DNA of 64,000 nucleotides from Massalongia carnosa (lineage: Eukaryota). The notes beneath the pieces were generated by a model that was given only the letters and a program-made list of their open reading frames with translations, was not told where the DNA came from and did no database searches. The stretch lies in the NCBI GenBank assembly GCA_965645245.1, contig OZ287067.1, positions 3,596,001 through 3,660,000 on the forward strand, in the 5' to 3' direction. Shown here one piece after another: positions 1-64,000 of the stretch. The position numbers and the translations under genes were made by a program. Position 1 is the first letter of the stretch. Each line of letters opens with the position of its first letter.

Positions 1-160
1 CACGCGGTCGTGTCATCTGTAACACTCGTAGAATGTAGCTCTACAAGCTTATGCTAGCTATATATATTCACTAGAACCTGTTCATCAATTCCCGAGTACA
101 TGTGCTAGAAATTTTGCGGATGCGGCGGTGATAAAAATTTCGAAGGTATCAAATTTGTTA

Positions 161-203
161 GTTCCGAATAAGCGGGTGTTCCGAATAGCGGTGAATTACG
201 TTA
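161..203. mobile_element. Probable right terminus of a pogo/Fot1-like DNA transposon or MITE
   Basis: Ends in ...GAATTACGT followed by TA (202-203), i.e. an ACGTAAT-type TIR plus TA target. Internal direct repeat GTTCCGAATA x2. The partner end is not in the window. Confidence 0.35.
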
Positions 204-396
204 TACCGAGTTAAAGGACCCCTGCTATCAATTAGAAGAGCCCTTAATATCTTTCAATTCTCTTCTCTCCAGGAATCTACGCTCGCAAAGTCTGCGCTTC
301 TTCAATGACGAAACCTCACCCTAAACAAGTTCTTTTCCTACCCACGATGTCGACGACTTTTCCAATACAAGCTCTTTATCCTCGGAGGCTAGTGAT

Positions 397-960
397 ATGG
401 TGAGGCATCTCAAACCGGATTCTCAATGGCGGTTTGAGGGAGCAAAATTATCAAGTATTGTGCTTGAAGTGACCAAGAGTCAGTCATATGATAGCTTAGA
501 AAAGAAAGCGAAGCAATTTATCTCCGATTCAAATGGGGGGATATCCACGGTCGTTGGCTTCATGCTCAATTCAGAAGGTCGCGGAGACGAAAGGTTACAT
601 AAAAATTGCTCTGTGATGATCGTGTGGATTGCTGTTCCTGAGACGAACAAGTCCTACGTCGCCAAACGCGCTTGCGAGGAGGTGAGTTTGTCTAAATGGT
701 CGATTCATATGAGATTCTGATTTAACAAGGCCCCCCAACATTCCGACGACGTCGTTGGTCTAGGAGAAGGCTTAAATTTCGTGCTTTCTCACTTCGCTCC
801 AAGGTTCATCTTGAAAGATTACACACAAAAGGATTATCGCATCTTATCATCGACACAAATACATATTTCCTTGCGGGAAATACATTAGATCATCATGAAA
901 GTGCGAAGAACTTCTTATGTTGATAGTACAATATTCTGCAGTGGATTTGCGAAGCATGGA
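397..960 (+). pseudogene. Fragment of a fungal hypothetical protein, possibly PD-(D/E)xK nuclease-like
   Basis: ORF 397-720 contains KPDSQW...IVLEVTKSQ...LEKKAKQFI, a PD...E-V-x-x-S pattern. Likely GTGAGT donor near 682. Downstream sequence is degenerate. Confidence 0.3.
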
Positions 961-2365
961 AAATATCGACGATGATGTAAAACAACGACGGAATTGTTGA
1001 AGAGATGCGAATGATTAAAAGAGATTACTTGAGATTGTATGCGAATGAGTGTTAAGATCAAGAAAGAGTTTCATGTATTTTATCGAGAATTAGAATAAAA
1101 GCAGACTTTGTCAAGACGACATCTTTTCAAACCATGCAGTGATAACCTGTTTCAGGCAAGAGAATGCGTGATAAGATAAGACATTTAACTGTAGACTCAT
1201 CGTCGAATTGAGCTAGAATCCGGCTCGGGCACTCAACCTAAGAGGGGCGTGCTTGCCCATTACCCACCAACAGGACGTGCCTGCTACGACTTTGCTTTCC
1301 ACGCAATCCAACCTCCAATCCACGACTGTCGCAAGCAATTTTCATCGACCGTGAACAGCTCTGCCGCAGCTGGCCGCGCAGAGCAGCTCCCCCGAAAACT
1401 CTCTCGACCGAGAAACCCCTTAACCCAGTCGCCTCGTCCTGAGAAGCAGAAGTACAAGTTTCTTTACATACCTAATTAACTTCAAATCACTACGTCAATT
1501 CGACTTCTATTTTCTCTCATGTAAACAAAGTCTTTGAAATTTGGAACCTTGCAGTCAATTCCTCAGGAGCCGAGTGCGCAGGTGCGTCGTTGCAAGAATT
1601 GGGCCGTTCAAGAGCTTCTAATAGGAGATATTGCTATGATCATGTTTCGTTCCTTTTTCTGCAAGCTTAATTAAATATTTTCAAGGTTAGATTCTCGTTG
1701 TGTCAGAAAGCCTCATGTGCTCACCTCTTCATGAATGGAGGCATACCTAAGCTCACGAAGTTGCGTCTATTCGAAAAAGTCTCAACATAAGCAGGTTAAG
1801 CTTGAACATAGCATCAGGATTTTGACTTCTCGTCAACATAAGAACATAAGACAAAAATGATGATTAACGACCTGTAATCGTAGCGGTCTTGGGCGGCGGC
1901 GTTGATGAATGTGGGAAGAATTTTATTCGCCATCGTAGTGACTAAAAGACCCGAATGCCTATTATCATCATGTTTTGGATTTGGTGTTTTGGTCCAAACT
2001 TAGGATCGTTGAGGAATTGAATGGGATGCACGTTCTTGCAATAACAATAGGAGTGCACGGACGAGAAATTCAAGAAAAGGTGAACAGCTTTGTGATGAAT
2101 TTCGGAGAAGATGATAACGGATATCTGTAATCGATACAGATGAAAAGTGATGGTCAGGACCTTTCAACGATCATCATGGCCTCAGTCTTCTAAATGATTT
2201 CCATTGCGAAATGGACTTCAGCTTGCTTTGTCACTCAACAACTTCACGAAATCTCAAGCAATGGATCTTCTGCCACTCCTCTGAAATCTTGCATAAAGCA
2301 ATCACATAGCCATACGAAAATACTGAACCACATACCACATACTTACACCACCTACAAACACAAAC

Positions 2366-2792
2366 ATGCCCTCCTTCTGCTCCCTCCGCGCCGCGCTCTA
2401 GGCATCACGAGCCCGCGCCTTTGCGCCGCGCTAGCTCGCCGCTAACTACCACAGTTCATCGCTGCTGCGGATGCCCCTACAAGGATGACCAAGACCGAAA
2501 CTCGCTGAAGCCCAAGTCGACCGAGGGTAGCAAGTTCGGTACGGATCAGGGCGTCGCCGAGACGGACGCAGCGTTTGAACCGTCCAATACACGCCCTGAG
2601 GAAGAGAAAGAAGCTGCGGGCAATGAGAACGAAGGTAACCCGCTGGCTGTGAGCGGTGCTAACCAGAAGAAGTCCGTTCCGCTGGGTGATAAGGGCGGTC
2701 CGACTATGAGAGGCACGACGAAGAATGAGGGGGATGAGAAGGCTAGTGGTGGTGGTAGTCCGGAGAAGAAGGGAAAGCCGCCTGCGATCTAG
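2366..2792 (+). pseudogene. Degenerate copy of a small conserved fungal hydrophilic protein (YKDDQDRNSLKPKSTEG motif)
   Basis: ATG at 2366 (MPSFCSLRAAL*) hits an early TAG and is out of frame with ORF 2421-2792, which carries the recognisable motif. Confidence 0.5.
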
Positions 2793-3099
2793 AGATGCTG
2801 CCGAAAGGTGATGGGAGAAAAATTCATTGAGGAAAACGGAAGCTTTGCATTAGTCTGTATTTTCGGTAACCGAAGTTATGGAGTAACTCAAGTTTATCGC
2901 GAGGTGAAATAAAAGTCTCGAATCCTGCCCCTGATCACGCCCCTGAACGCCATTGCTCATCTGTGGCCGTGTGTATGCTCTTCGATACGCTAGTCCTACC
3001 AAGTTCAGTCGTATAGCATGTCTGAATCCTTATCTTCCCCCTTCTCTTGTACGGGCTTGCCCTTTTGGTCCTATATCTTCTTTATCCTGTCCGACGTAT

Positions 3100-3620
3100 C
3101 CTCGCATCTGGGATTATACTTTGTTAAATGCGTTCAGCACATCGGGCAGGTTCATTTCAGCTGCAGCCAAGGTCCCACGCACTGAACTTGTGATTTTGAT
3201 GGCACTGCAGCTCGACAATAAGGGGGTATAGATCGTTCAAGAACTTCTCGGTGCATATGGGACACGCGTTATCTGGTTTTGGGCTCTTCTTCGGTATCCG
3301 CTCCAGCACGTTTAAGAATTCCTGCGAAACTCCCTTCACATCCTTCGGCGGGTTGAAGATGTCGCTGTTCAGAGATTCTATGAGAGATATAAGGAAGTCC
3401 TTTGTTGGCAGTCTCAGGTGCATCTCGAGCGAGGGTTTTAAACTGGACATGTACGAGACGAAAGCGATATTTGGTACGGTAAGCGGATTGTTGTGCTGAG
3501 CTGACTCATTTGAAGAGAAGAAATCATTGCTGACTTGATGGCGCAGGGAGTTGAAGCTGAATATGACGATCTACCTTCGGCGACGGGGCGCCGGTTCGAT
3601 CTTGATGCCGTGCTCGACTG
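3100..3620 (-). pseudogene. RING-H2 finger (E3 ligase-like) gene relic
   Basis: GVSQEFLNVLERIP...CPIC...PLIVELQCH..HKF, then a frameshift to CVGPWLQLK*TCPMC. The RING-H2 ligands are split by a frameshift and stops. Confidence 0.7.
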
Positions 3621-5419
3621 AGTGATGCTGTTAGCTTCTGCTTCAAGGTGGACATGGAGAGTGGGATGACCAAACTTAGTGTTGGGTCGTCATGCTAGAA
3701 TTGTGTCTTGAAAGGCGATGAGATGTTGACATTAGTACTTCCTGAAGGAGCGATAATTCTGGGGAGAATGAGGTCGAGAGAATGGAGCTTCAAAGGTGAG
3801 CTTTGAGGAAGCAACCCTACTGACGTGAGCTTTTCAGGCACAAGCTGCTGACGCGGGACCTTGGGTTATACAGGCTTAGTCCCAATAGTTCTAGCTCAGC
3901 CCTGCAGGCTGTCATGACTGTTATAAGCAGTCACCTTCTAAGTGATTTCAGCATTATGCCGTCAACTGTTCATGTAACATACAGATCCAACGAAAACGCC
4001 AAATCCCTTCAATCACCCCGGTTTTTGCTCAAACCGCGCTGTAGCAGCAAATGCAACGACCGGTCCCTTCTCCATGCGTGCTAAAGATGTAATTGTCTAT
4101 GATCATCTGTGTCCCATGTCGAACTGATGCTGAGGGATTCGACTCTACTTCTGTAGCAGATGATGGTGAGATTTCTTGATACTCATCTATGCCGAGAGCC
4201 GACAGCTTCCCAAGTTGATGGCATCAATGGCTCGGGTTGTCTCCGGCCCCGTACGTCTGAGGCTACAGCTATCGATCTGCTCAAACCAACGATCTGTGAG
4301 CGGATCTTTGATGGAAATGCGTTTCACCGGATCTGGATGTGTTGTTCGCAAGGCTAAGCTTTTTAGCAATGGATTTTTGAGATTGACAAACACCGGATCA
4401 CAGTTGGGGAGCTCGAAGCCCGATGATGAGTCCGTCGGGATACGTGACTGTGAACTTCTCACAGCAAAACTTGCTAGGTCTCAGGCCGAATGAAAGATTA
4501 GGCACGGGTTACCAGCCTACCTAATGATGATCTCTTGATTCACAGTCAAAATAATTCCAAGAGTTATCCTTAGACTTTGGCCTCTGAGGCTTAAAGTTCA
4601 GGTGTATTGACTCGATCGGACTGATTCATCAGGACCACAAGACATGAGCTTCTTGATATCAGAGTTGATCTTGGATTCACTCGTTTGAAGAGGTCCTTGT
4701 CGCTTCCCGAGATCTCAGTACTATTTGAGACCGAGTTCTTTCAATTCGATTCATCCTCGTTCTTTTCTTTCTCGTCTTCGATAACGCTTTCTGGCGCATC
4801 TTCATTCCGGCCTTCACTTTGTCTGTAGCCGCAGGAGCCTTATTGAGCGAGGTCTCATTTTCAAGAAGCCGTTGAAAGGCAACTCTCGATTGACTTTCTT
4901 CTGCAGTCGCTTTAAGCTCTATCTCGGCGTTTCTAGGTTCTTGAAAGAAAAGTCGAGAGATTGACCTTGAAGGATCTGATTGTCTCACCTCTTCTATTAG
5001 TTTAGATTAAGTTCTCAACATATCTATACGTTTTCAGCGCCCTTTATCCTCGCCCGGTTGAGCCTTAGTCGAAGCAGCATCAGTCAGGCTGGCATCGGTC
5101 GGAACGGCACTGCCAGGCCATTCAGTTTTAAGATTTGGGAGTTTCTCTGTCACTCGCACCAGGGGTCAGCATTTCAGCGAGCAAGCTGGGTCCTCTGAGC
5201 CGAGCGTTCCTGATCCCCTAGGGCGCCAGCATGGTGCGAATAGGAGGGAGCAGCCAAACTCTAGATAGACAAGAATGCGAGGGTTTTAACGGGTTAGAAG
5301 ATAATTATCAAATTTGAATCTTTTGCTTATCAGCGGGTGTGTGGATTTTTTTGTTCACCGCGTGTCACTATATCACTAGATCAGTAGTTAGCTCGTCACA
5401 TCGGTGCTATGTTTCTACC

Positions 5420-5697
5420 CTATTGCACCAGCGGCAAGTATCAATTGCATCTCTTTATCATGACCTTTCGCTGATGCCGTCTACAATGTGTAGTCACAGC
5501 CTTCACTTTGTGCGTTGAGATTAGCCTCTTTGTCGAGCGGTATCTGCATCACTCGATCATGATCATTAAATGACGCCGTCTGCAGTTGCATCGTCAATGG
5601 CTCCACCTCGAGCGTTCTCATCGGCTCTTTTCTTCAGCAGCAGCTGCAATGCTTGATCATGATCTTCTTTTGATGTCGCTTGCACTTCATCTCTGTG
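5420..5697 (-). pseudogene. Relic of ~3 C-terminal ankyrin repeats
   Basis: Manual translation: QATSKEDHDQALQLLLKKRADENARGG / LQTASFNDHDRVMQIPLDKEANLNAQ / L*TASAKGHDKEMQLILAAGA, with a frameshift and a stop. Confidence 0.6.
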
Positions 5698-6320
5698 AAT
5701 CGCAAGTCAATTATCACTTAGACCAGTGAAGGTTTTTCTGTCAACCTCAGTCCTTGCTTAAAGGCTTTGAAATGTAGAAACAAAATCTCAATAATGTCAA
5801 CGTACTGACCTTACTTAATGAAAATATTAGGAATAGATGTCAGGACTTGATGTATTATAATTGCTCGTCTCATCTTCAGCTATGTCGTCGATTATGATGC
5901 TCAATTGCTTTACAATTTTAGCGTACTTTATCAAAGGCTCGACAGGCGTAAGCACTGATTGTACGTCTTTGAAAATCTCCATCATTGCATCTACGTAGCT
6001 CAATGAAGTAAGATGCTTATTCATTCAATAATGATTTAAGATCTTGGCAGACTTTTGTTCTGAAGTGCTTACGGAAGCAAGGGCAGGATTCAGAGATCGG
6101 ACATAAGTTGGATAAGCATTCTCTGCTAAGAGGCCCCTCTAGCTGCGGCATATTTGAAGCCTGGAACTCTTGTCATGCGAGCTCTTCACGTCTCACAAAG
6201 GAGTCAACTTTCACCCGAAGCTGATGACTACGCAAAAAACTTTGTTTTGAAAGACGTCAAAAAGTCAATTGATTATTTCATGTTCCTGAATAGTTTCCTA
6301 GAATGACTCCGCAATGTTGA

Positions 6321-7611
6321 CTAGTAATTCCGCCATTGCCTATCCCTCTGTCTGTCTTCTGGGTTAATGTTATGATAAGTATTCTTTATGTTCTGTCAGC
6401 TTGTACATCGCTATTGAAAGGATAGGTGATCCTTACAGTGATACTAGTCCCAGTTATCTTAACCCCTTCTATGGACGTACTATTTGCATGACCCATAATC
6501 ACACCTCGATTGTTATTGATTTTGTCCCTAAAGTTAACATCGCCCATACGAACCGAATGTTTCTGTTGATTTTCAGCTAACTTCAAGCGCGCGAAAGAGA
6601 TGTCAGACCTGGCGATCCTCTCCAGATCCCTTGGATCGACTATCAAGATCCGATATCCATTGAACCAACTTTTGTGAAATTCTCTTGTATCTCTCTCGGT
6701 CTTCATCCTCAAACTTGCACATATCAACATGGTTCGCCTGGATCGACTGTGGATCGATACCAGGCAGTCAAGCCGATTCCTTGGGCACGATAAATCCTAT
6801 CTTCGTCCCTCCCTTGTACATAGCATACTGTTCAAAGAAGCAAGCTACTTCCACAAACTCTCTTGATTCTGAACGATCCCGTGCTTTCAGAAATTTCTGA
6901 AAGGCCTCGTTAACGCTGATGAGCTTTGCCGAACGCTCTTCAAGATCCTTTGTATCCTGCTTATGCGTGGTGCTTATCCAGCCCAGTATCTGTAGAGCCC
7001 TGCTTCCCCATTTTGCTTTTGACGATCCCTCAAAGGGCGTTCCAAGGAAGACGACTCCAATCGTTCTCTCTACGAGGGAAGTGCTAGCAATGTCGGTACC
7101 ATTATGCCTTGACAACGCATTGGCGCACACGAGACCCCCTAGGCTGTGCGAGACGAAAATAATCGGCCGTTCAGCCTGGACATAGACATCCTATTAGCAT
7201 ATTTCTGGTGGAAAGGGTAGGGGTGCGCCGATTCCTACAGTTTTGGTTTTCTCGCGAAGACCGATTAGGCTCTGGAACATTGCAGTCGCGTGATCATCAA
7301 TAGTCAAATGCTCCGGGATGAATTTCGGTCCAACAAACGGATAGAAGTGAGCAAAGTCTGCATTGTACCCAAAAGAAAGGATGCGAGCTGTTGGGCAGGC
7401 TTGAGGTAAGAGATCTTGCGGCCACAACAGCGATCTATCTCGACCCTCCCATGTCCAAGTTTTCACTCTGTCGCCGCCGAGCCCGTGGACGAAGACAATA
7501 CTGTTTGGTCAGTACAAAGCAACCCGGACGAGAAATGACATCTGGTGCGTACTCTATATTCGCCTCTGGAGAATCAAAGAGGGGTTCGCCTAATCCGTAC
7601 GGTTCGGCCAT
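6321..7611 (-). pseudogene. SesB-like alpha/beta-hydrolase (lipase-like) effector with C-terminal candidate amyloid motif; one in-frame TGA
   Basis: Spliced model with introns 7501-7552, 7176-7238, 6563-6608 and probably 6384-6436: MAEPYGL...DIVFVHGLGG...WPQDLLP...RILSFGYNA...RPIIFVSHSLGGLV (nucleophile elbow)...FLGTPFEGS...ACFFEQ...VPKESA*LPG...NHVDMCKF. Premature TGA at 6768-6770. Confidence 0.85.
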
Positions 7612-7821
7612 GCTGGCGTTGTCATCGCAATACTACAGAGGGGTCGTGCTTCAAATTTAGCACTACAGTACTAGGCCAAAAGTCTGCGGCCCCGCACCCC
7701 ACCAACATTTCAATCATTCTATTCAATCAACAATCAACCACGTCACGATTGCTGAAATGTCTTGAAACTTTACATAATGATTACATACATACTAAACACG
7801 AATTCCCCCAAAAATTGATTT

Positions 7822-8367
7822 TTAATATTTAGTATACCATCCTTCCGACGCTATACACGCTTTTATCCTCCTATTCATGCTCTCTATTAACCTCCTCATC
7901 ATTTTCACATCTATCAACGTCCAGGCTTCTTCTAACGCTTTCCAAAGTACCTCAAGAACAGTTTCATCACTGCCGCTCACCAAATCTATGTTCGGGTTGA
8001 CTTGATAGACGAGCTTTTTGAGCACATACCAAACGTGCTCGATAGGATTTAAATCAGATGAATAGGGGGGCCAATCGATGACCTCTATGCCGTTCTCATT
8101 GAACCATTCCATCACCTTTTTAGCCTTATGTATAGGTGCGTTATCCTGCATGATAATGAGGCCCGGTTGCCAAATTCCAAGCAGATTATCGTTCAATAAT
8201 TCCATATATGAGTTCGCCGAGTACCCCATCTTCTTCGCAGCAAATCACGAGCCAATTTGTAAAGATCTGACCTGTCATCTCCCCAAAAAGCTGCCCAGAC
8301 CATGACACTGACTCCTTTGCCTTTGGGGACAGGTTGTATCATCTCTTTATTCCATTTTTCTTTCGGC
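7822..8367 (-). pseudogene. Tc1-like DDE transposase, C-terminal part
   Basis: MQDNAPIH...WPPYSSDLNPIEHVW...GWYTKY. Continues the N-terminal half across the Gypsy TSD. Frameshift near 8280. Confidence 0.9.
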
Positions 8368-8545
8368 AATCTTGTGAGGGATAAAACGAGTTCACTTTCA
8401 ATAGCCTAGTTCTACACCAAAATCTTCAGACGAAGTCTAAAAGCTTTACTCGGGCGGAGTTCTATATAACCCCTGAAAAGTCGGTTCCTCGGCACATTAC
8501 CTAATCGATGCTAGTCTGATGTCAGGTGACCTCAGGACCCTGACA

Positions 8546-11500
8546 CTACCCCTCCTCTGAGACCGCGGCTCCGGACGTCGATGGTTGACTGTTATTCATG
8601 AATAGGACATCCTTTGGGGCGTTGGGTTTTCCTTTATTGTCTGTATGAAATTTTCTGATTTCTTCTTTGGCGCGAATGAAATCAGTCCATGGCTGCCAAG
8701 GTGGGTTTGCGTTCCAGTCATCCCATGAGCCGATATAGGTTGCTTTATACTGAGTGCCGTATTTCTTAGTTTCACGGCAGTCGACGATTTCGAGGACTTC
8801 ATATTCTTCATGAGGACTGGATTCGGCGTCTTCTTGAATCAGTATCGGGGGACCCGGTTCAATAAGTTGACCGGGGAATGGGTTCGTAGGAGCCAGATGA
8901 AGTTTCCATGGATGAAATATGGGTGTGAGCCCCACTCTTTTCAAGTGTTCGGGAATTTCCAATTCATAGGCCTTGTTATCTATGTTTCGGATGATTTTCC
9001 ATGGCCCCGCGTTTTTGGAACTCAGGGAGCGACTCTGCTTGTCGACGGAGAAATCTTTGGTGTTGACATATACCATGTCTCCTATCTTGTAGTCTGGATG
9101 TGGGGCCCGCGACTCATTGGCATATCTCATCTGATCTGCCTGTGCCCAGGTTAGGTGCTCGATAAGCCATTTGGTCATGGCTTCTTGTCGGGCGGTTATT
9201 TTGTCTGCCGACATCAGTTCCGCGCGTCCGGTGACATTTGAGTCAAAAGGCTGAGGCGGCTCCGAGCCACTACGAGGGTGATAACCGTGATCAGCGAAGA
9301 AGGGGGACATTCCGGTTGAAGCGTTCGTATGATTATTGACTGCAAATTCGGCATCTGGTAAGTAGTCCACCCAGTCGTCTTGAGCATGTCTGACGTATGC
9401 TCTCAGGTAGTTCTTCATAACCTTATTCGCATTTTCGGTTTGACCATCTGTTTCTGGATGATGCGCGGAGGACGGTTTCGATTTGACTCCTAATCGCTGA
9501 CAAATTCGCTTCCACAGATGGGCTGTCAATTGCGTCCCGCGATCGTGGACGATGGAGTTTGGCAAGCCGTATGTTGAAAAGACCCGACGTTTGAGGACTT
9601 CTAGTACGTCCTTCGTGCCTATATCCACCATAGGTTCGTACAACCTACGTTTGGTCAATCTGTCCACGATAACCAAGATATTTTCGTACGTCCGGCCCCG
9701 TCTGTGACATTTGGGCAGTTTGACTACAAAGTCCAGAGATAAGTCTGTCCATTTTCTTTGAGGTATGGGTAGTGGGGCTAATAGTCCCTGTTTATGATCG
9801 TTGTACGCCTTGGACCTTCGGCATGTAGAGCAGTTAGTAGCGTATCTTCGACAATCATCCTTCATGGACATCCAGAAATAGTTCTCCAGCATTTTGGCAT
9901 ACATGCCTCGATACCCGGGGTGTCCTTGCATCGGGGGATTATGATGATCCGATAAAAGACGCAGCTTCAGCTTGTCGAAATTCGGAATGAAGAGGCGTGT
10001 TTTGAAGTATAGTCTTTCGTGAAGGACTTCCAAGTCACCCATCACCAGTCTCAGCCCGTTGCTTAGAATTTTATCGGGCAATTTCTTCAGATTTTCAAAC
10101 TTAGCCTTCATGACTTCCTGAATCATTGCGTCTTCTTGATATGCCTCCGCTAAAAGATTTTCTAATAATTCATCAGGCTTTTCTGCATCCGAATCATCAT
10201 TCGAATTGATTGTGAACTCCTCTACCGTCAAGTCCTCTACTTCCTCGTCCCTGATTTGATCGGATGAGTCAGTAGTAATGTTGTCTTCAACCCGTTCTCG
10301 ATTGGCCATGGATCTGGTTGTCACGTACAGCTTCAGGTCCTGTTTCACTTCATCGTCCAGCTGATTTTCTTTTAGCAGCACCTGATATTGATATCTGGTG
10401 CGATCATCCTCCGCGTCCATCGGCAGATCTTGCTCTCTTCTGGTGAGGGCGTCCGGTTTGCCCCCTTGCTTGCCTGGTCTATACATAATGCGAAAATTAT
10501 ATTCCGCCAGCATCTCAGCCCAACGCACTTGACGGCGATTTAGTTGTTTCAAAGTCATGAAGGTCTCCAGATTCTTATGATCTGAGTAGACCTTTGTTGA
10601 TTGCTCCACTCCCGCTAGCTCCGGTCTCCAGATGACGAAACTTTCTACGATGGCTAGGAGTTCTTTATCGTAGATCTCATAATTGCATTCGGCGGGGCTC
10701 ATCTTCTTCGAGAAATAAGCCACGGGTTTCAGAACGCCTTCATGCATCTGAGAGAGTATCCCCGATACTACGAAGTCAGATGCGTCTGTCTCCACCCAGG
10801 TCTCTAGCCTTGGGTCGTAATGAGCAAGAATCGGCGCAGAGGTAAAAGAAATCTTCATGTCTTCGAAAGCTTGCTGACATTCAGTGGTCCACACGAAGTC
10901 TTGATACTTGGTGCGTCTCTTTCCGCCTTTCGTGACATATTGCTCTCCGCGGGTTAGCTCGGTCAGACACTTCACCTTTTCGGAGAATCGCTCAATGAAG
11001 CGACGATAGAAGTTAGCGAATCCAAGAAAGGACTGCACCTCTTTTACTGACGCGGGCGTCTTCCATTCTAGTATGGCCGTCACCTTTTCTGGGTCCATTC
11101 TAACGCCATTCACCCCCACGAACATTCCGAGGTACTTGACTTCGGAGACAGATAATTCACACTTGTCTATGTCCAGTTGAAGTCCTCTTTCTTTCAGACG
11201 ACGAAGTACCTTCAGTACCTGCTCGATGTGCTCCGTTTCTGTTTCACTGAACACCAGTACGTCGTCCAGATAGGCGGTGACGAAATAATCTAAGTATTCT
11301 CGCAGGGAGTTATTGATATAGCTCTGAAGTGTTGATGGAGCGTTGCATAGTCCGAAGGGCATCACAAGATATTCAAATTGACCGTATCGAGTATTGAACG
11401 CTGTGAGCCACTCTTGTCCCTCTTTAATCCTCATCCTATTGAATGCATGAATGACGTCCAATTTAGTAAACCACTTTGCTTTGGCGAGTTTCGCCAATGT

Positions 11501-12617
11501 CTCGCTGATCAATGGAATGGGGTATCGACTTTTCTCCGTGATATTATTCAGATCTCGATAATCTACGCAAAAGCGAAGACCCCCGCCTGGTTTCCTGACC
11601 AATAGTACCGGCGCGGCCGCCTTTGACGAGCTCGGACGAATAAACCCTTTTGCTAAGTGCTCATCTAGATATTTTCTTACCGCGGTCAATTCCTGTTCGG
11701 ACATGGGCCGATAATTCTTGATGAACGGGGGCTCGATCCCGGGCATCAAATTGATTTCGTGATCCTCTTTTCGATGAGGTGCCAACTCGTCTGCCTTAGC
11801 CCTCATGAAGACTTCAATCTCGCCATGATAGGCCTCGGGTACTCGTTTTTTCAATTCTTCCAGAGTATATTCGACTTTGTCTTTCATGAACTTCTCATGA
11901 TCGTCGCTGGTGACTGCGTTGATACTTGAAGCAGTCAGAAGCTTCTTCTCGTACCTATCTAACTTCTTGTTGAGCTTTTCCCTCGGATAGAAACAGTAAG
12001 TCTGATGACCCGATCTTCGAAGAAGTTTCATAAATTGCTTCGGGGTGAGGGACTGAATATCGAAATTTTCAAAGGCCTCGTTCTTTGCTGAGGCAGTCGT
12101 TTCCTTCTCCAAGATTGTGGATTCAAATTTTGAGACTGAATGAGATCGAGGTGCGCATCCCTTACTGACGCACCGATTGGAGAACGTCATGGTGCGTTCA
12201 ACCCAATCAATGTGAGGGTTATGCTCCTGCAGCCATCCATCACCGATGATCAAGGTATGATTACCTATGTCGGCCAGATAGCAGAATAACTTTTCCTCAT
12301 GATCTCCGATTCTGACGGGAACGATAACGGCCTTATCAATGATTTGATGGACTTTTCCATCCCCAAGTTCCAGTCTGACCCTGTCTCTTTTTTTTTAGTC
12401 TAATGGTCTCTAGTTTTCTTTTGCGCGCAAAGGATTCATGAAGAAATTGAGCTTCACTTCCGTTATCGATCATCAACTGATTTTCATTAGAGGCTATACT
12501 ACATCTAAATAAAAGATGCTTGCCCGGAACGAGATGATCGACAGAAAGAACAGATGCTCTAACAACCCTTAATGAAAATTCTCGACATTCCTGATGGCGA
12601 CTATCATCAGGAATCAT
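8546..12617 (-). CDS. pol: Gypsy Pol (protease, RT, RNase H, integrase, chromodomain)
   Basis: LMIDNGSE protease motif, YLDD RT, ETDASD RNase H, HHCC/DDE integrase, C-terminal EYEVLEIVD..YKATY..W chromodomain. One frameshift in a poly-A run near 12390. Confidence 0.93.
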
Positions 12618-14206
12618 TCTTTTTCCGAGTCCTCGGACTCGGATGAGTCTTCTCGAATGGCGACTCTACTGAGATTCACTGCTTGCCTAATGCAACAGGG
12701 GTCTCGGCCCCTATGCCCTGATCCTCTGCACGACCAACATCGGCCCTGTCGTGACAGAGTCTCTCGTTCCCCGTCCTCCAACTTGGGCGGGTGAAGCGTC
12801 CCCTCGTACCAAGCTCCTACCCATCCTTCCGGTTTGGTCGAGACCTGTCCGAATTTCGAGTTCGGGTTGGCGGAGATGGCGGAGTTGGTCGTAGTCGCTT
12901 TTGGTTTGACTGTGATCGAGGTACTGGAGGTGGCGGTCGTGGTTTTGTTTAAACCACGACCGACGGAAGAAGAAGGAGAAGTCGTCGTTTTCGCGGGCTT
13001 CTGAGATTCCGACTTCGCGTACTTCTGATTCATCTCCTTTCTTCCCTGTTCGATTTTTCTGGCTTCATGCAAGAGGGTTTCTAGACTGATAAAGTCCCGT
13101 CCCAATAGAGACAGCGCGATGTTCGGCCACAGGGTGTCCTTGAACGTCTCAATTCTCTCATCCGCGGGGGTTTTTGCACGTTGCCAGAGTTTGAACATTC
13201 GATGATAGTATTCAGTCACCGTTTCATCTTTGTTCATGCTTATTTCTTTCAATTCCTTCTTCGCGTCCTTTGTCAAATATGCTATCCCGAGATAGCTCTC
13301 AATTTCCTTGAAGAACGTATTCAAAGAGAGAGTGGGACCGGCATCCACTACCCAGGTGTGTATGGCGTCGAAAATGGGATCCTTCATCTGCGATAAGGCG
13401 TAGTCGATTTTCAACTCCTCACTAGTGTACATTGGGGAGTCGGTTATGATTTTTCTTTCCACCGTAAACGCCCATGCACTATAGGCGTCTGAGTTGGAAC
13501 CGTCGAGGGCCTCCTTCGGGTTGGTGCCTTTGGGTCGATAATTGCTTAAGGGGGCAGCGACGGCGGATTGATCTTCAGTTTGACCAGTCGATGAGGTCGA
13601 CGTCTGAGTAGCTTCGCGAGCTAGACGTTTCATCTCTGATATTTCACGAATGAGGTCCGAGTTTTCCGCTTTGACCTTCTGAGTCTCCAATTTTTCAGCC
13701 GCGATATCCTCCTCAAATACTAGTCTCTCGTGATCCCAGCTCTTTATCATTCGGGTCCATTCTGCCTGTAGACCTTTTAGATCTTTGTTTCTTTTTTTCA
13801 AGTCCTGATATTTCTCGATCAAGACCTCATGTTGTAGGAGCGTGCCGGCTAGAACAGTGTACCATATGTCGCCGTCTCCCTTTAGGACGAGGGCCCTTCT
13901 CAACTCTTCTCGATTGGCCACCTTGATGATCATAGCTGATTTCGACGGATTGCTTTCCGTCAGACTTCGATAAATGGCATAATTGCTTATGTCGATTTTC
14001 GGTTCTGAGGTCGGGGCCTCGATCTTCGGTTCCCTGCCTTTGTCTTTGTTTGTCGGCAAAACAGTGTCATTTCCCACCTCTTCGTCGGCGGGTTCATATT
14101 CGCCTGGTATGCTCTGTGTCGATTGTCGCGACATGGAGCGAGCTCTAGTGTTGAAGGCCGGCCCCGAGGGAGCGACATCTCTGCTGGATGATTCTAATGA
14201 GTTCAT
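12614..14206 (-). CDS. gag: Gypsy Gag
   Basis: 530-aa ORF upstream of pol with coiled coil, capsid-like core and CWSCRGSGH..C zinc knuckle. Confidence 0.9.
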   Translation of the reverse strand: MNSLESSSRDVAPSGPAFNTRARSMSRQSTQSIPGEYEPADEEVGNDTVLPTNKDKGREPKIEAPTSEPKIDISNYAIYRSLTESNPSKSAMIIKVANREELRRALVLKGDGDIWYTVLAGTLLQHEVLIEKYQDLKKRNKDLKGLQAEWTRMIKSWDHERLVFEEDIAAEKLETQKVKAENSDLIREISEMKRLAREATQTSTSSTGQTEDQSAVAAPLSNYRPKGTNPKEALDGSNSDAYSAWAFTVERKIITDSPMYTSEELKIDYALSQMKDPIFDAIHTWVVDAGPTLSLNTFFKEIESYLGIAYLTKDAKKELKEISMNKDETVTEYYHRMFKLWQRAKTPADERIETFKDTLWPNIALSLLGRDFISLETLLHEARKIEQGRKEMNQKYAKSESQKPAKTTTSPSSSVGRGLNKTTTATSSTSITVKPKATTTNSAISANPNSKFGQVSTKPEGWVGAWYEGTLHPPKLEDGERETLSRQGRCWSCRGSGHRGRDPCCIRQAVNLSRVAIREDSSESEDSEKE

Positions 14207-14345
14207 GTTTTCTGATTAGCCTAATGATTCTGATTGTAGGTCTGAAGATTGTGTGAGGGATAAAACGAGTTCAATTTCAATAGCCTAGTTCTACACCAAA
14301 ATCTTCAGACGAAGTCTAAAAGCTTTACTCGGGCGGAGTTCTATA

Positions 14346-17300
14346 CGAGAAGACTCGGGACAGTCCCCCCCCCACCGTCCCCCCAGCGAAAATCATTGCA
14401 ACTTAGGACTAGCTACAAGCCACCTCCCCATACTAAATATGTACACGTCCACCATCTTTCCGCAAGCTTCCTCTAGCTGATTTAGCTTAGCCCCGCATTC
14501 TGAAAAATCCTCATCTATTCATACTACTACTATTACTACTACTCCTACCACTCATTGCGATGATCTCAATTCTGAAAATGCATCACTCAATTGCGAAACA
14601 TTATCCTTTCTAGGCTTCATAGTCTTAGCAACCTTTCTTGCAGCTGCGTTTTTCCTCTCCTCAGCCCTTGCTTGTTTGGCCGCTTGGTCGGCCCTCTGCT
14701 GAGACTCCAACTCCAACTGAGCCTTCGATTTTTTGGCTACCACACCCCGTGACCCTCGTGTTGTTGTTGCAGACGATGTGGATGGTAGCTGGCTAGCGCG
14801 GATGTTTTTTTGACTGAGGCTATAAAGGGAAGGAGCTTTTGGAGAGGGAACCGTTTGGGAAAGAGCCTTTTGGCTATGTTTCGCCAGCACTTCATCAATA
14901 TCTTCAAATGAATCGGAAGAAGATGCCGGGGATGGAGGGATAAAATCATCATTCTCATTCAGAGAGAGTGGAGGATCAGGGGTAGGCTGAGTTGCTATAT
15001 ATTGCAGGGCATCGTCGTCAGATACGATGATAGCATCTCCGGAATCTATACCGAATATTAGCCGCGCTACATCGATCGATTTGCTGATATCGTGGGTTTT
15101 TTATCATCAATCATACCCTTGTCTTCACCGCCTGCCCGCAATTCATCCTCATGCCTTCTTCTCCTCCCTTCTTCAATCGAGTCCTTACGTTTAGCACGTC
15201 GCTGCTTAGCTTCATGTGCCTCAGCTGCCTCACGGCCAGTGTAAGCCCGCCGGCGATTCCCACTCTTTTTATACATGAGGTTGTCCTTCGGTCGGATTTC
15301 GTCGGGGAAAGTTGTAGGGATAAGTGGCCTCGCCAGCTCCTTATCCTGCCATTTTTTATTGAAAATAGCAGTGAATTTGGCGAATTCACGAGCGTATCCC
15401 TCCCTTCTATGCACATTTTCTATTGATTTATGAAAATCAATTGATTGATGTGCGGCCGCATGCAGCAAATCAACACCCCCGCGACGAAATCTATCCCCAG
15501 TATTATTGTCAACTGCCTTCTCGATTTCCTCCTCCGGCTCAGATTCTTGACTTTGTTGAGCATTCCCCCCCTCATCCGCCTCCTCATCCTGCTCTTCTGT
15601 GGTCTTCCTGTGAGCTGCTCTCCGAAACATCTCAGCGAAATTTATGGTGGGGTCGAAAACCATGCTCCACGAGACCACAAAAGGCGGGCCATCGAAAAAC
15701 CAGCGGGGATGAATGAGGGAGATAGGTATGGGGATAACATCAATGACGCAACGATACAACCAGCATCTGCACGGAAGACCGTATCGTGGAGGCAAATCAC
15801 AATCATACATACAATCCTCACCGGTTGGTTCGATTAATGCAGTCCCTTCAACTCCAAAAGAAACCTGTTGATTGAAATCTTCGGCTAAAATTTTAGCTGC
15901 ATCCAACTCTCTAGATATGAGGTCAATAGCATGATGAGTTATTAAACCTATAAGGTCTTTGAACGCACTTCTATCCATTAGCCGGGGGTTGTTGATTCGT
16001 TGATGATTGGTTGATATTTCGTAGTCAACCTGAACCCTTTGCACTGTTTCGCATATTTTCCGCACCGAGTCCTTAATAGGTGTATGCCTATTTGTCACAT
16101 TCTTTACCAACGGATGCAAACCTTCCACCCTTTGTGTGCTATGTGCACCTAAATTAGGGAACTTTCTGGTGTATGCGGAACCAAACTGACACTCCTGACG
16201 TTGATAATAGCTAGTAAAATACTCCTGGAAATAGGAGTGAGTTAGCCCTTATTAACGTTTTTTGATGGCTTCATACCTTTTCTGAAGCATGAAGCTTCAA
16301 TATCAACGCGTTTCTCTTCTCATCCAGCTGTTCAACGGTAGGAGTTTTAATCCACTCCCATATCAATTCATGCAGTTCTTTCCGTACTTCTAAAGGATAT
16401 GAACCCGCCCTGATCAGGCGTTTCTTGATTGCCTCCGCTGCGTGCCACGTGCATAATTGCAACACACAATCAGGGTCGGTTTCGTGTATTGATTGGGCGA
16501 CTTGCCATGCAACGGTCATTGCTGCATCCGGGTTTATTTCCTTAGCCCGTTTTTTATGCATCGCTGCAGTCAATCCAGCGGCGAAGTCTCCGAGGATGAC
16601 CCTAGGACCAGGACATGTATCATGAAAAAAGAGATCTTTCATACAATCAAATAGAAACGTAAAGCACTCAGCCGATTCAGAAGTTATATAACAATAGGCC
16701 GCGGGGAAAGTCTGATTTGTGTTGGTGATGCCAACCAATACCGATAGAGGTAAGTTCAACTGATTTGTATTGAACGTAGCATCCGTTTCTATCAAAATCC
16801 ACTGACGAATCGTCTAGTCAGTCGGATCTGTTCAGAGTTACAGAAAAAGAAATGTTCAACAACACGTCTTCGGGGAGTATTTTTTTCAACGAGATATTTC
16901 TCCAAAGTCCGTACATGAAACCCTTCTTCTTCTAGAAATCCAAGTGCATAGATCAACTCTTCTTCAGGTGTATCTTTGCCCTGGGATCGAGCCAGGTTGT
17001 AATAGTCCTTCTTCGAAAGGCGCAGGCCAGTAATTCCCAAAACGCGAGATGCTTGACCGTATCTAGTTGATGCATCACGGAGACTTTTTGCTTGATCTAG
17101 GGCAGTTGCTCGATCGAGGTCTTGGCTACGATGCTCTTTGAAACCGAAGGGGTCTGTAGCCATCTCGTGATTGTGATCAGGATTGGTGATGATTAATCTC
17201 CACGATTCGTCTTTGTTTTGCTTCAGTCTTAGTCGATATTTGCACTCGTTGAACGAGACCTTCGTGTTTTTTCGTACGCGGTCCTTCTCCTCTAGCTTTC

Positions 17301-17765
17301 TAGTGTTTCTTTCTCTTTTGTGATGACGGGTGCAATCTAGTATAACGAGATGATTCTTCTTATCATTAGTCTCTGTGACCAATGCAAAGCCTTGAGTAAA
17401 GGCATAATTCTGAAGGCGGGTTTTTCCCTCCTCCCAGGAGATAAAGATTTCACTCTCACTCGGAGGAAGACGATGAGAAGACGGTAAACTCGCTATAGCC
17501 CTTTGCAAACGTGCATCCAGGGACGTTGATGTGAGGGCCATAGCAAAGAAAAAGATTAGGGAGAGAAGAAGTGCGGTCTACCTATCATAGTAATAAATTT
17601 ATACAGAGGGTTGGCTGCCTATACCTATAATATTATTAATAGAGACGGTGAACGAGGTATATGCACCTAATTATTTAGTATGGGGAGGTGGCTTGTAGCT
17701 AGTCCTAATTTGGAATGATTTTCGCTGGGGGGACGGTGGGGGGGGGACTGTCCCGAGTCTTCTCG
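14346..17765 (-). mobile_element. Mutator-like (MULE) DNA transposon inserted in the Gypsy 5' LTR
   Basis: ~95-bp TIRs starting CGAGAAGACTCGGGACAGTCCC. 9-bp TSD AGTTCTATA at 14337-45 and 17766-74. Confidence 0.93.
14552..17541 (-). pseudogene. MULE transposase (FAR1-like N-terminus, DDE core, SWIM-like Cys motif)
   Basis: C..HNH FAR1-type domain, ETDATFNTN, GDFAAG, QLCTWH, STQRVEG and YGLPCRC. Frameshift at ~16793, intron ~16228-16275. Confidence 0.85.
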
Positions 17766-17858
17766 AGTTCTATATAACCCCTGAAAAGTCGGTTCCTCGG
17801 CACATTACCTAATCGATGCTAGTCTGATGTCAGGTGACCTCAGGACCCTGACAAATCT

Positions 17859-18392
17859 GAACACCCACTGACGCTGTTTTCCTGACCCCTTTTCCACCGA
17901 GCACTCATCTGACCATATAACTCTTGACCACTGCTCAAAAGTCCACTCACGCCGCAGCAAGCACCAATCCAATCGTTTCTTGGCCACCTCAGGCGTCAAT
18001 AAAGGTCGTTTTTTAACCACCCAGTTGGTTAAACCATACAGTTTGAGTGCCCGATAAATAGTCGTACGACTGCAGCCGAGCCCCACTTCTAGTTTGATTT
18101 GTGCATAAGTGATTCGTGGATTGATTCGTGCATGCTTGATGGTATAACGTCGATCGCGTTCTGACAGCACTTCAGGCCGTCCAGAACGTGATTTAGACAC
18201 GCCGTCGTTGCGAATTGAGTGCTTCTGAATGGTGCTCTGCACGGTCGATTTAGTGAAATTAAGAGTCTTCCCAATCTCGGTCGGTGTGTGCCCCAACGCC
18301 TGGGCCCCAACAATCATACCACGTTGATATGGCATCAATTCAGTGTTACGAGGCCGATTACCACTTATGGGGGTCAAAGAAGCACGAAGCAT
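17859..18392 (-). pseudogene. Tc1-like transposase, N-terminal part
   Basis: Paired-like HTHs with RSGRP, KRPLL and VIWSDEC. Cut at the Gypsy TSD. Confidence 0.9.
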
Positions 18393-18779
18393 GGTGAAAT
18401 GATGAGGTGGAAGATGGGGGGTTGATGAGTTGAAAACGCGAAATCACGAAAATTACGGGTTGGGCCGCAGACTTTTGGCACGGGACTGTATAACTTATGC
18501 GAGATAATTGTAATAACGCCTGCATGGAGAGACCAGGCTCTTCAGCACGTGCATAGCCTTGGCTCTATTAGCCATCTATCCCACATGACGGCGGGGGGCC
18601 TCCATCGGCGAGTCCGTGCCTATATTTATACTTAGAGATGAACAGTGCTTTTAGAAAGTCTTGGGCGTCGAGTTTCTGGCCGAGCCTAGGTGCGGTCCTG
18701 AGCACGGTAAAGGTAATGGTTTTCAAGTCTTATTCAATATAGCTCCGAGCTCTAATGTCTACAATCTTCCGACGCAGCA

Positions 18780-21508
18780 ATGGCCGGTAACACGCCAGTA
18801 GTCTCTACAGGCACGAAGGATTTTGGCACGATTTCTGGCAACCAAGGCGTTGTGATCGGTGACGTCTCAGGCTATGCGAAAGTGATTGGTTTGCGTCCTG
18901 TTCACATCGATATCGATCTTATGCTAAATCCTGATTAGGCTCTCAGACAAACAATATTGTTCAATATCCAGGCAAGTCGCCATTCGCAATGATATAGCGT
19001 CCTGTGAGCCAAGGCTGATAGCATTCTGCGTTGGTAGAAAGACCCGATACCCCACCAAGCCCATCATCTGCTGTTCCTTTCCGCCGCGACCCTGATTTCG
19101 TCGATCGCGGAACGCTACTTGATCAGATCCACGAAAAGTGCTCGGCGCCAGCATCAAGGGTAGCGCTTGTCGGCCTAGGCGGCGTTGGGTAAGCCAAAGG
19201 GCCTCAGGCTAGTTCTAATAGCTTACTTTCGCAAAGAAAGTCGCAGCTTGCCATCGAGTACTGCTATCGAATCAGAGAGCAGTTGCCGACGACGTGGGTG
19301 TTCTGGATAGACGCTAGTAATGCAGCCCGTATCGAGCAAGGTTATCGGGATGTTGCAGAGCAAGTCAAGATTCGTGGCAGGGAGGACCCAAAGGCGGACA
19401 TATTCCGGCTAGTTGACAAGTGGTTACGCGACGAGAAGAACGGAAAGTGGGCTCTGGTCCTCGACAATGCCGACGAAGCTACTGTGCTTTTCGAAACTCT
19501 TGTCACGGGCCAGAAGGCGCAGGCCAGCGGGTCTAGCGGCGGGCCCACGCAATCACTGTTAGCATATCTACCTCAGAGTCGAAACGGCTCGATTCTCATC
19601 ACCTCCCGGACTAAAAGCGTGGCATTGCGGCTAGCAGAAGAAAGCGACATAATAGCGGTTGAGCCGATGGACGATACACATGCGCTAACGCTCCTTGAAA
19701 AGAAGCTGGGAGAACAGATGGACAGAGATGACACTGCTGAGCTAGCAGCAGCACTCGAATTCATGCCGCTTGCCATCGTTCAAGCGGCCGCATACATTCG
19801 ACAAAGAGTACCAAGATATTCTGTTCGACAGTACATAAAAGAGTTCTATAAAAATGATAAAAGAAAGACCAGTCTGTTGAATCACGAAGCGGGACATCTT
19901 CGCAGGGACCTGGAGGCTAAAAATTCAATCATTATAACCTGGCAAATATCGTTTGATCATATTCAACAGATCAAGCCTTCGGCAGCTAATCTGCTGTCGC
20001 TTATGAGCTTTTTCGATCGACAGGGAATTCCTGAGGCATTACTCAAGACACAAAACGAGGCAGGAAATGAAAATACGAGAGAAAATGCTGGAAATGACGA
20101 AGATGATGACCACGAAGACGATAGCGATAAGAATACCGTATCCGATTCCAGCGTCGACGAGTTTGAAGCCGACATACTTGTCTTGAGAAACTTCTCGTTC
20201 ATCACCATCAGCATGAATGAAACAACCTTTGAGATGCACGGGCTAGTGCAGCTAGCGATCAGAAAGTGGCTAGAAGCATCCAATCAGCTCGAAAGATGGA
20301 AGCAGCAGTACATCAAGAATCTCAGTATAGTATTTCCGACGGGAAATTACGAGAATTGGACAAAGTGTCAAGCGCTTTTTCCTCACGCAAAGTCGGCAGA
20401 AGCGCAGGAGCCAGCTGTCGAAAGCTCATTACAAGATTGGGCCTTGATACTATATCACGCTGCATGGTATGCGTGGGAGAAAGGGAGTTACGCTGAAGCA
20501 GCGACAATGGCCCTAAAAGCAACAAGAACCAGGCAAAAAGCGTTTGGTCCAGAGGATGAAGAGACATTGAATAGTATGGCTATGCTAGCATCGGCATACG
20601 CGGGACAAGGACGATGGACGAAGGCCGAAGAGCTGGAGGTGCAAGTGATGGAGACGAGTGCGAGGGTGCTAGGGGCGGAGCATCCAAATACGCTGCCTAG
20701 CATGGCCAATCTTGCGTCGACGTACAGGGATCAAAGACGATGGACGGAGGCCGAAGAGCTGGAGGTGCAAGTGATGGAGACAAGTACGAGGGTGCTAGGG
20801 GCGGAGCATCCTTCCACGCTGACTAGCATGGCCAATCTTGCGTCGACGTATTGGAATCAAGGACGATGGATGGAGGCCGAAGAGCTGGATGTGCAAGTGA
20901 TGGAGACGAGAAAGAGGGTGCTAGGGGCGGAGCATCCAGACACGCTGACTAGCATGGCCAATCTTGCGTCGACGTACAGGGATCAAGGACGATGGACGGA
21001 GGCCGAAGAGCTGCAGGTGCAATAGATAGAGACGAGTGCGAGGGTGCTAGGGGCGGAGCATCCTTCCACGCTAACTAGCATGGCCAATCTTTAGTTGACG
21101 TATTGGAATCAAGGACGATGGACGGAGGCCGAAGAGCTGCAGGTGCAAGAGATAGAGACGAGTGCGAGGGTGCTAGGGGCGGAGCATCCTTCCACGCTGA
21201 CTAGCATGGCTAATCTTGCGTCGACGTATTGGAACCAAGGACGATGGATGGAGGCCGAAGAGCTGGATGTGCAAGTGATGGAGACGAGAAAGAGGGTGCT
21301 AGGGGCGGAGCATCCAGACACGCTGACCAGCATGAATAACCTTGCACTCACGTGGAAGTCTCAAGACCGCAATGATGAGGCTCTCTCACTGCTAAAGGAA
21401 TGTTGTCAGCTACGAAAACACAAGCTGGGTCCTCAACATCCTGATACAGAGTCTTCCCTTAAGCATCTCAATGAGTGGCAGATGGAGAGTTTATCATTGG
21501 AGTCTTAA
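18780..21508 (+). CDS. NLR: N-terminal candidate amyloid motif + NB-ARC-type NTPase + TPR array; two TAG stops in one TPR unit (truncated or pseudogene)
   Basis: Spliced model with introns 18889-18938, 18972-19037 (GC donor) and 19189-19236: MAGNTPVVSTGTKDFGTISGNQGVVIGDVSGYAKVIGSQTNNIVQYPERPDTPP..VPFRRDPDFVDR..GLGGVGKSQLA (Walker A), LVLDNAD (Walker B), MPLAIVQAA, MHGLVQ, then TPRs. TAG at 21023-25 and 21092-94. Confidence 0.9.
20540..21460 (+). repeat. 126-bp tandem TPR-coding repeats (~7 units, high internal identity)
   Basis: Recurrent GTGCTAGGGGCGGAGCATCC...AGCATGGCCAATCTTGCGTCGACGTA at 126-bp period. Confidence 0.95.
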
Positions 21509-21675
21509 AGCGATTCATATAATTCAGAACTAAATCCCACTACCCTTGAAACTTGATCTTCTGAGCGGTTGATGAACAAAGCAGTGTAAGAATACTACTT
21601 TTTATTTTGTCCAAAGCTGAAAGCTCAGATCATGAGTGACAGAATGATCAAGCTCGCTGACGCACGCGACTACCC

Positions 21676-22128
21676 CTAGGTTTTACACTCGCCCGCGTTA
21701 GCAGAGAGGCCTAAGCGGTGCGCTCTAACTGTTCCAAATAGCAGGAAGTCGTCAAACCTTCTACCTTGAGCATTCACCTCCGCACCCTTGTCCAGCAACA
21801 TCTCCAAAACCTTCTCGTGGCCTAGTTCTGCTGCCCAAATTAACGCTGTCCGCCAGTGCTGATCTTGTGCCTCCAGATCTACCAATTTAGCATCCTCGAT
21901 CATTCTCAGGATGACTTCGCGTTCATTGAACGCTGCAAGCCTGTTGTCATTCATGACCGGCTGATCTTCATATCGTGATAAAGCCCGCCACAGTAAGGGA
22001 AATCATAGTCGAGGTTAATTATCTTCTCCTCGGCTTAGTTCACGGTCCCTTGACATATCTGCATCTTTCAACCCGAAAGTAGCATAAGTAGCATTTCGGA
22101 AATGGGCCGTCTGATGTTCAGAACCTGA
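21676..22128 (-). pseudogene. Ankyrin-repeat gene relic truncated by a Copia LTR
   Basis: DLEAQDQHWRTALIWAAELGHEKVLEMLLDKGAEVNAQG. Confidence 0.7.
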
Positions 22129-25100
22129 TGTTATCAAAAGGCAGTATAGTAATATATAGTCAATAGAGGATAGAACGCTTGCTTTTGTTTTATATAGTTG
22201 GAATAGCTAGATTTATAGACAATGTACGGTATGCTAGTATTAGACTAGCGATACGTCTAGCCATTAGCGTGCGCCATACTCGTGCGGTAGAAGGTGAGTG
22301 CGGCTGAAATGAAGTAGCCTGATTTGTACATTCTAACACTCCCACTCAGGCACTGAAATAGCACTCCCAGATGATAAAGAGAAAATCAATAACTCCCACA
22401 TACTCCAGTATAATATCATGCTTCCTAGTGGATCACCTGCAGGTGAGTTAGTGTACTCCGCAGGCTAATGCTGCTGGTGATGTACCAAAACACCCCCGCA
22501 GGCTCAGCTGTGGGTGATACTTTTTTTTGGGGGGGTTAAGGTCGGATTTTTACGACAAAGGGCTTCTGGTTTACTTTAAGCCTAAAGCCCTTCGAAAGAC
22601 AACAAATTTATCGTTTGGTAGGGCCTTAATTAGGCCGACAGCCACCTGCTCTTCGGTAGGAACATAGCAAAATTCCACTGATTTGTCTTCGATCTTCTCT
22701 CTTTGGTAGTGCCATTGGATGTCGATATGCTTGGTCCGCGCGTGTGCCTGGGGGTTTTGGCCAAAGCCATTGCTCCTTGATTGTCGCAGTGAATGATGAT
22801 AGCGTTTAGGGCGAAAGATATAGGCAAGTAGGCAAGGGCTACAGAGGTGCTCTGGGTTTGGATAGAGTTATTCCCAAGGACTTGAGGTGTTGAGAGTTGG
22901 TCGAGAAGACTAGACAACCAGGCGGCTTCCTTGGTGGCTTGGGTCTGACCCATGTACTCGACTTCGCATGAAGATAGGGCTACGGTCGGTTGTCGTTTGG
23001 AAGACCAGCTAATAGCGCCACTACCAACATTAAACACGAAGCCAGAGGTAGTAGACCTTCGGGTATGATGATCTCCGGCCCAATCCGCGTCAGTGTAACA
23101 GTTCAAGGCTTATAGGCGATCTTTGTATGTTAACTGCAACGGAAGAGTGCCCTTGATGTATCGAAAGATGCGTTTGACTGCCTTCCAGTGCGTGTCGGTC
23201 GGGTTCGAGGCATAGCGGCTGACCACCGGTACGATGTAGGCTAAGTCAAGTCTGGTGCCTAGCATAGCATACATGAGAGAGCCCACCGCTGATTGGTAGC
23301 GGAGGCGAGAGTCATCTGTGGCCTGATGGCCCTCTGGTGCAGCCTCCAGTCACCCATCCATCGGGGTAGCCACGGGTTAAGTGTCCCACATGCCATGGTC
23401 GCGTAGTACTTTTTCCAGATAGGCCTGCCGAGCAAGGCGAAGAATCCTGTTGGCCCGATCCCGAGTTATCGTCATGCCCAGGTAGTAATTGACAGGGCCT
23501 AAATTAACCATCGAGAACTCGTCGCTCAGCAGTTTCTTGACACGTTGTATCTCGGAAGAAGAAGGGCCAGTGATGATTAAATCATCGACATAAATGGCTA
23601 CGATAACCCCTTTTTTAACGAAAACGCTAAGGTCGGCATTGACTGGAACGAAGTCATGAGACTTAAAAAAAATAGTGATCGTTTCATACGAGATTCTAGA
23701 CGACTGTTTCAGGCCATAAAGAGCTTTCTTCAACTTGCAAACTCTCGTTGACCCGTCATCCAGACCGGTTGGTTGCTCCACGTAGATTTCCTCGTCCACC
23801 CTTCCGTACAAGAAGGCTGTTTTTACGTCCATTTGGTGAATTTCCCAGTCATTGGCTGCAGCGATAGCGAAGATGGCTATATAGCTCATTGGCTTCACTA
23901 CTGAAGCAAAAGTCTCATTGTAGTCAATGCCTTCACGTTGTTCAAAGCCTCTAACCACCCATCGAGTCTTGTAACGAAGAATCTCGCCAGCCGGGCCTCG
24001 TTTGCTTTTATAAACCCATTTGCCTCGCCGGGCTTTGCGGTCCGAGGGCAGGGAGGTGAGGATCCAGGTATCATTTTCGTTGATAGAGTCGATTTCTTCC
24101 TGCATTGCCCTTCGCCAATCCTTTTCCTCCCGACTGTCTACGGCCTGTTTATAGGATTTAGGCTTGTATGGCTCCGGGTCATTGGCTCGAGCAAGAAGGG
24201 CCAAAAAAGCTAGTGGGTCAGGCGAGGGGGCACGAAGTTCTGGGTGCTTAGAGAGAATATCTGCCTGGGACCGAGGCTCAATGGGCCGTTGGTTTGCCAA
24301 TGCCTCTTGTCTTGTCTAGCGTTTGGTGGGAGAGGTCCAGTGGGATTTGATTCTATGGATTCATGAGCGTCGACTAAGTCCGTATGAGGGGCGTCCGTTT
24401 GATGGGTAATTTTTTTGCTTTCTCGTGGGCAGTCCTGACTGTCCAACATGTAGGGCTCTTTTAGTTTGAGAGAATGATAAGGAAGGAGGAGTTGGGGGAT
24501 TGTTATCTATCCACTGAACATTGGAATAACGCATGACCGCGCCCCGTGGATTTATCATTCGATAGATGTGATCGCCTTCGTATCCTACTACAGTACATTT
24601 GGTGGCTCGTTCCTGAAATTTCTTCTATCCGGTGGAGGGCTTGCGATTTTGCGCATAGCCAGTCTGTCCTATTATCTACCCTTAGATGTCCTAGTTCTGG
24701 TAGGCTGCCGGTGTGAGACTCGTATGGGGTGATGGAGCGTCCCGCAGTTGGTTGTCGATTTCGTAGGTAGTTGGCGGTGAGAACCATTTCAGCCCAATAT
24801 TTGATGTCGAGTTTAGCGCCTTCTCGCATGGTGCTGGCTAACTTGTGAAGCGTTTGACCTAGGCGCTCGGCTGTCCCGTTCATGGGTGGATTTCCCGGTA
24901 CCGTAGGCTCCCACTGAATGCCATGCTCGTTTATGAAATCCTCGAAGTCTTTGGAGTCATACTCACCCCCGTAGTCCGATCGCAAGCGCTTAATTCGTTT
25001 GTCCCCATATTCGTTTTGCTTCTTGTAGTTTTTAAAGCCTTGAAGGACTCCGCTTTTGACGCGCAGTAAAGTGACATGAGACCATTTATCGAAATCGCAA

Positions 25101-26305
25101 AGAAAAGTTACCAAATATTTGGCGCCATTCAAGGCTTCTGGGAAAGGTCCTGGACATCGCTGTGAGTTAAGTCCAGCGGGTGCTTGCCTGGTTGGATGGG
25201 GGCCCGATATGGTTCTACTTGGGACTGAGCGATGGCGCACGGAGGACAGGCGTCTTGGGGCGGGGGCTTGGTGAGGTCCATTCCTTTTGACATGCCAGCG
25301 AGCTTGAGAATGTTTTGATTTCCAAGATAGCCTAAACGAGCGTGCTACATTTTTATCGCCTCGCTATTAATTGCAGCGAGAGCGAGGGCGGCTTCAGAGA
25401 CGTTCCACATGTTCAGGATATACAGATTGTTGTCCTGGCGGCGAGCAGTGATACCATAGTTCCCGATTTCAATTCCCTCTGGTACGATCTTCAGGGGACA
25501 TCCATCTCGTTGTAATTGTCCTTGGGAAATGAGATTTAGGCCTCCGTCCGGAACGTATAACACATCGAAAAGAGGGAACTCCCGAAGACCCTCGTTACCG
25601 GCACACCGCAACATGATGTTACCTATTCCTTTGGGAATTAATACTCCTCCAATGCCTTGAATTGGTGGGCAATCGGATGTCTTGAATGAGGTGAAGATGG
25701 AGCGATCGTGGGTAATATGTTGCCTAGTTCCAGAGTCACAGATCCAGTGCTTAGATATTTTGGTTATATCCGCGGTGGCCATGTAGGCGCAGAAGGCTCC
25801 TTTGGTTGAGTCATTATTTCCGGTTGGCTTTTGACTTTGACCTTGACTTTTGGAACTCCTACGACGCTTATAGGACTTACGCCGTGAGTCTTGGTTAACG
25901 AGGTGTGGATATTTTTCATGACACTCGCTCTCTCTACGTGATAGTCCTTTCGGCAGTGGTTGCAGTACTTGATGGTCTTGGTGATGATTCGAGAATGGGC
26001 TGTTCCAGGTTGAGCTCCTGCTTGGGTTTGAGCGTTTGAAGCAGCTGCCTTTGCGGTTACGGTCTTATCGTTGGACTTGCTTGGGTTGGTCACCGTGTTT
26101 TGGAAATGCTGCTTAGCCTGACTTAATGTGTGCTTGGATTCACCCATTTCATTGAAAGGATCATGATCCTGAGCGTATCGTTCGAAATAGCTGTTGTATT
26201 CGAAGCCTAAATTGGTATGAAAGCGATAGATAAGCCAGTTTTCGTCCAGGCTTAGCTTGCTTGAGAAGATGCGAAGCTTATTGACAGTGGCGCGAAATTG
26301 GGTAA
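22129..26305 (-). mobile_element. Degenerate Ty1/Copia retrotransposon, 5'-truncated
   Basis: 3' LTR 22129-22338 (TG..CA) next to a GAGTGGGAG PPT. Frameshifted RNase H (YTDADWAG), RT (YVDD), integrase, protease (WICDSG) and gag fragments. Confidence 0.9.
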
Positions 26306-26953
26306 CAGGGCTGCTGCAATCCGATAGGATACACCCGTTTGCAAAATGGTGTGCCGAACTTTGAACCCCGAAACTGCGCGGTAAAAAAAAAAAAATAAGC
26401 GACAGAATTGGACCACACACCAGAATTTGGTGCAGTAGCTAATAGCCCTACTCCCCTTCACACTGCCCTTTGCAGTCTATAGGATAGTATGGTTAATGAT
26501 ATCCTTTTGATTGTCGTTTGTATGAACTTTCAACGTAGTTATTCCAGTCATCATGCCTCGAAAACAGCCTCCTAAACAGCCTTCAAAACAGCCTTCAAAA
26601 CAGCCCCCCAAACAGCCCTCCAAACAATCATGAAAACGGGCATCTACTACTGAATTACCTAGAAACTCAGCACCTTCATTTAAACAAAGGCTTAGAATCA
26701 ATCCTCCTAGATCATCATCACCAGTTTTAAATGCCCGTATTCCTGATCTTCCATCACGTCCACCTTTACCATCTCCTCCAGCTTCTCCTTCGGCTTCGCC
26801 TTTACCTCCTCATCGTTTCCTCCCCCCCGAGCCAAGGAATGTTCGTCCGACTCGCAGTAGTGCGCCTTCTCCTTGTCTTTCTGAGCTATCTAGTGCTCCT
26901 GAACCTGAGCCTGAGCCTGAGCCCGAGCCTGTTTGTTTACTCTGATTTACAAA
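26306..26953 (+). mobile_element. 5' end of a probable DNA transposon (hAT-like?) with a Pro/Lys/Gln-rich ORF start
   Basis: Abruptly replaces Copia gag with CAGGGCTGCTGCAATCC. The ATG at ~26553 gives MPRKQPPKQPSKQPSKQPPKQPSKQS* (12-bp repeats). No second TIR seen. Confidence 0.35.
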
Positions 26954-27250
26954 TATCAAGCTGGTTATCGCTTAGATATGCGTAAGCTTTCCAGCTTATT
27001 TGTTAGATAGGTTTACGTTCTAAAAGAGACTCATTTTGGATTTGATAAATTGATCTGGTTTATTTAGGATGGTTGTTGTTGATAGAAATCATCTCTAGCT
27101 AAATATCTATTTTACCTTATCCCATCACCTTTTGTGTGTACTCGGTAGCCAGCCATTCACTAAGTACAACACTTGCTAACCGAGTGACACTTCTATTAGT
27201 GGTGATATTGGCAGGCCACCTACCAATTAGTGTGGTCTAATCGGTTAACA
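26954..27250. repeat. Solo LTR (~297 bp) without TSD
   Basis: Near-identical to 46069-46365, ends TTAACA. Flanks ACAAA and GTTCC do not match. Confidence 0.8.
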
Positions 27251-28360
27251 GTTCCTCAAACCCGTCAACACCCATATCGTATTGTTTACTTCGGGCTATT
27301 TCCTTATAGCTGCCTGTGTACCAATTCCTCAGCATGCTCTCTATGGGTCTATCCACCAACTTGCACCCAAATTCCCTTTCCCACGCACGACGAGCGCAGA
27401 TCCATAGAAGCACATAAAAGAACGACTCGAGGTCATGCCGATAGGTATGAGCGACTTTGCGTAGCACTTCAATCGCCATAAACTCCATTGTGCCTCTCTG
27501 ATGCCGTGCGCCGGTTCGCCCGCCACCGACTATTTTCGCAAGATCTGCATCGATCAGCATTCCCGTGAAGCCATTGGCCTGCTTTGGATTTGTTATTATG
27601 ATGTTGTTTTCCGAGATGTCTCTGTGCAGTATAGATCCTTCCAAGTACAAGGATCTATGCGCCTTGATCGCATCACGAAGTGTCATTAACAGCTCTAGGA
27701 TCGAGTAAAAATCCTTGATTGCTCGTCCGGCCGGCGAGATAATTAAGCAGCCGAATACGCGATTTTCGAATGATCTGTCGCTTGGGTCACAGAAACTCGA
27801 GGCTTGTGTATTTTCAAGGGCTTGTGACGATTCGTGTCCCTGAGAGAGATCTGATCTTTGATTGTTGGATCTCGACCGCATCGAGGACTTTTCTTCGCTT
27901 TCCTCAGACTTTCGTTTCCTTGTACCGGCATTTCCCGGGGGCTTGCGACACTTCGTGCTCCTTGCGTGACGTCGAATTCTGACTGGTGGTTGCGGGCTCC
28001 TTAAACAACTTTCCTTCGTGGTCCACAGACTTTCGGCCCCTTGTCTGTGCAATCTTTAGGGCCTCTGTAGTATTGTGTTCTTGATGTAGTCTTGACCTTT
28101 CACTGTTGAATCTGGGCCTTTTTGAAGCTTTTGCTTCATTAGCTGGAGCTTTTCGTTTCGAAAAGGTGCGTTGGAACGGCCCGAAAGACTGAGAAAGTGG
28201 CTGCTGTGATTGAGATTGCGAGAAAGATGCCGAGGCGTTTGCTGAGGTATTTCGGAAGCGGTGAGGAGCGGGAAAGGTCAATCCGCTGCGCATTTCCTCG
28301 ATGCTAGTTATGCGTTGGTAGCCCAGCAATCTTGCAATTCCTTTTACACCCTTAGGGTTA
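27251..28360 (-). pseudogene. FunK1 (fungal-type protein kinase) fragment
   Basis: GCLIISPAGR, LRDAIKAHRSLY, ILHRDISENNI, GMLIDADLA, GTMEFMAIE, HTYRHDLESFFYVLLW. Frameshift near 28050, both ends cut by TEs. Confidence 0.85.
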
Positions 28361-30310
28361 ATAGGAACGAATCTGCCCAATCGGCTGGTGCTTCTTCATT
28401 TGAAAGAAACATACCCGAGCCTAAGTCTTACAAGGAAGCAGTAAATGATCCGGTGTGGGGGGAACTATGGAAAGAAGCAGTGAACACCGAGATCAAGGCG
28501 CTCATCGGTAATAAGACTTGGAAAGAAGTAGTTCCACCTCCCAAAACGAACATCGTCATCTGCAAATGGGGTTTTAAAGTAAAAACAAACCTCGATGGTT
28601 CATTGGAGAAGTTTAAAGCAAGATTAGTCGCCCGTGGGTTTACTCAAAAATACGGCATCGACTATGAGGACACTTTCGCTCCCACGGTAAGATCGGATAC
28701 CCTACGTGCAGTGCTTGCCATAGTAACGTGTTGAATTGCACTGCCCTCGTTCTGGAAGTTTCTATGCTTAGTCAGCTGAATGTATATTAGCCGCTCTTCT
28801 CCTATAGAACAATCAACCGTCTCAAGTTCAACATAACGCATTTACCCAATCAACCTTGAAAGATGTCATTTACATGACCGCACCAGAAGGAGTAAACGTT
28901 GCCCCTGGTAGAGTTCTTCAGATTCTGCAAAGTCTATACGGTTTAAAGCAGTCCGTCAGAGAATGGAATAGCCGCTGTATAAACGAGCTGACTAAACTAG
29001 GCTTCATTAGTGCTCATCTGACCCATGCCTATTCACTCATCCTAAAAAGGGAATCATCACATTCATGCATGTAGATGACCTGGTGATCGCCTCCAAAATG
29101 ATGAAAAAGATTAATTGGTTCAAGAAAGAGTTCAATGCTGCCGTTAGCATCAAGGACCTAGGAGAAGTGTCGAAGGTTCTGGGCATACGGGTAACCAGAG
29201 ATCGGAAAAATCGAACTCTTCGAATGGACCAGACGCATTATCTCAAAGATGTGATGGAGAGAACGCATATGAGCACTGACAAACATAGGCCTACCGAAAT
29301 TCCAATGAACGGCTATGATTCATTGCAACCGGCTGGAAAAGATGATAAGCGCATAGATCAAAGAGAATATCAGCAAATTGTTGGAAGCCTGATGTACGCG
29401 GCAATTCATACGCGGCTAGATATAACTTTTGCTCTTGGAAGGCTAAGCCAATATCTCAGTGATCCAGCTGCTCATCACGGTCATGCACTAAAGACGCTGC
29501 TTAGATACGTTCGGTCCACCATTGACATCGGTATACTGTATGGGGCTGGGGGGAATCATGGCCAAGGCCTCATTGGGTATTCCGACTCAAACTACGCAGC
29601 TGATAGGCTCGAAAGAAAATCGATCTTGGGATACGTGTACATGCTAGGGGGAGGGCCTATATCGTGGATGAGCAGAAAGCAAAAGTCGGTTGCTACGTCT
29701 ACAACGGAGGCAGAATACATGGCCTTATCAACTTGTGCTAAGGAGGGTTTATGGCTTGTTCAGTTGATGAAAGACATAGGCTTCGAGAAATATTTCAGTC
29801 CTAACGTCAATATTCGTGAGAACTTGAAGCATCAAGCTGACTCCCCGATGCGGTTAAAAGGAGATAATCAAGCCGCTATCCAACTGGCAAAACATGCTCA
29901 CATTCATGATAGATCTAAGCATATCGACGTTGCCTATCATCACATTCGGGACCTGCACAAGCGAAATCGAATTCAGGTCGAGTACATACCCAGCGGAGAG
30001 ATGATTGCCGACGGTCTGACCAAGTCTCTAAATAAGCCCATCTTCAATCGGTTCATTTGTCAATTGGGACTGCAAAAATGGAAAGAGTAAGGTGGCATCG
30101 CAACGCAGGGGGACTGTTGAATGGCGGTTGCGATTATGGTTGTAATGGCTTGTTGGGCTCACTGCCTCATGGCCCACGTGGATAGCGGGTAGTCTAATAT
30201 TCTCCCGGAAGGCTTTAGGTTTAGCGTGCTTTGCCCCTTTGGTGAAAAGTCTGCTAGGCTTTTTCTTTTAGATAGCTTTATAGTCAATGCGATCACCTGC
30301 AACCAGAGTC
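28361..30310 (+). mobile_element. 3' part of a Ty1/Copia retrotransposon (RT, RNase H, PPT, 3' LTR from 30115)
   Basis: [32 protein letters not shown] and SKHIDV. GGGGGAC then TGTTGA at 30115. The LTR right end is uncertain. Confidence 0.88.
28729..28833. repeat. Very short solo LTR (105 bp)
   Basis: TGTTGAA...TTCAACA flanked by TAACG on both sides. Confidence 0.75.
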
Positions 30311-30540
30311 TCCTTTTAACTCTCATTTGAATTTTGACGTTTTGATTAATTATTTCATTAGGTGCAAAAACAAACTCCCTTTATTCATTCGCGACCCCGT
30401 TTTGTTTCTTCAGACGCTCCCATTTTTTCTTCTATCGTTTCCGAATTTCGGGTTGACGCGTTATCGAGTGCAAAAATAAAATATTTATTGCTCGCACGAG
30501 AAACGCTTGCTGAATATCAACGTGAACTCGATACAGGAAT

Positions 30541-33506
30541 ATTAATCGTGCTAAACCACTTTCGGAATAGAAGGGCATCCCTTAGTGCTTACCATCTCAA
30601 TGACGCATTGGGCTCAATGTCGTTTTTTTCACCATCTACCTACCATCTTTGACACGTAAACACCCCACACCATGCCTTCTGATTCTTATTATAAACTCGA
30701 AAATCGTATTGAAGAGGCCATTGACGCGCTTCATGATGGTTGATATAAGAATTGCACCAAGGCTGCGCGTGCATACGACGTGCCCATTCGTCAACTTCAA
30801 AGACGATGGAATAGGTCCAATTCCAAAAGCACCCGCCCCAGCACCAACAAAGCTCTTACGGAGGAGCAAGAGGAGGCAATTCGCGAGTATATTGATCGAT
30901 GTGACCGGTTCAATATGTGCGCTAGGCCAAAGATGATTGTGGGGGCGGCGAATTATTTGATTCGTACAGAGGATCGAAAGGTGGGGCATCAGTGGTTCAA
31001 TCGATTTCTTGAACGAAATCCACAGTACAACAAGCGCAAACAAAAGCCCCTGGCGACAGATCAAAAAAACAGTCACAGTCTCACAGATATGCGGGATTAT
31101 TTCCATAAATTGAAGGCTGCTATTGAGAACAAGGGCATTACCGACGTGGACGTTTGGAACATGGATGAAACAGGCTTTCGCATTGGCTGTGGGCGGGCTC
31201 AAATGGTGATTACCATGGACCCGAAAAAGCCTTTGCGAATGACGGACCCGGACAATCGTGATTATATCACGACGGTGGAGTGTATAAGTTCTGGAGGGGA
31301 GGTGATTCCCCCTTTGATCATCATTTCAGGGGTGCAGATTTTGCATAAATGGTGTCAGGAAAATGATCTACATGATGACATTCTCATTGGCACCAGCGAC
31401 AGTGGTTATTCAAATGATGATTTAGCTATGGACTGGTTGAATCACTTCATCGAGCATACGAGTAGCAAAAGGCAAGGTGCATGGCTACTTTTAATCATTG
31501 ACGGTTTTGGATCGCATATGACCATCCCATTTTTTGAACTAGCTACTGCCAACAACATCGTTTTGTTTCGATTACCAGCTCATTCCACTCACCTCACCCA
31601 GCCATTGGACGTAGGTGTTTTTCAACCGTTCAAACACTATCACACCGAGGCAATAGATCGGGCTGTCCGGTTGGGGGACTGTCAGTTTGGTAAGCTGGAA
31701 TTTTGTAAGGGGCTACGAGACCAGTAAGCTTATCACGAGCGACACTGATCTCGAAAGGGGAAATGCTCAGCGTGAGAGGAGGAAGATAGCTACTACGTGC
31801 TAGTCTCCGAGAGTATATGTGATCCAAAGAACTAATGGATGTGGAAGTGCTTGGACCAAGAGATCTCGTCCGAGACCCAAACGTAGGTTGTTCATAGAAT
31901 AAAGACTAATTGCTAACGAATACTACAAGATTCGTTCTGATATTTATCCTACTCACCCCAAGCCTATAGCCTTGGGAGCCTTGGAACCTTAGGAGCCTTG
32001 CAAGCCTTGGGAGTCTTGCGAGCATTACAGCCTTGCAATCCACATCCGACTTTATCGCATTACATCCAACCATCCCTCAGGATCCATCCACGAACTCGGC
32101 GTTCGCTGGATCATCTAGTCAGCCTCGAGCAGCCTTCTAGATCTTCCCTTGCAAGGTAGAACAATTCTACCCCCGGCTAGATCCCTCAATACATGCCTCA
32201 GGCTATGTAGCTTCATTTCGCCGTCACCACTACCTAGTGATGGAAGGTTACCTCCGACTGAATACCTCGCTACACTGCGGACCTGCCTCTAGACACAAGG
32301 TCTAGACAACGAGGTCATGTAGGTTCATTCAGCCGACATCACTACCAACGTAGTAATAAAGGTTGAAGCTGAAGTTTACACAGGGGAGCCTAGCTCAAGC
32401 TGCGTCCAGCGAGCCGTGCCTCCTGCTACCTCTCTTGAACCATCAAGAGATCCAGTAGCTCCGAGTAGGCCAGTAGATCCCATATAGAGTTCCTCGGCGT
32501 CTCCACAGGAGTCCGCCTTACACTCCATGGCAATCTACCACCACGGCCTCGACAGGTGTTTGATCTGTAAGTAGTCAAGAACGTGATAACAATAACTCCG
32601 AAGTTTCGGGGCAAGATGGCAGTGTGTCAGCCTCGACGGCTTATGCGACTTCGTACTACGGCATGGTCCACGCTAGTTAATCCCGCAACCGCCATAGGCG
32701 ATCACGTATCCCTTTAGCGCCATCCGTATTACAAATTTCTCGCTGCATTTCAGGGCTTCCGAAATGAAACGTTCAAACCATCCACCATCCGTCATGCGTT
32801 CAAATCAACCGGAATCGTACCGTTTGACCCAAACGTTGTCCTGGACAAAATTCGAGAAAAGGAGGCACGATTGAGGGAGTCAGTCATTCGAACTCCCTCC
32901 CCCCCCCGCTTCCATTGAATCAATGCACACCCCATGGGCCCGAATCGGTTGTTCGGTACGGTCGAAAGCTTCAGAGAGCCATTGCCAAAGCGGGACCCAA
33001 TGATAAACTGGAGGTTCAACAGGTTGAACGGTTCGTTCGCGGTTCGGTGGCATCCGCTCATGCTTTGGATTTGACCACTCGAGACCTTCATGCCATGCAG
33101 GAAGCAGCTTCATCACGTCAGAAACGAGCCGTTCTTGGTGGACAGGTGGCCTCTCAGGGTGAAATCATCAAGGTAAGTCAGTGTAGGGAGCTTTGTTCAA
33201 AAAGAAAGCAGAAGGAGGAGGAAAAGGCGAAACGGAAGAAGGCTAGGGAGGAGAAAGCGGCTGAGAAAAAAAAAGATTCTCAGCTGAATCAAATAGTATT
33301 TCTCATCAACGACACACCTTTGGTAGATTAGTCAATTCGATACGTATCAAAATTGAAACATTCACAATCGGGGTTGTTTTGATGATGTGGTGAATTGTTT
33401 GGTTGGTAGATGATGAAAAAAACGACATTGAGCCCAATGCGTCATTGAGATGGTAAGCACTAAGGGATGCCCTTCCATTCCGAAAGTGGTTTAGCACGAT
33501 TAACGG
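30541..33506 (+). mobile_element. pogo/Fot1-like DNA transposon interrupted by a solo LTR
   Basis: ~100-bp TIRs (TTAATCGTGCTAAACCACTTTCGGAAT...). Transposase from ATG 30672 with WNMDETGF, IIDGFGSH and QPLDVG, continuing at 32739-33331. Early TGA and a poly-C frameshift. Confidence 0.9.
31704..32733. repeat. Long solo LTR (1030 bp)
   Basis: TGTAA...TTACA with TSD AATTT (31699-703, 32734-38). The transposase frame resumes after removal. Confidence 0.85.
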
Positions 33507-33886
33507 AAGGGTGCGGAAACGTATTCCGCACGTGGGCGATGCAGCCCGCCAAGATGATCCTAATGTGGCTCGGGCTCCTAGAATCGGATACTTTACGTCT
33601 CGCACTACTTCAATTCTTTCCTTTGTATCTAACTGCGTCTAAGTATTTGCTTTCTGAATGAACCTTGCATATTGGAATCGAATCATAGCAATATTTACTA
33701 GCTTATATCACCATTTCCGACATTGAACCCAACCGACGAAATAAGACGTTATATCAATCCCGTAGTACAATAGCATATGCTACGGGCGCAACCGCTTTTA
33801 GTCGAACACTATAGACAAAGGTTTGCGAAACCCAATATGAATATGACTGACTATCTCCGTGATTAGCAAGTGTGCTATCTATCAGT

Positions 33887-36800
33887 ATGGCTTTGGTGCT
33901 CGCTGGCGCAGCGCCGCTGAAGCCTGAAATCAATCTTGCGCAAGCATTACATGACTACGAGACGATCCTTTCTGATGAAGACAGGAGCCAACTCCACTCT
34001 CAAGGATTGCCAGATGCTACAGCTGCTATCAATCTCACGTCTCTCATTGATAGAAAATGCAGCAGCCGCCGTAGTCAATGTATGGGTCCAAGGCTGATTA
34101 CATTCCTTGAATCAATTCAGCAATTCTCTCAGGTAGTTGATGTATTTATCAGCTCTAATCCTCACGTCGCGGCATTGGTGTGGGGAGGGGTGAAACTGGC
34201 TTTACTCGTAATACCTCTCCCCGGCTCAAGTATTAGATTTGACACTTGCAGGCTGCGAACAATGTTTCGTCTTACTTTGATCAGTTGTCAATCCTACTCA
34301 TGAATATAGGAAGGCAATGCCCTCGAATTCATGGATTTAGATCCTTGTATCCTTCAATAGGACTACAGAAAGCGCTCTATGACTATTACGCTGCCATTAT
34401 ACGGCTTTGTAAGCACGTAACGCTGTCTCTTCGAAAGCCAGGTACATACGCTTTCTGTTCTTCTTCGCAACTCCCTTGTCTATCTTTGACGCAGTCCAAG
34501 AATTGACGTGTTTCCAGTATATACACAGTTGGCAAAGGCACTGCTGGTCTCCTTCAAGGCGGAGTTCGGACCGTATGAAGGGGAAATTGCAAGATTATCT
34601 CAAGAAGTTCGAGAGGAAGCATCTCTGGCATCGAAGCAAGCTCAAAAGCAGGAAAACGAGCTCCAAGCTAAAGAACGTTCGGATGCTAGGAGGTATCGGG
34701 AAATCGTGGACAAATTCAGGAATGATTATCACAAAAGTAAGGAAGAGGAAAGACATTTGCGTTTGGAGATCGACCGCCGTAAATTAGAAGAAAAGAGATT
34801 GGAAGCTTTGAACGGTCTTTCGACTTATGACTATCAGAAGACGTACAGGCAGATTCGTAAAGAGTGCGTACCTGATACATCAATGTGGATATGTGAGAGC
34901 CCAGAATTTCATGCATGGATATCTGGAACTCTGAAAACACTTAGGTTTACTGGCAGGTGTAAGTGTATAATTACTCCTAGTGCCCAGCAATGCTTATGTG
35001 AAAATCAGTAGGATCGGGTAAATCGGTCACAAGGTTCAGTCCCTTGTTAGCTTTCACGATGAAGTTTTACTAATGAAGTCCAAGCGCTTGTGTGGCTGCA
35101 CATTTAATGGAGAAAGTATCGCCGAAAGATGTTACTGCCTTTTTTTTCTGTCGCTTCGATGAAACGGATTCTCTAAAAGCAAAGACAATCATTGGAAGTG
35201 TTGCCAGGCAATTAATGTGTGATTTGCCTGCAAAAGCGTTCCGCGCATTCAATCAGAAAAATATCGATGAAACAAGCATCATTAGCGCTCTTGAAGCTAT
35301 GTTGAGCCATACTCGCCAATACTTCATAGTGCTGGATGGCTTGGACGAATGTGAAGAAGCACAAGTCAAGGAGGTTGCTGAGATCTTCCACGGGCTTTTG
35401 CTTTCCCCCCATTTGCGTATAAACTTATTTTGGTCTAGTCGTCCAAACGTACTGAGTTGGCTGCCAGGAAGATTCCTGACCCTGCAGCATATCGATTTAG
35501 AATCCGTTGAGAATCAAAGCAGAGTCGCTCACGATATTCGTACATTCATCCGCGTCACACTCGAGGCGTGGCTAGAAGGCGAGACACCGGAACTGCAAAT
35601 CAATGATCCAACCCTGATAATAACGATTCGAGACTGTCTTGAAAAGGAAGCTCAGGGAATGTATGATATCCTTATGTCCTAAATAACAGTGTAGAGCTTA
35701 CCTCAAAAGGTTCTTATGGGTCAAATTTCAACTCCAAGAGTTGCGTGAGAAAAAATCGGATAGTCTGATAGTTGCTGCGTTGAGAAATCTTCCACGCGAT
35801 CTTCCGGAGACGTTTAAAAGAATTCTCTCCAAATATACCGAAGCTGACGACATTGATATTGGAAGGCAAATATTTCGCTGGGTCACTGTAGCGAAACGTC
35901 CTCTTATGGTCGAAGAACTTCGGGAAGCCATAGGGACCATACCACTACAAGAGGCATGGAATGATAATATATATATCAACAACATGAATAAAGCGGTGGC
36001 ATGTTGCGGTAATCTCGTCTTCATAGAAGAGGAACAGCAAACGGTACACTTTACGCATGGTAGCGTCAAACAGTATTTGCTTTCAAGAGCCGTCCAGGAT
36101 TCGCTGAGCAAATATCACATCGATATAAAAAAAGCCGATGAAGTTGCAGGTGCTATCTGTGTCACATATCTCAATTTCCCCGTGTTCAATAGGCAAATAA
36201 CGCATAATACCGGCAAAAGCATCACCACTAGCGGTATCACGTCAATGATCATAAAGAATAGCCTATCGTTTGGAAAATTCTCGAATAAAATTGCTCTTGA
36301 GTTACTGAGACGAGATGATAAGTCTGGCAAGTCAGTTCATCGTCTATTGGAGGAAGTAGCCGGTGATACCGAAGCTTGCCGCCAGGATATAATTCTCGGA
36401 CCTTACTCCTTTCGACCATACGCAAACCAATTCTGGCTTGAACACACTAAGCATGGAATGAGTCCTGGTTCTGGGAAGCTGTGGGGACTCTGGTCCAATT
36501 TGATAAGGGAAGCTAGTTGGCGTGACACTCTATCTAGCATGCCATGGACATTGGAGGACTGGAAGAAGCGCACTACTAAAGTCATACAATGGGTAGTAGA
36601 ACAGAACCACTGTTCGTTAGCTTGGCTGATCATAGGCCCTGACGTAAGGATTACACAACAGAATCTTCTAAATCTCGTCAAAGGCGCTGCAAAGAGAGGA
36701 CATGCACATTTGATAGAGATTAGTCTGGGCTCAGAATGTATTTCGCAATACATTCTAGATTCAGGATTACAATCAGCAGCTGGGGGTGGTCATTTAGATG

Positions 36801-38632
36801 TGGTGGAGAGGTTGCTTCAAGCGAAGGCTGACGTTAATGCTGCTGCTGCTGCTTTATCCGGTGGCAGGACTGCACTTCAAGCAGCAGCTGGAGGTGGTCA
36901 TTTAGATGTGGTGGAGAGGTTGCTTCAAGCGAAGGCTGACGTTAATGCTGCTGCTGCTGCTTTATCCGGTGGCAGGACTGCACTTCAAGCAGCAGCTGAA
37001 GGTGGTCATTTAGATGTGGTGGAGAGGTTGCTTCAAGCGAAGGCTGACGTTAATGCTGCTGCTGCTGCTTTATCCGGTGGCAGGACTGCACTTCAAGCAG
37101 CAGCTGGAAGTGGTCATTTAGATGTGGTGGAGAGGTTGCTTCAAGCGAAGGCTGACGTTAATGCTGCTGCTGCTAAAGCCAATGACAGGACTGCACTTCA
37201 AGCAGCAGCTGGAGGTGGTCATTTAGATGTGGTGGAGAGGTTGCTTCAAGCGAAGGCTGACGTTAATGCTGCTACTGCTGAATACTTTGGCAGAACTGCA
37301 CTTCAAGCAGCAGCTGAAGGTGGCCATCTAGATGTGGTGGAGAGGTTGCTTCAAGCGAAGGCTGACGTTAATGCTGCTGCACCTGAATACTATGGCAGAA
37401 CTGCAATTCAAGCAGCAGCTGAAGGTGGTCATTTAGATGTGGTGGAGAAGTTGCTTCAAGCGAAGGCTGACGTTAATGCTGCTGCTTCATACGATGGTAG
37501 GACTGCACTTCAAGCAGCAGCTGGAGGTGGTCATTTAGATGTGGTGGAGAGGTTGCTTCAAGCGAAGGCTGACGTTAATGCTGCTACTGCTGAATACTTT
37601 GGCAGGACTGCACTTCAAGCAGCAGCTGGAGGTGGTCATTTAGATGTGGTGGAGAGGTTGCTTCAAGCGAAGGCTGACGTTAATGCTGCTGCTGCTGCTG
37701 AATACGGTGGCAGGACTGCACTTCAAGCAGCAGCTGGAGGTGGTCATTTAGATGTGGTGGAGAGGTTGCTTCAAGCGAAGGCTGACGTTAATGCTGCTGC
37801 TGCTTTATCCGGTGGCAGGACTGCACTTCAAGCAGCAGCTGGAGGTGGTCATTTAGATGTGGTGGAGAGGTTGCTTCAAGCGAAGGCTGACGTTAATGCT
37901 GCTGCTGCTAAAGCCAATGGCAGGACTGCACTTCAAGCAGCAGCTGGAGGTGGTCATTTAGATGTGGTGGAGAGGTTGCTTCAAGCGAAGGCTGACGTTA
38001 ATGCTGCTACTGCTGAATACTTTGGCAGAACTGCACTTCAAGCAGCAGCTGGAGGTGGTCATTTAGATGTGGTGGAGAGGTTGCTTCAAGCGAAGGCTGA
38101 CGTTAATGCTGCTGCTGCTGCTTTATCTGGTGGCAGGACTGCACTTCAAGCAGCAGCTGAAGGTGGTCATTTAGATGTGGTGGAGAAGTTGCTTCAAGCG
38201 AAGGCTGACGTTAATGCTGCTGCTGCTGCTTTATCCGGTGGCAGGACTGCACTTCAAGCAGCAGCTGGAGGTGGTCATTTAGATGTGGTGGAGAGGTTGC
38301 TTCAAGCGAAGGCTGACGTTAATGCTGCTGCTAAAGCCAATGGCAGGGCTGCACTTCAAGCAGCAGCTGGAGGTGGTCATTTAGATGTGGTGGAGAGGTT
38401 GCTTCAAGCGAAGGCTGACGTTAATGCTGCTGCTGCTTCATCCGGTGGCAGGACTGCACTTCAAGCAGCAGCTGAAGATGGTCATTTAGATGTGGTGGAG
38501 AGATTGCTTCAAGCGAAGGCTGACGTTAATGCTGCTGCTGCTCTTAAGCATGGCCGGACTGCACTTCAAGCAGCAGCTCGAGGTGGTCATTTAAAAGTGG
38601 TAGAGAGACTGCGTGCTGCAGGTGCGAAATAG
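33887..38632 (+). CDS. NACHT-ankyrin NLR with helical N-terminal domain (Goodbye-like), apparently intact
   Basis: Five introns (~34208-34250, 34442-34517, 34959-35008, 35033-35084, 35661-35709) join the ORFs in frame. Walker A GRLGSGKS, AFFFCRFD, Walker B IVLDGLDEC, MFLWV, LPRDLPETF, HGSVKQYL, then 18 ANK repeats. Confidence 0.9.
36764..38632 (+). repeat. 18 tandem ~99-105-bp ankyrin-coding repeats of very high identity
   Basis: Recurrent GGTGGTCATTTAGATGTGGTGGAGAGGTTGCTTCAAGCGAAGGCTGACGTTAATGCT(GCT)n. Confidence 0.97.
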
Positions 38633-39038
38633 TTGCTTTAACCAAAGGCATCACTTTTCAAGAGCTTCCTCTCCATAAGTCCGTGGTCTGACTGTCTCGA
38701 AGTTTCATCGATCAGAGTATTTCATTCATTGATTACGATCCGTAGTATCGATCGTACATGCCAATCTTCCTATCGTTCCCCCTTCTCCAGAGGCGAATAA
38801 CAGCATCACCTTCTTAGCATCCTTTAAGCTAGTCTCTTGTTTACCTTTTGCTCCTCATGTATTATAGGTTGCTATACTTTAAGCTCTTGCCGTCTGATTC
38901 ATCTTCTTGTCAGATCCTCCTGTGTAGATGACTTGATGTCGCTGCTTTAGTTGCTATACTAATGATGCTAGTCATTTTGATATTGGAGGAAAGCAGGAGG
39001 GAGAGTCGAGCTGCTAAATGCCGTGAAGATGGTTTTTA

Positions 39039-39162
39039 TATCAAAAGGCAGTATAGTAATGTATAGTCAATAGAAAATAGAACGTTTTGCTTTTGTTCTA
39101 TATAGTGGGAATAGCTAGATATATAGATAATATACGGTATGCTAATATTAGACTAGCGATAC
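39039..39162. repeat. Partial copy of the Copia LTR at 22129-22338
   Basis: TATCAAAAGGCAGTATAGTAAT...GACTAGCGATAC matches 22132-22254. Confidence 0.8.
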
Positions 39163-40384
39163 TCGAAGATTTGAGTATCAATTTGAATATACCGGTCGTA
39201 TTGGTAGGAAGAAAGATGGTGAAATAAAACATGGAGAGGGCGAAGTGTTGTCATCTTCTAAGCAATAACTTCAATAACTTCAATGTCATTTACTTCTGCT
39301 ATCTAGACTGAAACCCTTCATTCTTATCATATTCATATGTTCAATTTTCATCTATCCTCATCTCATGTAACCATAATAGTAAGATGTTGATCATCATCTT
39401 CAGCAAAGCAATATTATGTGAAACACTAGTTTTCGGCAAGACAGCGCGCTCAAGTCTGTTCTGAGCGACAATAGTAATGACAGATGATGAAGTTGGAAAG
39501 TGTCATTGAGTGTAACCTGTAGAACGGATAAAATATGACCAGGATTTCGTTAGCCCTAATCACGACGTTTCAGTGTCTTCGAGTCTCTTCCGTTTTGCAG
39601 TAATGCTGAAGCCGCGAAACGGGCATCGTTCACTCAGGCCTTCTTCTATTGAATCAAGTATTGCTTTCAGGACCTTTCAAGCAACTGCATTATATCTCTT
39701 TCTCGCACAATCTTTCATTGCCAACACTGCTGCTCTTAGACAACTGCCGTCGGAATGGGCGGATACCACTTTGACCTCCGGTTGGCGCCGTCAATCGCAT
39801 TATCAGGGTTTTGCTCTCTCTTACGGCCGGTCGAAAGGATAGACGAAGAGCCGGGTGGACGGTTTGAGGTGCAAGATGATTTAGCAGGCGCGTATCCGCT
39901 GATGTCTGACTCAGCCCCCGTTTAATCTGAGGAAAGTGGTAAGAAAACGTGACGATCTTTAACATGGCGTTTCAAAAAAAGCTTCTTCGTAACCTCAGAT
40001 CGACGTCTTTTCTCTGTGGGACACAGCTTAGCGTTCTTTTTGTTGTTATTCCTTTGAAGCATTTCCTCTTTGCCGTCTACTTCCGTCAATTTGTCATTCC
40101 ACTGAGCGCTTCTGTCCAAGGGTATTGAGGGATTACTCTCGCTATTATAGCAAGCTTCGTTGTTTGACTGGTACTGTCGCTTGCAAAAGGGTCTGCGCGG
40201 ACCCTGAAATGGCCACGACACCTCAAAATTTAGCGAAAATAACGACCAACCAGCCAAACTTCTCTCACCGTCTATGTGATAACTATGCATTACTACCTGT
40301 TCTAGTACTGAAATTCGTAGCTGTAGAATATAGTCACTGCCATCCCCAGCTCCTCCGCCCTTGCCCGCTCCATTTTTCGTCAAG

Positions 40385-41424
40385 ATGCCTCGCCCCCTCA
40401 GTCCCGCCATGAGGGAGACAATTACCCTCAGATTTGTAAGAAATAACGATAACAAAAGAATAGCAGCTGTCACCGGAGTCAGTCTTCGGCAGGTTCAATT
40501 GATGAGGTCCAATTGGACGAATTTTGGAAACGTCGTCGCTCCACAAATAACTCTTGGTCATCGACCTAGAAAGTTGAGTCAGTATCATGAATTGCAACTG
40601 TTGGAATTCCTGGAGCAACGCCCCCATGCCTACCTGGATGAAATGTGCTGGTTTTTCTGGGATGAATTTCAGATTTCCGTCGACGAATCCACTGTCAGTC
40701 GTGCCCTCAGACGACTTGGTTGGAATCGAAAGAAGGTGAGACGTCAGGCAGCTCAACGGAATCAAACTCTACGCGACGGTTGGATGCAACGACTAGGAGG
40801 TTGGACTGCCGAGCAATTGGTCTTCCTAGACGAAAGTGCCGCGTGTGAAAGAACCGGTATTTATCTTCCAATCTTCTTCTCATCTTTCTTCTCATCTCAT
40901 ATATAGGTGATCGTCGATACGGCTGGGCACCGGCCGGTGTTCCTGCGACCATGGTTCAGGATTTGAGAAGGTCAAAGAGATGGAGCATTCTTCCTGCATT
41001 TACGGTCGATGGATATATAGCTTGGGAGGTGCATCAGGGCTCCATAACTGCATTGATCTTCAATGATTTTGTTCTAAATCACGTCCTTCCTCATTGCACT
41101 GCCGACGGAGGTCCTAGATCTGTTTTAGTGTTAGATAATGCTCGAATTCATTGGAATGACGATCTCATTCAGATGTGTGAGGCTGCCAACGTCACCTTGG
41201 CAAGACTACCTCCTTATTCTCCGGATTTCAATCCAATTGAGACGTCGTTTGCATTGCTGAAAGCATGGATTCGTCGAAATGGAGAGATGAGTCTCTCATA
41301 TATAGAGGTGTATGGAGGGTTCGGACAATTTCTTCGGGATGCAGTCAAAGAAAGAAGTCGAATCGGAGACCCGGGAAATTTATTTAGAATGGCCGGTATT
41401 CAGTATCCCACTATTCAGATCTAG
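40385..41424 (+). CDS. DD34E transposase (one intron, 40857-40906)
   Basis: FLDES, TGDRRYGWAP after splicing, VLDNARIH and PPYSPDFNPIE, with 34 residues between D and E. Confidence 0.9.
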
Positions 41425-41475
41425 ATCTAGATTGCTGTCTGCAGACATCTTGTCTGTCTCATTTCGAAATCTAAT

Positions 41476-43534
41476 CTAATATTCTTCTTCGGCATAGTCG
41501 TATTCTAGATTATACGTATTTTCCAACTCATCCTCCTCAATGGCATCTTCCATTCTCGGATCAACCCTTTTTATCTCCCCTAGTGTCTCATCCACCTCTT
41601 CCTCATCCACCTCTTTTATGACCTGAGTATTGGCCTGAGTGGTCATTTGCGAAGTTGGCAGGTAACGTGGACGTCGAGACATTTGCCGAGACGGGGGCGG
41701 AGGCATTCGCCGAGAGGAAGGCGGAGGCATTTGCATCTGCATCTGTCTTCCAAATTTGCTGACATCTCGTGCCAGCTGAATTCCGATACCGGGAGGAATA
41801 CTCAGCTTCGACCAGAAGGACTGATGCTCAATACCCTTTAATGTCTGGATAGTCATTAAATCGTACCCACCTTCCATCAGTCGATCGTACGCATGCCTTA
41901 GTACGCCTTTCAGATGAGGTTTGGATTGGATATGCCAATTGACATAGTCTTCCAAATCTTCCTCCACTGGACTGCTCGGAGCGGCGGGAGGGGCGACGAC
42001 GGAGGGGGCATAACTTCCTTGACGATCTCTTCGATCCACAGGCGTTTCGTCTCGATGACGTCCGAAGTCGGAAGCTTGAGAAGGAGAATAAGAAGGAAAC
42101 TGGGACGAATGAAGCTGGGGAAGTGGTGAAGAAGGAATAAATGCCGAGGGGTTGGCAAATGCTGAAGGGTTGACAAACGTCGAGGGGGGGGCAAATGCCC
42201 AGGGGGGGAAGGATTGATACGCGGGATGCTGATAGATGGGATGCAAATGTCTGGTCGAATCTTCCTGACTTTCCTGTTTCGGAGTCGATGATGCAGTCTT
42301 CCTTTTACCTTTTTGCGAATACATACTTTCCCTGATAGTCGATGGAGGCATCTGAGAAGTGACTCCCGAAACGTCATCATCCAATGCCTTATTCCAAGCC
42401 ACGAACTGATGACTGCTGATAATGTAATGTTGATCTCTTTCTTCATCGTTCCAACAGTATCGGCCGAAATTCTCACATGTCTTCTTCTTACAGACATGCA
42501 GAGATTGTAGAGCCGTCATTCTTTCAACTGTCTGACCATGAAGAATGGCCCTCTCCTCCAACTCCTTCTGCAATTTCAAGGTGGCCGTTCCCAACTTTTT
42601 GGAAACGGCAGCAGTCGGATCTTCTGGAATTTTACCGCTTTTGGTCCGAGCGAATTGATAGATTAGATCGACGGCCAAACTTTTTGCTCCATTCTCATAT
42701 CGGAAAATCAAGACTTCTTCAATTGGAAGCCAAGACTCTTCCAACATCAGAGACATACGTTCTTGAGGTTTGATGCCATTCCATGCAACAGTGGCTTTGA
42801 CATTGACTAGTCGACAAGCAAAAGTTTTGTCATCTGCATGACGTTGAGCCTTTAAACTCATCTCATTGAGATGAGGTCTGAAAAAGAATCTCTTTTCGAA
42901 TTCCGATTCCGAGTTAACTTTTCGAGTACTGGACATCTGATGAACGACATCCTTTTCAAACATCACCGTCACATTCAGCAGGTAGGTGATGACAATGGGC
43001 GAGTCTGACGAGGGCGTCTTCTTGGTCTTGGTACGTGGATTTGACTTTGGCTTTCTAGTAGTGGCATTTTTGACAATCTTCTTTGCAGCAGAAACGAAAA
43101 CATTCTCCTCAGCACTCTCGACTTCTTCCTCAACATTCCCCTCGGCAATCTCCTCGACATTCCCCTCGACACTTTCTACATCTACGTCATTCTCCGAGTC
43201 AATTGTATCATCTTCGTCATCCGGGACCATTAGGGATGCATAATAATTCGAGCCGGGAGGCGGCCTGGGCTTGATAATGGGAGGGGGCTTTGCTTTGGGG
43301 AGGCTTTGCTTTGGGAGGCTTTGCTTGGGGGGAGGGCTTTGTCTTGGGAACGATCTTTTGCCTGCGAGATGCCTTCGGAGCTGAGGTTGGCGTCGATATG
43401 GGATCATCGTCGTCGACAGCATCTTTGCCCTTCGGCCCCGCCAAGGTCAGTTTTATCTTTGCCTTTACAGGCTCTGTCGAGGCATTTGGAGGCCCGGTAT
43501 TCGCTCGTTTTGAGCGAGGACCTCTTAGTTTCAT
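41476..43534 (-). CDS. Second, non-transposase gene of the element (~685 aa; Cys/His motif, possible SAM-like C-terminal fold); 1-bp frameshift near 43298
   Basis: ATG 43534 just inside the right TIR. The PKAKP-repeat N-terminus joins the 648-aa ORF. Contains HVCKKKTCENFGRYCW..HY and LMEGGYDL...WSKLSIPPGIG. Confidence 0.7.
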
Positions 43535-44784
43535 GTCGAAGAATGGGGGGGAGAATTTGACGAAAAATAGAGAGGGCAAGGGCGAAGGAGCTGGGGATGG
43601 CAGTGACTATATTCTACAGCTACGAATTTCAGTACTAGAGCAGGTGACAATGCATAGTTATCACATAGACGGTGAGGGAAGTTTGGCTGGTTGGTCGTTA
43701 TTTTCGCTAAATTTTGAGGTGTCGTGGCCATTTCAGGGTCCGCGCAGACCCTTTTGCAAGCGACAGTAAATTGACTCGCAGGCTGTGAACGAGCGGTAGG
43801 AATCGCGATGTGAAGGAGTGGTACACGGCGTCAGGAATTCATTCTTTCGATATAGGATGGATCTTTTGAAAAAAGATGACCTATCAGTATTGATTCGTCG
43901 AATGGGGGTGCGGATCTTACCCAGCTTTTAAACCAGCCGGGGAAGTCGGTGGAGCGAGATGCCTAGGGACATTCCCCGACCGTCCTCCCCCTGGTGTAAA
44001 TATTTACTAGTAAACAGCCATTTTACTACTTATCCAGGGCGCGTACAAGCTAGCAGTTACACTGGGTATTAATAATGTTGCTGTCTTTTTCGCACTTTTT
44101 AGCTAGCACTAGAAATTGCATTCATTACCCATACAAGCCCTCAATAGTCATTGTGATCACGTAGAATTGCTCCCCGACTCTGTAGCTATCTTGGCCGAAA
44201 GTTATATCGTCCCTTCTGTTGTGGCTGCATTGGGGCAACCATGGGGAGCTCTTTAGTCATGCCAACGACGCCCCCCCCGATTCACTAGACGAGCATCGTC
44301 ACTTCCTCACCAATGTGCTTAATAACTTAACTAACTGCGAGGCATATCAGAAGCAAAGACCTACGAAGGTTCAGTCTTACACCCTGTTTACTCTCCAGTA
44401 TGCTCAGCCTACTGGAGAAGATGCGCAACCAGCCCACGATGGATCAGCTCCAAGCTACCATCAACCAAATAAAGAACACTACAGAGCAAACGCTCACTAA
44501 ACTCACCTATGTCGAGCGCAAGCAAGACACGGCCCGCACAACACCCACTACCTCCTCCGCGGCCACTACTGGCTACAAGAGGACGATGACCTGGGCAGAA
44601 CGGGCAGCCTTTGCTGCCTCGGCCCCAACGATCTCTACGCTTTCGGGGACGTCCATCCCTGCTCTTATACTAGAAGAGAAAGCTCGTGAAATCGTCGTCA
44701 AACTGAACAACGAAGCCATAGCAAAGGATCTGGCCAAACTGGCCTCCTCAGCGCTCAAAGACAGAATCAACGCGGCAATATCTA

Positions 44785-46409
44785 ACGCGTCACGCCCTTG
44801 AAAAAAAAACTGGCAACGTGTAAGCGAGCTTACCCCACTAAATTTTACCCCTTTTTATCAACATTTCACCTTTACATTGCGATAACCAGTCAATTGAAAG
44901 CTATTTACATCAAATTAATGACCAGTCATGGCCCCCTCAGCTGAGATGACGTCCTTTAGCCGCTGAGGCATTGATCGTACTCTCTCATTAATAAACTCCT
45001 GACTGACTGTCGCCCAGCCCTCACAAATCAATGCTTTAAGCTCGCTTCGTCCCAATGAGGACACTTTTTAATATGCTGCTTTGTGGGCTGCCAGCTGTTT
45101 TCAATAGGAGCCAAATCAGGTGAAGAAGAGCAGTTGAAATAATGCTCTAAACGATGATCCTCCTTCCATTTCTTGACTGCGTTTCTCGTCCTGCCTGTGC
45201 CATGCCCGGAATCACCATCTTCTTCGAGCACAAAATCATCCCCTCGCTCTAGCCACGGCTTGAAAACGGGCTCAAGTATTGAGTTAATGTATACTTGATG
45301 CGTCATCTTGCCATTGCTGTTGCCCGGCACTTCGTAGAATATAATATCCGACTTGAAGTTGTAGCCTACAGCCGCCCAACAATGTAGTCTCTTTCGATAT
45401 TTCTCCGCTGGCGCATCACGCTGTTGTATACAATCCCATCTATAGCGTGTGCCTGGCTGATGTATGATGCGTAATTTGCCCTCGGGCCCGTAGGAGAAAT
45501 GAACTTCGTCACTAAATCGTACTCGATACCAATCTTCTGGTTTAGGATATTTGGCCAGCATTATATGAGCGTATTCCACCCGTTTTTGCATAGGAGGGTC
45601 GGCCAGCCATCCTTTGACGCAGGCTAGACATTTCTCGTAATTCAATGCAGCACGTAGCACGTTATGCATTGTACGACCCACAACATCTGCTCCAACTTCC
45701 ATCGCAACTTGTTCCCATGTCAAGCGTTTTCCTTCGAGTTGTAGCTCATCTTCCTGAAGCAGCCGATCAGCCTCTCGTACTTGCTCGCCTGTGATTTTTG
45801 ACGTCTCCTCGCGATTCTATAAGCTCTGTATGATGACGAGTACGTGTCGAAGCTCCTTTGCGAATAATTCTGTAGCCAGCTCGTTCCGAAACGCCATACT
45901 TCTTGAAAAGATTTCGTGGATCATGTACGATGCCTTCATCAAGAAGATATTCATGAATTCCTTGAAGTTTAGCTCGAATGGGAGTATCGTAGTGAGTTGC
46001 ACGTTGCTTACGAGGCATGTTGGTGTGGATGGTTGATGAAAAGGGGGAATTTTAATGGGGTAAAGTCGTATCAAGCTGGTTATCGCTTAGATATGCGTAA
46101 GCTTTCCAGCTTATTTGTTAGGTAGGTTTTACGTTCTAAAGAGACTCGTTTTGGATTTGATAAATTGATCTGGTTTATTTAGGATGGTTGTTGATGATCG
46201 AAATCATCTCTAGCTAAATATCTATTTTATCTTATCCCATCACCTTTTGTGCGTACTCGGTAGCCAGCCATTCACTAGGTGCAACACTTGCTAACCGAGT
46301 GACACTTCTATTAGTGGTGATATTGGCAGGCCACCTACTAATTAGTGTGGTCTAATCGGTTAACAAGTCGCCTACACGTTGCCAGTTTTTTTTTCAGGGG
46401 CGTGCGCGT
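44785..46409 (-). mobile_element. Tc1/mariner-like element inserted in LINE ORF1 (degenerate transposase ~44920-46018)
   Basis: TIRs ACGCG..CCC.TGAAAAAAAAACTGGCAACGTGTA. RFSDEVH, LEEDGDSGHG and SPDLAPIEN. TA on the left, TG on the right. Confidence 0.85.
46069..46365. repeat. Solo LTR inside the TIR of the Tc1-like element
   Basis: TSD AGTCG at 46064-68 and 46366-70. Same family as 26954-27250. Confidence 0.88.
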
Positions 46410-47760
46410 TGAAGGATCATAACAACACGAGAATTCCGACCAATCAAAACGCTCCCGCCCCCCCTATTTCCAATGGCACAGCCAAGGCAGCAGCCGTAGC
46501 AATAGCAGCAAGGGTCCTCCCTAGCGGAGACCTACAGGTAATAGTCAACAACGCCTCAGACACGGAACGCCTAAGAAAAGACACCCGATGGGCCATCAGG
46601 CTATCGAGCAAAGCTACTATAATACAGCCAAGCTTCGGCTTAATCGCGCACTTTGTACCGGCTAATCTAAGCATGACAGACATCAAGGAACGCCTCTGGG
46701 AGGAAAATAAGTCACATATGCCCGTTAGGAATAGGGTAACAGGAGTAGAATGGTTGTCCGGCACGAGTAAGGTAGGAGCCACAGCTAGATCCATGTTGGT
46801 ATACTTTGAGAACGAATTAGACTGCAACGCCATTTTGGCCTCGCAGCTAAATTTGGATGGGAGATCTTTCGCGGTGGAAAGACATGTTCCGGAGGCCAGG
46901 CTTAGGTAATGTTTCCGGTGCGGTAAGTATGGTCACACGAGCCATGCTTGCCTTTGAAGCATCAAACATGCTTCAAATGTTCCGAAAGTCACCACATGAC
47001 CGATTGCAAATCGGTCACTCTCAAATGCAATGCGTGTGGCAAGGAGGGCCACGGGGCAAGCGCAGAGTCTTGCCCGGAGCGAAAGAAGGAAAAGGCCCGA
47101 ATGAAGCGGGCCAAAGAAGAAGCTCTCCCCTTCTGGCCTCTCAGGGCCTCCTCAAGGGAGACCCTAAATGGTCAGGAACAAGAACGGAGCAGCCCGCCGG
47201 CATCGACCACGCCGACGGTCACGACAAGCAGTGAGGTGACCCCAGCCTCAACTCAGGTGGAACAGGGCCCTCGAACGGGCCCTGTACGAGAGACAGATTG
47301 GCAAACCGTGTCAACTCTCCGCAAGGGGAAGAAGCGGGCGCATGGGGAGGTAGATCCCCTGGCAGACAACCCCAGCTCTACCAACAGGAGCATGGCACAA
47401 GCAGCTTCTAAGAAGGGAAAGAAGAAACCCTCCTCGAAGGCTGTGGAGGTCTTGAGCATAAGGAGAACGACGATAGTTCTTCAATGACCACCAGATCGGC
47501 AACCGGTCGCTTGCAGCCCAGTACTCAGACAGAAGAGGAACTATGAGTGAATACACCCACTATCTGTCCATACGTCAGTACAACTGCAACAAATCCAAGA
47601 ACACTGTCATGGCGGACTTCCTTCGCAGGGAGGAAACCATGAAATACGGCATCCTGGTCATCCAGGAACCCTGGGCGGGGAACCCCTATCAACTCACCAC
47701 GCACAATCCTGTCAAAAATGGGTTTCACCTTCTCTATCCCCCCGAAACAGGAGAACATAG

Positions 47761-50700
47761 CATCACTCCTACGCATAGCATAGAGATTAGTCGCAATAAT
47801 CTGAATTATTTCATTCATAGAAGTTCTGTACTATCCAGAGACTTCTGGCACTCTGCCACCTATTTTCTGTGCATTGGGTCCATCATTCTCTATCCATCCC
47901 TCCTATTTTAAACAGGTTATGAGCCCGGTTAGCCTATAGTGCTGCTGAGTGATTTTCTTGTGTCAGTTTCGAGGTTATACATAACGAGATGGCGGACCAA
48001 CGCGACTCCACAGACCCTAATACACCAGCAAGTATGACCAGCCCTTCCCCTCCTTCCTCTTCATCTTCTGGCCCCGATGGGCAGTATACAAAAGCGGTAA
48101 GGAAAGGGGATATAAGGGTAGAGCCCAAGCTAGGTGCCGATAATTATTTAACCTGGGCGGAAGAGATGTGGATTCAGCTTAAATCTATGAGAGTCCTCAA
48201 GTTAGTAGAAGGAAAAACCCCTCAACCAGATACAGTAACCCGACCAAAAGACTTTGACGAATGGGACCACGATGATACCAACGCATTGAAATGGATACGG
48301 GCCAACTGTGAGAAAAGCCAATTGACTCACCTTCGAAACAAAACAACATCCAAAGCCGCCTGGGACGCTCTAAAGAAGGTCCATGGAGTCCACGCCAGAG
48401 GAAGAATCAACTATTTATTGAAGCGATTCTATACCTACAAGGCTGGATCCAGCGACTCCATCGATGATATAGCAGGGGCCCTTGAGACCTTACGAGTCCA
48501 GATTGCGGACATAAAATCGGAGTTTGAGCCTCACGATGCGTTGATGGCCATAGCCCTGATGAGTGCCGTGGAGGACCCTGCATTTGATACAACAAAGCTT
48601 TTATTGGAACGGGAATCCGAGCTTAGCTTGGAAGCAACTAAGGAGGCCTTGAAAGCGACGGAGCAGCGACTAAAATTCGAAAAGGATGACTCTGTCGAGA
48701 ATGCCCATCGAGCGAATGCAAAAAAGGGTAAAGGGCCACCAAAGAAGTGCGACCATTGCGGGAAACTTGGACATATCCGAATCTATTGCTGGAGCTGGCT
48801 CGATGACACCGACGAAGGCCAGGAATGGGAACGCACCCATCCTGAGCAACGGAGGAAACCGAAGTCCAAATCCGAAACATCAAAACCTGAACCCAAATTG
48901 AAATCACGGAGTACCACTAGGCCTACCTCCACGAGCAATACCAGTTCTTCCAACTTCTGTGGCCGAAGCAAAGGCACTGCCCGGCCGGCCAATGAAGAGG
49001 ACTTTGACGATGGTGCCAGTGAGGATGAAGGGTGGATGGCCGTGGATATAAAAGAGGAGGTTATTGATGAGAAAGTTGAAAAATTAGAAGAAATTTTTGA
49101 AGTCCGTGAAGGTGCAGAGGATAAAACTAGTGGCTGGATGCTAGACTCTGGTGCTTCACGTCATATGACCTATATGCGAAATATGTTCACGAAATTCGAA
49201 TACCACCGCACCCCAATTCGAATTGCTAATGACCAGAGGCTTTGGAGCAAGGGTAAGGGTGATATTTCTGTGGATATCGATGGTGTTGCCATTCACATGA
49301 CCGACATTTTATACGTACCCCAACTGGATGCAAATCTACTGTCTATTTCGGCATTAAACAAAAAGGGGTTAAATGTCTTGTTTCATGGAAAAGGTGTGGA
49401 GATCCTGCCGAAGGGTACCTCAGTGGCCAGCGGTTTTCTTAGAGGACGTACGTATTTCTTGCGGACCTCTCAGGTTGCCTTACAGGCATTCGCGGAAATC
49501 AGCGAAAATATCGAGGAAGCCAACCCCGAAGATCCTAAATCGTCGAACAAGCCTACAATAACAGCAAGAGATTGCACGCGAGAAAAATCGGTATCACCTG
49601 TAGGTCAAGAAAGGCCAGAAGAGCGTGAATACAGTCTGTGGCACGCCCGAATGGGTCACCCCAGCCCAAAACAACTCCAGGATTTATACCGCTATGCGTC
49701 TGGAATAACTTCCTTTTCACTAACTGTTACACAACTTTCATGTTTTATCTGCAACTTTACTAAGTTAACTCGAGTGGTCAGCCACGAGCCATTTTCGAAA
49801 ATAGTCCGGCCATTGGCCAGGATTCACACGGATATCTGGGGCCCCTATCGTACGGCTAGCCTCGGAAGCCATTCGGACTTTATTTCATTGATTGATGACT
49901 TTACACGGAAGTCCTGGCTAATTCTCCTTAAAAACCGACGAACCATTTATGGAGCTATCAAAGAATGGATGAATGTCGTTGAAAGAGAAAAGAATCAGCA
50001 GGTAATCAAATTCCGATGCGACAATGCTAAGGAGTACAAGAAATTCATGGAACTTATTCGACCCGATGGCATTCGCGCTGAACCCACTACGCCGTATACT
50101 CCAGAACAGAATGGAGTTGCGGAACGATATAACCGAACAATCGTTCAAATGATTAGGTCCATGCTCGTATGGGCGAAATGCCTCATTCCTTCTGGGGAGA
50201 AGCAGCAATGACTGCTAACTATCTCAGAAACCTCCTCCCTACCGCCAAAGTTAACCAGTCACCCGAAGAAAAATGGACGGAGCAAAACCGGACATCAGCC
50301 ATCTACGCACCTTTGGCTGCTTGGTTCACGTTCATATCCCGAAGGAAAATCGATCCAAGCTGGATAAAGTATCCTGGCAAGGAATTTTCGTCGGATATCA
50401 CTCTTCAAACCAATATCGCATTTATAATCCAAAAACGAGCAAGGTAGAATGGCATACTTCAATTAAGTTCCTAGAAAATACACCCGGCGGGATCATTCTA
50501 GGAGGAGCAAAACCAAATGAGGATCGCGAGTTATTCGTACAGTCCGGCGTCACTAATGATGCTGACGACAATAGTACTGATAATGAGGATGACACAAATA
50601 AACCTGATTCTGATCAAGTGGGAGCGCCTAAGGGTGTTCAAAATCAGGTTAGAGACGAAAATTCAGGAGGGGATTCAGGATCAAATCCTGAAAATCAGCA

Positions 50701-53067
50701 AGTTATCACTGATTCATCCCCTAATGCTTATCAGCGACCAGGTGGTTCAACGTTCCGGTCTCAAAATCATAATCGAAACTCTTCCACTCCTACGAACCCT
50801 TCCACTTCCGTATCTTCATCAACCATCAAGTCTTCTTCTTCCACTATACCAAAACCTCTGCTAATAAGCCTACTCGTCGATCAACGCGGGAGCGAAAGCC
50901 ATTCGATAAGTACGGCTTCGATAAAGCACACGGGCATATAGCTCGGAAAGCAGACATGGACGCAAACCTAGACCAGAGTGATCACAAGCAAGTTTATCAA
51001 ACCCCCAAGCTATCCGAACCCCGCTCCTATAAAGAAGCCATCAAATGCATTGACTGGCGTAAATGGCTAATAGCAATAGACGAGGAGCTTTGTGCCCTCA
51101 TTGCTAATGGCACATGGGAGTATTGTAAACGGCCGCATGGCAGAAATATCGTGACGTCCAAATGGGTATTCAAGATAAAATATACGGTCAACAATTTCAT
51201 AGACCGCTACAAGGCCCGCCTAGTTGCACGAGGATATACACAAATATTCGGCCTAGATTACGAGGAGACCTTTTCACCCACACTCCATCAGGAATCTTTG
51301 CGGATGCTTTTGTCGCTCGCAGCATATTTCGGGTTTGAAATCGAGCAAATGGATGTTCCGAATGCCTATCTTAAAGCGGATCTAGAAGAAATTATTTACA
51401 TGGAGATGCCCGAAGGCCTCACGCCACCACCAGGCTATGAAGACTGCGTATTACGACTACGGAAGGGCCTTTACGGATTGAAGCAATCCGGACGAGAGTG
51501 GAACAAAAGAATATCTAAATTCCTACGTTCTATTGGCTATAAGACCCTCACAGGCGATAATTGCGTCTTTGTCAACCAAACCTCGCACGTAATCATCGCG
51601 TTGTACGTAGATGATTTACTAATTTTCTCAAAGAGCAAGACAGCGATCAAAGATGTCAAAAAACTATTTAAATCGTGAGTACAAAATGAAAGACCTAGGG
51701 CCAGCACAGTACATGTTGGGTATTCGCATTCGACGTGAAGGAAAACGGGTTTTCCTCGATCAATCCAGAACTTCCTTCGCGATTACCAGATGGATAACGC
51801 CAATCCAGTACTAACACCATTAGACGGGAAAGAAAGCCTTACACCTGCAACGGCTGACGAGCCCAGAACCAATCAATTAGAATATCAGAAGCGTATTGGC
51901 AGTGTCATGTACGCTATGGTAAGCACGAGGCCAGACCTCGTTTTGCAGTTGGAAAACTCAGTCAGTACACGCATGATCCAGCCACGAGGCATCGAACAGC
52001 CCTTGACCGAGTCCTCAAATATCTCAAAGGGACAGCCGACCTAGCCCTCGTATACGACCATAACCGTAACGGTGATCTCATTAGCTTTGCGGAATGCCGC
52101 ATACGGCGATGACGTCAATGACCGCAAGTCAACCTACGGGCATACAATGTTATTGGGCAATGGGGCAGTGATTGGGCAAGCAAGAAGCAAGGATCAGTGG
52201 TTACGTCAACAATGGAGGCGGAATATTCATCCATGTGCCAAGCAGGCAAGGATATCGTATGGGTGACAAGGTGGATGAATGAATTGGGATTTGGCAAGCA
52301 TATAAACTTCCCGATCAAGCTGAACGGTGATAATCAGGGAACCCTCGACTTGATCAGAAACCCCGAGCATCATAGCCGATCAAAACACATAGACATCCAA
52401 CTCCATTACCTTCGCGAAGTCATTAACGATGGCTATGCTTCAACTAGTCACGTATCCACACACGAGATGATAGCTGATATATTCACCAAGCCCTTGGGAG
52501 CAACCATGTTCAAAGAACTACGAGCCAAGCTTGGTGTGCAAGAGGTGGAATAAGAAAAGGGGAACACAGGCTCAGTGGGAGCTAATGGACCAAATCAGAT
52601 TGCACAAAACAGGTCCAAACCAAATTCAAATTGCATACAGAAGAGGTGAATTGACATAGATTGATAAAGGGTTTAGGAGTTAGGGATAGAGGTATTTTTT
52701 CTGTTAAAATTTCTCAGCTGACTTTGCAGTAGGAGTGTTACGAATGCCAAGCCAGCTAGATCATATCTAACGTAATATGCGAATGCCCTCGCGTATTTTA
52801 CTGACATGGGAATAGTTACATCTGAGAATTTCTGGTATCTTCGATGCTTAGAAATTCAGGTCTACAGACGTTCGAGGAGAATCTCGAATGTTCTGTGATC
52901 ATATATGTATATAACATCACTCCTACGCATAGCTTAGAGATCAGTCGCAATAATCTGAATTATTTCATTCATAGAAGTTCTGTACTATCCAGAGACTTCT
53001 GGCACTCTGCCACCTATTTTCTGTGCATTGGTCCATCATTCTCTATCCATCCCTCCTATTTTAAACA
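47761..53067 (+). mobile_element. Ty1/Copia retrotransposon with truncated 5' LTR and frameshifted gag-pol (47989-52553)
   Basis: 5' LTR remnant ends 47914, then PBS GGTTATGAGCCC. CDHCGKLGH, WMLDSGAS, integrase, YVDD and RNase H. 3' LTR 52736-53067. Confidence 0.92.
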
Positions 53068-53189
53068 AACTTTTCAACGATGTGAGCATGCTCGCGAGCG
53101 TACTCCTTCCTTCGATGAGAATCTTATATTGATTGATGCAGGTCATTAGATTGATATGAGTAATTCGGCTAAGGCGAAAGATAATGCCG

Positions 53190-53357
53190 GGACCGAGTGG
53201 AGGCAGGCCGCGAAACAGCCGACGAAGGCTGAAGGCCGTGGATAGCCGAAGGACCGAGTGGAGGCAGGCCGCGAAACAGCCGACGAAGGCTGAAGGCCGT
53301 GGATAGCCGAAGGACCGAGTGGAGGCAGGCCGCGAACAGCCAACGAAGGCCGAAGGA
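53190..53357. repeat. 61-bp tandem repeat (two full units plus one partial)
   Basis: GGACCGAGTGGAGGCAGGCCGCGAAACAGCC... starts at 53190, 53251 and 53312. Confidence 0.9.
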
Positions 53358-53659
53358 CAAAGGAGGATGATGTCCAAAATAGTTGGACAAACAAGGGAGA
53401 GAAAGGGCATAAATAGGTGGCCTTTTGGTACTCTTCTCCTCATCATCATTGATTCGGAGTTCAGCACCAAAAGGTCTTTTGCCCACCCACCCACTCCCTA
53501 AGTCAGCCGCATAGGTAGATGGAGTTTTTCCCCTCACTGCTGCCAAAACAAAGCCATTATAGGAGGGGCCCTCAGCAAAACTGAGCGCCAGCAGGGCAGC
53601 AGCGAGGGGAGAGTTGCCCAAACATAGATAGAAATTATGTATATGTTCAGCTGACACGA

Positions 53660-54365
53660 TGGAACCCGCGAATTACCCACAGAATGTAGCAAATCAAGGC
53701 CCCCGCGGCGAAATCTATCCTCACTCAACACGCCTCCTTCGAGCTCGACCTCATCCTTATTCGCCTCAATCTCTCTCTTCCCTTCGACCTCATCGACGAT
53801 CTTTTCGACCTCGGGCTCCGAGCCGCGAGCGAGATCGAAGGCCGTTTGTCAAGAGACCGCATAAGGTGGGATATCAAAAAACCAGCGGGCGTGAATGAGG
53901 GAAACGGGAATAGGGATCGAGTCGATGATGCATTTATACAATCAGCATTTGTATGGAAGACCGTACCTTAAAGGCAATTCACAATCATAAACACAGCTTT
54001 CATCATCAGGGACAATTGGAAGGATTCGTTCAGCTAATGATTTGGCGGCATCGAGTTCTCTTGAAACGAGGCCATGGCATGATGCGTAATTTTCTCAATG
54101 AGTAGCGTAAAAGCATTTCTATCTATCAATCTAGGATTGCGTTTTCGCTGTTGATTGCACAAAATCTCCTGATCTAATTGTTTTTTCCGCACCTCATCAC
54201 ATATTTTCTGCACCGATTGTCTTATAGGAGTGTTTCAATTGATCACATTTTTAATCAATGAACGCAGACCTTCTGAACGCTGTGTGCTGTGTGCGCCTAA
54301 ATTAGGGAGTTTGGTAGTATATGCATGCACGAATTGAATTTCTTAATGTTGATAGAAATTCATGA
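53660..54365 (-). pseudogene. Decayed MULE transposase fragment
   Basis: EDRFRRGGLDLLH, YGLP.KC and PNLGAHSTQRSEG, matching the MULE at 15450-16210. Confidence 0.75.
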
Positions 54366-54674
54366 GTAGAATAAGCACTGAAGTTTCTCACTACAGATTT
54401 GTGCCTTTTCGTCCTACAAGGCTAATAGGTCAGTTAACTTAATGGTAAAGCTTATTTAACTGCGAGGTCGTTATACGCCGTGACATAACTAAGATTTCAA
54501 AGCAAAGTGTATTTCAAAGCAAAGTACATTTCAGGACAAGAGTTTCGAAGTAGCTTAGAAATCAAAGCAGAGCGACATTCTTTGAAGCAGGAATTAATAA
54601 TCCAATGATTAAAATGGTATATAAAGACGTAAAGGGCGATGGAGGTGGGTGGGGAAGGAGGTCGTAATAATTTT

Positions 54675-57095
54675 CTATGTGAAAAACTTTTCTAGGTACT
54701 GGGAAACCATATTACGCCGCCCCTGTGGCCGAGTCCCAGTCTTGTCGGCCGATGCGGACGCGATCTGCTTCCCGTCTGGCGAGAATGCCAGCGCCCGAAC
54801 ATAACCCGATTGACCCTTGAGGATGTTGCGCGAAGCCCCCGTGGCCGAGTCCCAGAGCCTGATCGTCATGTCGCCCGATGCAGACGCGATCTGCTTCCCA
54901 TCTAGCGAGAATGCCACCGCCCGAATATAACCCGAATGACCCTTGAGGATGTTGCGCGAAGCCCCTGTGGCCGAGTCCCAGAGCCTGATCGTCATGTCGC
55001 TCGATGCGGACGCGATCTGCTTCCCGTCTGGCGAGAATGCCACCGCCCGAACATAACGCGAATGACCCTTGAGGATGTTGCGCGAAGCCCCTGTGGCCGA
55101 GTCCCAGAGCCTGATCGTCATGTCGCCCGATGCGGACGCGATCTGCTTCCCGTCTGGCGAGAATGCCACCGCCCAAACATAACCCGAATGACCCTTGAGG
55201 ATGTTGCGCGAAGCCCCTGTGGCCGAGTCCCAGAGCCTGATCGTCATGTCGCCCGATGCAGACGCGCTCTGCTTCCCGTCTGGCGAGAATGCCACCGCCC
55301 GAACATAACGCGAATGACCCTTGAGGATGTTGCGCGAAGCCCCCGTGGCCGAGTCCCAGAGCCTGATCGTCATGTCACCCGATGCGGACGCGATCTGCTT
55401 CCCGTCTGGCGAGAATGCCACCGCCCAAACACAACCCGAATGACCCTTGAGGATGTTGCGCGAAGCCCCCGTGGCCGAGTCCCAGAGCCTGATCGTCATG
55501 TCGTCCGATGCGGACGCGATCTGCTTCCCGTCTGGTGAGAATGCCACCGCCTCAACATAACCTGAATGACCCTTGAGGATGTTGCGCGAAGCCCCCGTGG
55601 CCGAGTCCCAGAGCCTGATCGTCATGTCGTCCGATGCGGACGCGATCTGCTTCCCGTCTGGTGAGAATGCCACCGCCTCAACATAACCTGAATGACCCTT
55701 GAGGATGCTTGCCATATGCCAATAGATTTGAGTCGCTGGTTCTGATTTTGAAAGTGCTACTGCTTCCTTAGAAGCAGGCAAAATATTTTCAGCAAGCACG
55801 CCCGTAGAGCTATGCGTCTCGTAGAATGAAATTGAGTCTTGAGTGCTCCAACTAGCGGAGGGCTCAGGATCTGAACAGTTCAGCGGTGTTGACATTGGCT
55901 TTGTAACATTGATTTTTCTGCAAAGATATCAGCAACACTACAACATTATTATTATAAGATGATATAATATTTTTCTGTCTCCATCCATAAGAAGTAATAC
56001 CCCGGAGTGTCGGGAGCCGCGTCTTCTATAAGAGAATCCAACCACGAATGTTGTAAACATTCATTAGCCCTTGGACGATCCTCAGACTTTGACGCCATTG
56101 AGCTTTTTAAGAAGTCGCATCCCTGTCCGCTTACTTTGTTTGCAAGCAAGACATTCAAAGGAAATTCAAAGTGCCCGCAACATACTGACCTAGACGGCGC
56201 GGGTCTTTGAAAAGAATCTCGCCGGTGAGTATGAAGAATGTTATAACACTTAGAGACCAGATATCAACAGCGTTTGTATACGAATCATTTGATTCGTCGT
56301 TCGATTGAATAAAGCCGAGTACTTCTGGTGCCATAAAAGCAGGTGTGCCTCTTTGGGTTCTTAATGCTGTAAGTCCCTCTGTTGCCCGCTTGCTGACTCC
56401 AAAGTCTGCGACTTGACCCACCAATCTGGGCCTTTGTCCACAACTAGTATGTTCTGTATTACTTAGAGTATTAGCTAATTTTCAGATTATATTGATGCAT
56501 GTAGCTAGGCTTACAGCTGGCTTTAAATCTCTGTGAGCGAACCCTTTATCATGCATGAAATGTAAGCCTTCGAGGATCTGAAAAACGATATGCTGTCCTT
56601 CCTTCTCTGGTAGCGGTGAACCGAGGTACTTATGCAAATCACCGTATGAAAAGTACTCCATAGTAATAAATATGCTGTCACTATCATCATACCAGCCGAA
56701 GGACTTAACAAAGCATCGTTCGTACTAACTTGACGTTAGCGTAAGGTGTGGAAAAGTAGGTTGTGAAAGAATAACAGCGGTAGACTTACATTGCTGTGAG
56801 AAAACAGAGCAATAGCTTCCAATTCTCTGTAATAATCGCTGGACTCAAGTTTTCGGATCTTCTTTACAGCTCGTACTTTCCTTTCACTGTTCCCTTGAAT
56901 ACACCGCTCTAACCAGACGATCCCGAAACTGCCGCTGCCTAGCATACTTTCTCTCATCCATTTTTCCTCCATGCGAACTTTTCTTTGTCTTGCCGTACTT
57001 CCAGAAACGTACTGGACGTGTTGCGTATATTCCGGATCAGAGTGGAATTGAGTCTCGAGTTTTGAAACCTGCACAAGGTCTGAAATAGGTGGCAT
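54675..57095 (-). pseudogene. Ser/Thr protein kinase fused to 8 WD40 repeats (frameshifted)
   Basis: ATG 57095. LGSGSFG, AVKKI, RELEA, MEY, HRDLKPA|NIL, ADFG, GTPAFMAPE and VDIWSL. Intron 55918-56000 joins the kinase exon in frame to the WD40 exon. 1-nt deletions near 56415 and 56170, and a small deletion in the last repeat. Confidence 0.85.
54720..55710 (-). repeat. Eight 126-bp WD40-coding repeats of very high identity
   Basis: LKGHSxxVxAVAFSPDGKQIASASxDMTIRLWDSATGASRNI x8. Confidence 0.97.
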
Positions 57096-57650
57096 GGTAG
57101 CGATCTGACATCTGCTCTTGTGCGGACAGGAGGCGCTTGGTCTGTAGATCATCAGCTCGAACTCACGCGCAAATCGTAGGATACCGGCAGTCACCGATCA
57201 CAACTTACAATCACAACCCGCAAAAGACGGTCAGTCATTCATGTACCATAGTGTAGTATGTGAACTATGCCTGACCTACATCCCGAAGCCTGAGCACTGC
57301 TCCGCATCAGCGACGGGGTCGTCGTCAGAGGCGCCGGATTCAACGGAGATGACAGGGCCCGGTTATTCTGACTGGTAGAGCGTGAAGGAGATCTCTCAAA
57401 CACCCCTTTATGATATAGGTAGCTATAAGCTCGTTCTCATGATGGCTACGGAAAACGAAATCTAGCCTTATGCCTTCTGCCTTAGAACTCAGCCCCGCCA
57501 TCACATCCCCAAGCTCAAGCTTTACCCTATCTAGCTAGCGCAGACACCGCCTCTATCGAGTGTTCCGCCTAATGGAATACAACAACGTCTCTCTTCCCCA
57601 TCATTTATCGCTTTTTTTGTGTCCAGGATCCAAGTACACCGTCGTGACTC

Positions 57651-59285
57651 ATGGCAGAAGTAGTCGGGATAACCTTTGCTGTTTTTGCAACAGCCGACCT
57701 ATGTATCAAGTGAGTTGCTCGTCCCCATTCTCTCTCTGTTGCACTGCCATCTGACACAATCCAGATATGGTAAGATTCTTGTCGAGACATGCGCAACCTT
57801 CAAGGGCGCAGAGGCCGAGATAAATGAGCGAGTACTCCGCGTAGAAATCACTGGAAACGCACAGACTTACAACTAGACTTTATCAAGCGGATATGGAACG
57901 GCCTAGACGAGGAACATCAATCAATTCAGGATCGGATTTACCAGGTACTAATCAAAAAATTAAGCCTCATAACCTCTAAAGTTGTTAAACTGTCCAAAAG
58001 GAGATGCGATAATCAAGCAACAAAGCGCTAGGTTATAGAAGTAAATAAATTGAAATATGTCTTGATGAATCTATTGAGGATTTGACCTCATGGCAGAAGT
58101 TGTTCGATCCATCTTGGTTTTTAATCCTGAAGGTCTCAAGTCCCTTGATTGATCAGGAGCTGAGCAGAAATGGGTCGGCGATATCTTCGTTCACCGGCAT
58201 GCATAGCCTTAGAGACGCTCTGAGGGAGCAGCCTCTTCAGAAAGTCTCCGTTTTCCTTCCAAAAGATGGAATTGAGACGGCGCGGATGCGCGAGATTCCT
58301 TTCGCATCTGCGAAGTGTATGCAGAGAGCTGGTTCGGACAAATGGTTCGTGTTAGACCGCATCCCATGCGATCCGGAAGTCGACATAGGCTTGATGACGA
58401 GAGATGTAAGGGAGCTTGCAAGAAAACTCTCTTCTGTGGACCCTCTTACATTCGGCATACTTCAGTGCCGCGGCGTAGTTCGAGTTATAGAACCCAGCAG
58501 CGGCAGATCATCCTCTTTTGATTTCATATTCCGAATACCCAGAGAGCTCAGCAATGAGCCTAGAAGTCTTCGGAGTTATCTCTCCTCATATTTCGATCAT
58601 ACACTTACCGACCGTTTCCAGCTTGCAAAACAACTCGCCAATTCTATCAGCTATGTCCATACGCTTGGCTTTGTGCACAAGAACGTCCGGCCAGAGACTA
58701 TTCTTGGGTTTCAAACTAATGAATCTGAGTTTGGCATGTTCTTCCTTGTCGGTTTCGAGAAGATGCGCACGGCAGATGGTCGAACAAGGCGGTCAGGTGA
58801 CTCTACTTAGGAGAAGAATCTCTACCGTCACCCACATCGTCAGGGATTAAACCCTGAGGAAACCTGTACTATGCAACATGACATCTACAGCCTAGGTGTC
58901 TGTCTTTTGGAGGTTGGGTTGTGGGAGTCATTCGTATCACATGCGGATGGTGTGACAGCCCCTCTTCCTGCCGCAGCACTCGGCATTACTTCGAGCCCCG
59001 AACTCAAACAGCCAGCTCTGATTAAAGAGCGCCTGATCGCTGTTGCGAAACGCGATCTATCCAAGCGGATGGGAGAGCGATACGAGGAAGTTGTGATAAA
59101 CTGTCTGACTTGCCTAGATCAAGACAATGCAGATTTTGGTGATCAGAGCGAGTTCGAAGACCAGGATGGTGTCTTAGTGGGTGTGAAATACATTGATAAG
59201 GTTTATCAATTATACAGCTTTTACGGAAAGCTCGTGCTTACAATGTCTTTAGATACTTATGAAGCTGAACGAAATTCTAGTATAA
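57651..59285 (+). pseudogene. HeLo-like domain + pseudokinase protein (MLKL-like architecture)
   Basis: MAEVVGITFAVFATADLCIK|YGKILVE... hydrophobic N-terminal helix and helical domain. Kinase-like lobe with HKNVRPETIL (no HRD), VGFE (no DFG), YRHP, HDIYSLGVCLLEVGLW and end YIDK|ILMKLNEILV*. TAG at ~58029 and 58808, plus frameshifts. Confidence 0.8.
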
Positions 59286-60701
59286 AGTTGTTCAATGGCT
59301 TAACATGATCGCTGAATTCACGGGCTTGATTGTGCGTTTCTGATCCGACTCTTCTTTCTGATGTGATCGTAATATCCTTGTTGGCGTGACGATGGTGTGA
59401 TGATAAGATTGGAACTTCTCGATCTGCGATGTATTGTTAATCATCATTCATCAGTTCACGTCTTAAGAAGTTGCATCTAAAATGTGCGTTGCCAGCCTCC
59501 GCAAGACTTGGCCAAGCCTGACTGTAAAATGACAGTCTTCGTCGAATAGGAGTCCTTCCTTGTATGTTCATCAACGTAGTTGCCTTCTCGCTTGTCGTAA
59601 TCCCGACGGAGGTCTTGATGTACTTGAGCATTTCATCACTCGAGTCCCTCATTGAGCTTTGGGATGAATGAGTTCTACAGAACGGGCTGAAGGGAGCCGA
59701 GGTGTGTTTTAGCCGGCTTTCCGACCTATGATAAAGATACTGTGTGGTTCCGCCGTGAGAAGCGACTTGAATAACGTTTGCTTTCTCGTCATGGGGAGGA
59801 TTATGCTCGATGCTAAATGGTGGACAAAGTTCCTGAGGTAGTGGATGATGACGATGATGGGGAAACGGCTTTGCTGTTCGGGGAGAGGTAGAAGAGAAGG
59901 AGAAAGCGGAGGAAGAAGATGGTTTTGAAGGATACTGGACTTGCACTGTCAAGACTTTCGCCTGATTTAAACTGATCAGAGCAACGAATGCTAGAGGAAA
60001 ATCACTTGAGCTCTCAGCTTAAAACGTCGGCCTCGTCAAACTTCCGAAGCTAATTCTGACTTGGCATTAAAAACTGCATGTAGAGATTCTGGAAGCTGCA
60101 GTCCTCTCTGCGCAAGAGGTGTTATCAAACAAGGAGAACTGTTATATCTGTCCTTGTGACTTTAAGATAAGCCGAGCGTAGTCAAGCAATATCTAACTCC
60201 ATTGAAATTAGATCTGTTCCTGCTTGAGTCTCATAACCATTGTGGCTAGCCACGAGCAGAAACCTCTATGTGGTGCTGACTAGTAACACCTTCTATGATT
60301 CTTAGAAACTCGCTGAAGTGGCCAATATCTGCTCACCAGGAATCAAACGGTGCTAAAAGGGGGGCAATTCAGGTGCTGAATTGACGACGAATTGGGGGGT
60401 GAATCAGGACTCAGACAGCAATATAACGTCCCGAGCCACCCAGACGGGTGAATCCGAGCCCCTACTCCAAGCCTATAACGCTGCCTTTTCGGTCATCTAG
60501 TCACCTGTTACACTCCAGTCATCAAGGGCCTAGAAGTGGACCAAAGGAGAGGACACGGGGGGAGGACTGGGGGAGCATATATGATGAAGAGATATAAAAT
60601 AAACGATCGAGTTTGGGTGGATAAAGAACGTCGAAAACCTAGGTATTCACTTATCATTCTATTCATCAAATCCTTTTCATTCGGTCAAAACGGAGGCCTA
60701 C

Positions 60702-63700
60702 TGTTACGCTAACAGCCTAGATGTCATGGGTCCCAGCCTGGCATAAAGCTGAGATGGAAAGGGGATCACGGGAGCACGCGAGGCTAGCGCGATACTCGGT
60801 GCAGATATTTTGATTCTTTTCTTCTTTGTAGATAAATTTTGGTTTAATAGCGGTTGATTAGAATCGACGACAGCTTCCTTACACAATTTATCTACCTACC
60901 TATTAGTATTCTTTCTTCCAGAACTTTCAGTAGGGACGAGGTCCCGTTCCAGCAACTTTCTTTCAGATAGGGTGAAAACCCGTTCCAGTAACTTTCCAGA
61001 CTGATCGTTTGTGCGAATCCAAATCGATCCAAATTCCAGAAATTCCAGATCTTTTAGTATCAGGGAATCAAGCTTTCCCACTTTCAAAATTCAGTCATGA
61101 ACTCAAAAACCCCCATGACGGCGAGAAAGGCCGCAGCTTCTTCCGCAGAGGCCCAGACCGGCCCAGCATTTAACACCCGCGCTCGTTCCGTCTCCCGTCA
61201 TTCGTCTCGCTCAGATAGCAGCATGCCGGGAACGTTTGAAGACTCCGAATTATCTCAGAACAAACAGATTAAAGAAACCACGGAGGGGACGTGGGAAAAA
61301 ACCCCAAGAGCAGGACGTGAAAAAGAAAAAGAGTTTTTCCAGAAGATCGATGTCTCCGATCACCCATATTACAAGAAGGATGCCGCAGAGCATCCGTCCC
61401 ACGTTGCAGCACACAATTTGAAGGAATTGCAGAGCATCTTACGAGACGAGAAAGAAGGACCCCGATGGTATGACTTCCTCGCGAGAGCGCTCGAATACGA
61501 CAAGACCCTATTCAACAATACATCTCCATGCAGGGCGACCTGGAGATGCTTGCCGAGGCCAAAAAGATCAACAGAAGTTACAAACAACTACATGAACGTC
61601 TCATCGCGGAAAAAGACGATGCCGAACGAGAGGCCCTTCTCGCGCAAGAAGAACTATCGCATAGAGACATCGAATTGGAGGCAATGACTATAGCAAAAGA
61701 GAGATTAAAGAACGACAGAGACTCCCTGATCCGCCAGTTAGCGGAAACACGGGAAACACCACGTCACCAACGAGAAGATACCGTTACTACCCAAAGCACC
61801 AACGCCAATCCCCAGAATTGGCGACCCCGTAGTATAAACCCTAGCAAGCCACTGAAAGGTGAGGACTCGGAGGAGTATAGCCCTTGGGCGTACTCCGTCC
61901 GCAACAAACTGAAGACAGACGCACCCCTCTATGCCAATGAGAGCGAAAAAGTCGGTTACGCGCTGTCTCAAATGGAAGCGCCGATCTTCGGGGCTATGCA
62001 CTTTTGGGTAGCGGATATGGGAGACTCACTATCGGCCGACGCTTTTTTCGAAGAGATAGAGCATTACATGGGCATTCACCTCCAGAGCCGCGACGCCAAG
62101 AAAGAGCTCCTCACCGTCACCATGAATGGGGGCGAAAGCGTCAGCGAGTACTATCGCCGAATCTTCAAGCTATGGCAGAAAGCCAAAACTCCCATTGACG
62201 AGCGAATTGAGAAGTTCCTCGTGACGTTAAAGCCTAGCATCTCCAACTCTCTTATGTGTTCAGTCTTTACTGATTTCCGCCCTTTACTTGACGAAGCACG
62301 AAGAATCGAAGACCGCCGCAAAGATGTGGCGCACCACTTTCCTCCTCCCGATAAACCAGCCGCAACGAAGAACTCCGGCCAACGAAGCAACTTCTCCGGC
62401 GGACAATCCTCAAACCAGTCCTCCGGCGGAAAGTCCGCCTCATCCTCCATCAATCAAACCAGCTCCAAGAAATCTGATGATCGGCCGAATGCGAAGCTGA
62501 TGCCAACGATAGTCAAACCGGCCGGTTAGGTAGGCACCTGGTATGATCCAGACCCAAACCCAAAGAAGCTGAAGGATGACGAGCGCGAGTCCCTCTCCCG
62601 TCAACGCTGATGCTGGGCATGCAGGGGATCAGGATATCGAGGAAACGATATCAATTGTCCTCAATACAGGGACAAGAACTTGAGCACCATGGGGACAGTA
62701 GAAACAGATTCGGGAGCGGAATCTGAGGCGGGAAAAGCCTAGTCCTTGATCGAAATCGCGATCAAGGGCGTACAAACAAGGAGGTTGTTAATGGGAACGG
62801 TGACACTGAAACGAAAATGGTTAGGGTCTCTACTTGTGCTGTCCGCGATACTGAAAGGAAAATCGAGGGCAAGCATTCATTTTTTAAAACTAGCATAGCT
62901 GGAATTAAAACCCGTTTACTTATCGATAATGGAAGTGAAGCTGAACTCGTTGACGAATCCTTTGTGCGTAAACACAAATTGAACACCTTCAAACTGGATA
63001 AGAAGTCGAAACTTACTTTGCGAAATGGAGAGGTAGTACAGCTCCTCTCGAAGGCCGCCTTGATCGACGTGAAAATCGGAGATCATGAAGAGCAAGTCTT
63101 ATGTTATTTGGCAAAACTAGAAGCGTATGCAGTCATTTTAGGGGATGGATGGCTGCAAACGCACAACCCAATGATCAGTTGGAAAGAGAACGATGAAGTT
63201 CAACTCGTCAGATTGTCTTGAAAAGGGATGTCTAACACGAGGGATAACTTGCACCGAATTCGCTGTGAGAAGCAAGGTTTAAGAATAGGATCGAGCCTAA
63301 GGAAGATATCGAAGTTCTTCCAGTCAACGCAAAAAACTTCTTTCGAAGGGCCAGAAAGAAGGATCACGATGGCTATCTATGGATTCCTCGAAAAACAAAG
63401 AAGGCCTTCTGCGCAACTACCACCGGAGCAGTGACATCAGGAGATTACGACAAGTTCATGAAGGGAAAACCGGAATACACCCGAGAGGAATTGTTGAAGA
63501 GAGTCCCAGCAGCTTATCACAGCGTAATAGATGTTTCATGAAGCTCAAGGCGGATGAACTGCCTGAACACCGGAAGGAGGATCATCAGATAAATCTCGAA
63601 GCGGGAAAAGAAGCTCCGTACGTAAGGAACTATAAACCCATGTCAGAACAAGAATTGGAAGCGGTTAAGAAATACATCGACGAGCATCTGGGAAAAGGCT

Positions 63701-64000
63701 TCATCCATCCAAGTTTGTCAAGCGCAGCAGCCCCCGTTCTTCTAGTTAGAAAACCAGGGGGTGGTTTAAGATTTTGCGTAGATTATAGAGCCTTAAACTC
63801 CATCACGATCAAGAACAGGTACCCAATACCGTTGATAAATGAAACTTTGGGAAAACTATCACAAGCCAAGAAGTTCACAAAACCGGATGTGATTACCGCT
63901 TTCAATCGTATGAGAATGAAGGAAGGCCACGAATGGCTCACGGCTTTCAATTCTAGATATGGTCGGTTCGAATATCTGGTAATGCCATTCGGTCTCTGCA
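60702..64000 (+). mobile_element. Degenerate Ty3/Gypsy retrotransposon related to the 8373-17853 element, running off the window
   Basis: Putative LTR ending CCTTACA (60883) then CAAT, as in the first element. Gag 61097-62741 shares GPAFNTRARS. LLIDNGSE protease and RT follow, with many stops and frameshifts. Confidence 0.88.

Follow-up and report, generated by a model that had tools for sequence, protein, structure and literature searches.

A divergent hydrolase–NLR gene pair with a common terminal motif, split by a transposon nest and probably decaying, in Massalongia carnosa

The window, that is the whole 64,000-nucleotide stretch of Massalongia carnosa DNA analysed here, contains a gene for a predicted SesB-like alpha/beta hydrolase and a gene for a predicted fungal NLR. 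The two are divergent and share a promoter region, which is now split by a nest of transposable elements (Table 1). They constitute a receptor/effector pair with a common terminal motif. Both genes are found where the first-pass annotation had placed them, the tail which it quoted lying in hydrolase exons 4 and 5 and the quoted N-terminus in two small exons of the NLR.

Table 1. Features of the locus, numbered from the first letter of the window
Feature	Position	Strand	Evidence or remark
SesB-like alpha/beta hydrolase gene (predicted)	6321..7611	minus	splice sites read and model translated; 5 exons, 363 codons
Hydrolase exons 1-5	7611-7553, 7500-7239, 7190-6609, 6562-6437, 6383-6321	minus	splice sites and translation; exon 5 holds the rest of the tail motif
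Hydrolase exon 4, tail motif core, 42 codons	6437..6562	minus	HMM from 34 foreign tails, E 8.8e-18
In-frame TGA, hydrolase exon 3	6768..6770	minus	translation; 5' of catalytic-His region and tail
Common promoter, left part, 54 bp including one TA	7612..7665		contigs join 7663 to 18489
Tc1/mariner element, TA target duplication	7666..18488	minus	inverted repeats 7664-7692 and 18462-18490
Tc1 transposase, DDE_3 part	7825-8244		E 4.1e-16
Tc1 transposase, HTH part	17808-18443		HTH_Tnp_Tc3_2, E 2.1e-15
Ty3/gypsy LTR retrotransposon within Tc1	8373..17853 (approx.)	minus	direct repeats 99% and 100%; RVT_1, RNase H, integrase, gag
Gypsy LTRs	8373-8545; 14252-14345 + 17765-17853		second LTR split by MULE
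MULE (Mutator-like) DNA transposon within gypsy LTR	14346..17765	minus	94-nt inverted repeats (14346-14439, 17672-17765), 10-bp duplication
Common promoter, right part, 291 bp	18489..18779		contig joints
NLR exon 1, N-terminal motif, 109 nt (36 codons + 1 base)	18780..18888	plus	tail HMM E 1.2e-4
NLR exon 2, motif end, 33 nt	18939..18971	plus	splice sites and translation
NLR intron 2, GC-AG	18972-19037	plus	GC donor instead of GT
NLR exon 3, linker and Walker A	19038-19188	plus	translation
NLR exon 4: NB-ARC, DUF7779, 42-residue TPR_10 units	19237-21508	plus	Pfam
In-frame TAG (two)	21023-21025, 21092-21094	plus	translation; both within TPR unit 21005-21130

The transposon nest comprises a Tc1/mariner element with its transposase in two parts, a gypsy retrotransposon with open gag and pol frames, and a MULE (Pfam E 1.9e-15, with FAR1/AFT also matched), which lies inside a gypsy LTR and is flanked by a decamer common to the ends of both gypsy direct repeats. 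In other Tc1 copies, contigs join 8367 to 17854. Excision of the nest leaves 54 + 291 bases between the divergent ATGs, in agreement with the spacing of about 345 bp originally proposed. The empty-site joint was recovered in contigs from all four public runs, with 63, 38, 28 and 20 letters on the shorter flank, so a transposon-free head-to-head form exists. The best run contains 0.63 of the sampled words. The adjacency claimed for the ancestral locus is thereby borne out. The nest, three transposons amounting to 10.8 kb in a 345-bp promoter, is young and polymorphic.

The exon-3 piece of the hydrolase gives weak Pfam matches (Hydrolase_4 E 0.0018, DUF676 E 0.0028, Abhydrolase_6 E 0.014). Homologues number 68, two of them labelled SesB or SesB-related at source, and the AF2 model of one (P0003) has the alpha/beta hydrolase fold. 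All 16 family members analysed with Pfam match Abhydrolase_6, and 15 match DUF676. Among family members the H-S-L-G-G stretch is invariant, conforming to the G-x-S-x-G nucleophile elbow, and a His is near-invariant. Judged by these predictions, the product is a SesB-like alpha/beta hydrolase. Its frame extends 11 codons beyond '...NINPE'. Exons 1-4 align without gaps to the hydrolase of a metagenome contig, L001, the gaps falling in introns 1-3 and exon 5. The TGA codon in exon 3, upstream of the predicted catalytic His, reads TGT (Cys) in both L001 and L002, and protein homologues show ESACLPG at this place.

The receptor gene encodes, by its predicted domains, an NB-ARC/TPR fungal NLR. The Walker A motif spans the junction of exons 3 and 4, and Pfam recognises TPR_10 (E 5.9e-51), DUF7779 (E 3.3e-8) and NB-ARC (E 3.5e-4); the NB-ARC match is rated weak since its 20.3 bits fall under the Pfam cut-off of 23.5. 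Many of the 3,428 relatives carry PF00931. Upstream of the NB-ARC linker lie about 47 residues; Pfam at E<=1 is blank across them, the motif being the only thing found there. This agrees with the earlier statement that the receptor has no other N-terminal effector domain. The closest annotated orthologue, P0142, begins in the same way, with 86% identity across 36 residues. The corresponding exon of L001 differs from exon 1 at 35 positions, gaplessly, distributed 9/7/19 over the codon positions, a third-position excess that speaks for coding constraint, and is followed there by an equivalent 33-nt micro-exon with a canonical GTAAGT donor. The next TPR unit, from 21131, has GAG and GCG at the codons matching the two TAGs. 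The first-pass annotation had overlooked the TGA of the hydrolase, the two TAGs of the NLR and the GC donor of its intron 2.

The hydrolase tail, of about 40 residues, is retained in 37 of the 68 homologues. An HMM was built from 34 of these foreign tails, with the window left out and three further tails kept independent. When the window was scanned with this model, NLR exon 1 came second among all 1,984 ORFs, behind the tail itself, the next ORF having an E of 0.26. Among 121 NLR sequences its best match is the window NLR (E 7.3e-4), followed by P0121 (E 2.2e-3); the E for P0142 is only 0.94. The best alignment of the NLR N-terminus to any of the 34 tails scores 66, against a maximum of 61 in 2,000 shuffles (p<=5e-4). 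Direct comparison of the two termini of the window is less telling, with no BLASTP alignment at E<=100 and a weak pairwise Smith-Waterman shuffle result (p=0.026). Of 1.84 billion representative proteins searched, 37 matched at E<=1e-3, all of them such tails except P0222 and P0223. Beyond the window, the only annotated or assembled NB-ARC-type N-termini found to bear the motif are those of P0142, P0121 and L001, and targeted searches for more of them found none.

The motif is built around the core N-x-G-[VI]-[VI]-x-G, has an abundance of G, N, V, I and T, and occupies about 45 residues on the NLR side. Relative to general background amino-acid frequencies, the tails are enriched in N (2.7x), G (2.1x) and V (1.6x) and poor in Q (0.56x), K (0.48x), P (0.25x) and L (0.19x), a composition which resembles the bias that passages of bioRxiv 10.1101/2020.01.06.895854 report for amyloid signalling motifs. 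Charged residues are present. The tail of P0003 (residues 290-354) is modelled by AF2 with pLDDT values of 30-62 and no secondary structure, next to a well-folded domain. No Pfam family is matched at E<=1 by the motif ORF of hydrolase exon 4.

Known motif families were each considered and set aside. PP (PF17046) gives no Pfam match at E<=1 and an hhalign probability of 17%, and its central Q is absent, this position being occupied in the 34 tails by V 19 times and by I 7 times. The sigma motif (PF17106) is likewise unmatched at E<=1, and its submotifs GxGxQFNxx and GGTQNINT, which sigma repeats three times, are absent from the tails. The 21-residue elementary motif of HET-s/HRAM (PF11558, PF17108) also gives no match at this threshold. 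By sequence comparison the motif is a separate family, at most distantly related to PP, and no description of the tail was found in the papers searched. Of the earlier proposal of an amyloid receptor-effector pair, the divergent pair with its common terminal motif is supported; amyloid formation and templating are proposed by analogy.

The arrangement recurs elsewhere with varying clarity. In L001 a hydrolase 79% identical to that of the window lies head-to-head with a motif exon, the ATGs about 280 bp apart, the termini matching and both micro-exons kept. More loosely, in L005 a related tail lies beside a NACHT/ANK NLR whose N-terminus agrees with it in 16 of the 41 columns aligned (shuffle p 0.0014). 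L004 has a related tail beside a NACHT/ANK NLR with a marginal match (p 0.049), the best local alignment bypassing the common N-Y-G-I-V stretch. In Lindgomyces ingoldianus the partners are unlinked, since the hydrolase with the tail and the NLR with the motif sit on different contigs. In Phaeosphaeriaceae sp. PMI808 a tail-bearing hydrolase is apparently on a contig with a PP-type NLR N-terminus and not the window-type motif. Co-variation of the two termini, suggested beforehand as a check, is not pair-specific in the window, where the NLR N-terminus finds its own tail in 24th place out of 38; at the other three loci the ranks are 10, 6 and 2. Agreement is seen at the subfamily level only: L004 and L005 have N-Y-G at both termini, against N-[RQC]-G in L001 and the window.

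At sequence level the pair displays the generic features of NLR-associated amyloid pairs: an effector-less NLR with a short motif, a related C-terminal motif on a separate effector, and adjacency of the genes. By analogy with such pairs, the locus is probably a two-gene NLR module of the filamentous-fungal kind, with amyloid-type signalling, which is now being lost from the source genome. In such a module the TPR domain would sense a ligand and the NB-ARC domain oligomerise, bringing together the N-terminal motifs, which would take on a cross-beta (beta-arch) fold. This fold could then be templated onto the hydrolase tail, thereby clustering or activating the lipase-like enzyme, with cell death as the presumed output. 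The analogues behind this scheme are NWD2/HET-S, PNT1/HELLP/SBP and HET-eN/SesA/SesB.

A number of parallels and differences can be drawn between these systems and the window. NWD2/HET-S of Podospora anserina, the paradigm for the proposed mechanism, likewise has adjacent receptor and effector genes in which the NLR N-terminus resembles the effector C-terminus; its effector is however a HeLo pore-former rather than a hydrolase, and the HET-s motif, of 21 residues, has no sequence relationship to that of the window. The sigma locus het-eN/sesA/sesB of Nectria haematococca, as set out in passages of PMC3321046 and PMC5485727, shares with the window a SesB alpha/beta hydrolase effector, the tail-to-N-terminus logic and a motif of about 40 residues, whereas the window pair has no adjoining sesA-type gene and its NLR is NB-ARC/TPR rather than NACHT/ANK. 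In PNT1/HELLP/SBP of Chaetomium globosum (PP; PF17046, named 'Ses_B'), part of the text of PMC5485727 describes an effector-less NLR and a SesB-like lipase, SBP, encoded next to it, with the N-terminal motif of the first recurring at the C-terminus of the second. PP and the window motif have the same core spacing, N-x-G-x-x-x-G, and a PP-type N-terminus is carried on the same NB-ARC/TPR chassis by 49 of 120 listed relatives of the window NLR (the pattern matched 50, one spuriously). PP differs in the central Q of N-x-G-x-Q-x-G-x-N, replaced by V or I in the window family, which lacks the pseudo-palindrome, and in its length of 17-23 residues as against about 40. A precedent for a further motif family that goes with a single class of enzymatic effector, and that was found through the paired termini of neighbours, is the PNP_UDP-associated motif, PUASM, of Wojciechowski et al. 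2022 (PMC9815663), although there the pattern is FxGxGxQxxGxGxF, the effector PNP_UDP and the NLR NACHT or NACHT/WD40.

Whether the tail defines a further, undescribed family of fungal NLR-associated amyloid motifs is, in our estimation, an evenly balanced matter. Such a family would be related to PP/RHIM but lack the Q, its hydrophobic core being G-V-V-x-G. It would serve SesB-like hydrolases exclusively, occur broadly across Pezizomycotina and be employed by NB-ARC/TPR and NACHT/ANK receptors alike. It might have been overlooked because the receptor copy lies in micro-exons of 109 and 33 nt and the effector copy in the last-but-one exon, often missed by gene callers. Passages of PMC12261475 place four or five such families on record (HRAM, sigma, PP, PUASM 1-2). 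To add one that belongs with the most common class of enzymatic effector would extend this repertoire, and nature would have supplied a way to test whether templating requires the Q conserved in PP/RHIM-type cores. Such a family would also mean that surveys of annotated proteins under-count such pairs, since the motifs reside in small terminal exons.

A different account, which we consider unlikely, is that the common motif is real and serves some purpose other than amyloid templating, as a docking peptide (for example by beta-strand addition) or a tag for a third factor, or that it is the leftover of a broken-up fused hydrolase-NLR gene. The fused hydrolase-NACHT-ANK relatives lend the last version some credence, yet fission would give consecutive rather than similar sequence at the two ends, and the tail is found in none of the five fused proteins. 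The latter fits the choice between an effector in cis and a motif in trans, known alternatives in the part of PMC3321046 concerned. The depletion of Q, a residue typical of PP and sigma, the charged residues, the blank Pfam results for PP, sigma and HET-s and the want of pair-specific co-variation in the window all speak for a non-amyloid role; set against these are the length of the motif, its G/N/V/I bias and spaced invariant glycines, the disordered tail, the terminal position and the divergent neighbour, all of which match known amyloid signalling pairs as portrayed in passages of PMC3321046 and PMC9815663.

The module appears to have been caught during its loss. The nest has entered the promoter, the change from TGT to TGA would truncate the hydrolase ahead of the predicted catalytic His and the tail, and the TAGs would truncate the NLR within its TPR array. 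The window copy is probably decaying and non-functional, in view of these three stops and of the GC donor of NLR intron 2. Birth-and-death turnover of fungal NLRs has been described, and the locus fits it. It is quite improbable that the living strain has an intact, working pair, with the stops arising from assembly or consensus errors or with truncated products that still act. No run was identified as the source strain's, both TAGs fall in tandem TPR units that are nearly identical, a common place for assembly errors, and the remaining exons are open and conserved; nevertheless all three stops are substitutions and none an indel, the TGA removes the region of the catalytic His together with the tail, and the promoter nest and GC donor point to decay. 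Finally, a chance resemblance between two G/N-rich low-complexity ends that are neighbours by accident, as the blank BLASTP and modest pairwise shuffle value might suggest, is hardly credible given the second rank of NLR exon 1 with the foreign-tail HMM, the best-of-34 shuffle result, the recurrence of the layout in L001 and L005, and the location of the motif, each time at the very end of the protein.

The SesB-like hydrolase and the NB-ARC/TPR NLR of the window carry related segments at opposite termini. The hydrolase ends in a tail of about 40 residues, encoded by exons 4 and 5, and the NLR begins with a related stretch encoded by exons 1 and 2. All four introns of the hydrolase gene have GT-AG ends, and three of the four contain branch-site-like CTGAC or CTAAT boxes. 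Exons 1–4 align without gaps to L001, a metagenome locus; gaps occur in introns 1–3 and in the short last exon. The Pfam matches of the largest exon, to Hydrolase_4, DUF676 and Abhydrolase_6, are weak; among full-length homologues, all 16 members scanned matched Abhydrolase_6 and 15 of them also DUF676. Two homologues bear the source names 'SesB protein' and 'SesB-related regulatory protein'. In the AlphaFold2 model of P0003, a homologue 82% identical over the matched part, residues 1–289 form a confident alpha/beta hydrolase domain, whose nearest solved folds include monoglyceride lipases, and the tail is an unstructured appendage (pLDDT 30–62).

The predicted small exons of the NLR are supported by an annotated protein, by L001 and by codon-position bias. 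P0142, an NCBI-annotated protein of Lobaria immixta whose body is 72% identical, has an N-terminus that starts alike, with 86% identity over 36 residues. The ATG, the end of exon 1 and the splice sites are conserved in L001, where the micro-exon measures 30 nt as against 33 nt in the window. Exon 1 differs between the two at 35 positions, distributed 9/7/19 over codon positions 1/2/3 and without an indel, unlike the intergenic DNA, which is full of indels.

Features of the hydrolase–NLR locus and of the transposon nest within it (window positions)
Feature	Position	Strand	Details
Alpha/beta hydrolase gene	6321-7611	minus	gene model, five exons
Tc1/mariner element	7666-18488		between both start codons; imperfect 29-nt inverted repeats, TA each side
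Ty3/gypsy retrotransposon	~8373-17853		splits Tc1 transposase; gag and pol frames open
MULE	14346-17765		inside one gypsy LTR; 94-nt inverted repeats, 10-bp duplication
NB-ARC/TPR NLR gene, start	from 18780	plus	gene model
NLR exon 1		plus	109 nt
NLR exon 2		plus	33 nt
NLR exon 3		plus	151 nt; ends in Walker A motif
NLR exon 4		plus	long; DUF7779 and 42-residue TPR_10 units

The tail was found at the extreme C-terminus of 37 of 68 hydrolase homologues from many orders of Pezizomycotina, 34 of the 37 having gone into the tail profile described below and three being independent hits. Many other hydrolase gene models end exactly at the intron preceding the tail exon. Five of the models (P0002, P0009, P0015, P0017 and P0018) end in '...SQV', a read-through into this intron, and the tail is thus missing from many annotated proteins. 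A rough consensus is [HI]-[SG]-[VI]-x-M-G-D-V-N-[YF]-x-x-x-I-x-N-N-x-G-V-V-M-G-H-A-x-S-T-A-x-D-G-V-R-I-T-G-S; it contains one invariant glycine, in the middle, and four further glycine positions that are near-invariant or G/A.

Compared with each other, the two motif exons yielded no BLASTP alignment, and local alignment of the window tail with the window NLR N-terminus reached p=0.026 against composition-preserving shuffles. The likeness is clearer with an HMM of 34 foreign tails, from which the window sequence was excluded. Over 121 NLR sequences the window NLR N-terminus ranked first (E 7.3e-4) and P0121, from Lindgomyces ingoldianus, second (E 2.2e-3). Across all 64 kb of the window, with its 1,984 six-frame ORFs, the tail scored E 8.8e-18, NLR exon 1 E 1.2e-4 and the next ORF E 0.26. 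Aligned to the tail of P0016, the window NLR N-terminus scored 66, the best-of-34 maximum in 2,000 shuffles being 61. The alignment of the two termini proposed in the first-pass annotation therefore stands at family level, on the HMM and the best-of-34 shuffles, but as a pair they are only faintly alike. Other searches from the NLR side were negative: residues 1–46 of P0142 matched only P0142 itself in a word-based search, and an alignment of three NLR N-termini yielded 461 pattern matches in a metagenome scan, none of them confirmed. A five-tail profile run against 1.84 billion representatives recovered tails and no NLR N-terminus, as expected of a cross-match worth no more than 12–18 bits.

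A metagenome scan with the hydrolase alignment returned 36 loci, and the head-to-head receptor/effector layout first noted in the window recurs in two of them. In L001 the hydrolase is 79% identical and a divergent motif exon lies ~280 bp upstream, matching the tail HMM with E 0.0032 when the six-frame ORFs of all 36 loci are scored. The hydrolase of L005 is more distant and its tail is a variant one; upstream of it, and divergent, is a NACHT/ANK NLR. The N-terminal ORF of this NLR agrees with the L005 tail in 16 of the 41 columns of their alignment (shuffle p 0.0014), and its two best matches among 38 tails are those of L004 and L005. The architecture of L004 is as in L005, and an N-Y-G-I-V stretch alone is common to both termini (p 0.049), which is suggestive only of a further instance of the pair. 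P0010 and P0121, respectively the tail-bearing hydrolase and the motif-bearing NLR of Lindgomyces ingoldianus, are on contigs that differ in length, which counts against a strict adjacency rule. As to co-variation of the two termini, proposed earlier as a check, the termini agree at the level of subfamilies and not of individual partners, since in neither the window nor L001 does the NLR N-terminus match its own tail best: the own tail ranks 24 of 38 in the window and 10 in L001. In P0219, a public gene model of 192 residues, the C-terminal part of a degenerate hydrolase, with its tail, runs into an NLR pre-NB-ARC linker, a hint of either another locus at which the two genes are in contact or a rearranged locus.

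In the window the two genes are separated by a nest of transposable elements. The Tc1 transposase is in two pieces, one HTH and one DDE_3, and the nest is judged to be young because the alignment of the gypsy LTR copies shows 1 difference in 183 bases. All four public runs, one of them labelled lichen metagenome, have contigs in which 7663 is followed immediately by 18489, the two sides overlapping by 2 bases; the shorter flank at this joint is 63, 38, 28 and 20 letters, reaching at least 31 in only two runs, and extra letters between the sides are possible. Subject to this caveat on the flanks, a TE-free head-to-head form exists in relatives, bearing out the earlier suggestion that the start codons lie ~345 bp apart once the nest is removed. 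A second joint, 8367/17854 with a 5-base overlap, marks gypsy-free Tc1 copies in contigs of the same four runs, so that the Tc1 family has more than one copy and the gypsy insertion belongs to the window copy alone. Most of the gypsy element is without contig cover in run X4, from which nothing is inferred.

Both genes of the window copy are interrupted by stop codons. The hydrolase codon at 6770-6768 is TGA in the window versus TGT in L001 and in L002, another of the loci, and Cys in the protein homologues; the predicted product would therefore have neither the tail nor the region of the catalytic His. In the NLR, the TPR unit at 21005-21130 has two TAGs where its near-identical neighbour has GAG and GCG. 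Only five differences separate this unit from the next, three transversions among them making both TAGs, and it is possible that the TAGs are an assembly artefact of the tandem array. None of the stop positions in the two genes falls among the 40 listed differences between the window and the contigs of the four runs, 311 further differences lying beyond that list. The donor of NLR intron 2 is GCAAGT in the window versus GTAAGT in L001, representing either a tolerated GC-AG intron or a further lesion. Taken together, the stop codons, the GC donor and the nest of transposons in the promoter would most simply mean that the module is decaying in the source strain. The best sequencing run contains 0.63 of the sampled words. 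RIP was rejected as the cause of the stops because the changes are transversions (T-to-A, G-to-T and GC-to-TA), none being C-to-T or G-to-A. A 42-nt intron excising the TGA was likewise rejected, as it would delete a block conserved in all homologues.

By analogy with known systems, as presented in the available text of PMC3321046, PMC5485727 and PMC9815663, oligomerisation of the NLR would gather its N-terminal motifs, which could then form a cross-beta nucleus. Such a nucleus would convert the hydrolase tail, so that the enzyme is activated or concentrated. The disorder of the tail in the AlphaFold2 model is consistent with templating of this kind. So is its composition, rich in N, G, V, I and T and poor in L, P and K relative to background frequencies, a bias resembling that given for amyloid signalling motifs in the available text of bioRxiv 10.1101/2020.01.06.895854. 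The absence of the tail from fused hydrolase-NACHT-ANK proteins (0/5) also fits. The depletion of Q and the presence of charged residues in the motif may not be in line with an amyloid mechanism. A complex prediction with three NLR exon 1 peptides and the tail returned no verdict either way, at a score of 0.02.

Among the known fungal NLR-associated amyloid motifs, Pfam models PF17046 (the PP model, named Ses_B), PF17106 (NACHT_sigma), PF11558 and PF17108 (both HET-s), as identified in the available text of PMC12261475, gave no match at E<=1 to either terminus, nor to any of the 16 scanned members of the hydrolase alignment (15 homologues and the window exon-3 piece). The sigma submotifs and the PP signature, in the forms quoted in PMC3321046, are absent from the window motif. 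A PP-type N-terminus occupies the same place in 49 of 120 listed NB-ARC/TPR relatives (the pattern search matched 50, with P0135 spurious), and the window NLR thus seems to share their chassis but to bear another tag. Close relatives among the NLRs, at 81–92% identity, are P0069, P0070, P0072, P0073 and P0088. Profile-profile comparison of PP N-termini with the tails set N-N-x-G-V-V-x-G onto N-x-G-x-Q-x-G over 21 columns (probability 17%, P 0.0014). Because Pfam matches and the signatures are absent and the PP profile match is this low, the motif is regarded here as a putative separate family, which may descend from PP. A systematic survey of 2022 took in DUF676, PGAP1 and Abhydrolase_6 effectors, and its available text names only PP, sigma, HRAM, PUASM and one minor PNP_UDP motif as paired families (PMC9815663); fungal families still number five in the corresponding portion of a 2025 paper (PMC12261475). 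Motif peptide strings were found in none of the papers of the literature searched, and neither these strings nor tail-hydrolase accessions occurred in the searchable part of the PMC9815663 supplements. The motif could be recorded in the data of that survey under another label. The kind of system is well known, whilst the motif family and its hiding place in a micro-exon appear to be new.

A second NLR-type gene occupies 35077-38632 (+), where an NPHP3_N (NACHT-type) ORF is followed by one of 981 residues that combines a GPIID winged-helix domain with many ankyrin repeats. A 417-residue ORF of highly regular WD40 repeats at 54675-55928 (-) may represent the repeat-bearing end of one more NLR, and an ankyrin-repeat fragment just downstream of the NLR but on the other strand, at 21676-22002 (-), is probably what remains of a further NLR-like gene. 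Elsewhere the window is densely populated by transposons, at 22630-26438 (-), 29011-30090 (+), 30744-31727 (+), 45028-45816 (-), 47953-51678 (+) and 63301-63999 (+); they comprise copia-type sequences (RVT_2, integrase, gag), a Tc5/pogo DDE_1 transposase, another Tc1 DDE_3 transposase and a further RVT_1 element. The pair sits in an NLR- and TE-rich island. A fragment of a fungal protein kinase lies at 27237-28055.

What the first reader, a model, noticed from the sequence alone, without database searches (positions are those of the whole stretch)
18780..18971. The shared motif does not obviously fit the named fungal amyloid motif families
Seen: core F-G-x-I-x-x-N-x-G-V-V-I-G-D followed by a second pseudo-repeat (VSGYAKVIG in the NLR, IEGVKITG in the hydrolase). 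Established: PP/RHIM-like motifs centre on N-x-G-x-Q-x-G and sigma repeats are rich in G-x-Q-x-N. Here the Q position is V/I, and the second half recalls the HET-s-type A-x-V-x-x-G pattern. Inference: a divergent or undescribed amyloid signalling motif, possibly a two-rung beta-solenoid.
Basis: partly seen in the sequence, partly recalled or inferred. Interest (0 to 1): 0.75.

Follow-up and report, generated by a model that had tools for sequence, protein, structure and literature searches.

The report
Undescribed fungal NLR-lipase signalling motif
A fungal immune receptor and the lipase-like enzyme encoded beside it share a short peptide, conserved and co-varying across many fungi, that probably lets the receptor switch the enzyme on by amyloid templating and that fits none of the motif families we could test.

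Summary
It links the N-terminus of an NB-ARC-TPR receptor (18780+) to the C-terminus of a head-to-head SesB-like hydrolase (7611-, separated here by nested transposons). A related ~45-aa tail is on 34 of 41 hydrolase homologues from four ascomycete classes (31 trained the profile). It also starts NB-ARC and NACHT NLRs and ends one PNP_UDP-like protein. In 5 of 7 testable metagenomic loci the best upstream match is the N-terminus of the head-to-head gene, and cognate pairing ranks 1 of 120. It fails PP (1.1-1.5 bits against 22.7-63.8), sigma, HRAM and PUASM tests, but keeps PP's glycine spacing, with V in place of Q. The two-rung HET-s reading is not supported. The published 2022 HMMs could not be run. 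Both window genes are broken. The genome holds 34 receptor-motif copies: 22 of 31 NLRs examined are intact (TPR arrays of very different length), but only 4 of 28 hydrolases. Amyloid function is inferred, not shown. The scan earlier noted similar NLR-SesB pairs in two other genomes (same motif not established). Verdict: new variant of a known kind.

The parts
18780..18888 (+). NLR exon 1: receptor-side copy of the motif
   Evidence: same exon break in metagenomic locus L111; spliced form matches annotated P0056, P0114, P0145
18939..18971 (+). NLR exon 2 (end of motif, SQTNN...), followed by a GC-AG intron
   Evidence: donor is GT in copy L033; no RNA evidence
19038..19188 (+). NLR exon 3: proline linker and P-loop start
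   Evidence: matches homologue linkers
19237..21508 (+). NLR exon 4: NB-ARC, DUF7779, 42-aa TPR repeats; in-frame TAG at about 21023 and 21092 truncate this copy
6609..7611 (-). SesB-like alpha/beta hydrolase exons 1-3 (7611-7553, 7500-7239, 7175-6609); TGA at 6770-6768 precedes the invariant His and the motif
   Evidence: fold from model of homologue P0002; S118, E222, H256 invariant in 31 of 31 aligned homologues
6437..6562 (-). Hydrolase exon 4: effector-side copy of the motif
   Evidence: 60.7 bits on the profile built from other hydrolases
6321..6392 (-). Probable last hydrolase exon (NIKNTYH...)
   Evidence: matches the ending of homologue P0003; inferred, no RNA
7666..18488 (.). Insertion that separates the pair in this copy: TIR element with TA duplication, holding an LTR element (LTR pieces 8373-8545, 14252-14345, 17765-17853) and a second TIR element (14346-17764)
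   Evidence: other copies join 7665 to 18489, ATGs 299-345 bp apart in 7 of 7 measured; element class names (Tc1/mariner, Gypsy, MULE) are recalled from ORF features, not from a call

Best explanation
The peptide is an amyloid signalling motif of a two-gene NLR/effector module, related to PP/RHIM but forming its own family, tied mainly to one clade of SesB-like hydrolases. Shown by sequence: terminal position on both partners, head-to-head linkage, pairwise co-variation, modular use on NB-ARC and NACHT receptors, an intact catalytic Ser/His in the hydrolase family. Inferred from the NWD2/HET-S and PNT1/SBP/HELLP models: ligand binding to the TPR array oligomerises the NLR, the clustered N-termini nucleate a beta-arch amyloid with G-phi-V-phi-G at its core, and this templates the hydrolase tail and switches on lipase-type cell-death activity. 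The window copy is a dead pair. In this genome many intact receptors with different TPR arrays probably signal in trans to a few intact hydrolases.
For: Tail on 34 of 41 hydrolase homologues tested (31 in training, 3 held out), from Dothideo-, Eurotio-, Sordario- and Leotiomycetes by source names. Effector-only profile finds the window NLR. Motif at the N-terminus of NB-ARC-TPR NLRs P0056, P0114, P0145 and NACHT-ANK NLR P0213, and at the C-terminus of PNP_UDP-like P0218. In 5 of 7 metagenomic loci with upstream DNA, the best six-frame match to the hydrolase tail is the 5' end of the head-to-head gene (shuffles reaching it: 9, 2, 6, 0, 0 of 300); four of these genes are NLR-type. Cognate pairing of 5 pairs ranks 1 of 120 permutations. 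Within-cluster co-evolution is the criterion used for sigma in PMC3321046 (passages). PP profile gives 1.5 and 1.1 bits against 22.7-63.8 leave-one-out; Pfam controls work (Ses_B on P0060/P0061, NACHT_sigma on P0042/P0046) and miss the window peptides. 22 of 31 NLR loci intact against 4 of 28 hydrolases.
Against: No experiment or prediction here shows amyloid. The direct window pair is only modestly similar, and the window hydrolase scores its own NLR 33 against 34 for two foreign ones; the intact copy L008 gave 26 of 300. Among genome copies the motif exons show pN/pS 0.91 and 1.05 against 0.24-0.41 for the folded domains (small counts, pseudogenes included). 2 of 7 loci gave no partner in about 1 kb upstream, and the L118 partner has no NLR domain by Pfam. 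The 31 training tails were picked by eye from 47 hits. 12 of the broken hydrolases share one lesion, so the 22/31 against 4/28 contrast is not made of independent events. The published NLR07/34/39/40 and PF01048_015 profiles were not testable.
Confidence: 0.62

Rival explanations
1. It is a divergent PP (or PF01048_015 / NLR39 / NLR34) variant already covered by published profiles, so only a new member of a known family.
For: Same N-x-G/G/G spacing as the PP consensus FxGx(x)NxGLQLxGxNxGxL (PMC3321046); the window NLR sits among PP-bearing NLRs (34 of 120 listed homologues); 3 of 31 effector tails have G-phi-Q-phi-G; PP N-termini score up to 8.7 bits on the effector profile; one PNP_UDP-like carrier recalls PF01048_015, whose sequence I could not see.
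Against: Central Q and second N absent; no Ses_B hit; PP profile score at shuffle level (184 and 211 of 2000); motif about 45 aa against 17-18 for PP; PF01048_015 is reported as unique to PNP_UDP and 23-26 aa long; NLR34/39/40 rows seen (30 of 51 places) list NACHT or unannotated NODs, none NB-ARC.
Confidence: 0.22
2. It is a conserved homotypic interaction peptide that couples receptor and enzyme without forming amyloid.
For: Low Q content, charged residues in the effector copy; a partner without NLR domains in L118.
Against: Position, gene pairing, G/N-rich short strands and co-variation match the known amyloid modules.
Confidence: 0.09
3. It is an HRAM-like two-rung beta-solenoid.
For: Three short hydrophobic strands each ending in G; weak self-similarity of segments 1 and 2 (17-70 of 1000).
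Against: 3 of 7 HRAM positions met in both window peptides; no effector tail above 5 of 7; no Pfam HET-s hit; receptor and effector carry about the same length, not one against two repeats.
Confidence: 0.05
4. Chance similarity of two low-complexity G/N/V-rich ends in a decayed locus.
For: Direct pair p about 0.01-0.03; both window genes broken.
Against: Independent head-to-head pairs with matching variants; profile-level hit.
Confidence: 0.02

Closest known systems
PP motif module (PNT1 NB-ARC-TPR / SBP lipase / HELLP of Chaetomium globosum; Pfam Ses_B PF17046; RHIM/BASS3 relatives)
   Same: NB-ARC-TPR receptor with N-terminal motif, SesB-like lipase with C-terminal motif, adjacent genes; N-x-G-phi-X-phi-G-x3-G spacing; closest NLR homologues carry PP.
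   Different: Centre is V/I (Q in 3 of 31 tails), no second N, two extra strands (about 45 aa), 4-residue longer loop on the effector side; no profile match.
Sigma module (HET-eN / SesA / SesB of Nectria haematococca; Pfam NACHT_sigma PF17106)
   Same: SesB effector, about 40-aa tail, within-cluster co-evolution, mixed NOD types.
   Different: No GxGxQF or GGTQN repeats; sigma-bearing SesB homologues P0042/P0046 score -1.0 and 0.5 bits on the new profile.
HRAM / HET-s-NWD2
   Same: Same receptor-to-effector logic.
   Different: Register not met (3 of 7), no double repeat in the effector, effector is a lipase-type enzyme, not HeLo.
PUASM and PF01048_015 (PMC9815663)
   Same: Single motif on an enzymatic effector; one PNP_UDP-like carrier found here.
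   Different: PUASM pattern FxGxGxQxxGxGxF absent in 0 of 31 tails and both window peptides; PF01048_015 sequence not seen.
Many-receptor / few-effector amyloid signalling (NLR12, basidiomycete motifs; PMC9815663 Discussion)
   Same: Receptor-side copies outnumber effector-side copies.
   Different: Here the ratio arises visibly, by amplification of whole pairs and decay of the enzyme copy.

Membership tests
PP / RHIM / BASS3 | Central G-phi-Q-phi-G signature | tested here: not met
   Absent in both window peptides; present in 3 of 31 effector tails (definition in bioRxiv 2020.01.06.895854 passages)
PP | NxGxQxGxN core | tested here: not met
   0 of 31 tails, neither window peptide (definition)
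PP | Match to Pfam Ses_B or a PP profile | tested here: not met
   No Pfam hit while controls hit; own PP profile 1.5 and 1.1 bits against 22.7-63.8
PP | N-x-G ... G ... G spacing, NB-ARC-TPR receptor, SesB partner | tested here: met
sigma | Three-fold A (GxGxQF) / B (GGTQN) repeats; Pfam NACHT_sigma | tested here: not met
   No such repeats in the sequence; no PF17106 hit while P0042/P0046 hit
HRAM | G19, hydrophobic 5/8/10/16/18, R/K15, N/Q/H3 | tested here: not met
   3 of 7 scored positions in each window peptide
HRAM | Two repeats in effector, one in NLR | tested here: not met
   Both partners align over about the same length; internal repeat weak
PUASM (NLR32) | FxGxGxQxxGxGxF, PNP_UDP effector | tested here: not met
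   definition
PF01048_015, NLR12/34/39/40, BASS1-10 | Match to the published HMMs or logos | not testable with these tools
   HMM and FASTA supplements unreadable; logos are figures; text search of the alignment archive failed its positive control
NLR-associated amyloid signalling motif (general) | Same motif at NLR N-terminus and effector C-terminus of neighbouring genes, co-varying | tested here: met
NLR-associated amyloid signalling motif (general) | Forms amyloid and templates the partner | not testable with these tools
   No ArchCandy or ASMscan here; needs experiment
SesB-like alpha/beta hydrolase | Alpha/beta hydrolase fold with nucleophile Ser and His | tested here: met
   HS[LM]GG and His invariant in 31 of 31; model matches lipases/esterases; Pfam DUF676/Abhydrolase hits mostly weak; the label SesB comes from source names P0041

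The most novel reading that the evidence does not exclude
A further family of fungal amyloid signalling motifs, dedicated to SesB-like lipases, that bridges Q-containing PP/RHIM cores and Q-less cores, has split into pair-specific variants that would not cross-seed, can be fired by a non-NLR initiator (L118), and in this genome wires some two dozen TPR-diversified receptors, amplified near chromosome ends, to about four live enzymes in trans.
Probability: 0.35. Interest if true: 0.75.

Novelty: new variant of a known kind. Interest (0 to 1): 0.58.

Why it matters
Only five fungal amyloid signalling motif families are listed in the 2025 ASMscan paper, and the 2022 survey concluded fungal motifs are less diverse than bacterial ones. 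A widespread family on lipase effectors would extend that set, give natural Q and non-Q versions of the RHIM-like core for testing what sets seeding specificity, and offer pairs for studying how SesB-like enzymes are switched on, which is poorly known. The amplified locus makes the speculation that many NLRs can share one effector in trans directly testable.

Tried and rejected
Complex prediction of 3+3 motif copies: no verdict. AlphaFold2 monomer of the motif: pLDDT 65, pTM 0.26, no fold match at Z>=2; uninformative. PDB sequence search with the motif profile: 0 hits. ESM Atlas: no usable hit for the tail, only sub-0.9 leads for the L118 partner. Word-based search with the P0056 N-terminus found only itself among 29 candidates. 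No RNA holder listed; four contig sets laid on copy L008 covered the introns and showed no splice joints, so exon models rest on splice signals and homologues. Pfam Ses_B search of the genome rang nowhere, controls included. Motif-word searches in the 2022 alignment archive gave nothing, but so did the positive control; six plus four accession searches found none of my homologues in the searchable supplements, one table being cut. Lindgomyces and Dendryphion each hold both partners but with distant accessions and different contig lengths, so not shown adjacent. Reading the 75-kb block as a giant transposon with long TIRs: arms end in nested TE pieces and C12/C17 share flank beyond the arm, so no termini could be defined; left open. 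Four of 56 profile hits were unrelated repeat proteins and were set aside. Literature: searches showed no paper describing this motif; subscription papers (e.g. the 2016 PNAS PP paper) were not seen.

Full report
The sequence. The window is fungal DNA rich in transposons. Two in-frame TAG codons cut its TPR array. The partner is a five-exon alpha/beta hydrolase on the - strand starting at 7611, with a TGA at 6770 ahead of the invariant His and the motif. That stop is private: 19 of 19 other copies examined have a sense codon there. Direct similarity of the two peptides is modest (54 of 2000 shuffles unspliced; 38 of 5000 spliced). Exon models rest on splice signals and homologues; no RNA run was listed and the contigs laid showed no splice joints.

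The pair is normally adjacent. In other copies in the same genome, window position 7665 joins 18489 and the two ATGs are 299-345 bp apart in 7 of 7 measured. The 10.8 kb between them here is a TIR element with a TA duplication and two nested elements (class names recalled).

The motif is a family. A search with hydrolase exon 3 gave 47 proteins among 466 candidates. I aligned 31 of them, picked by eye for a visible tail and low redundancy. Their tails share V/I-x-x-G-D-V-x-(Y/F)-x3-I-x-N-N-x-G-V-V-x-G-x4-T-A-x-D-(G/A)-x-R-I-x-G-S, with G389 invariant. Of 41 tails scored, 34 reach 46 bits or more (31 in training, 3 held out); 5 do not, one of them because its motif lies further upstream; the two sigma-bearing SesB proteins score -1.0 and 0.5. 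Six longer or fused hits were not scored. This effector-only profile gives the window NLR 16.1 bits (1 of 2000 shuffles) and ranks it 2nd of 122 NLR N-termini, after the Dendryphion NLR. Of 120 listed NLR homologues (2127 found), 34 carry a PP-type start, three carry the full new motif (Lobaria, Lindgomyces, Dendryphion) and one a short form (Patellaria); many are fragments without an N-terminus. A joint profile against 1.84 billion representatives gave 56 hits at E<=0.001: 48 effector-side (many are lone exon fragments, two look like copies from this genome or its species), 4 receptor-side, 4 unrelated repeats. One receptor is NACHT-ANK (P0213) and one effector is PNP_UDP-like (P0218). The motif is therefore modular.

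Independent neighbouring pairs. A metagenome scan returned 80 loci; 7 had a tail scoring 22 bits or more and an eighth (L112) was recognised through its NLR. L113 had no upstream DNA. For the other 7, I scored each tail against every six-frame upstream segment. In 5 of 7 the best segment is the 5' end of the head-to-head gene: L111 (9 of 300 shuffles), L112 (2), L117 (6), L119 (0), L118 (0). L114 (237) and L121 (157), each with about 1 kb upstream, gave none. L112 is NACHT, L117 NB-ARC, L119 a weak NACHT-type start, L111 an exon 1 like the window's; the L118 partner has no NLR domain by Pfam. The variants differ between loci but match within them, e.g. L119 ISLGNVKQGDNVLNYGIVAGHVV with LRLGDVDNTGDTVASPNYGSRVEGHVV. 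For five pairs the true assignment ranks 1 of 120, though the window hydrolase alone does not prefer its own NLR, and two receptor segments were first picked by eye. PMC3321046 (passages) used such within-cluster similarity as evidence of co-evolution for sigma.

Comparison with known families. PP is defined as FxGx(x)NxGLQLxGxNxGxL, and PP, RHIM and BASS3 share G-phi-Q-phi-G. The window NLR keeps the N-x-G, G, G spacing but has V at the centre in 30 of 30 copies and lacks the second N. Pfam gives no hit while Ses_B and NACHT_sigma hit control proteins. A PP profile from 34 N-termini scores the window peptides 1.5 and 1.1 bits, at shuffle level, against 22.7-63.8 leave-one-out. Three of 31 tails do keep G-V-Q-x-G, so a common origin with PP is plausible (inference). 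HRAM positions (PMC4518210 passages) are met 3 of 7, the PUASM pattern never. The HMMs of PMC9815663 could not be opened, so NLR34, NLR39, NLR40 and PF01048_015 remain untested; this is the main gap in the novelty claim. Papers seen: PMC9815663 (sections 6, 19, 24, 40, 48 part 2, 61; supplement searches; S1 Text part 2), PMC5485727 (parts 1-2 of 4), passages of PMC4518210, PMC12261475, PMC3321046, PMC12881547, PMC13449251 and bioRxiv 2020.01.06.895854; others as search listings only. Searches showed no description of this motif.

Amplification in this genome. The genome search finds 34 receptor-motif copies on 12 contigs and 29 effector-motif matches at 28 places. Twelve copies form six inverted pairs 54-66 kb apart; on C12 the inverted arms are about 11 kb at 97-98.5% identity and C12 and C16 are collinear over about 75 kb. 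21 of 33 located receptor copies lie within 300 kb of a contig end, against about 10 expected if uniform (copies not independent). Of 31 NLR loci examined, 22 have intact 5' exons and an exon 4 reaching the natural end, from 630 to 1722 aa in steps of 42, i.e. TPR number varies about sevenfold; 2 more are nearly complete. Only 4 of 28 hydrolases examined are intact (26, plus L006 and L011); the inverted-pair copies share one frameshift, the rest carry about ten other lesions. TPR variation sits at a few repeat positions among 212 repeats (several invariant positions were fixed by my pattern). Against a simple story, the motif exons show pN/pS near 1 among copies while folded domains show 0.24-0.41. 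PMC9815663 speculates that many NLRs may share one effector, and PMC13449251 links high-internal-conservation NLRs to transposons.

Mechanism. By analogy with NWD2/HET-S and PNT1/SBP: ligand binding oligomerises the NLR, its N-terminal motifs nucleate an amyloid, the hydrolase tail is templated and the enzyme is activated. Position, linkage, co-variation and modularity are shown; amyloid formation, templating, enzyme activation and trans-signalling are inferred. In the AlphaFold2 model of homologue P0002 the tail is low-confidence after a hydrolase core that matches lipases and esterases.

Verdict. A real NLR-effector motif that works like PP/sigma modules but fails their membership tests: new variant of a known kind, interest 0.58. 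Two earlier notes of this scan describe similar unassigned NLR-SesB motifs in other genomes; sequence look-ups found no match to mine, so whether they are the same family is open.

Noticed in passing
G000 C1, C7, C12, C13, C16, C17 (e.g. C12:1847984-1922689): About 75-kb duplicated blocks with ~11-kb inverted arms, each arm holding the NLR-hydrolase pair (NLR outward); interior has NRPS fragments, a second SesB-like/NB-ARC/TPR gene, a tyrosine-recombinase-like fragment and many TEs (labels recalled). Termini not defined.
   Followed up: partly
L118:1551-4770 (minus): Head-to-head partner of a motif-bearing hydrolase starts with the cognate motif but has no NLR domain by Pfam: helical region, then proline-rich region. 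Possible non-NLR initiator.
   Followed up: partly
window 6281-6358 (minus): A further motif-like stretch (..SQHCGVILGNYSG) just downstream of the hydrolase's probable stop, in another frame, kept in most copies; unexplained, perhaps a relic duplication or alternative exon.
   Followed up: no
G000:C1:3591354 and C1:3581176, just upstream of the window: An inverted second pair: hydrolase intact, NLR truncated and separated by an insertion.
   Followed up: partly
window 33863-38629 (+): Another NLR-like gene: weak DUF7708 N-terminus, NACHT-like middle and a long array of near-identical ankyrin-like repeats.
   Followed up: no
window 54678-59305: WD40-like near-identical repeat ORF and kinase-like fragments on the minus strand, head-to-head with a weak kinase-like gene at 58049-59305.
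   Followed up: no
window 21676-22002 (minus) and 22571-26438: Ankyrin-like fragment and a Copia-like element (label recalled) directly after the NLR; both are part of the duplicated arm in other copies.
   Followed up: no
P0218: PNP_UDP-like protein fragment ending in the same motif: a second effector class, and a possible link to PF01048_015.
   Followed up: partly
P0023, P0036, P0038, P0039: Close hydrolase homologues with different G/N-rich tails that score neither on the new profile nor on PP: possibly further motif types.
   Followed up: no

What the first reader, a model, noticed from the sequence alone, without database searches (positions are those of the whole stretch)
54675..59285. 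Divergent kinase-WD40 sensor plus HeLo-pseudokinase executioner: a RIPK3/MLKL-like two-gene module
Seen: two genes with starts 555 bp apart, head-to-head. One encodes a kinase with all catalytic motifs (GxGxxG, K, HRD, DFG, APE) spliced in frame to 8 near-identical WD40 repeats, with no NACHT/NB-ARC domain. The other has a HeLo-type hydrophobic N-terminal helix and helical bundle plus a kinase fold lacking HRD and DFG (HKN, VGFE). Established: HeLo domains are membrane-disrupting and related to the MLKL four-helix bundle. MLKL is a bundle plus pseudokinase activated by RIPK3. High-identity WD40 arrays are the recognition modules of HET-E/HET-D. Inference: the WD40 array senses a non-self ligand and the kinase phosphorylates the neighbouring pseudokinase to release HeLo-mediated death, a NOD-free necroptosis-like pathway.
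Basis: partly seen in the sequence, partly recalled or inferred. Interest (0 to 1): 0.88.

Follow-up and report, generated by a model that had tools for sequence, protein, structure and literature searches.

The report
Fungal kinase plus MLKL-like gene pair
Two back-to-back fungal genes, a working-type protein kinase with a repeat "sensor" tail and a dead kinase with a helical-bundle head built like the animal cell-killing protein MLKL, turn out to be a widely conserved pair, although both copies in this window are broken.

Summary
On the minus strand (57095 to 54675) lies a Ser/Thr kinase with all catalytic motifs, spliced in frame to about 8 near-identical WD40 repeats and lacking any NOD domain. 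Its start is 555 bp from a plus-strand gene (57651 to about 59200). That gene encodes a hydrophobic N-terminal helix, a four-helix bundle, brace helices and a pseudokinase (HKN for HRD, GFE for DFG).

Both copies are pseudogenes in this assembly. The kinase gene has three frame-breaking deletions. The other gene has two frameshifts and two TGG-to-TAG stops. Intact forms exist in relatives.

The pairing is not chance. Of 44 non-redundant metagenome loci with enough flank, 28 have the same kinase family head-to-head. Two more have it directly downstream. The kinase tail varies between loci: WD40, ankyrin, TPR or unannotated.

The best whole-protein structural match is full-length mouse MLKL. Pfam HeLo models do not hit the N-terminal domain, and the isolated bundle matches many unrelated bundles equally well. 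The partner kinase is CAMK-like, not a RIPK.

The RIPK3/MLKL analogy is therefore a supported working model, not a membership. Phosphorylation and killing are inferred. A 2025 review notes HELL-pseudokinase fusions. I found no description of the kinase partner cluster.

The parts
54675..57095 (-). Kinase-WD40 gene. It is a pseudogene in this assembly: four exons, a CAMK-like Ser/Thr kinase, a linker of about 80 aa, then about 8 WD40 repeats.
   Evidence: Translations. Pfam Pkinase and WD40. Homologues P0122 and P0125, 66-83% identical over the N-terminal exon.
56790..57095 (-). Exon 1. It holds the conserved N-terminal extension (MPPISDLVQVSKLE...), the GSGSFG loop and VRAVKK.
   Evidence: The GTAAGT donor lies at 56789.
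56515..56724 (-). Exon 2, ending in HRDLKPA. It is flanked by introns 56725-56789 and 56454-56514.
   Evidence: sequence. Pfam Pkinase E 2.5e-14.
56001..56453 (-). Exon 3 (NILVVDKGPDWWVK / ADFG ... APE ... end of the kinase domain). It carries two 1-nt deletions.
   Evidence: The frame changes are seen. Contigs of other public runs have one extra base at 56411 and at 56171 (table 4).
56411..56412 (-). Frameshift 1 of the kinase gene. One nucleotide is missing between VK and (I)ADFG.
   Evidence: The inserted base is present in X3 and X5, and in part of X1 and X2.
56171..56172 (-). Frameshift 2 of the kinase gene. One nucleotide is missing in a short A/T run (YVAGTL / FPLNVLL).
   Evidence: The inserted base is present in X2, X3 and X5. 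X1 has the window's form.
54739..55712 (-). WD40 array: 126-nt period, 7.7 copies, 95% identical. Variable residues cluster at GH-S-x-x-V-x-A and at the S-x-D positions.
   Evidence: Repeat translations. Pfam WD40, 8 stretches.
54739..54740 (-). 10-nt deletion in the last WD40 repeat. It shifts the frame, so the ORF runs on to TAG at 54675-54677.
   Evidence: Comparison of repeat units. Loose ends of contigs from X1, X2 and X5 at 54739 continue with the missing letters (table 7).
57096..57650 (.). 555-bp divergent intergenic region, the presumed shared promoter.
   Evidence: Start codons read. Gaps of 370-1270 bp in 28 head-to-head loci.
57651..59200 (+). MLKL-like gene (four-helix bundle + brace + pseudokinase), a pseudogene in this assembly. 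Exon 1 is 57651-57709, the intron 57710-57764, exon 2 57765-59200. A short last exon probably lies near 59374-59400 (uncertain).
   Evidence: The family alignment is A1.
57651..58144 (+). N-terminal hydrophobic helix and four-helix bundle.
   Evidence: AF2 models of relatives: helices 3-32, 39-68, 71-99 and 109-150. The N-terminal-only model has pLDDT 77.9. Hydropathy of residues 2-20 is 0.93-1.64, against -0.24 to -0.46 for the rest, in 12 of 12 sequences.
58250..59200 (+). Pseudokinase domain (HKNVRPE catalytic loop, GFE in place of DFG, activation-loop Thr, WEKNLYRHPxRQG).
   Evidence: Weak Pfam Pkinase on relatives, E 3.5e-6 to 7.4e-4. Kinase fold in the model and kinase hits in the PDB. 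Column counts.
57844..57845 (+). Frameshift 1 of the MLKL-like gene. One A is missing from an A-run (VE/NHWKRT).
   Evidence: All four laid runs carry an extra A. An assembly error in a homopolymer cannot be excluded.
58029..58031 (+). TAG stop where the 96%-identical relative P0001 has Trp.
   Evidence: A contig of run X2 is identical to the window over 57930-58086 (table 8).
58060..58070 (+). Frameshift 2 of the MLKL-like gene (KLKYVL / CLDES). It is inferred to be a deletion of about 16 nt between short direct repeats.
   Evidence: P0001 has IKK here. An X5 contig has 225 letters where the window has 209 (table 5). The size is inferred.
58808..58810 (+). TAG stop in place of the Trp of WEKNLYRHP.
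   Evidence: Trp in 65 of 66 family members.

Best explanation
This is a decayed copy of a conserved two-gene module of filamentous ascomycetes. Gene 1 encodes an active CAMK-like Ser/Thr kinase. Its C-terminal tail is a variable binding module: here 8 near-identical WD40 repeats, elsewhere ankyrin, TPR or unannotated tails. Gene 2 is usually transcribed divergently from a shared intergenic region of about 0.4-0.9 kb. It encodes an MLKL-like protein with a hydrophobic N-terminal helix, a four-helix bundle, brace helices and a catalytically dead kinase domain with a conserved flexible activation loop.

Proposed mechanism, by analogy with RIPK3 and MLKL and all inferred:
1. The repeat tail binds a trigger.
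2. The kinase phosphorylates the pseudokinase. The candidate site is the nearly invariant activation-loop Thr, T368 in P0008 numbering.
3. The four-helix bundle is released and damages membranes, killing the cell.

Shown here: the domain make-up, the loss of catalytic residues, the conserved linkage, the variable sensor tails and the overall structural likeness to MLKL. In this window the module is dead, because both genes carry frame-breaking lesions.
For: Domains: Pfam Pkinase and 8 WD40 stretches in the minus-strand gene.

Pseudokinase motifs:
- 0 of 67 members have Asp at the HRD position (N in 56).
- GFE replaces DFG in 64 of 67, and 0 of 67 have Asp there.
- The activation-loop position is Thr in 66 and Ser in 1 of 67.

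Architecture:
- The AF2 model of the relative P0008 shows four long helices, brace helices and a kinase fold. The activation loop 362-398 has pLDDT below 50.
- The Foldseek top hit is 4BTF, full-length MLKL, with 487 aligned columns and E 2.7e-7. It is the only top-50 hit covering both domains.
- The N-terminal-only model (pLDDT 77.9) aligns to the human MLKL executioner domain with Z 9.1-9.3, rmsd 2.8-3.3 A and 113-116 residues.
- It also aligns to plant CC and AtMLKL3 N-terminal domains with Z 8.4-11.3.
- In the language-model search, the nearest cluster to residues 1-150 is 93% PF14479 HeLo (score 0.93, 168 of 256 features).
- The N-terminal helix is hydrophobic in 12 of 12 sequences.

Linkage:
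- 80 metagenome loci collapse to 64 clusters at 95% nucleotide identity.
- Of the 44 representatives with at least 1000 bp upstream, 28 are head-to-head with the same kinase family (one of them weak, L049). Two have the kinase directly downstream. Five have it 1.7-8.7 kb away and 9 have none.
- Kinase-family genes number 33 in 213 kb within 3 kb of the gene, against 3 in 265 kb beyond.
- The kinase is the only recurrent neighbour family, present in 37 of 52 representatives.
- In one annotated genome the two proteins carry adjacent locus tags, Q9168_006070 and Q9168_006071, on one 16,472-bp contig.

Sensor tails: WD40 in L058, L059 and others, ANK in L064, TPR_10 in L026.

Context: the window is rich in transposons and NLR-like genes.
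Against: - No biochemical evidence of any kind supports the mechanism.
- Pfam HeLo, Helo_like_N and SesA hit none of 68 family members, even at E<=10.
- A profile of the N-terminal domain finds nothing relevant among PDB sequences.
- The isolated bundle scores higher against unrelated bundles (Cbl 4H, designed proteins, Z 11.5-12.3) than against MLKL. Foldseek gives no hit at E<=0.001.
- The 4BTF E-value is within about 3-fold of kinase-only hits, and TM is only 0.35/0.42.
- The full-length model is of middling confidence (pLDDT 66).
- The partner kinase is CAMK-like (Rad53, CaMKI, Chk2), not RIPK-like.
- Nine of 44 informative loci have the MLKL-like gene without the kinase, some with 10 kb of flank on each side. 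The kinase is therefore not obligatory.
- Many partner kinases have tails with no recognisable repeat.
- I could not do the reverse survey of kinases without this neighbour.
Confidence: 0.55

Rival explanations
1. The pair is a kinase/pseudokinase signalling unit with no role in cell death. The pseudokinase acts as an allosteric activator, scaffold or localisation subunit of the neighbouring kinase, as STRAD does for LKB1 or JH2 for JH1 (comparison recalled). The N-terminal helical bundle is then just a coiled-coil adaptor.
For: The conserved linkage fits any functional partnership. The four-helix bundle matches many unrelated bundles as well as or better than MLKL. No Pfam HeLo hit was found. 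The CAMK-like kinases closest to the partner are ordinary signalling enzymes.
Against: The whole-protein best structural match is MLKL. The N-terminal helix is conserved and hydrophobic. The language-model nearest cluster is HeLo. The kinase tails are of the WD40/ANK/TPR type used by fungal immune receptors, here with 95%-identical repeats. The genes lie in a transposon- and NLR-rich island and are readily lost (lesions). This pattern is typical of conflict genes rather than housekeeping signalling; that generalisation is my own judgement, not a tool result.
Confidence: 0.25
2. The logic is reversed, or is that of a guard. The MLKL-like protein kills by default or on another cue, and the neighbouring kinase holds it in check by inhibitory phosphorylation or binding. 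Alternatively, the pair behaves as an allorecognition (het-like) or addiction-type locus.
For: The tight head-to-head linkage and patchy distribution are also typical of two-component incompatibility or addiction pairs. Solitary MLKL-like genes exist (9 of 44), so the protein can persist without this kinase. One of them lies 2.3 kb from an NB-ARC-TPR gene (L080).
Against: If the kinase were an antidote, losing it alone should be lethal. Yet here both genes decayed, and solitary executor genes appear intact. Sensor-type variable tails on the kinase fit an activating receptor better.
Confidence: 0.12
3. The adjacency in this window is only a relic or coincidence in a transposon-rich junk region and means nothing beyond two dead genes.
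For: Both genes are pseudogenes here, and the surroundings are full of retrotransposons.
Against: The same pairing occurs in 30 of 44 informative non-redundant loci from many contigs. Kinase density near the gene is 14-fold higher than farther away. Both families are otherwise well conserved.
Confidence: 0.03

Closest known systems
MLKL and its activating kinase RIPK3 (vertebrate necroptosis)
   Same: The executor has the same three-part layout: an N-terminal four-helix bundle, brace helices and a pseudokinase lacking catalytic residues, with a flexible activation loop. Full-length MLKL (4BTF) is the top structural hit. A separate active Ser/Thr kinase is the dedicated partner. The mechanism of MLKL is taken from the review PMC12881547 (passages read).
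   Different: No sequence-level relation to MLKL was detected. The partner kinase is CAMK-like, not a RIPK, and no RHIM was examined. The sensor is fused directly to the kinase as WD40, ANK or TPR repeats. The two genes are clustered head-to-head. Phosphorylation and killing are untested.
Fungal HeLo / HeLo-like (HELL) proteins: HET-S, HELLP, HELLF and their NLR partners (NWD2, PNT1, FNT1)
   Same: A two-gene cluster pairs a repeat-bearing sensor with a helical-bundle putative membrane-targeting protein that has a hydrophobic N-terminal helix. It belongs to fungal non-self/cell-death biology. The language-model nearest cluster is PF14479 HeLo. [quoted passage not shown]
   Different: Known pairs signal by amyloid templating from an NLR. 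Here there is no NOD domain, no amyloid motif was examined, and the link would be a kinase acting on a pseudokinase. Pfam HeLo and Helo_like_N models do not match.
Plant MLKLs (AtMLKL1-3; Pm13-type)
   Same: HeLo-type bundle + brace + pseudokinase outside animals. The N-terminal domain of AtMLKL3 (6KA4, residues 1-130) aligns to the model with Z 8.8, rmsd 3.4 and 123 residues.
   Different: As far as I recall, no genomically linked activating kinase with sensor repeats is described for plant MLKLs. I saw only the search listing and abstracts for these papers. The Z-score lies within the background for helical bundles.
Fungal gasdermin / protease-repeat two-gene clusters
   Same: The design logic is the same: an enzyme fused directly to WD40, TPR or ANK repeats, without necessarily a NOD domain, is encoded next to a pore-forming executor that it would activate (review PMC12881547, passages).
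   Different: The enzyme here is a kinase rather than a protease, and the executor is MLKL-like rather than a gasdermin. Activation would be reversible phosphorylation rather than cleavage.
HET-E/HET-D/HET-R (HNWD) WD40 receptors
   Same: There is a C-terminal array of highly similar WD40 repeats: 7.7 copies, 95% identical. The differences are concentrated at a few positions. That these are the known hypervariable positions is recalled, not tested.
   Different: There is no NACHT and no HET domain. The N-terminal module is a kinase.

Membership tests
MLKL-like proteins (four-helix bundle + brace + pseudokinase) | N-terminal four-helix bundle followed by brace helices and a kinase-fold domain in one chain | tested here: met
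   AF2 model of P0008: helices 3-32, 39-68, 71-99 and 109-150, then short helices, then a kinase fold. 4BTF (full-length MLKL) is the top Foldseek hit over 487 columns.
MLKL-like proteins (four-helix bundle + brace + pseudokinase) | Kinase domain lacking catalytic residues | tested here: met
   0 of 67 members have Asp at the HRD position. GFE replaces DFG in 64 of 67. Pfam Pkinase is only sub-threshold.
MLKL-like proteins (four-helix bundle + brace + pseudokinase) | Homology of the N-terminal bundle to the MLKL 4HB / executioner domain | tested here: inconclusive
   Z 9.1-9.3 to 6ZZ1, 6ZVO and 6D74, but unrelated bundles score 11.5-12.3. No Foldseek hit at E<=0.001. No sequence-profile hit.
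MLKL-like proteins (four-helix bundle + brace + pseudokinase) | Activation by phosphorylation of the pseudokinase activation loop, leading to membrane permeabilisation | not testable with these tools
   Only indirect evidence: the activation-loop position is Thr in 66 and Ser in 1 of 67, the loop has low pLDDT, and a kinase neighbour is conserved.
Pfam HeLo (PF14479) / Helo_like_N (PF17111) / SesA (PF17107) | Match to the family HMM | tested here: not met
   None of 68 members matches any of these models at E<=10. Five full-length relatives give no hit at E<=1. The language-model search gives a lead only: nearest cluster 93% PF14479, score 0.93, 168 of 256 features.
Pfam HeLo (PF14479) / Helo_like_N (PF17111) / SesA (PF17107) | Hydrophobic N-terminal helix ahead of a helical bundle | tested here: met
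   Mean hydropathy of residues 2-20 is 0.93-1.64, against -0.24 to -0.46 for the rest, in 12 of 12 sequences. Helices are seen in the models.
RIPK3 / RIP kinases | Kinase domain of the RIPK (TKL) group | tested here: not met
   The best solved relatives of the partner kinase P0153 are Rad53, CaMKI and Chk2 (E 3e-25 to 1e-22). No RIPK appears in the 60 rows shown.
RIPK3 / RIP kinases | RHIM amyloid motif | not tested
   No motif search was run.
Active eukaryotic protein kinase (Pfam PF00069) | GxGxxG, VAIK Lys, HRD, DFG and APE all present | tested here: met
   Window translation shows GSGSFG, VRAVKK, HRDLKPA, ADFG and APE. The intact partner P0153 matches Pkinase at E 3.3e-45 over positions 4-263 of 263. 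The motifs are near-invariant in alignment A4. In the window itself the reading frame is broken twice.
Fungal NLR (STAND) receptors, including HNWD / HET-E type | Central NACHT or NB-ARC NTPase domain | tested here: not met
   No NOD-type Pfam hit in any exon piece of the window gene, nor in intact homologues P0125, P0139 and P0130.
Fungal NLR (STAND) receptors, including HNWD / HET-E type | C-terminal array of highly similar WD40, ANK or TPR repeats | tested here: met
   7.7 copies at 95% identity. ANK and TPR_10 tails on partner kinases at other loci.

The most novel reading that the evidence does not exclude
Filamentous fungi possess a native, NLR-independent, phosphorylation-triggered necroptosis-like pathway. 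A family of sensor kinases recognises non-self directly through hypervariable WD40, ANK or TPR tails. These kinases phosphorylate the activation-loop Thr of a genomically linked MLKL-like executioner, which releases a membrane-attacking four-helix bundle. The 'kinase activates MLKL' logic would then be either older than animals or invented twice.
Probability: 0.35. Interest if true: 0.85.

Novelty: new variant of a known kind. Interest (0 to 1): 0.7.

Why it matters
Fungal helical-bundle death proteins are so far known to be switched on by amyloid templating from NLRs or by being built into NLRs. How far fungal death pathways resemble necroptosis is named as an open question in the 2025 review (PMC12881547, section read). 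A conserved gene pair of an active repeat-bearing kinase and an MLKL-like pseudokinase gives a directly testable candidate for the missing kinase step. It comes with many natural intact pairs to choose from and a specific candidate phospho-site. It also extends the 'enzyme fused to sensor repeats next to its executor' design from proteases and gasdermins to kinases. The instance in this window is itself dead, so the value lies in the family, not in this locus.

Tried and rejected
- Whole genome: none is held for this window. No paralogue survey in the source genome was possible.
- Complex prediction: kinase P0153 residues 3-343 with pseudokinase P0154 residues 150-531 gave no verdict (score 0.00; the alignments were not used). 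It counts neither way.
- Foldseek of the isolated N-terminal model against the PDB gave no match at E<=0.001.
- A profile of the N-terminal domain (A3) against PDB sequences gave only chance-level hits, E 0.46 and above.
- Pfam at E<=10 on 68 members gave no HeLo-type family. Weak DUF7580 in 5 members (best E 0.0016) was not followed up.
- HET-s and mammalian MLKL do not appear in the top 50 of the representative-wide structural search.
- Sequencing runs: no RNA holder was listed, so nothing can be said on expression.
- RIP as the cause of decay was rejected as a general explanation. Differences between the window and the four laid runs show no excess of window-T/A against others-C/G. In X1, T>C plus A>G total 46, against 53 for C>T plus G>A. 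The two stops are nevertheless TGG-to-TAG.
- Assembly error as the sole cause of the frameshifts was considered. An intact 1282-aa retrotransposon ORF and other long ORFs in the window argue against pervasive indel errors. One run (X1) shares the 56171 lesion, and an X2 contig shares the TAG at 58029 and the neighbouring deletion. The single-A loss at 57844 lies in an A-run and is absent from all four runs, so that one could be an assembly error.
- Third conserved gene: all-against-all clustering of flank ORFs found no other recurrent neighbour.
- Earlier findings of this scan gave nothing relevant.
- Literature: five full-text searches found no description of the kinase partner cluster. Subscription-only papers, and the supplements of the 2022 NLR-domain paper (not opened), may hold relevant tables.

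Full report
**What is in the sequence**

The window is fungal DNA with short spliceosomal introns. The closest protein relatives come mostly from lichen-forming and other filamentous ascomycetes.

The minus-strand gene starts at ATG 57095. Its exon 1 (57095-56790) encodes a conserved N-terminal extension, GSGSFG and VRAVKK. Exon 2 (56724-56515) ends in HRDLKPA. Exon 3 (56453 to about 56001) carries ADFG and APE and ends the kinase domain. Exon 4 (55917-54675) encodes a linker of about 80 residues followed by WD40 repeats.

- Pfam finds Pkinase in the three kinase pieces and 8 WD40 stretches (E 1e-98). It finds no NACHT or NB-ARC.
- The WD40 array has a 126-nt period, 7.7 copies and 95% identity.

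The plus-strand gene starts 555 bp away at ATG 57651. Exon 1 (57651-57709) encodes a hydrophobic stretch. After an intron (57710-57764), a long exon runs to 59200. It contains FVHKNVRPE and LVGFE in place of the HRD and DFG motifs.

**Both copies are broken**

The plus gene was compared with P0001, an intact relative 96% identical over the 253-aa query. Against it, the plus gene has four lesions:
- a frameshift at 57844;
- TAG for Trp at 58029-58031;
- a second frameshift near 58066;
- TAG at 58808-58810 in place of a Trp that 65 of 66 family members keep.

The kinase gene changes frame between VK and ADFG (about 56411) and again at about 56171. Its last WD repeat lacks 10 nt at about 54739.

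I laid contigs of four public runs from three studies on the region.
- The extra base is present at 57844 in all four runs.
- It is present at 56411 in X3 and X5, and in part of X1 and X2.
- It is present at 56171 in X2, X3 and X5.
- Contig ends at 54739 continue with the letters missing from the window.
- X1 shares the 56171 lesion.
- An X2 contig is identical to the window across 57930-58086.

So at least some lesions are real alleles. The A-run loss at 57844 could be an assembly error. Long intact ORFs elsewhere in the window, for example a 1282-aa retrotransposon polyprotein, argue against pervasive indel errors. Substitutions show no RIP-like bias.

**The family of the plus-strand gene**

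More than 229 proteins, and at least 1393 in a second search from a divergent member, belong to one well-conserved family of about 450-560 residues. It is found in Lecanoromycetes, Leotiomycetes, Eurotiomycetes including Aspergillus and Talaromyces, Dothideomycetes and Sordariomycetes.

Pfam sees only a weak protein-kinase match in the C-terminal half and nothing in the N-terminal 180 residues. Column counts in 67 members show:
- His and Lys of 'HKN' are invariant;
- the catalytic-Asp position is Asn in 56 and never Asp;
- the DFG position reads GFE in 64 and never has Asp;
- the following loop has Thr in 66 and Ser in 1 of 67 at one position.

It is a pseudokinase with a conserved activation loop.

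**Structure**

An AlphaFold2 model of the intact relative P0008 (26-sequence alignment, mean pLDDT 66) shows four long helices, short brace-like helices and a kinase fold. The activation loop is of low confidence.

Foldseek against the PDB ranks full-length mouse MLKL (4BTF) first, with 487 aligned columns, E 2.7e-7 and TM 0.35/0.42. All other top-50 hits are kinase or pseudokinase domains only, with 291-371 columns and E-values within a few-fold.

I then folded the N-terminal 180 residues alone, using an intron-free metagenome copy and a 68-sequence alignment (pLDDT 77.9).
- Foldseek gives nothing at E<=0.001.
- VIA-align gives Z 9.1-9.3 to the human MLKL executioner domain (113-116 residues, rmsd 2.8-3.3 A).
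- It gives Z 8.4-11.3 to plant CC domains and to the AtMLKL3 N-terminus.
- Cbl four-helix domains and designed bundles score higher, Z 11.5-12.3. The tool's own note says such values are background for helical bundles.

A language-model search places residues 1-150 nearest a cluster that is 93% PF14479 HeLo (score 0.93, 168 of 256 features). This is a lead, not proof. Residues 2-20 are hydrophobic in 12 of 12 sequences.

Conclusion: the architecture is MLKL-like. Homology of the bundle to HeLo/4HB is plausible but unproven. Pfam HeLo membership is not met.

**Is the pairing conserved?**

I searched metagenome contigs with the family alignment and obtained 80 loci with flanks. I then looked for the kinase family in them by tblastn with five homologues.

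The loci collapse to 64 clusters at 95% nucleotide identity. Of these, 44 representatives have at least 1000 bp upstream:
- 28 carry the same kinase family head-to-head, with gaps of 370-1270 bp. One of them, L049, is weak.
- 2 carry it directly downstream on the same strand.
- 5 carry it 1.7-8.7 kb away.
- 9 have none.

Kinase-family genes are 14-fold denser within 3 kb of the gene: 33 in 213 kb, against 3 in 265 kb farther out. All-against-all clustering of flank ORFs finds the kinase as the only recurrent neighbour, in 37 of 52 representatives. In one annotated lichen-fungus assembly the two proteins carry consecutive locus tags on one contig.

The solitary members have ordinary neighbours. 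One lies 2.3 kb from an NB-ARC-TPR gene.

**The partner kinase**

Intact members have all catalytic motifs (Pkinase E 3.3e-45 for P0153) and a conserved N-terminal extension of about 45 residues. Their closest solved relatives are Rad53, CaMKI and Chk2, not RIP kinases.

The C-terminal tail varies:
- WD40 in many loci;
- ankyrin repeats in L064;
- TPR_10 in L026;
- KA1 in L070;
- long tails without Pfam matches in others.

It parallels the protease-repeat partners of fungal gasdermins described in the 2025 review (passages read).

**Mechanism**

Shown: two conserved, linked genes; an active kinase with receptor-type tails; and a dead kinase with an MLKL-like layout, a hydrophobic first helix and a near-invariant activation-loop Thr.

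Inferred by analogy with RIPK3 and MLKL: the tail binds a trigger, the kinase phosphorylates the loop, and the bundle is released and damages membranes.

Rivals are a non-lethal kinase/pseudokinase signalling pair, an inhibitory or guard-type relation, and mere coincidence. The last is contradicted by the survey. A complex prediction gave no verdict and counts for nothing.

**Novelty**

[quoted passage not shown] So the executor architecture has been noticed.

Five full-text searches, and passages of the 2023 iScience review and the 2022 PLoS Comput Biol paper, showed no description of a linked sensor kinase. I did not open the supplements of those papers, and subscription journals are not covered.

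I therefore class the finding as a new variant of a known kind, of high interest at family level. The locus in this window is only a decayed example.

**Context**

The window is rich in transposons and immune-gene types. It holds gypsy and copia elements, a Tc5/pogo transposase, a FunK1 kinase, a TPR_10 NLR-like gene and a 981-aa ankyrin-repeat NLR-like gene.

Noticed in passing
window 8549-12394 (-): Intact 1282-aa gypsy-type polyprotein ORF (RVT_1, RNase H, integrase, chromo-like SH3). This looks like a young retrotransposon copy.
   Followed up: partly
window 47953-51675 (+), 23380-25363 (-), 29011-30087 (+), 63301-63999 (+): Copia-type (gag, integrase, RVT_2) and further reverse-transcriptase fragments. 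The region is transposon-rich.
   Followed up: partly
window 30744-31724 (+): Tc5/pogo-type DDE transposase ORF (DDE_1 and HTH_Tnp_Tc5).
   Followed up: no
window 19193-21022 (+): 610-aa ORF with DUF7779 and TPR_10 repeats. It looks like the C-terminal part of an NB-ARC-TPR type NLR-like gene.
   Followed up: no
window 35687-38629 (+): 981-aa ORF with a GPIID-type winged-helix domain and about 17 ankyrin repeats. It looks like the sensor part of a NACHT-ANK type NLR-like gene.
   Followed up: no
window 27240-28055 (-): Fragment of a 'fungal protein kinase' (PF17667, FunK1-type) gene.
   Followed up: no
window 58993: All four laid public runs carry an in-frame 3-nt insertion (AAC) relative to the window. 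This matches the extra residue in P0001 (ITLNSPEL against ITSSPEL).
   Followed up: partly
L001 versus L002 and L008 (kinase at about 7100-9350): Three assemblies hold the same MLKL-like gene at 95% or more nucleotide identity. The neighbouring kinase-WD40 gene is on the opposite strand in L001 and on the same strand in L002 and L008. This is either a local inversion or an assembly difference.
   Followed up: no
L080:5208-7250 (+): A solitary MLKL-like gene without the kinase has an NB-ARC plus TPR_10 gene 2.3 kb downstream. This may be an alternative, NLR-type partner.
   Followed up: no
L012:6047-6826 (-): A second protein-kinase ORF lies just beyond the partner kinase at this locus.
   Followed up: no
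family alignment A2: Five of 68 family members weakly match Pfam DUF7580 (best E 0.0016), and one database member carries it precomputed (P0169). The relation of this DUF to the pseudokinase domain was not examined.
   Followed up: no
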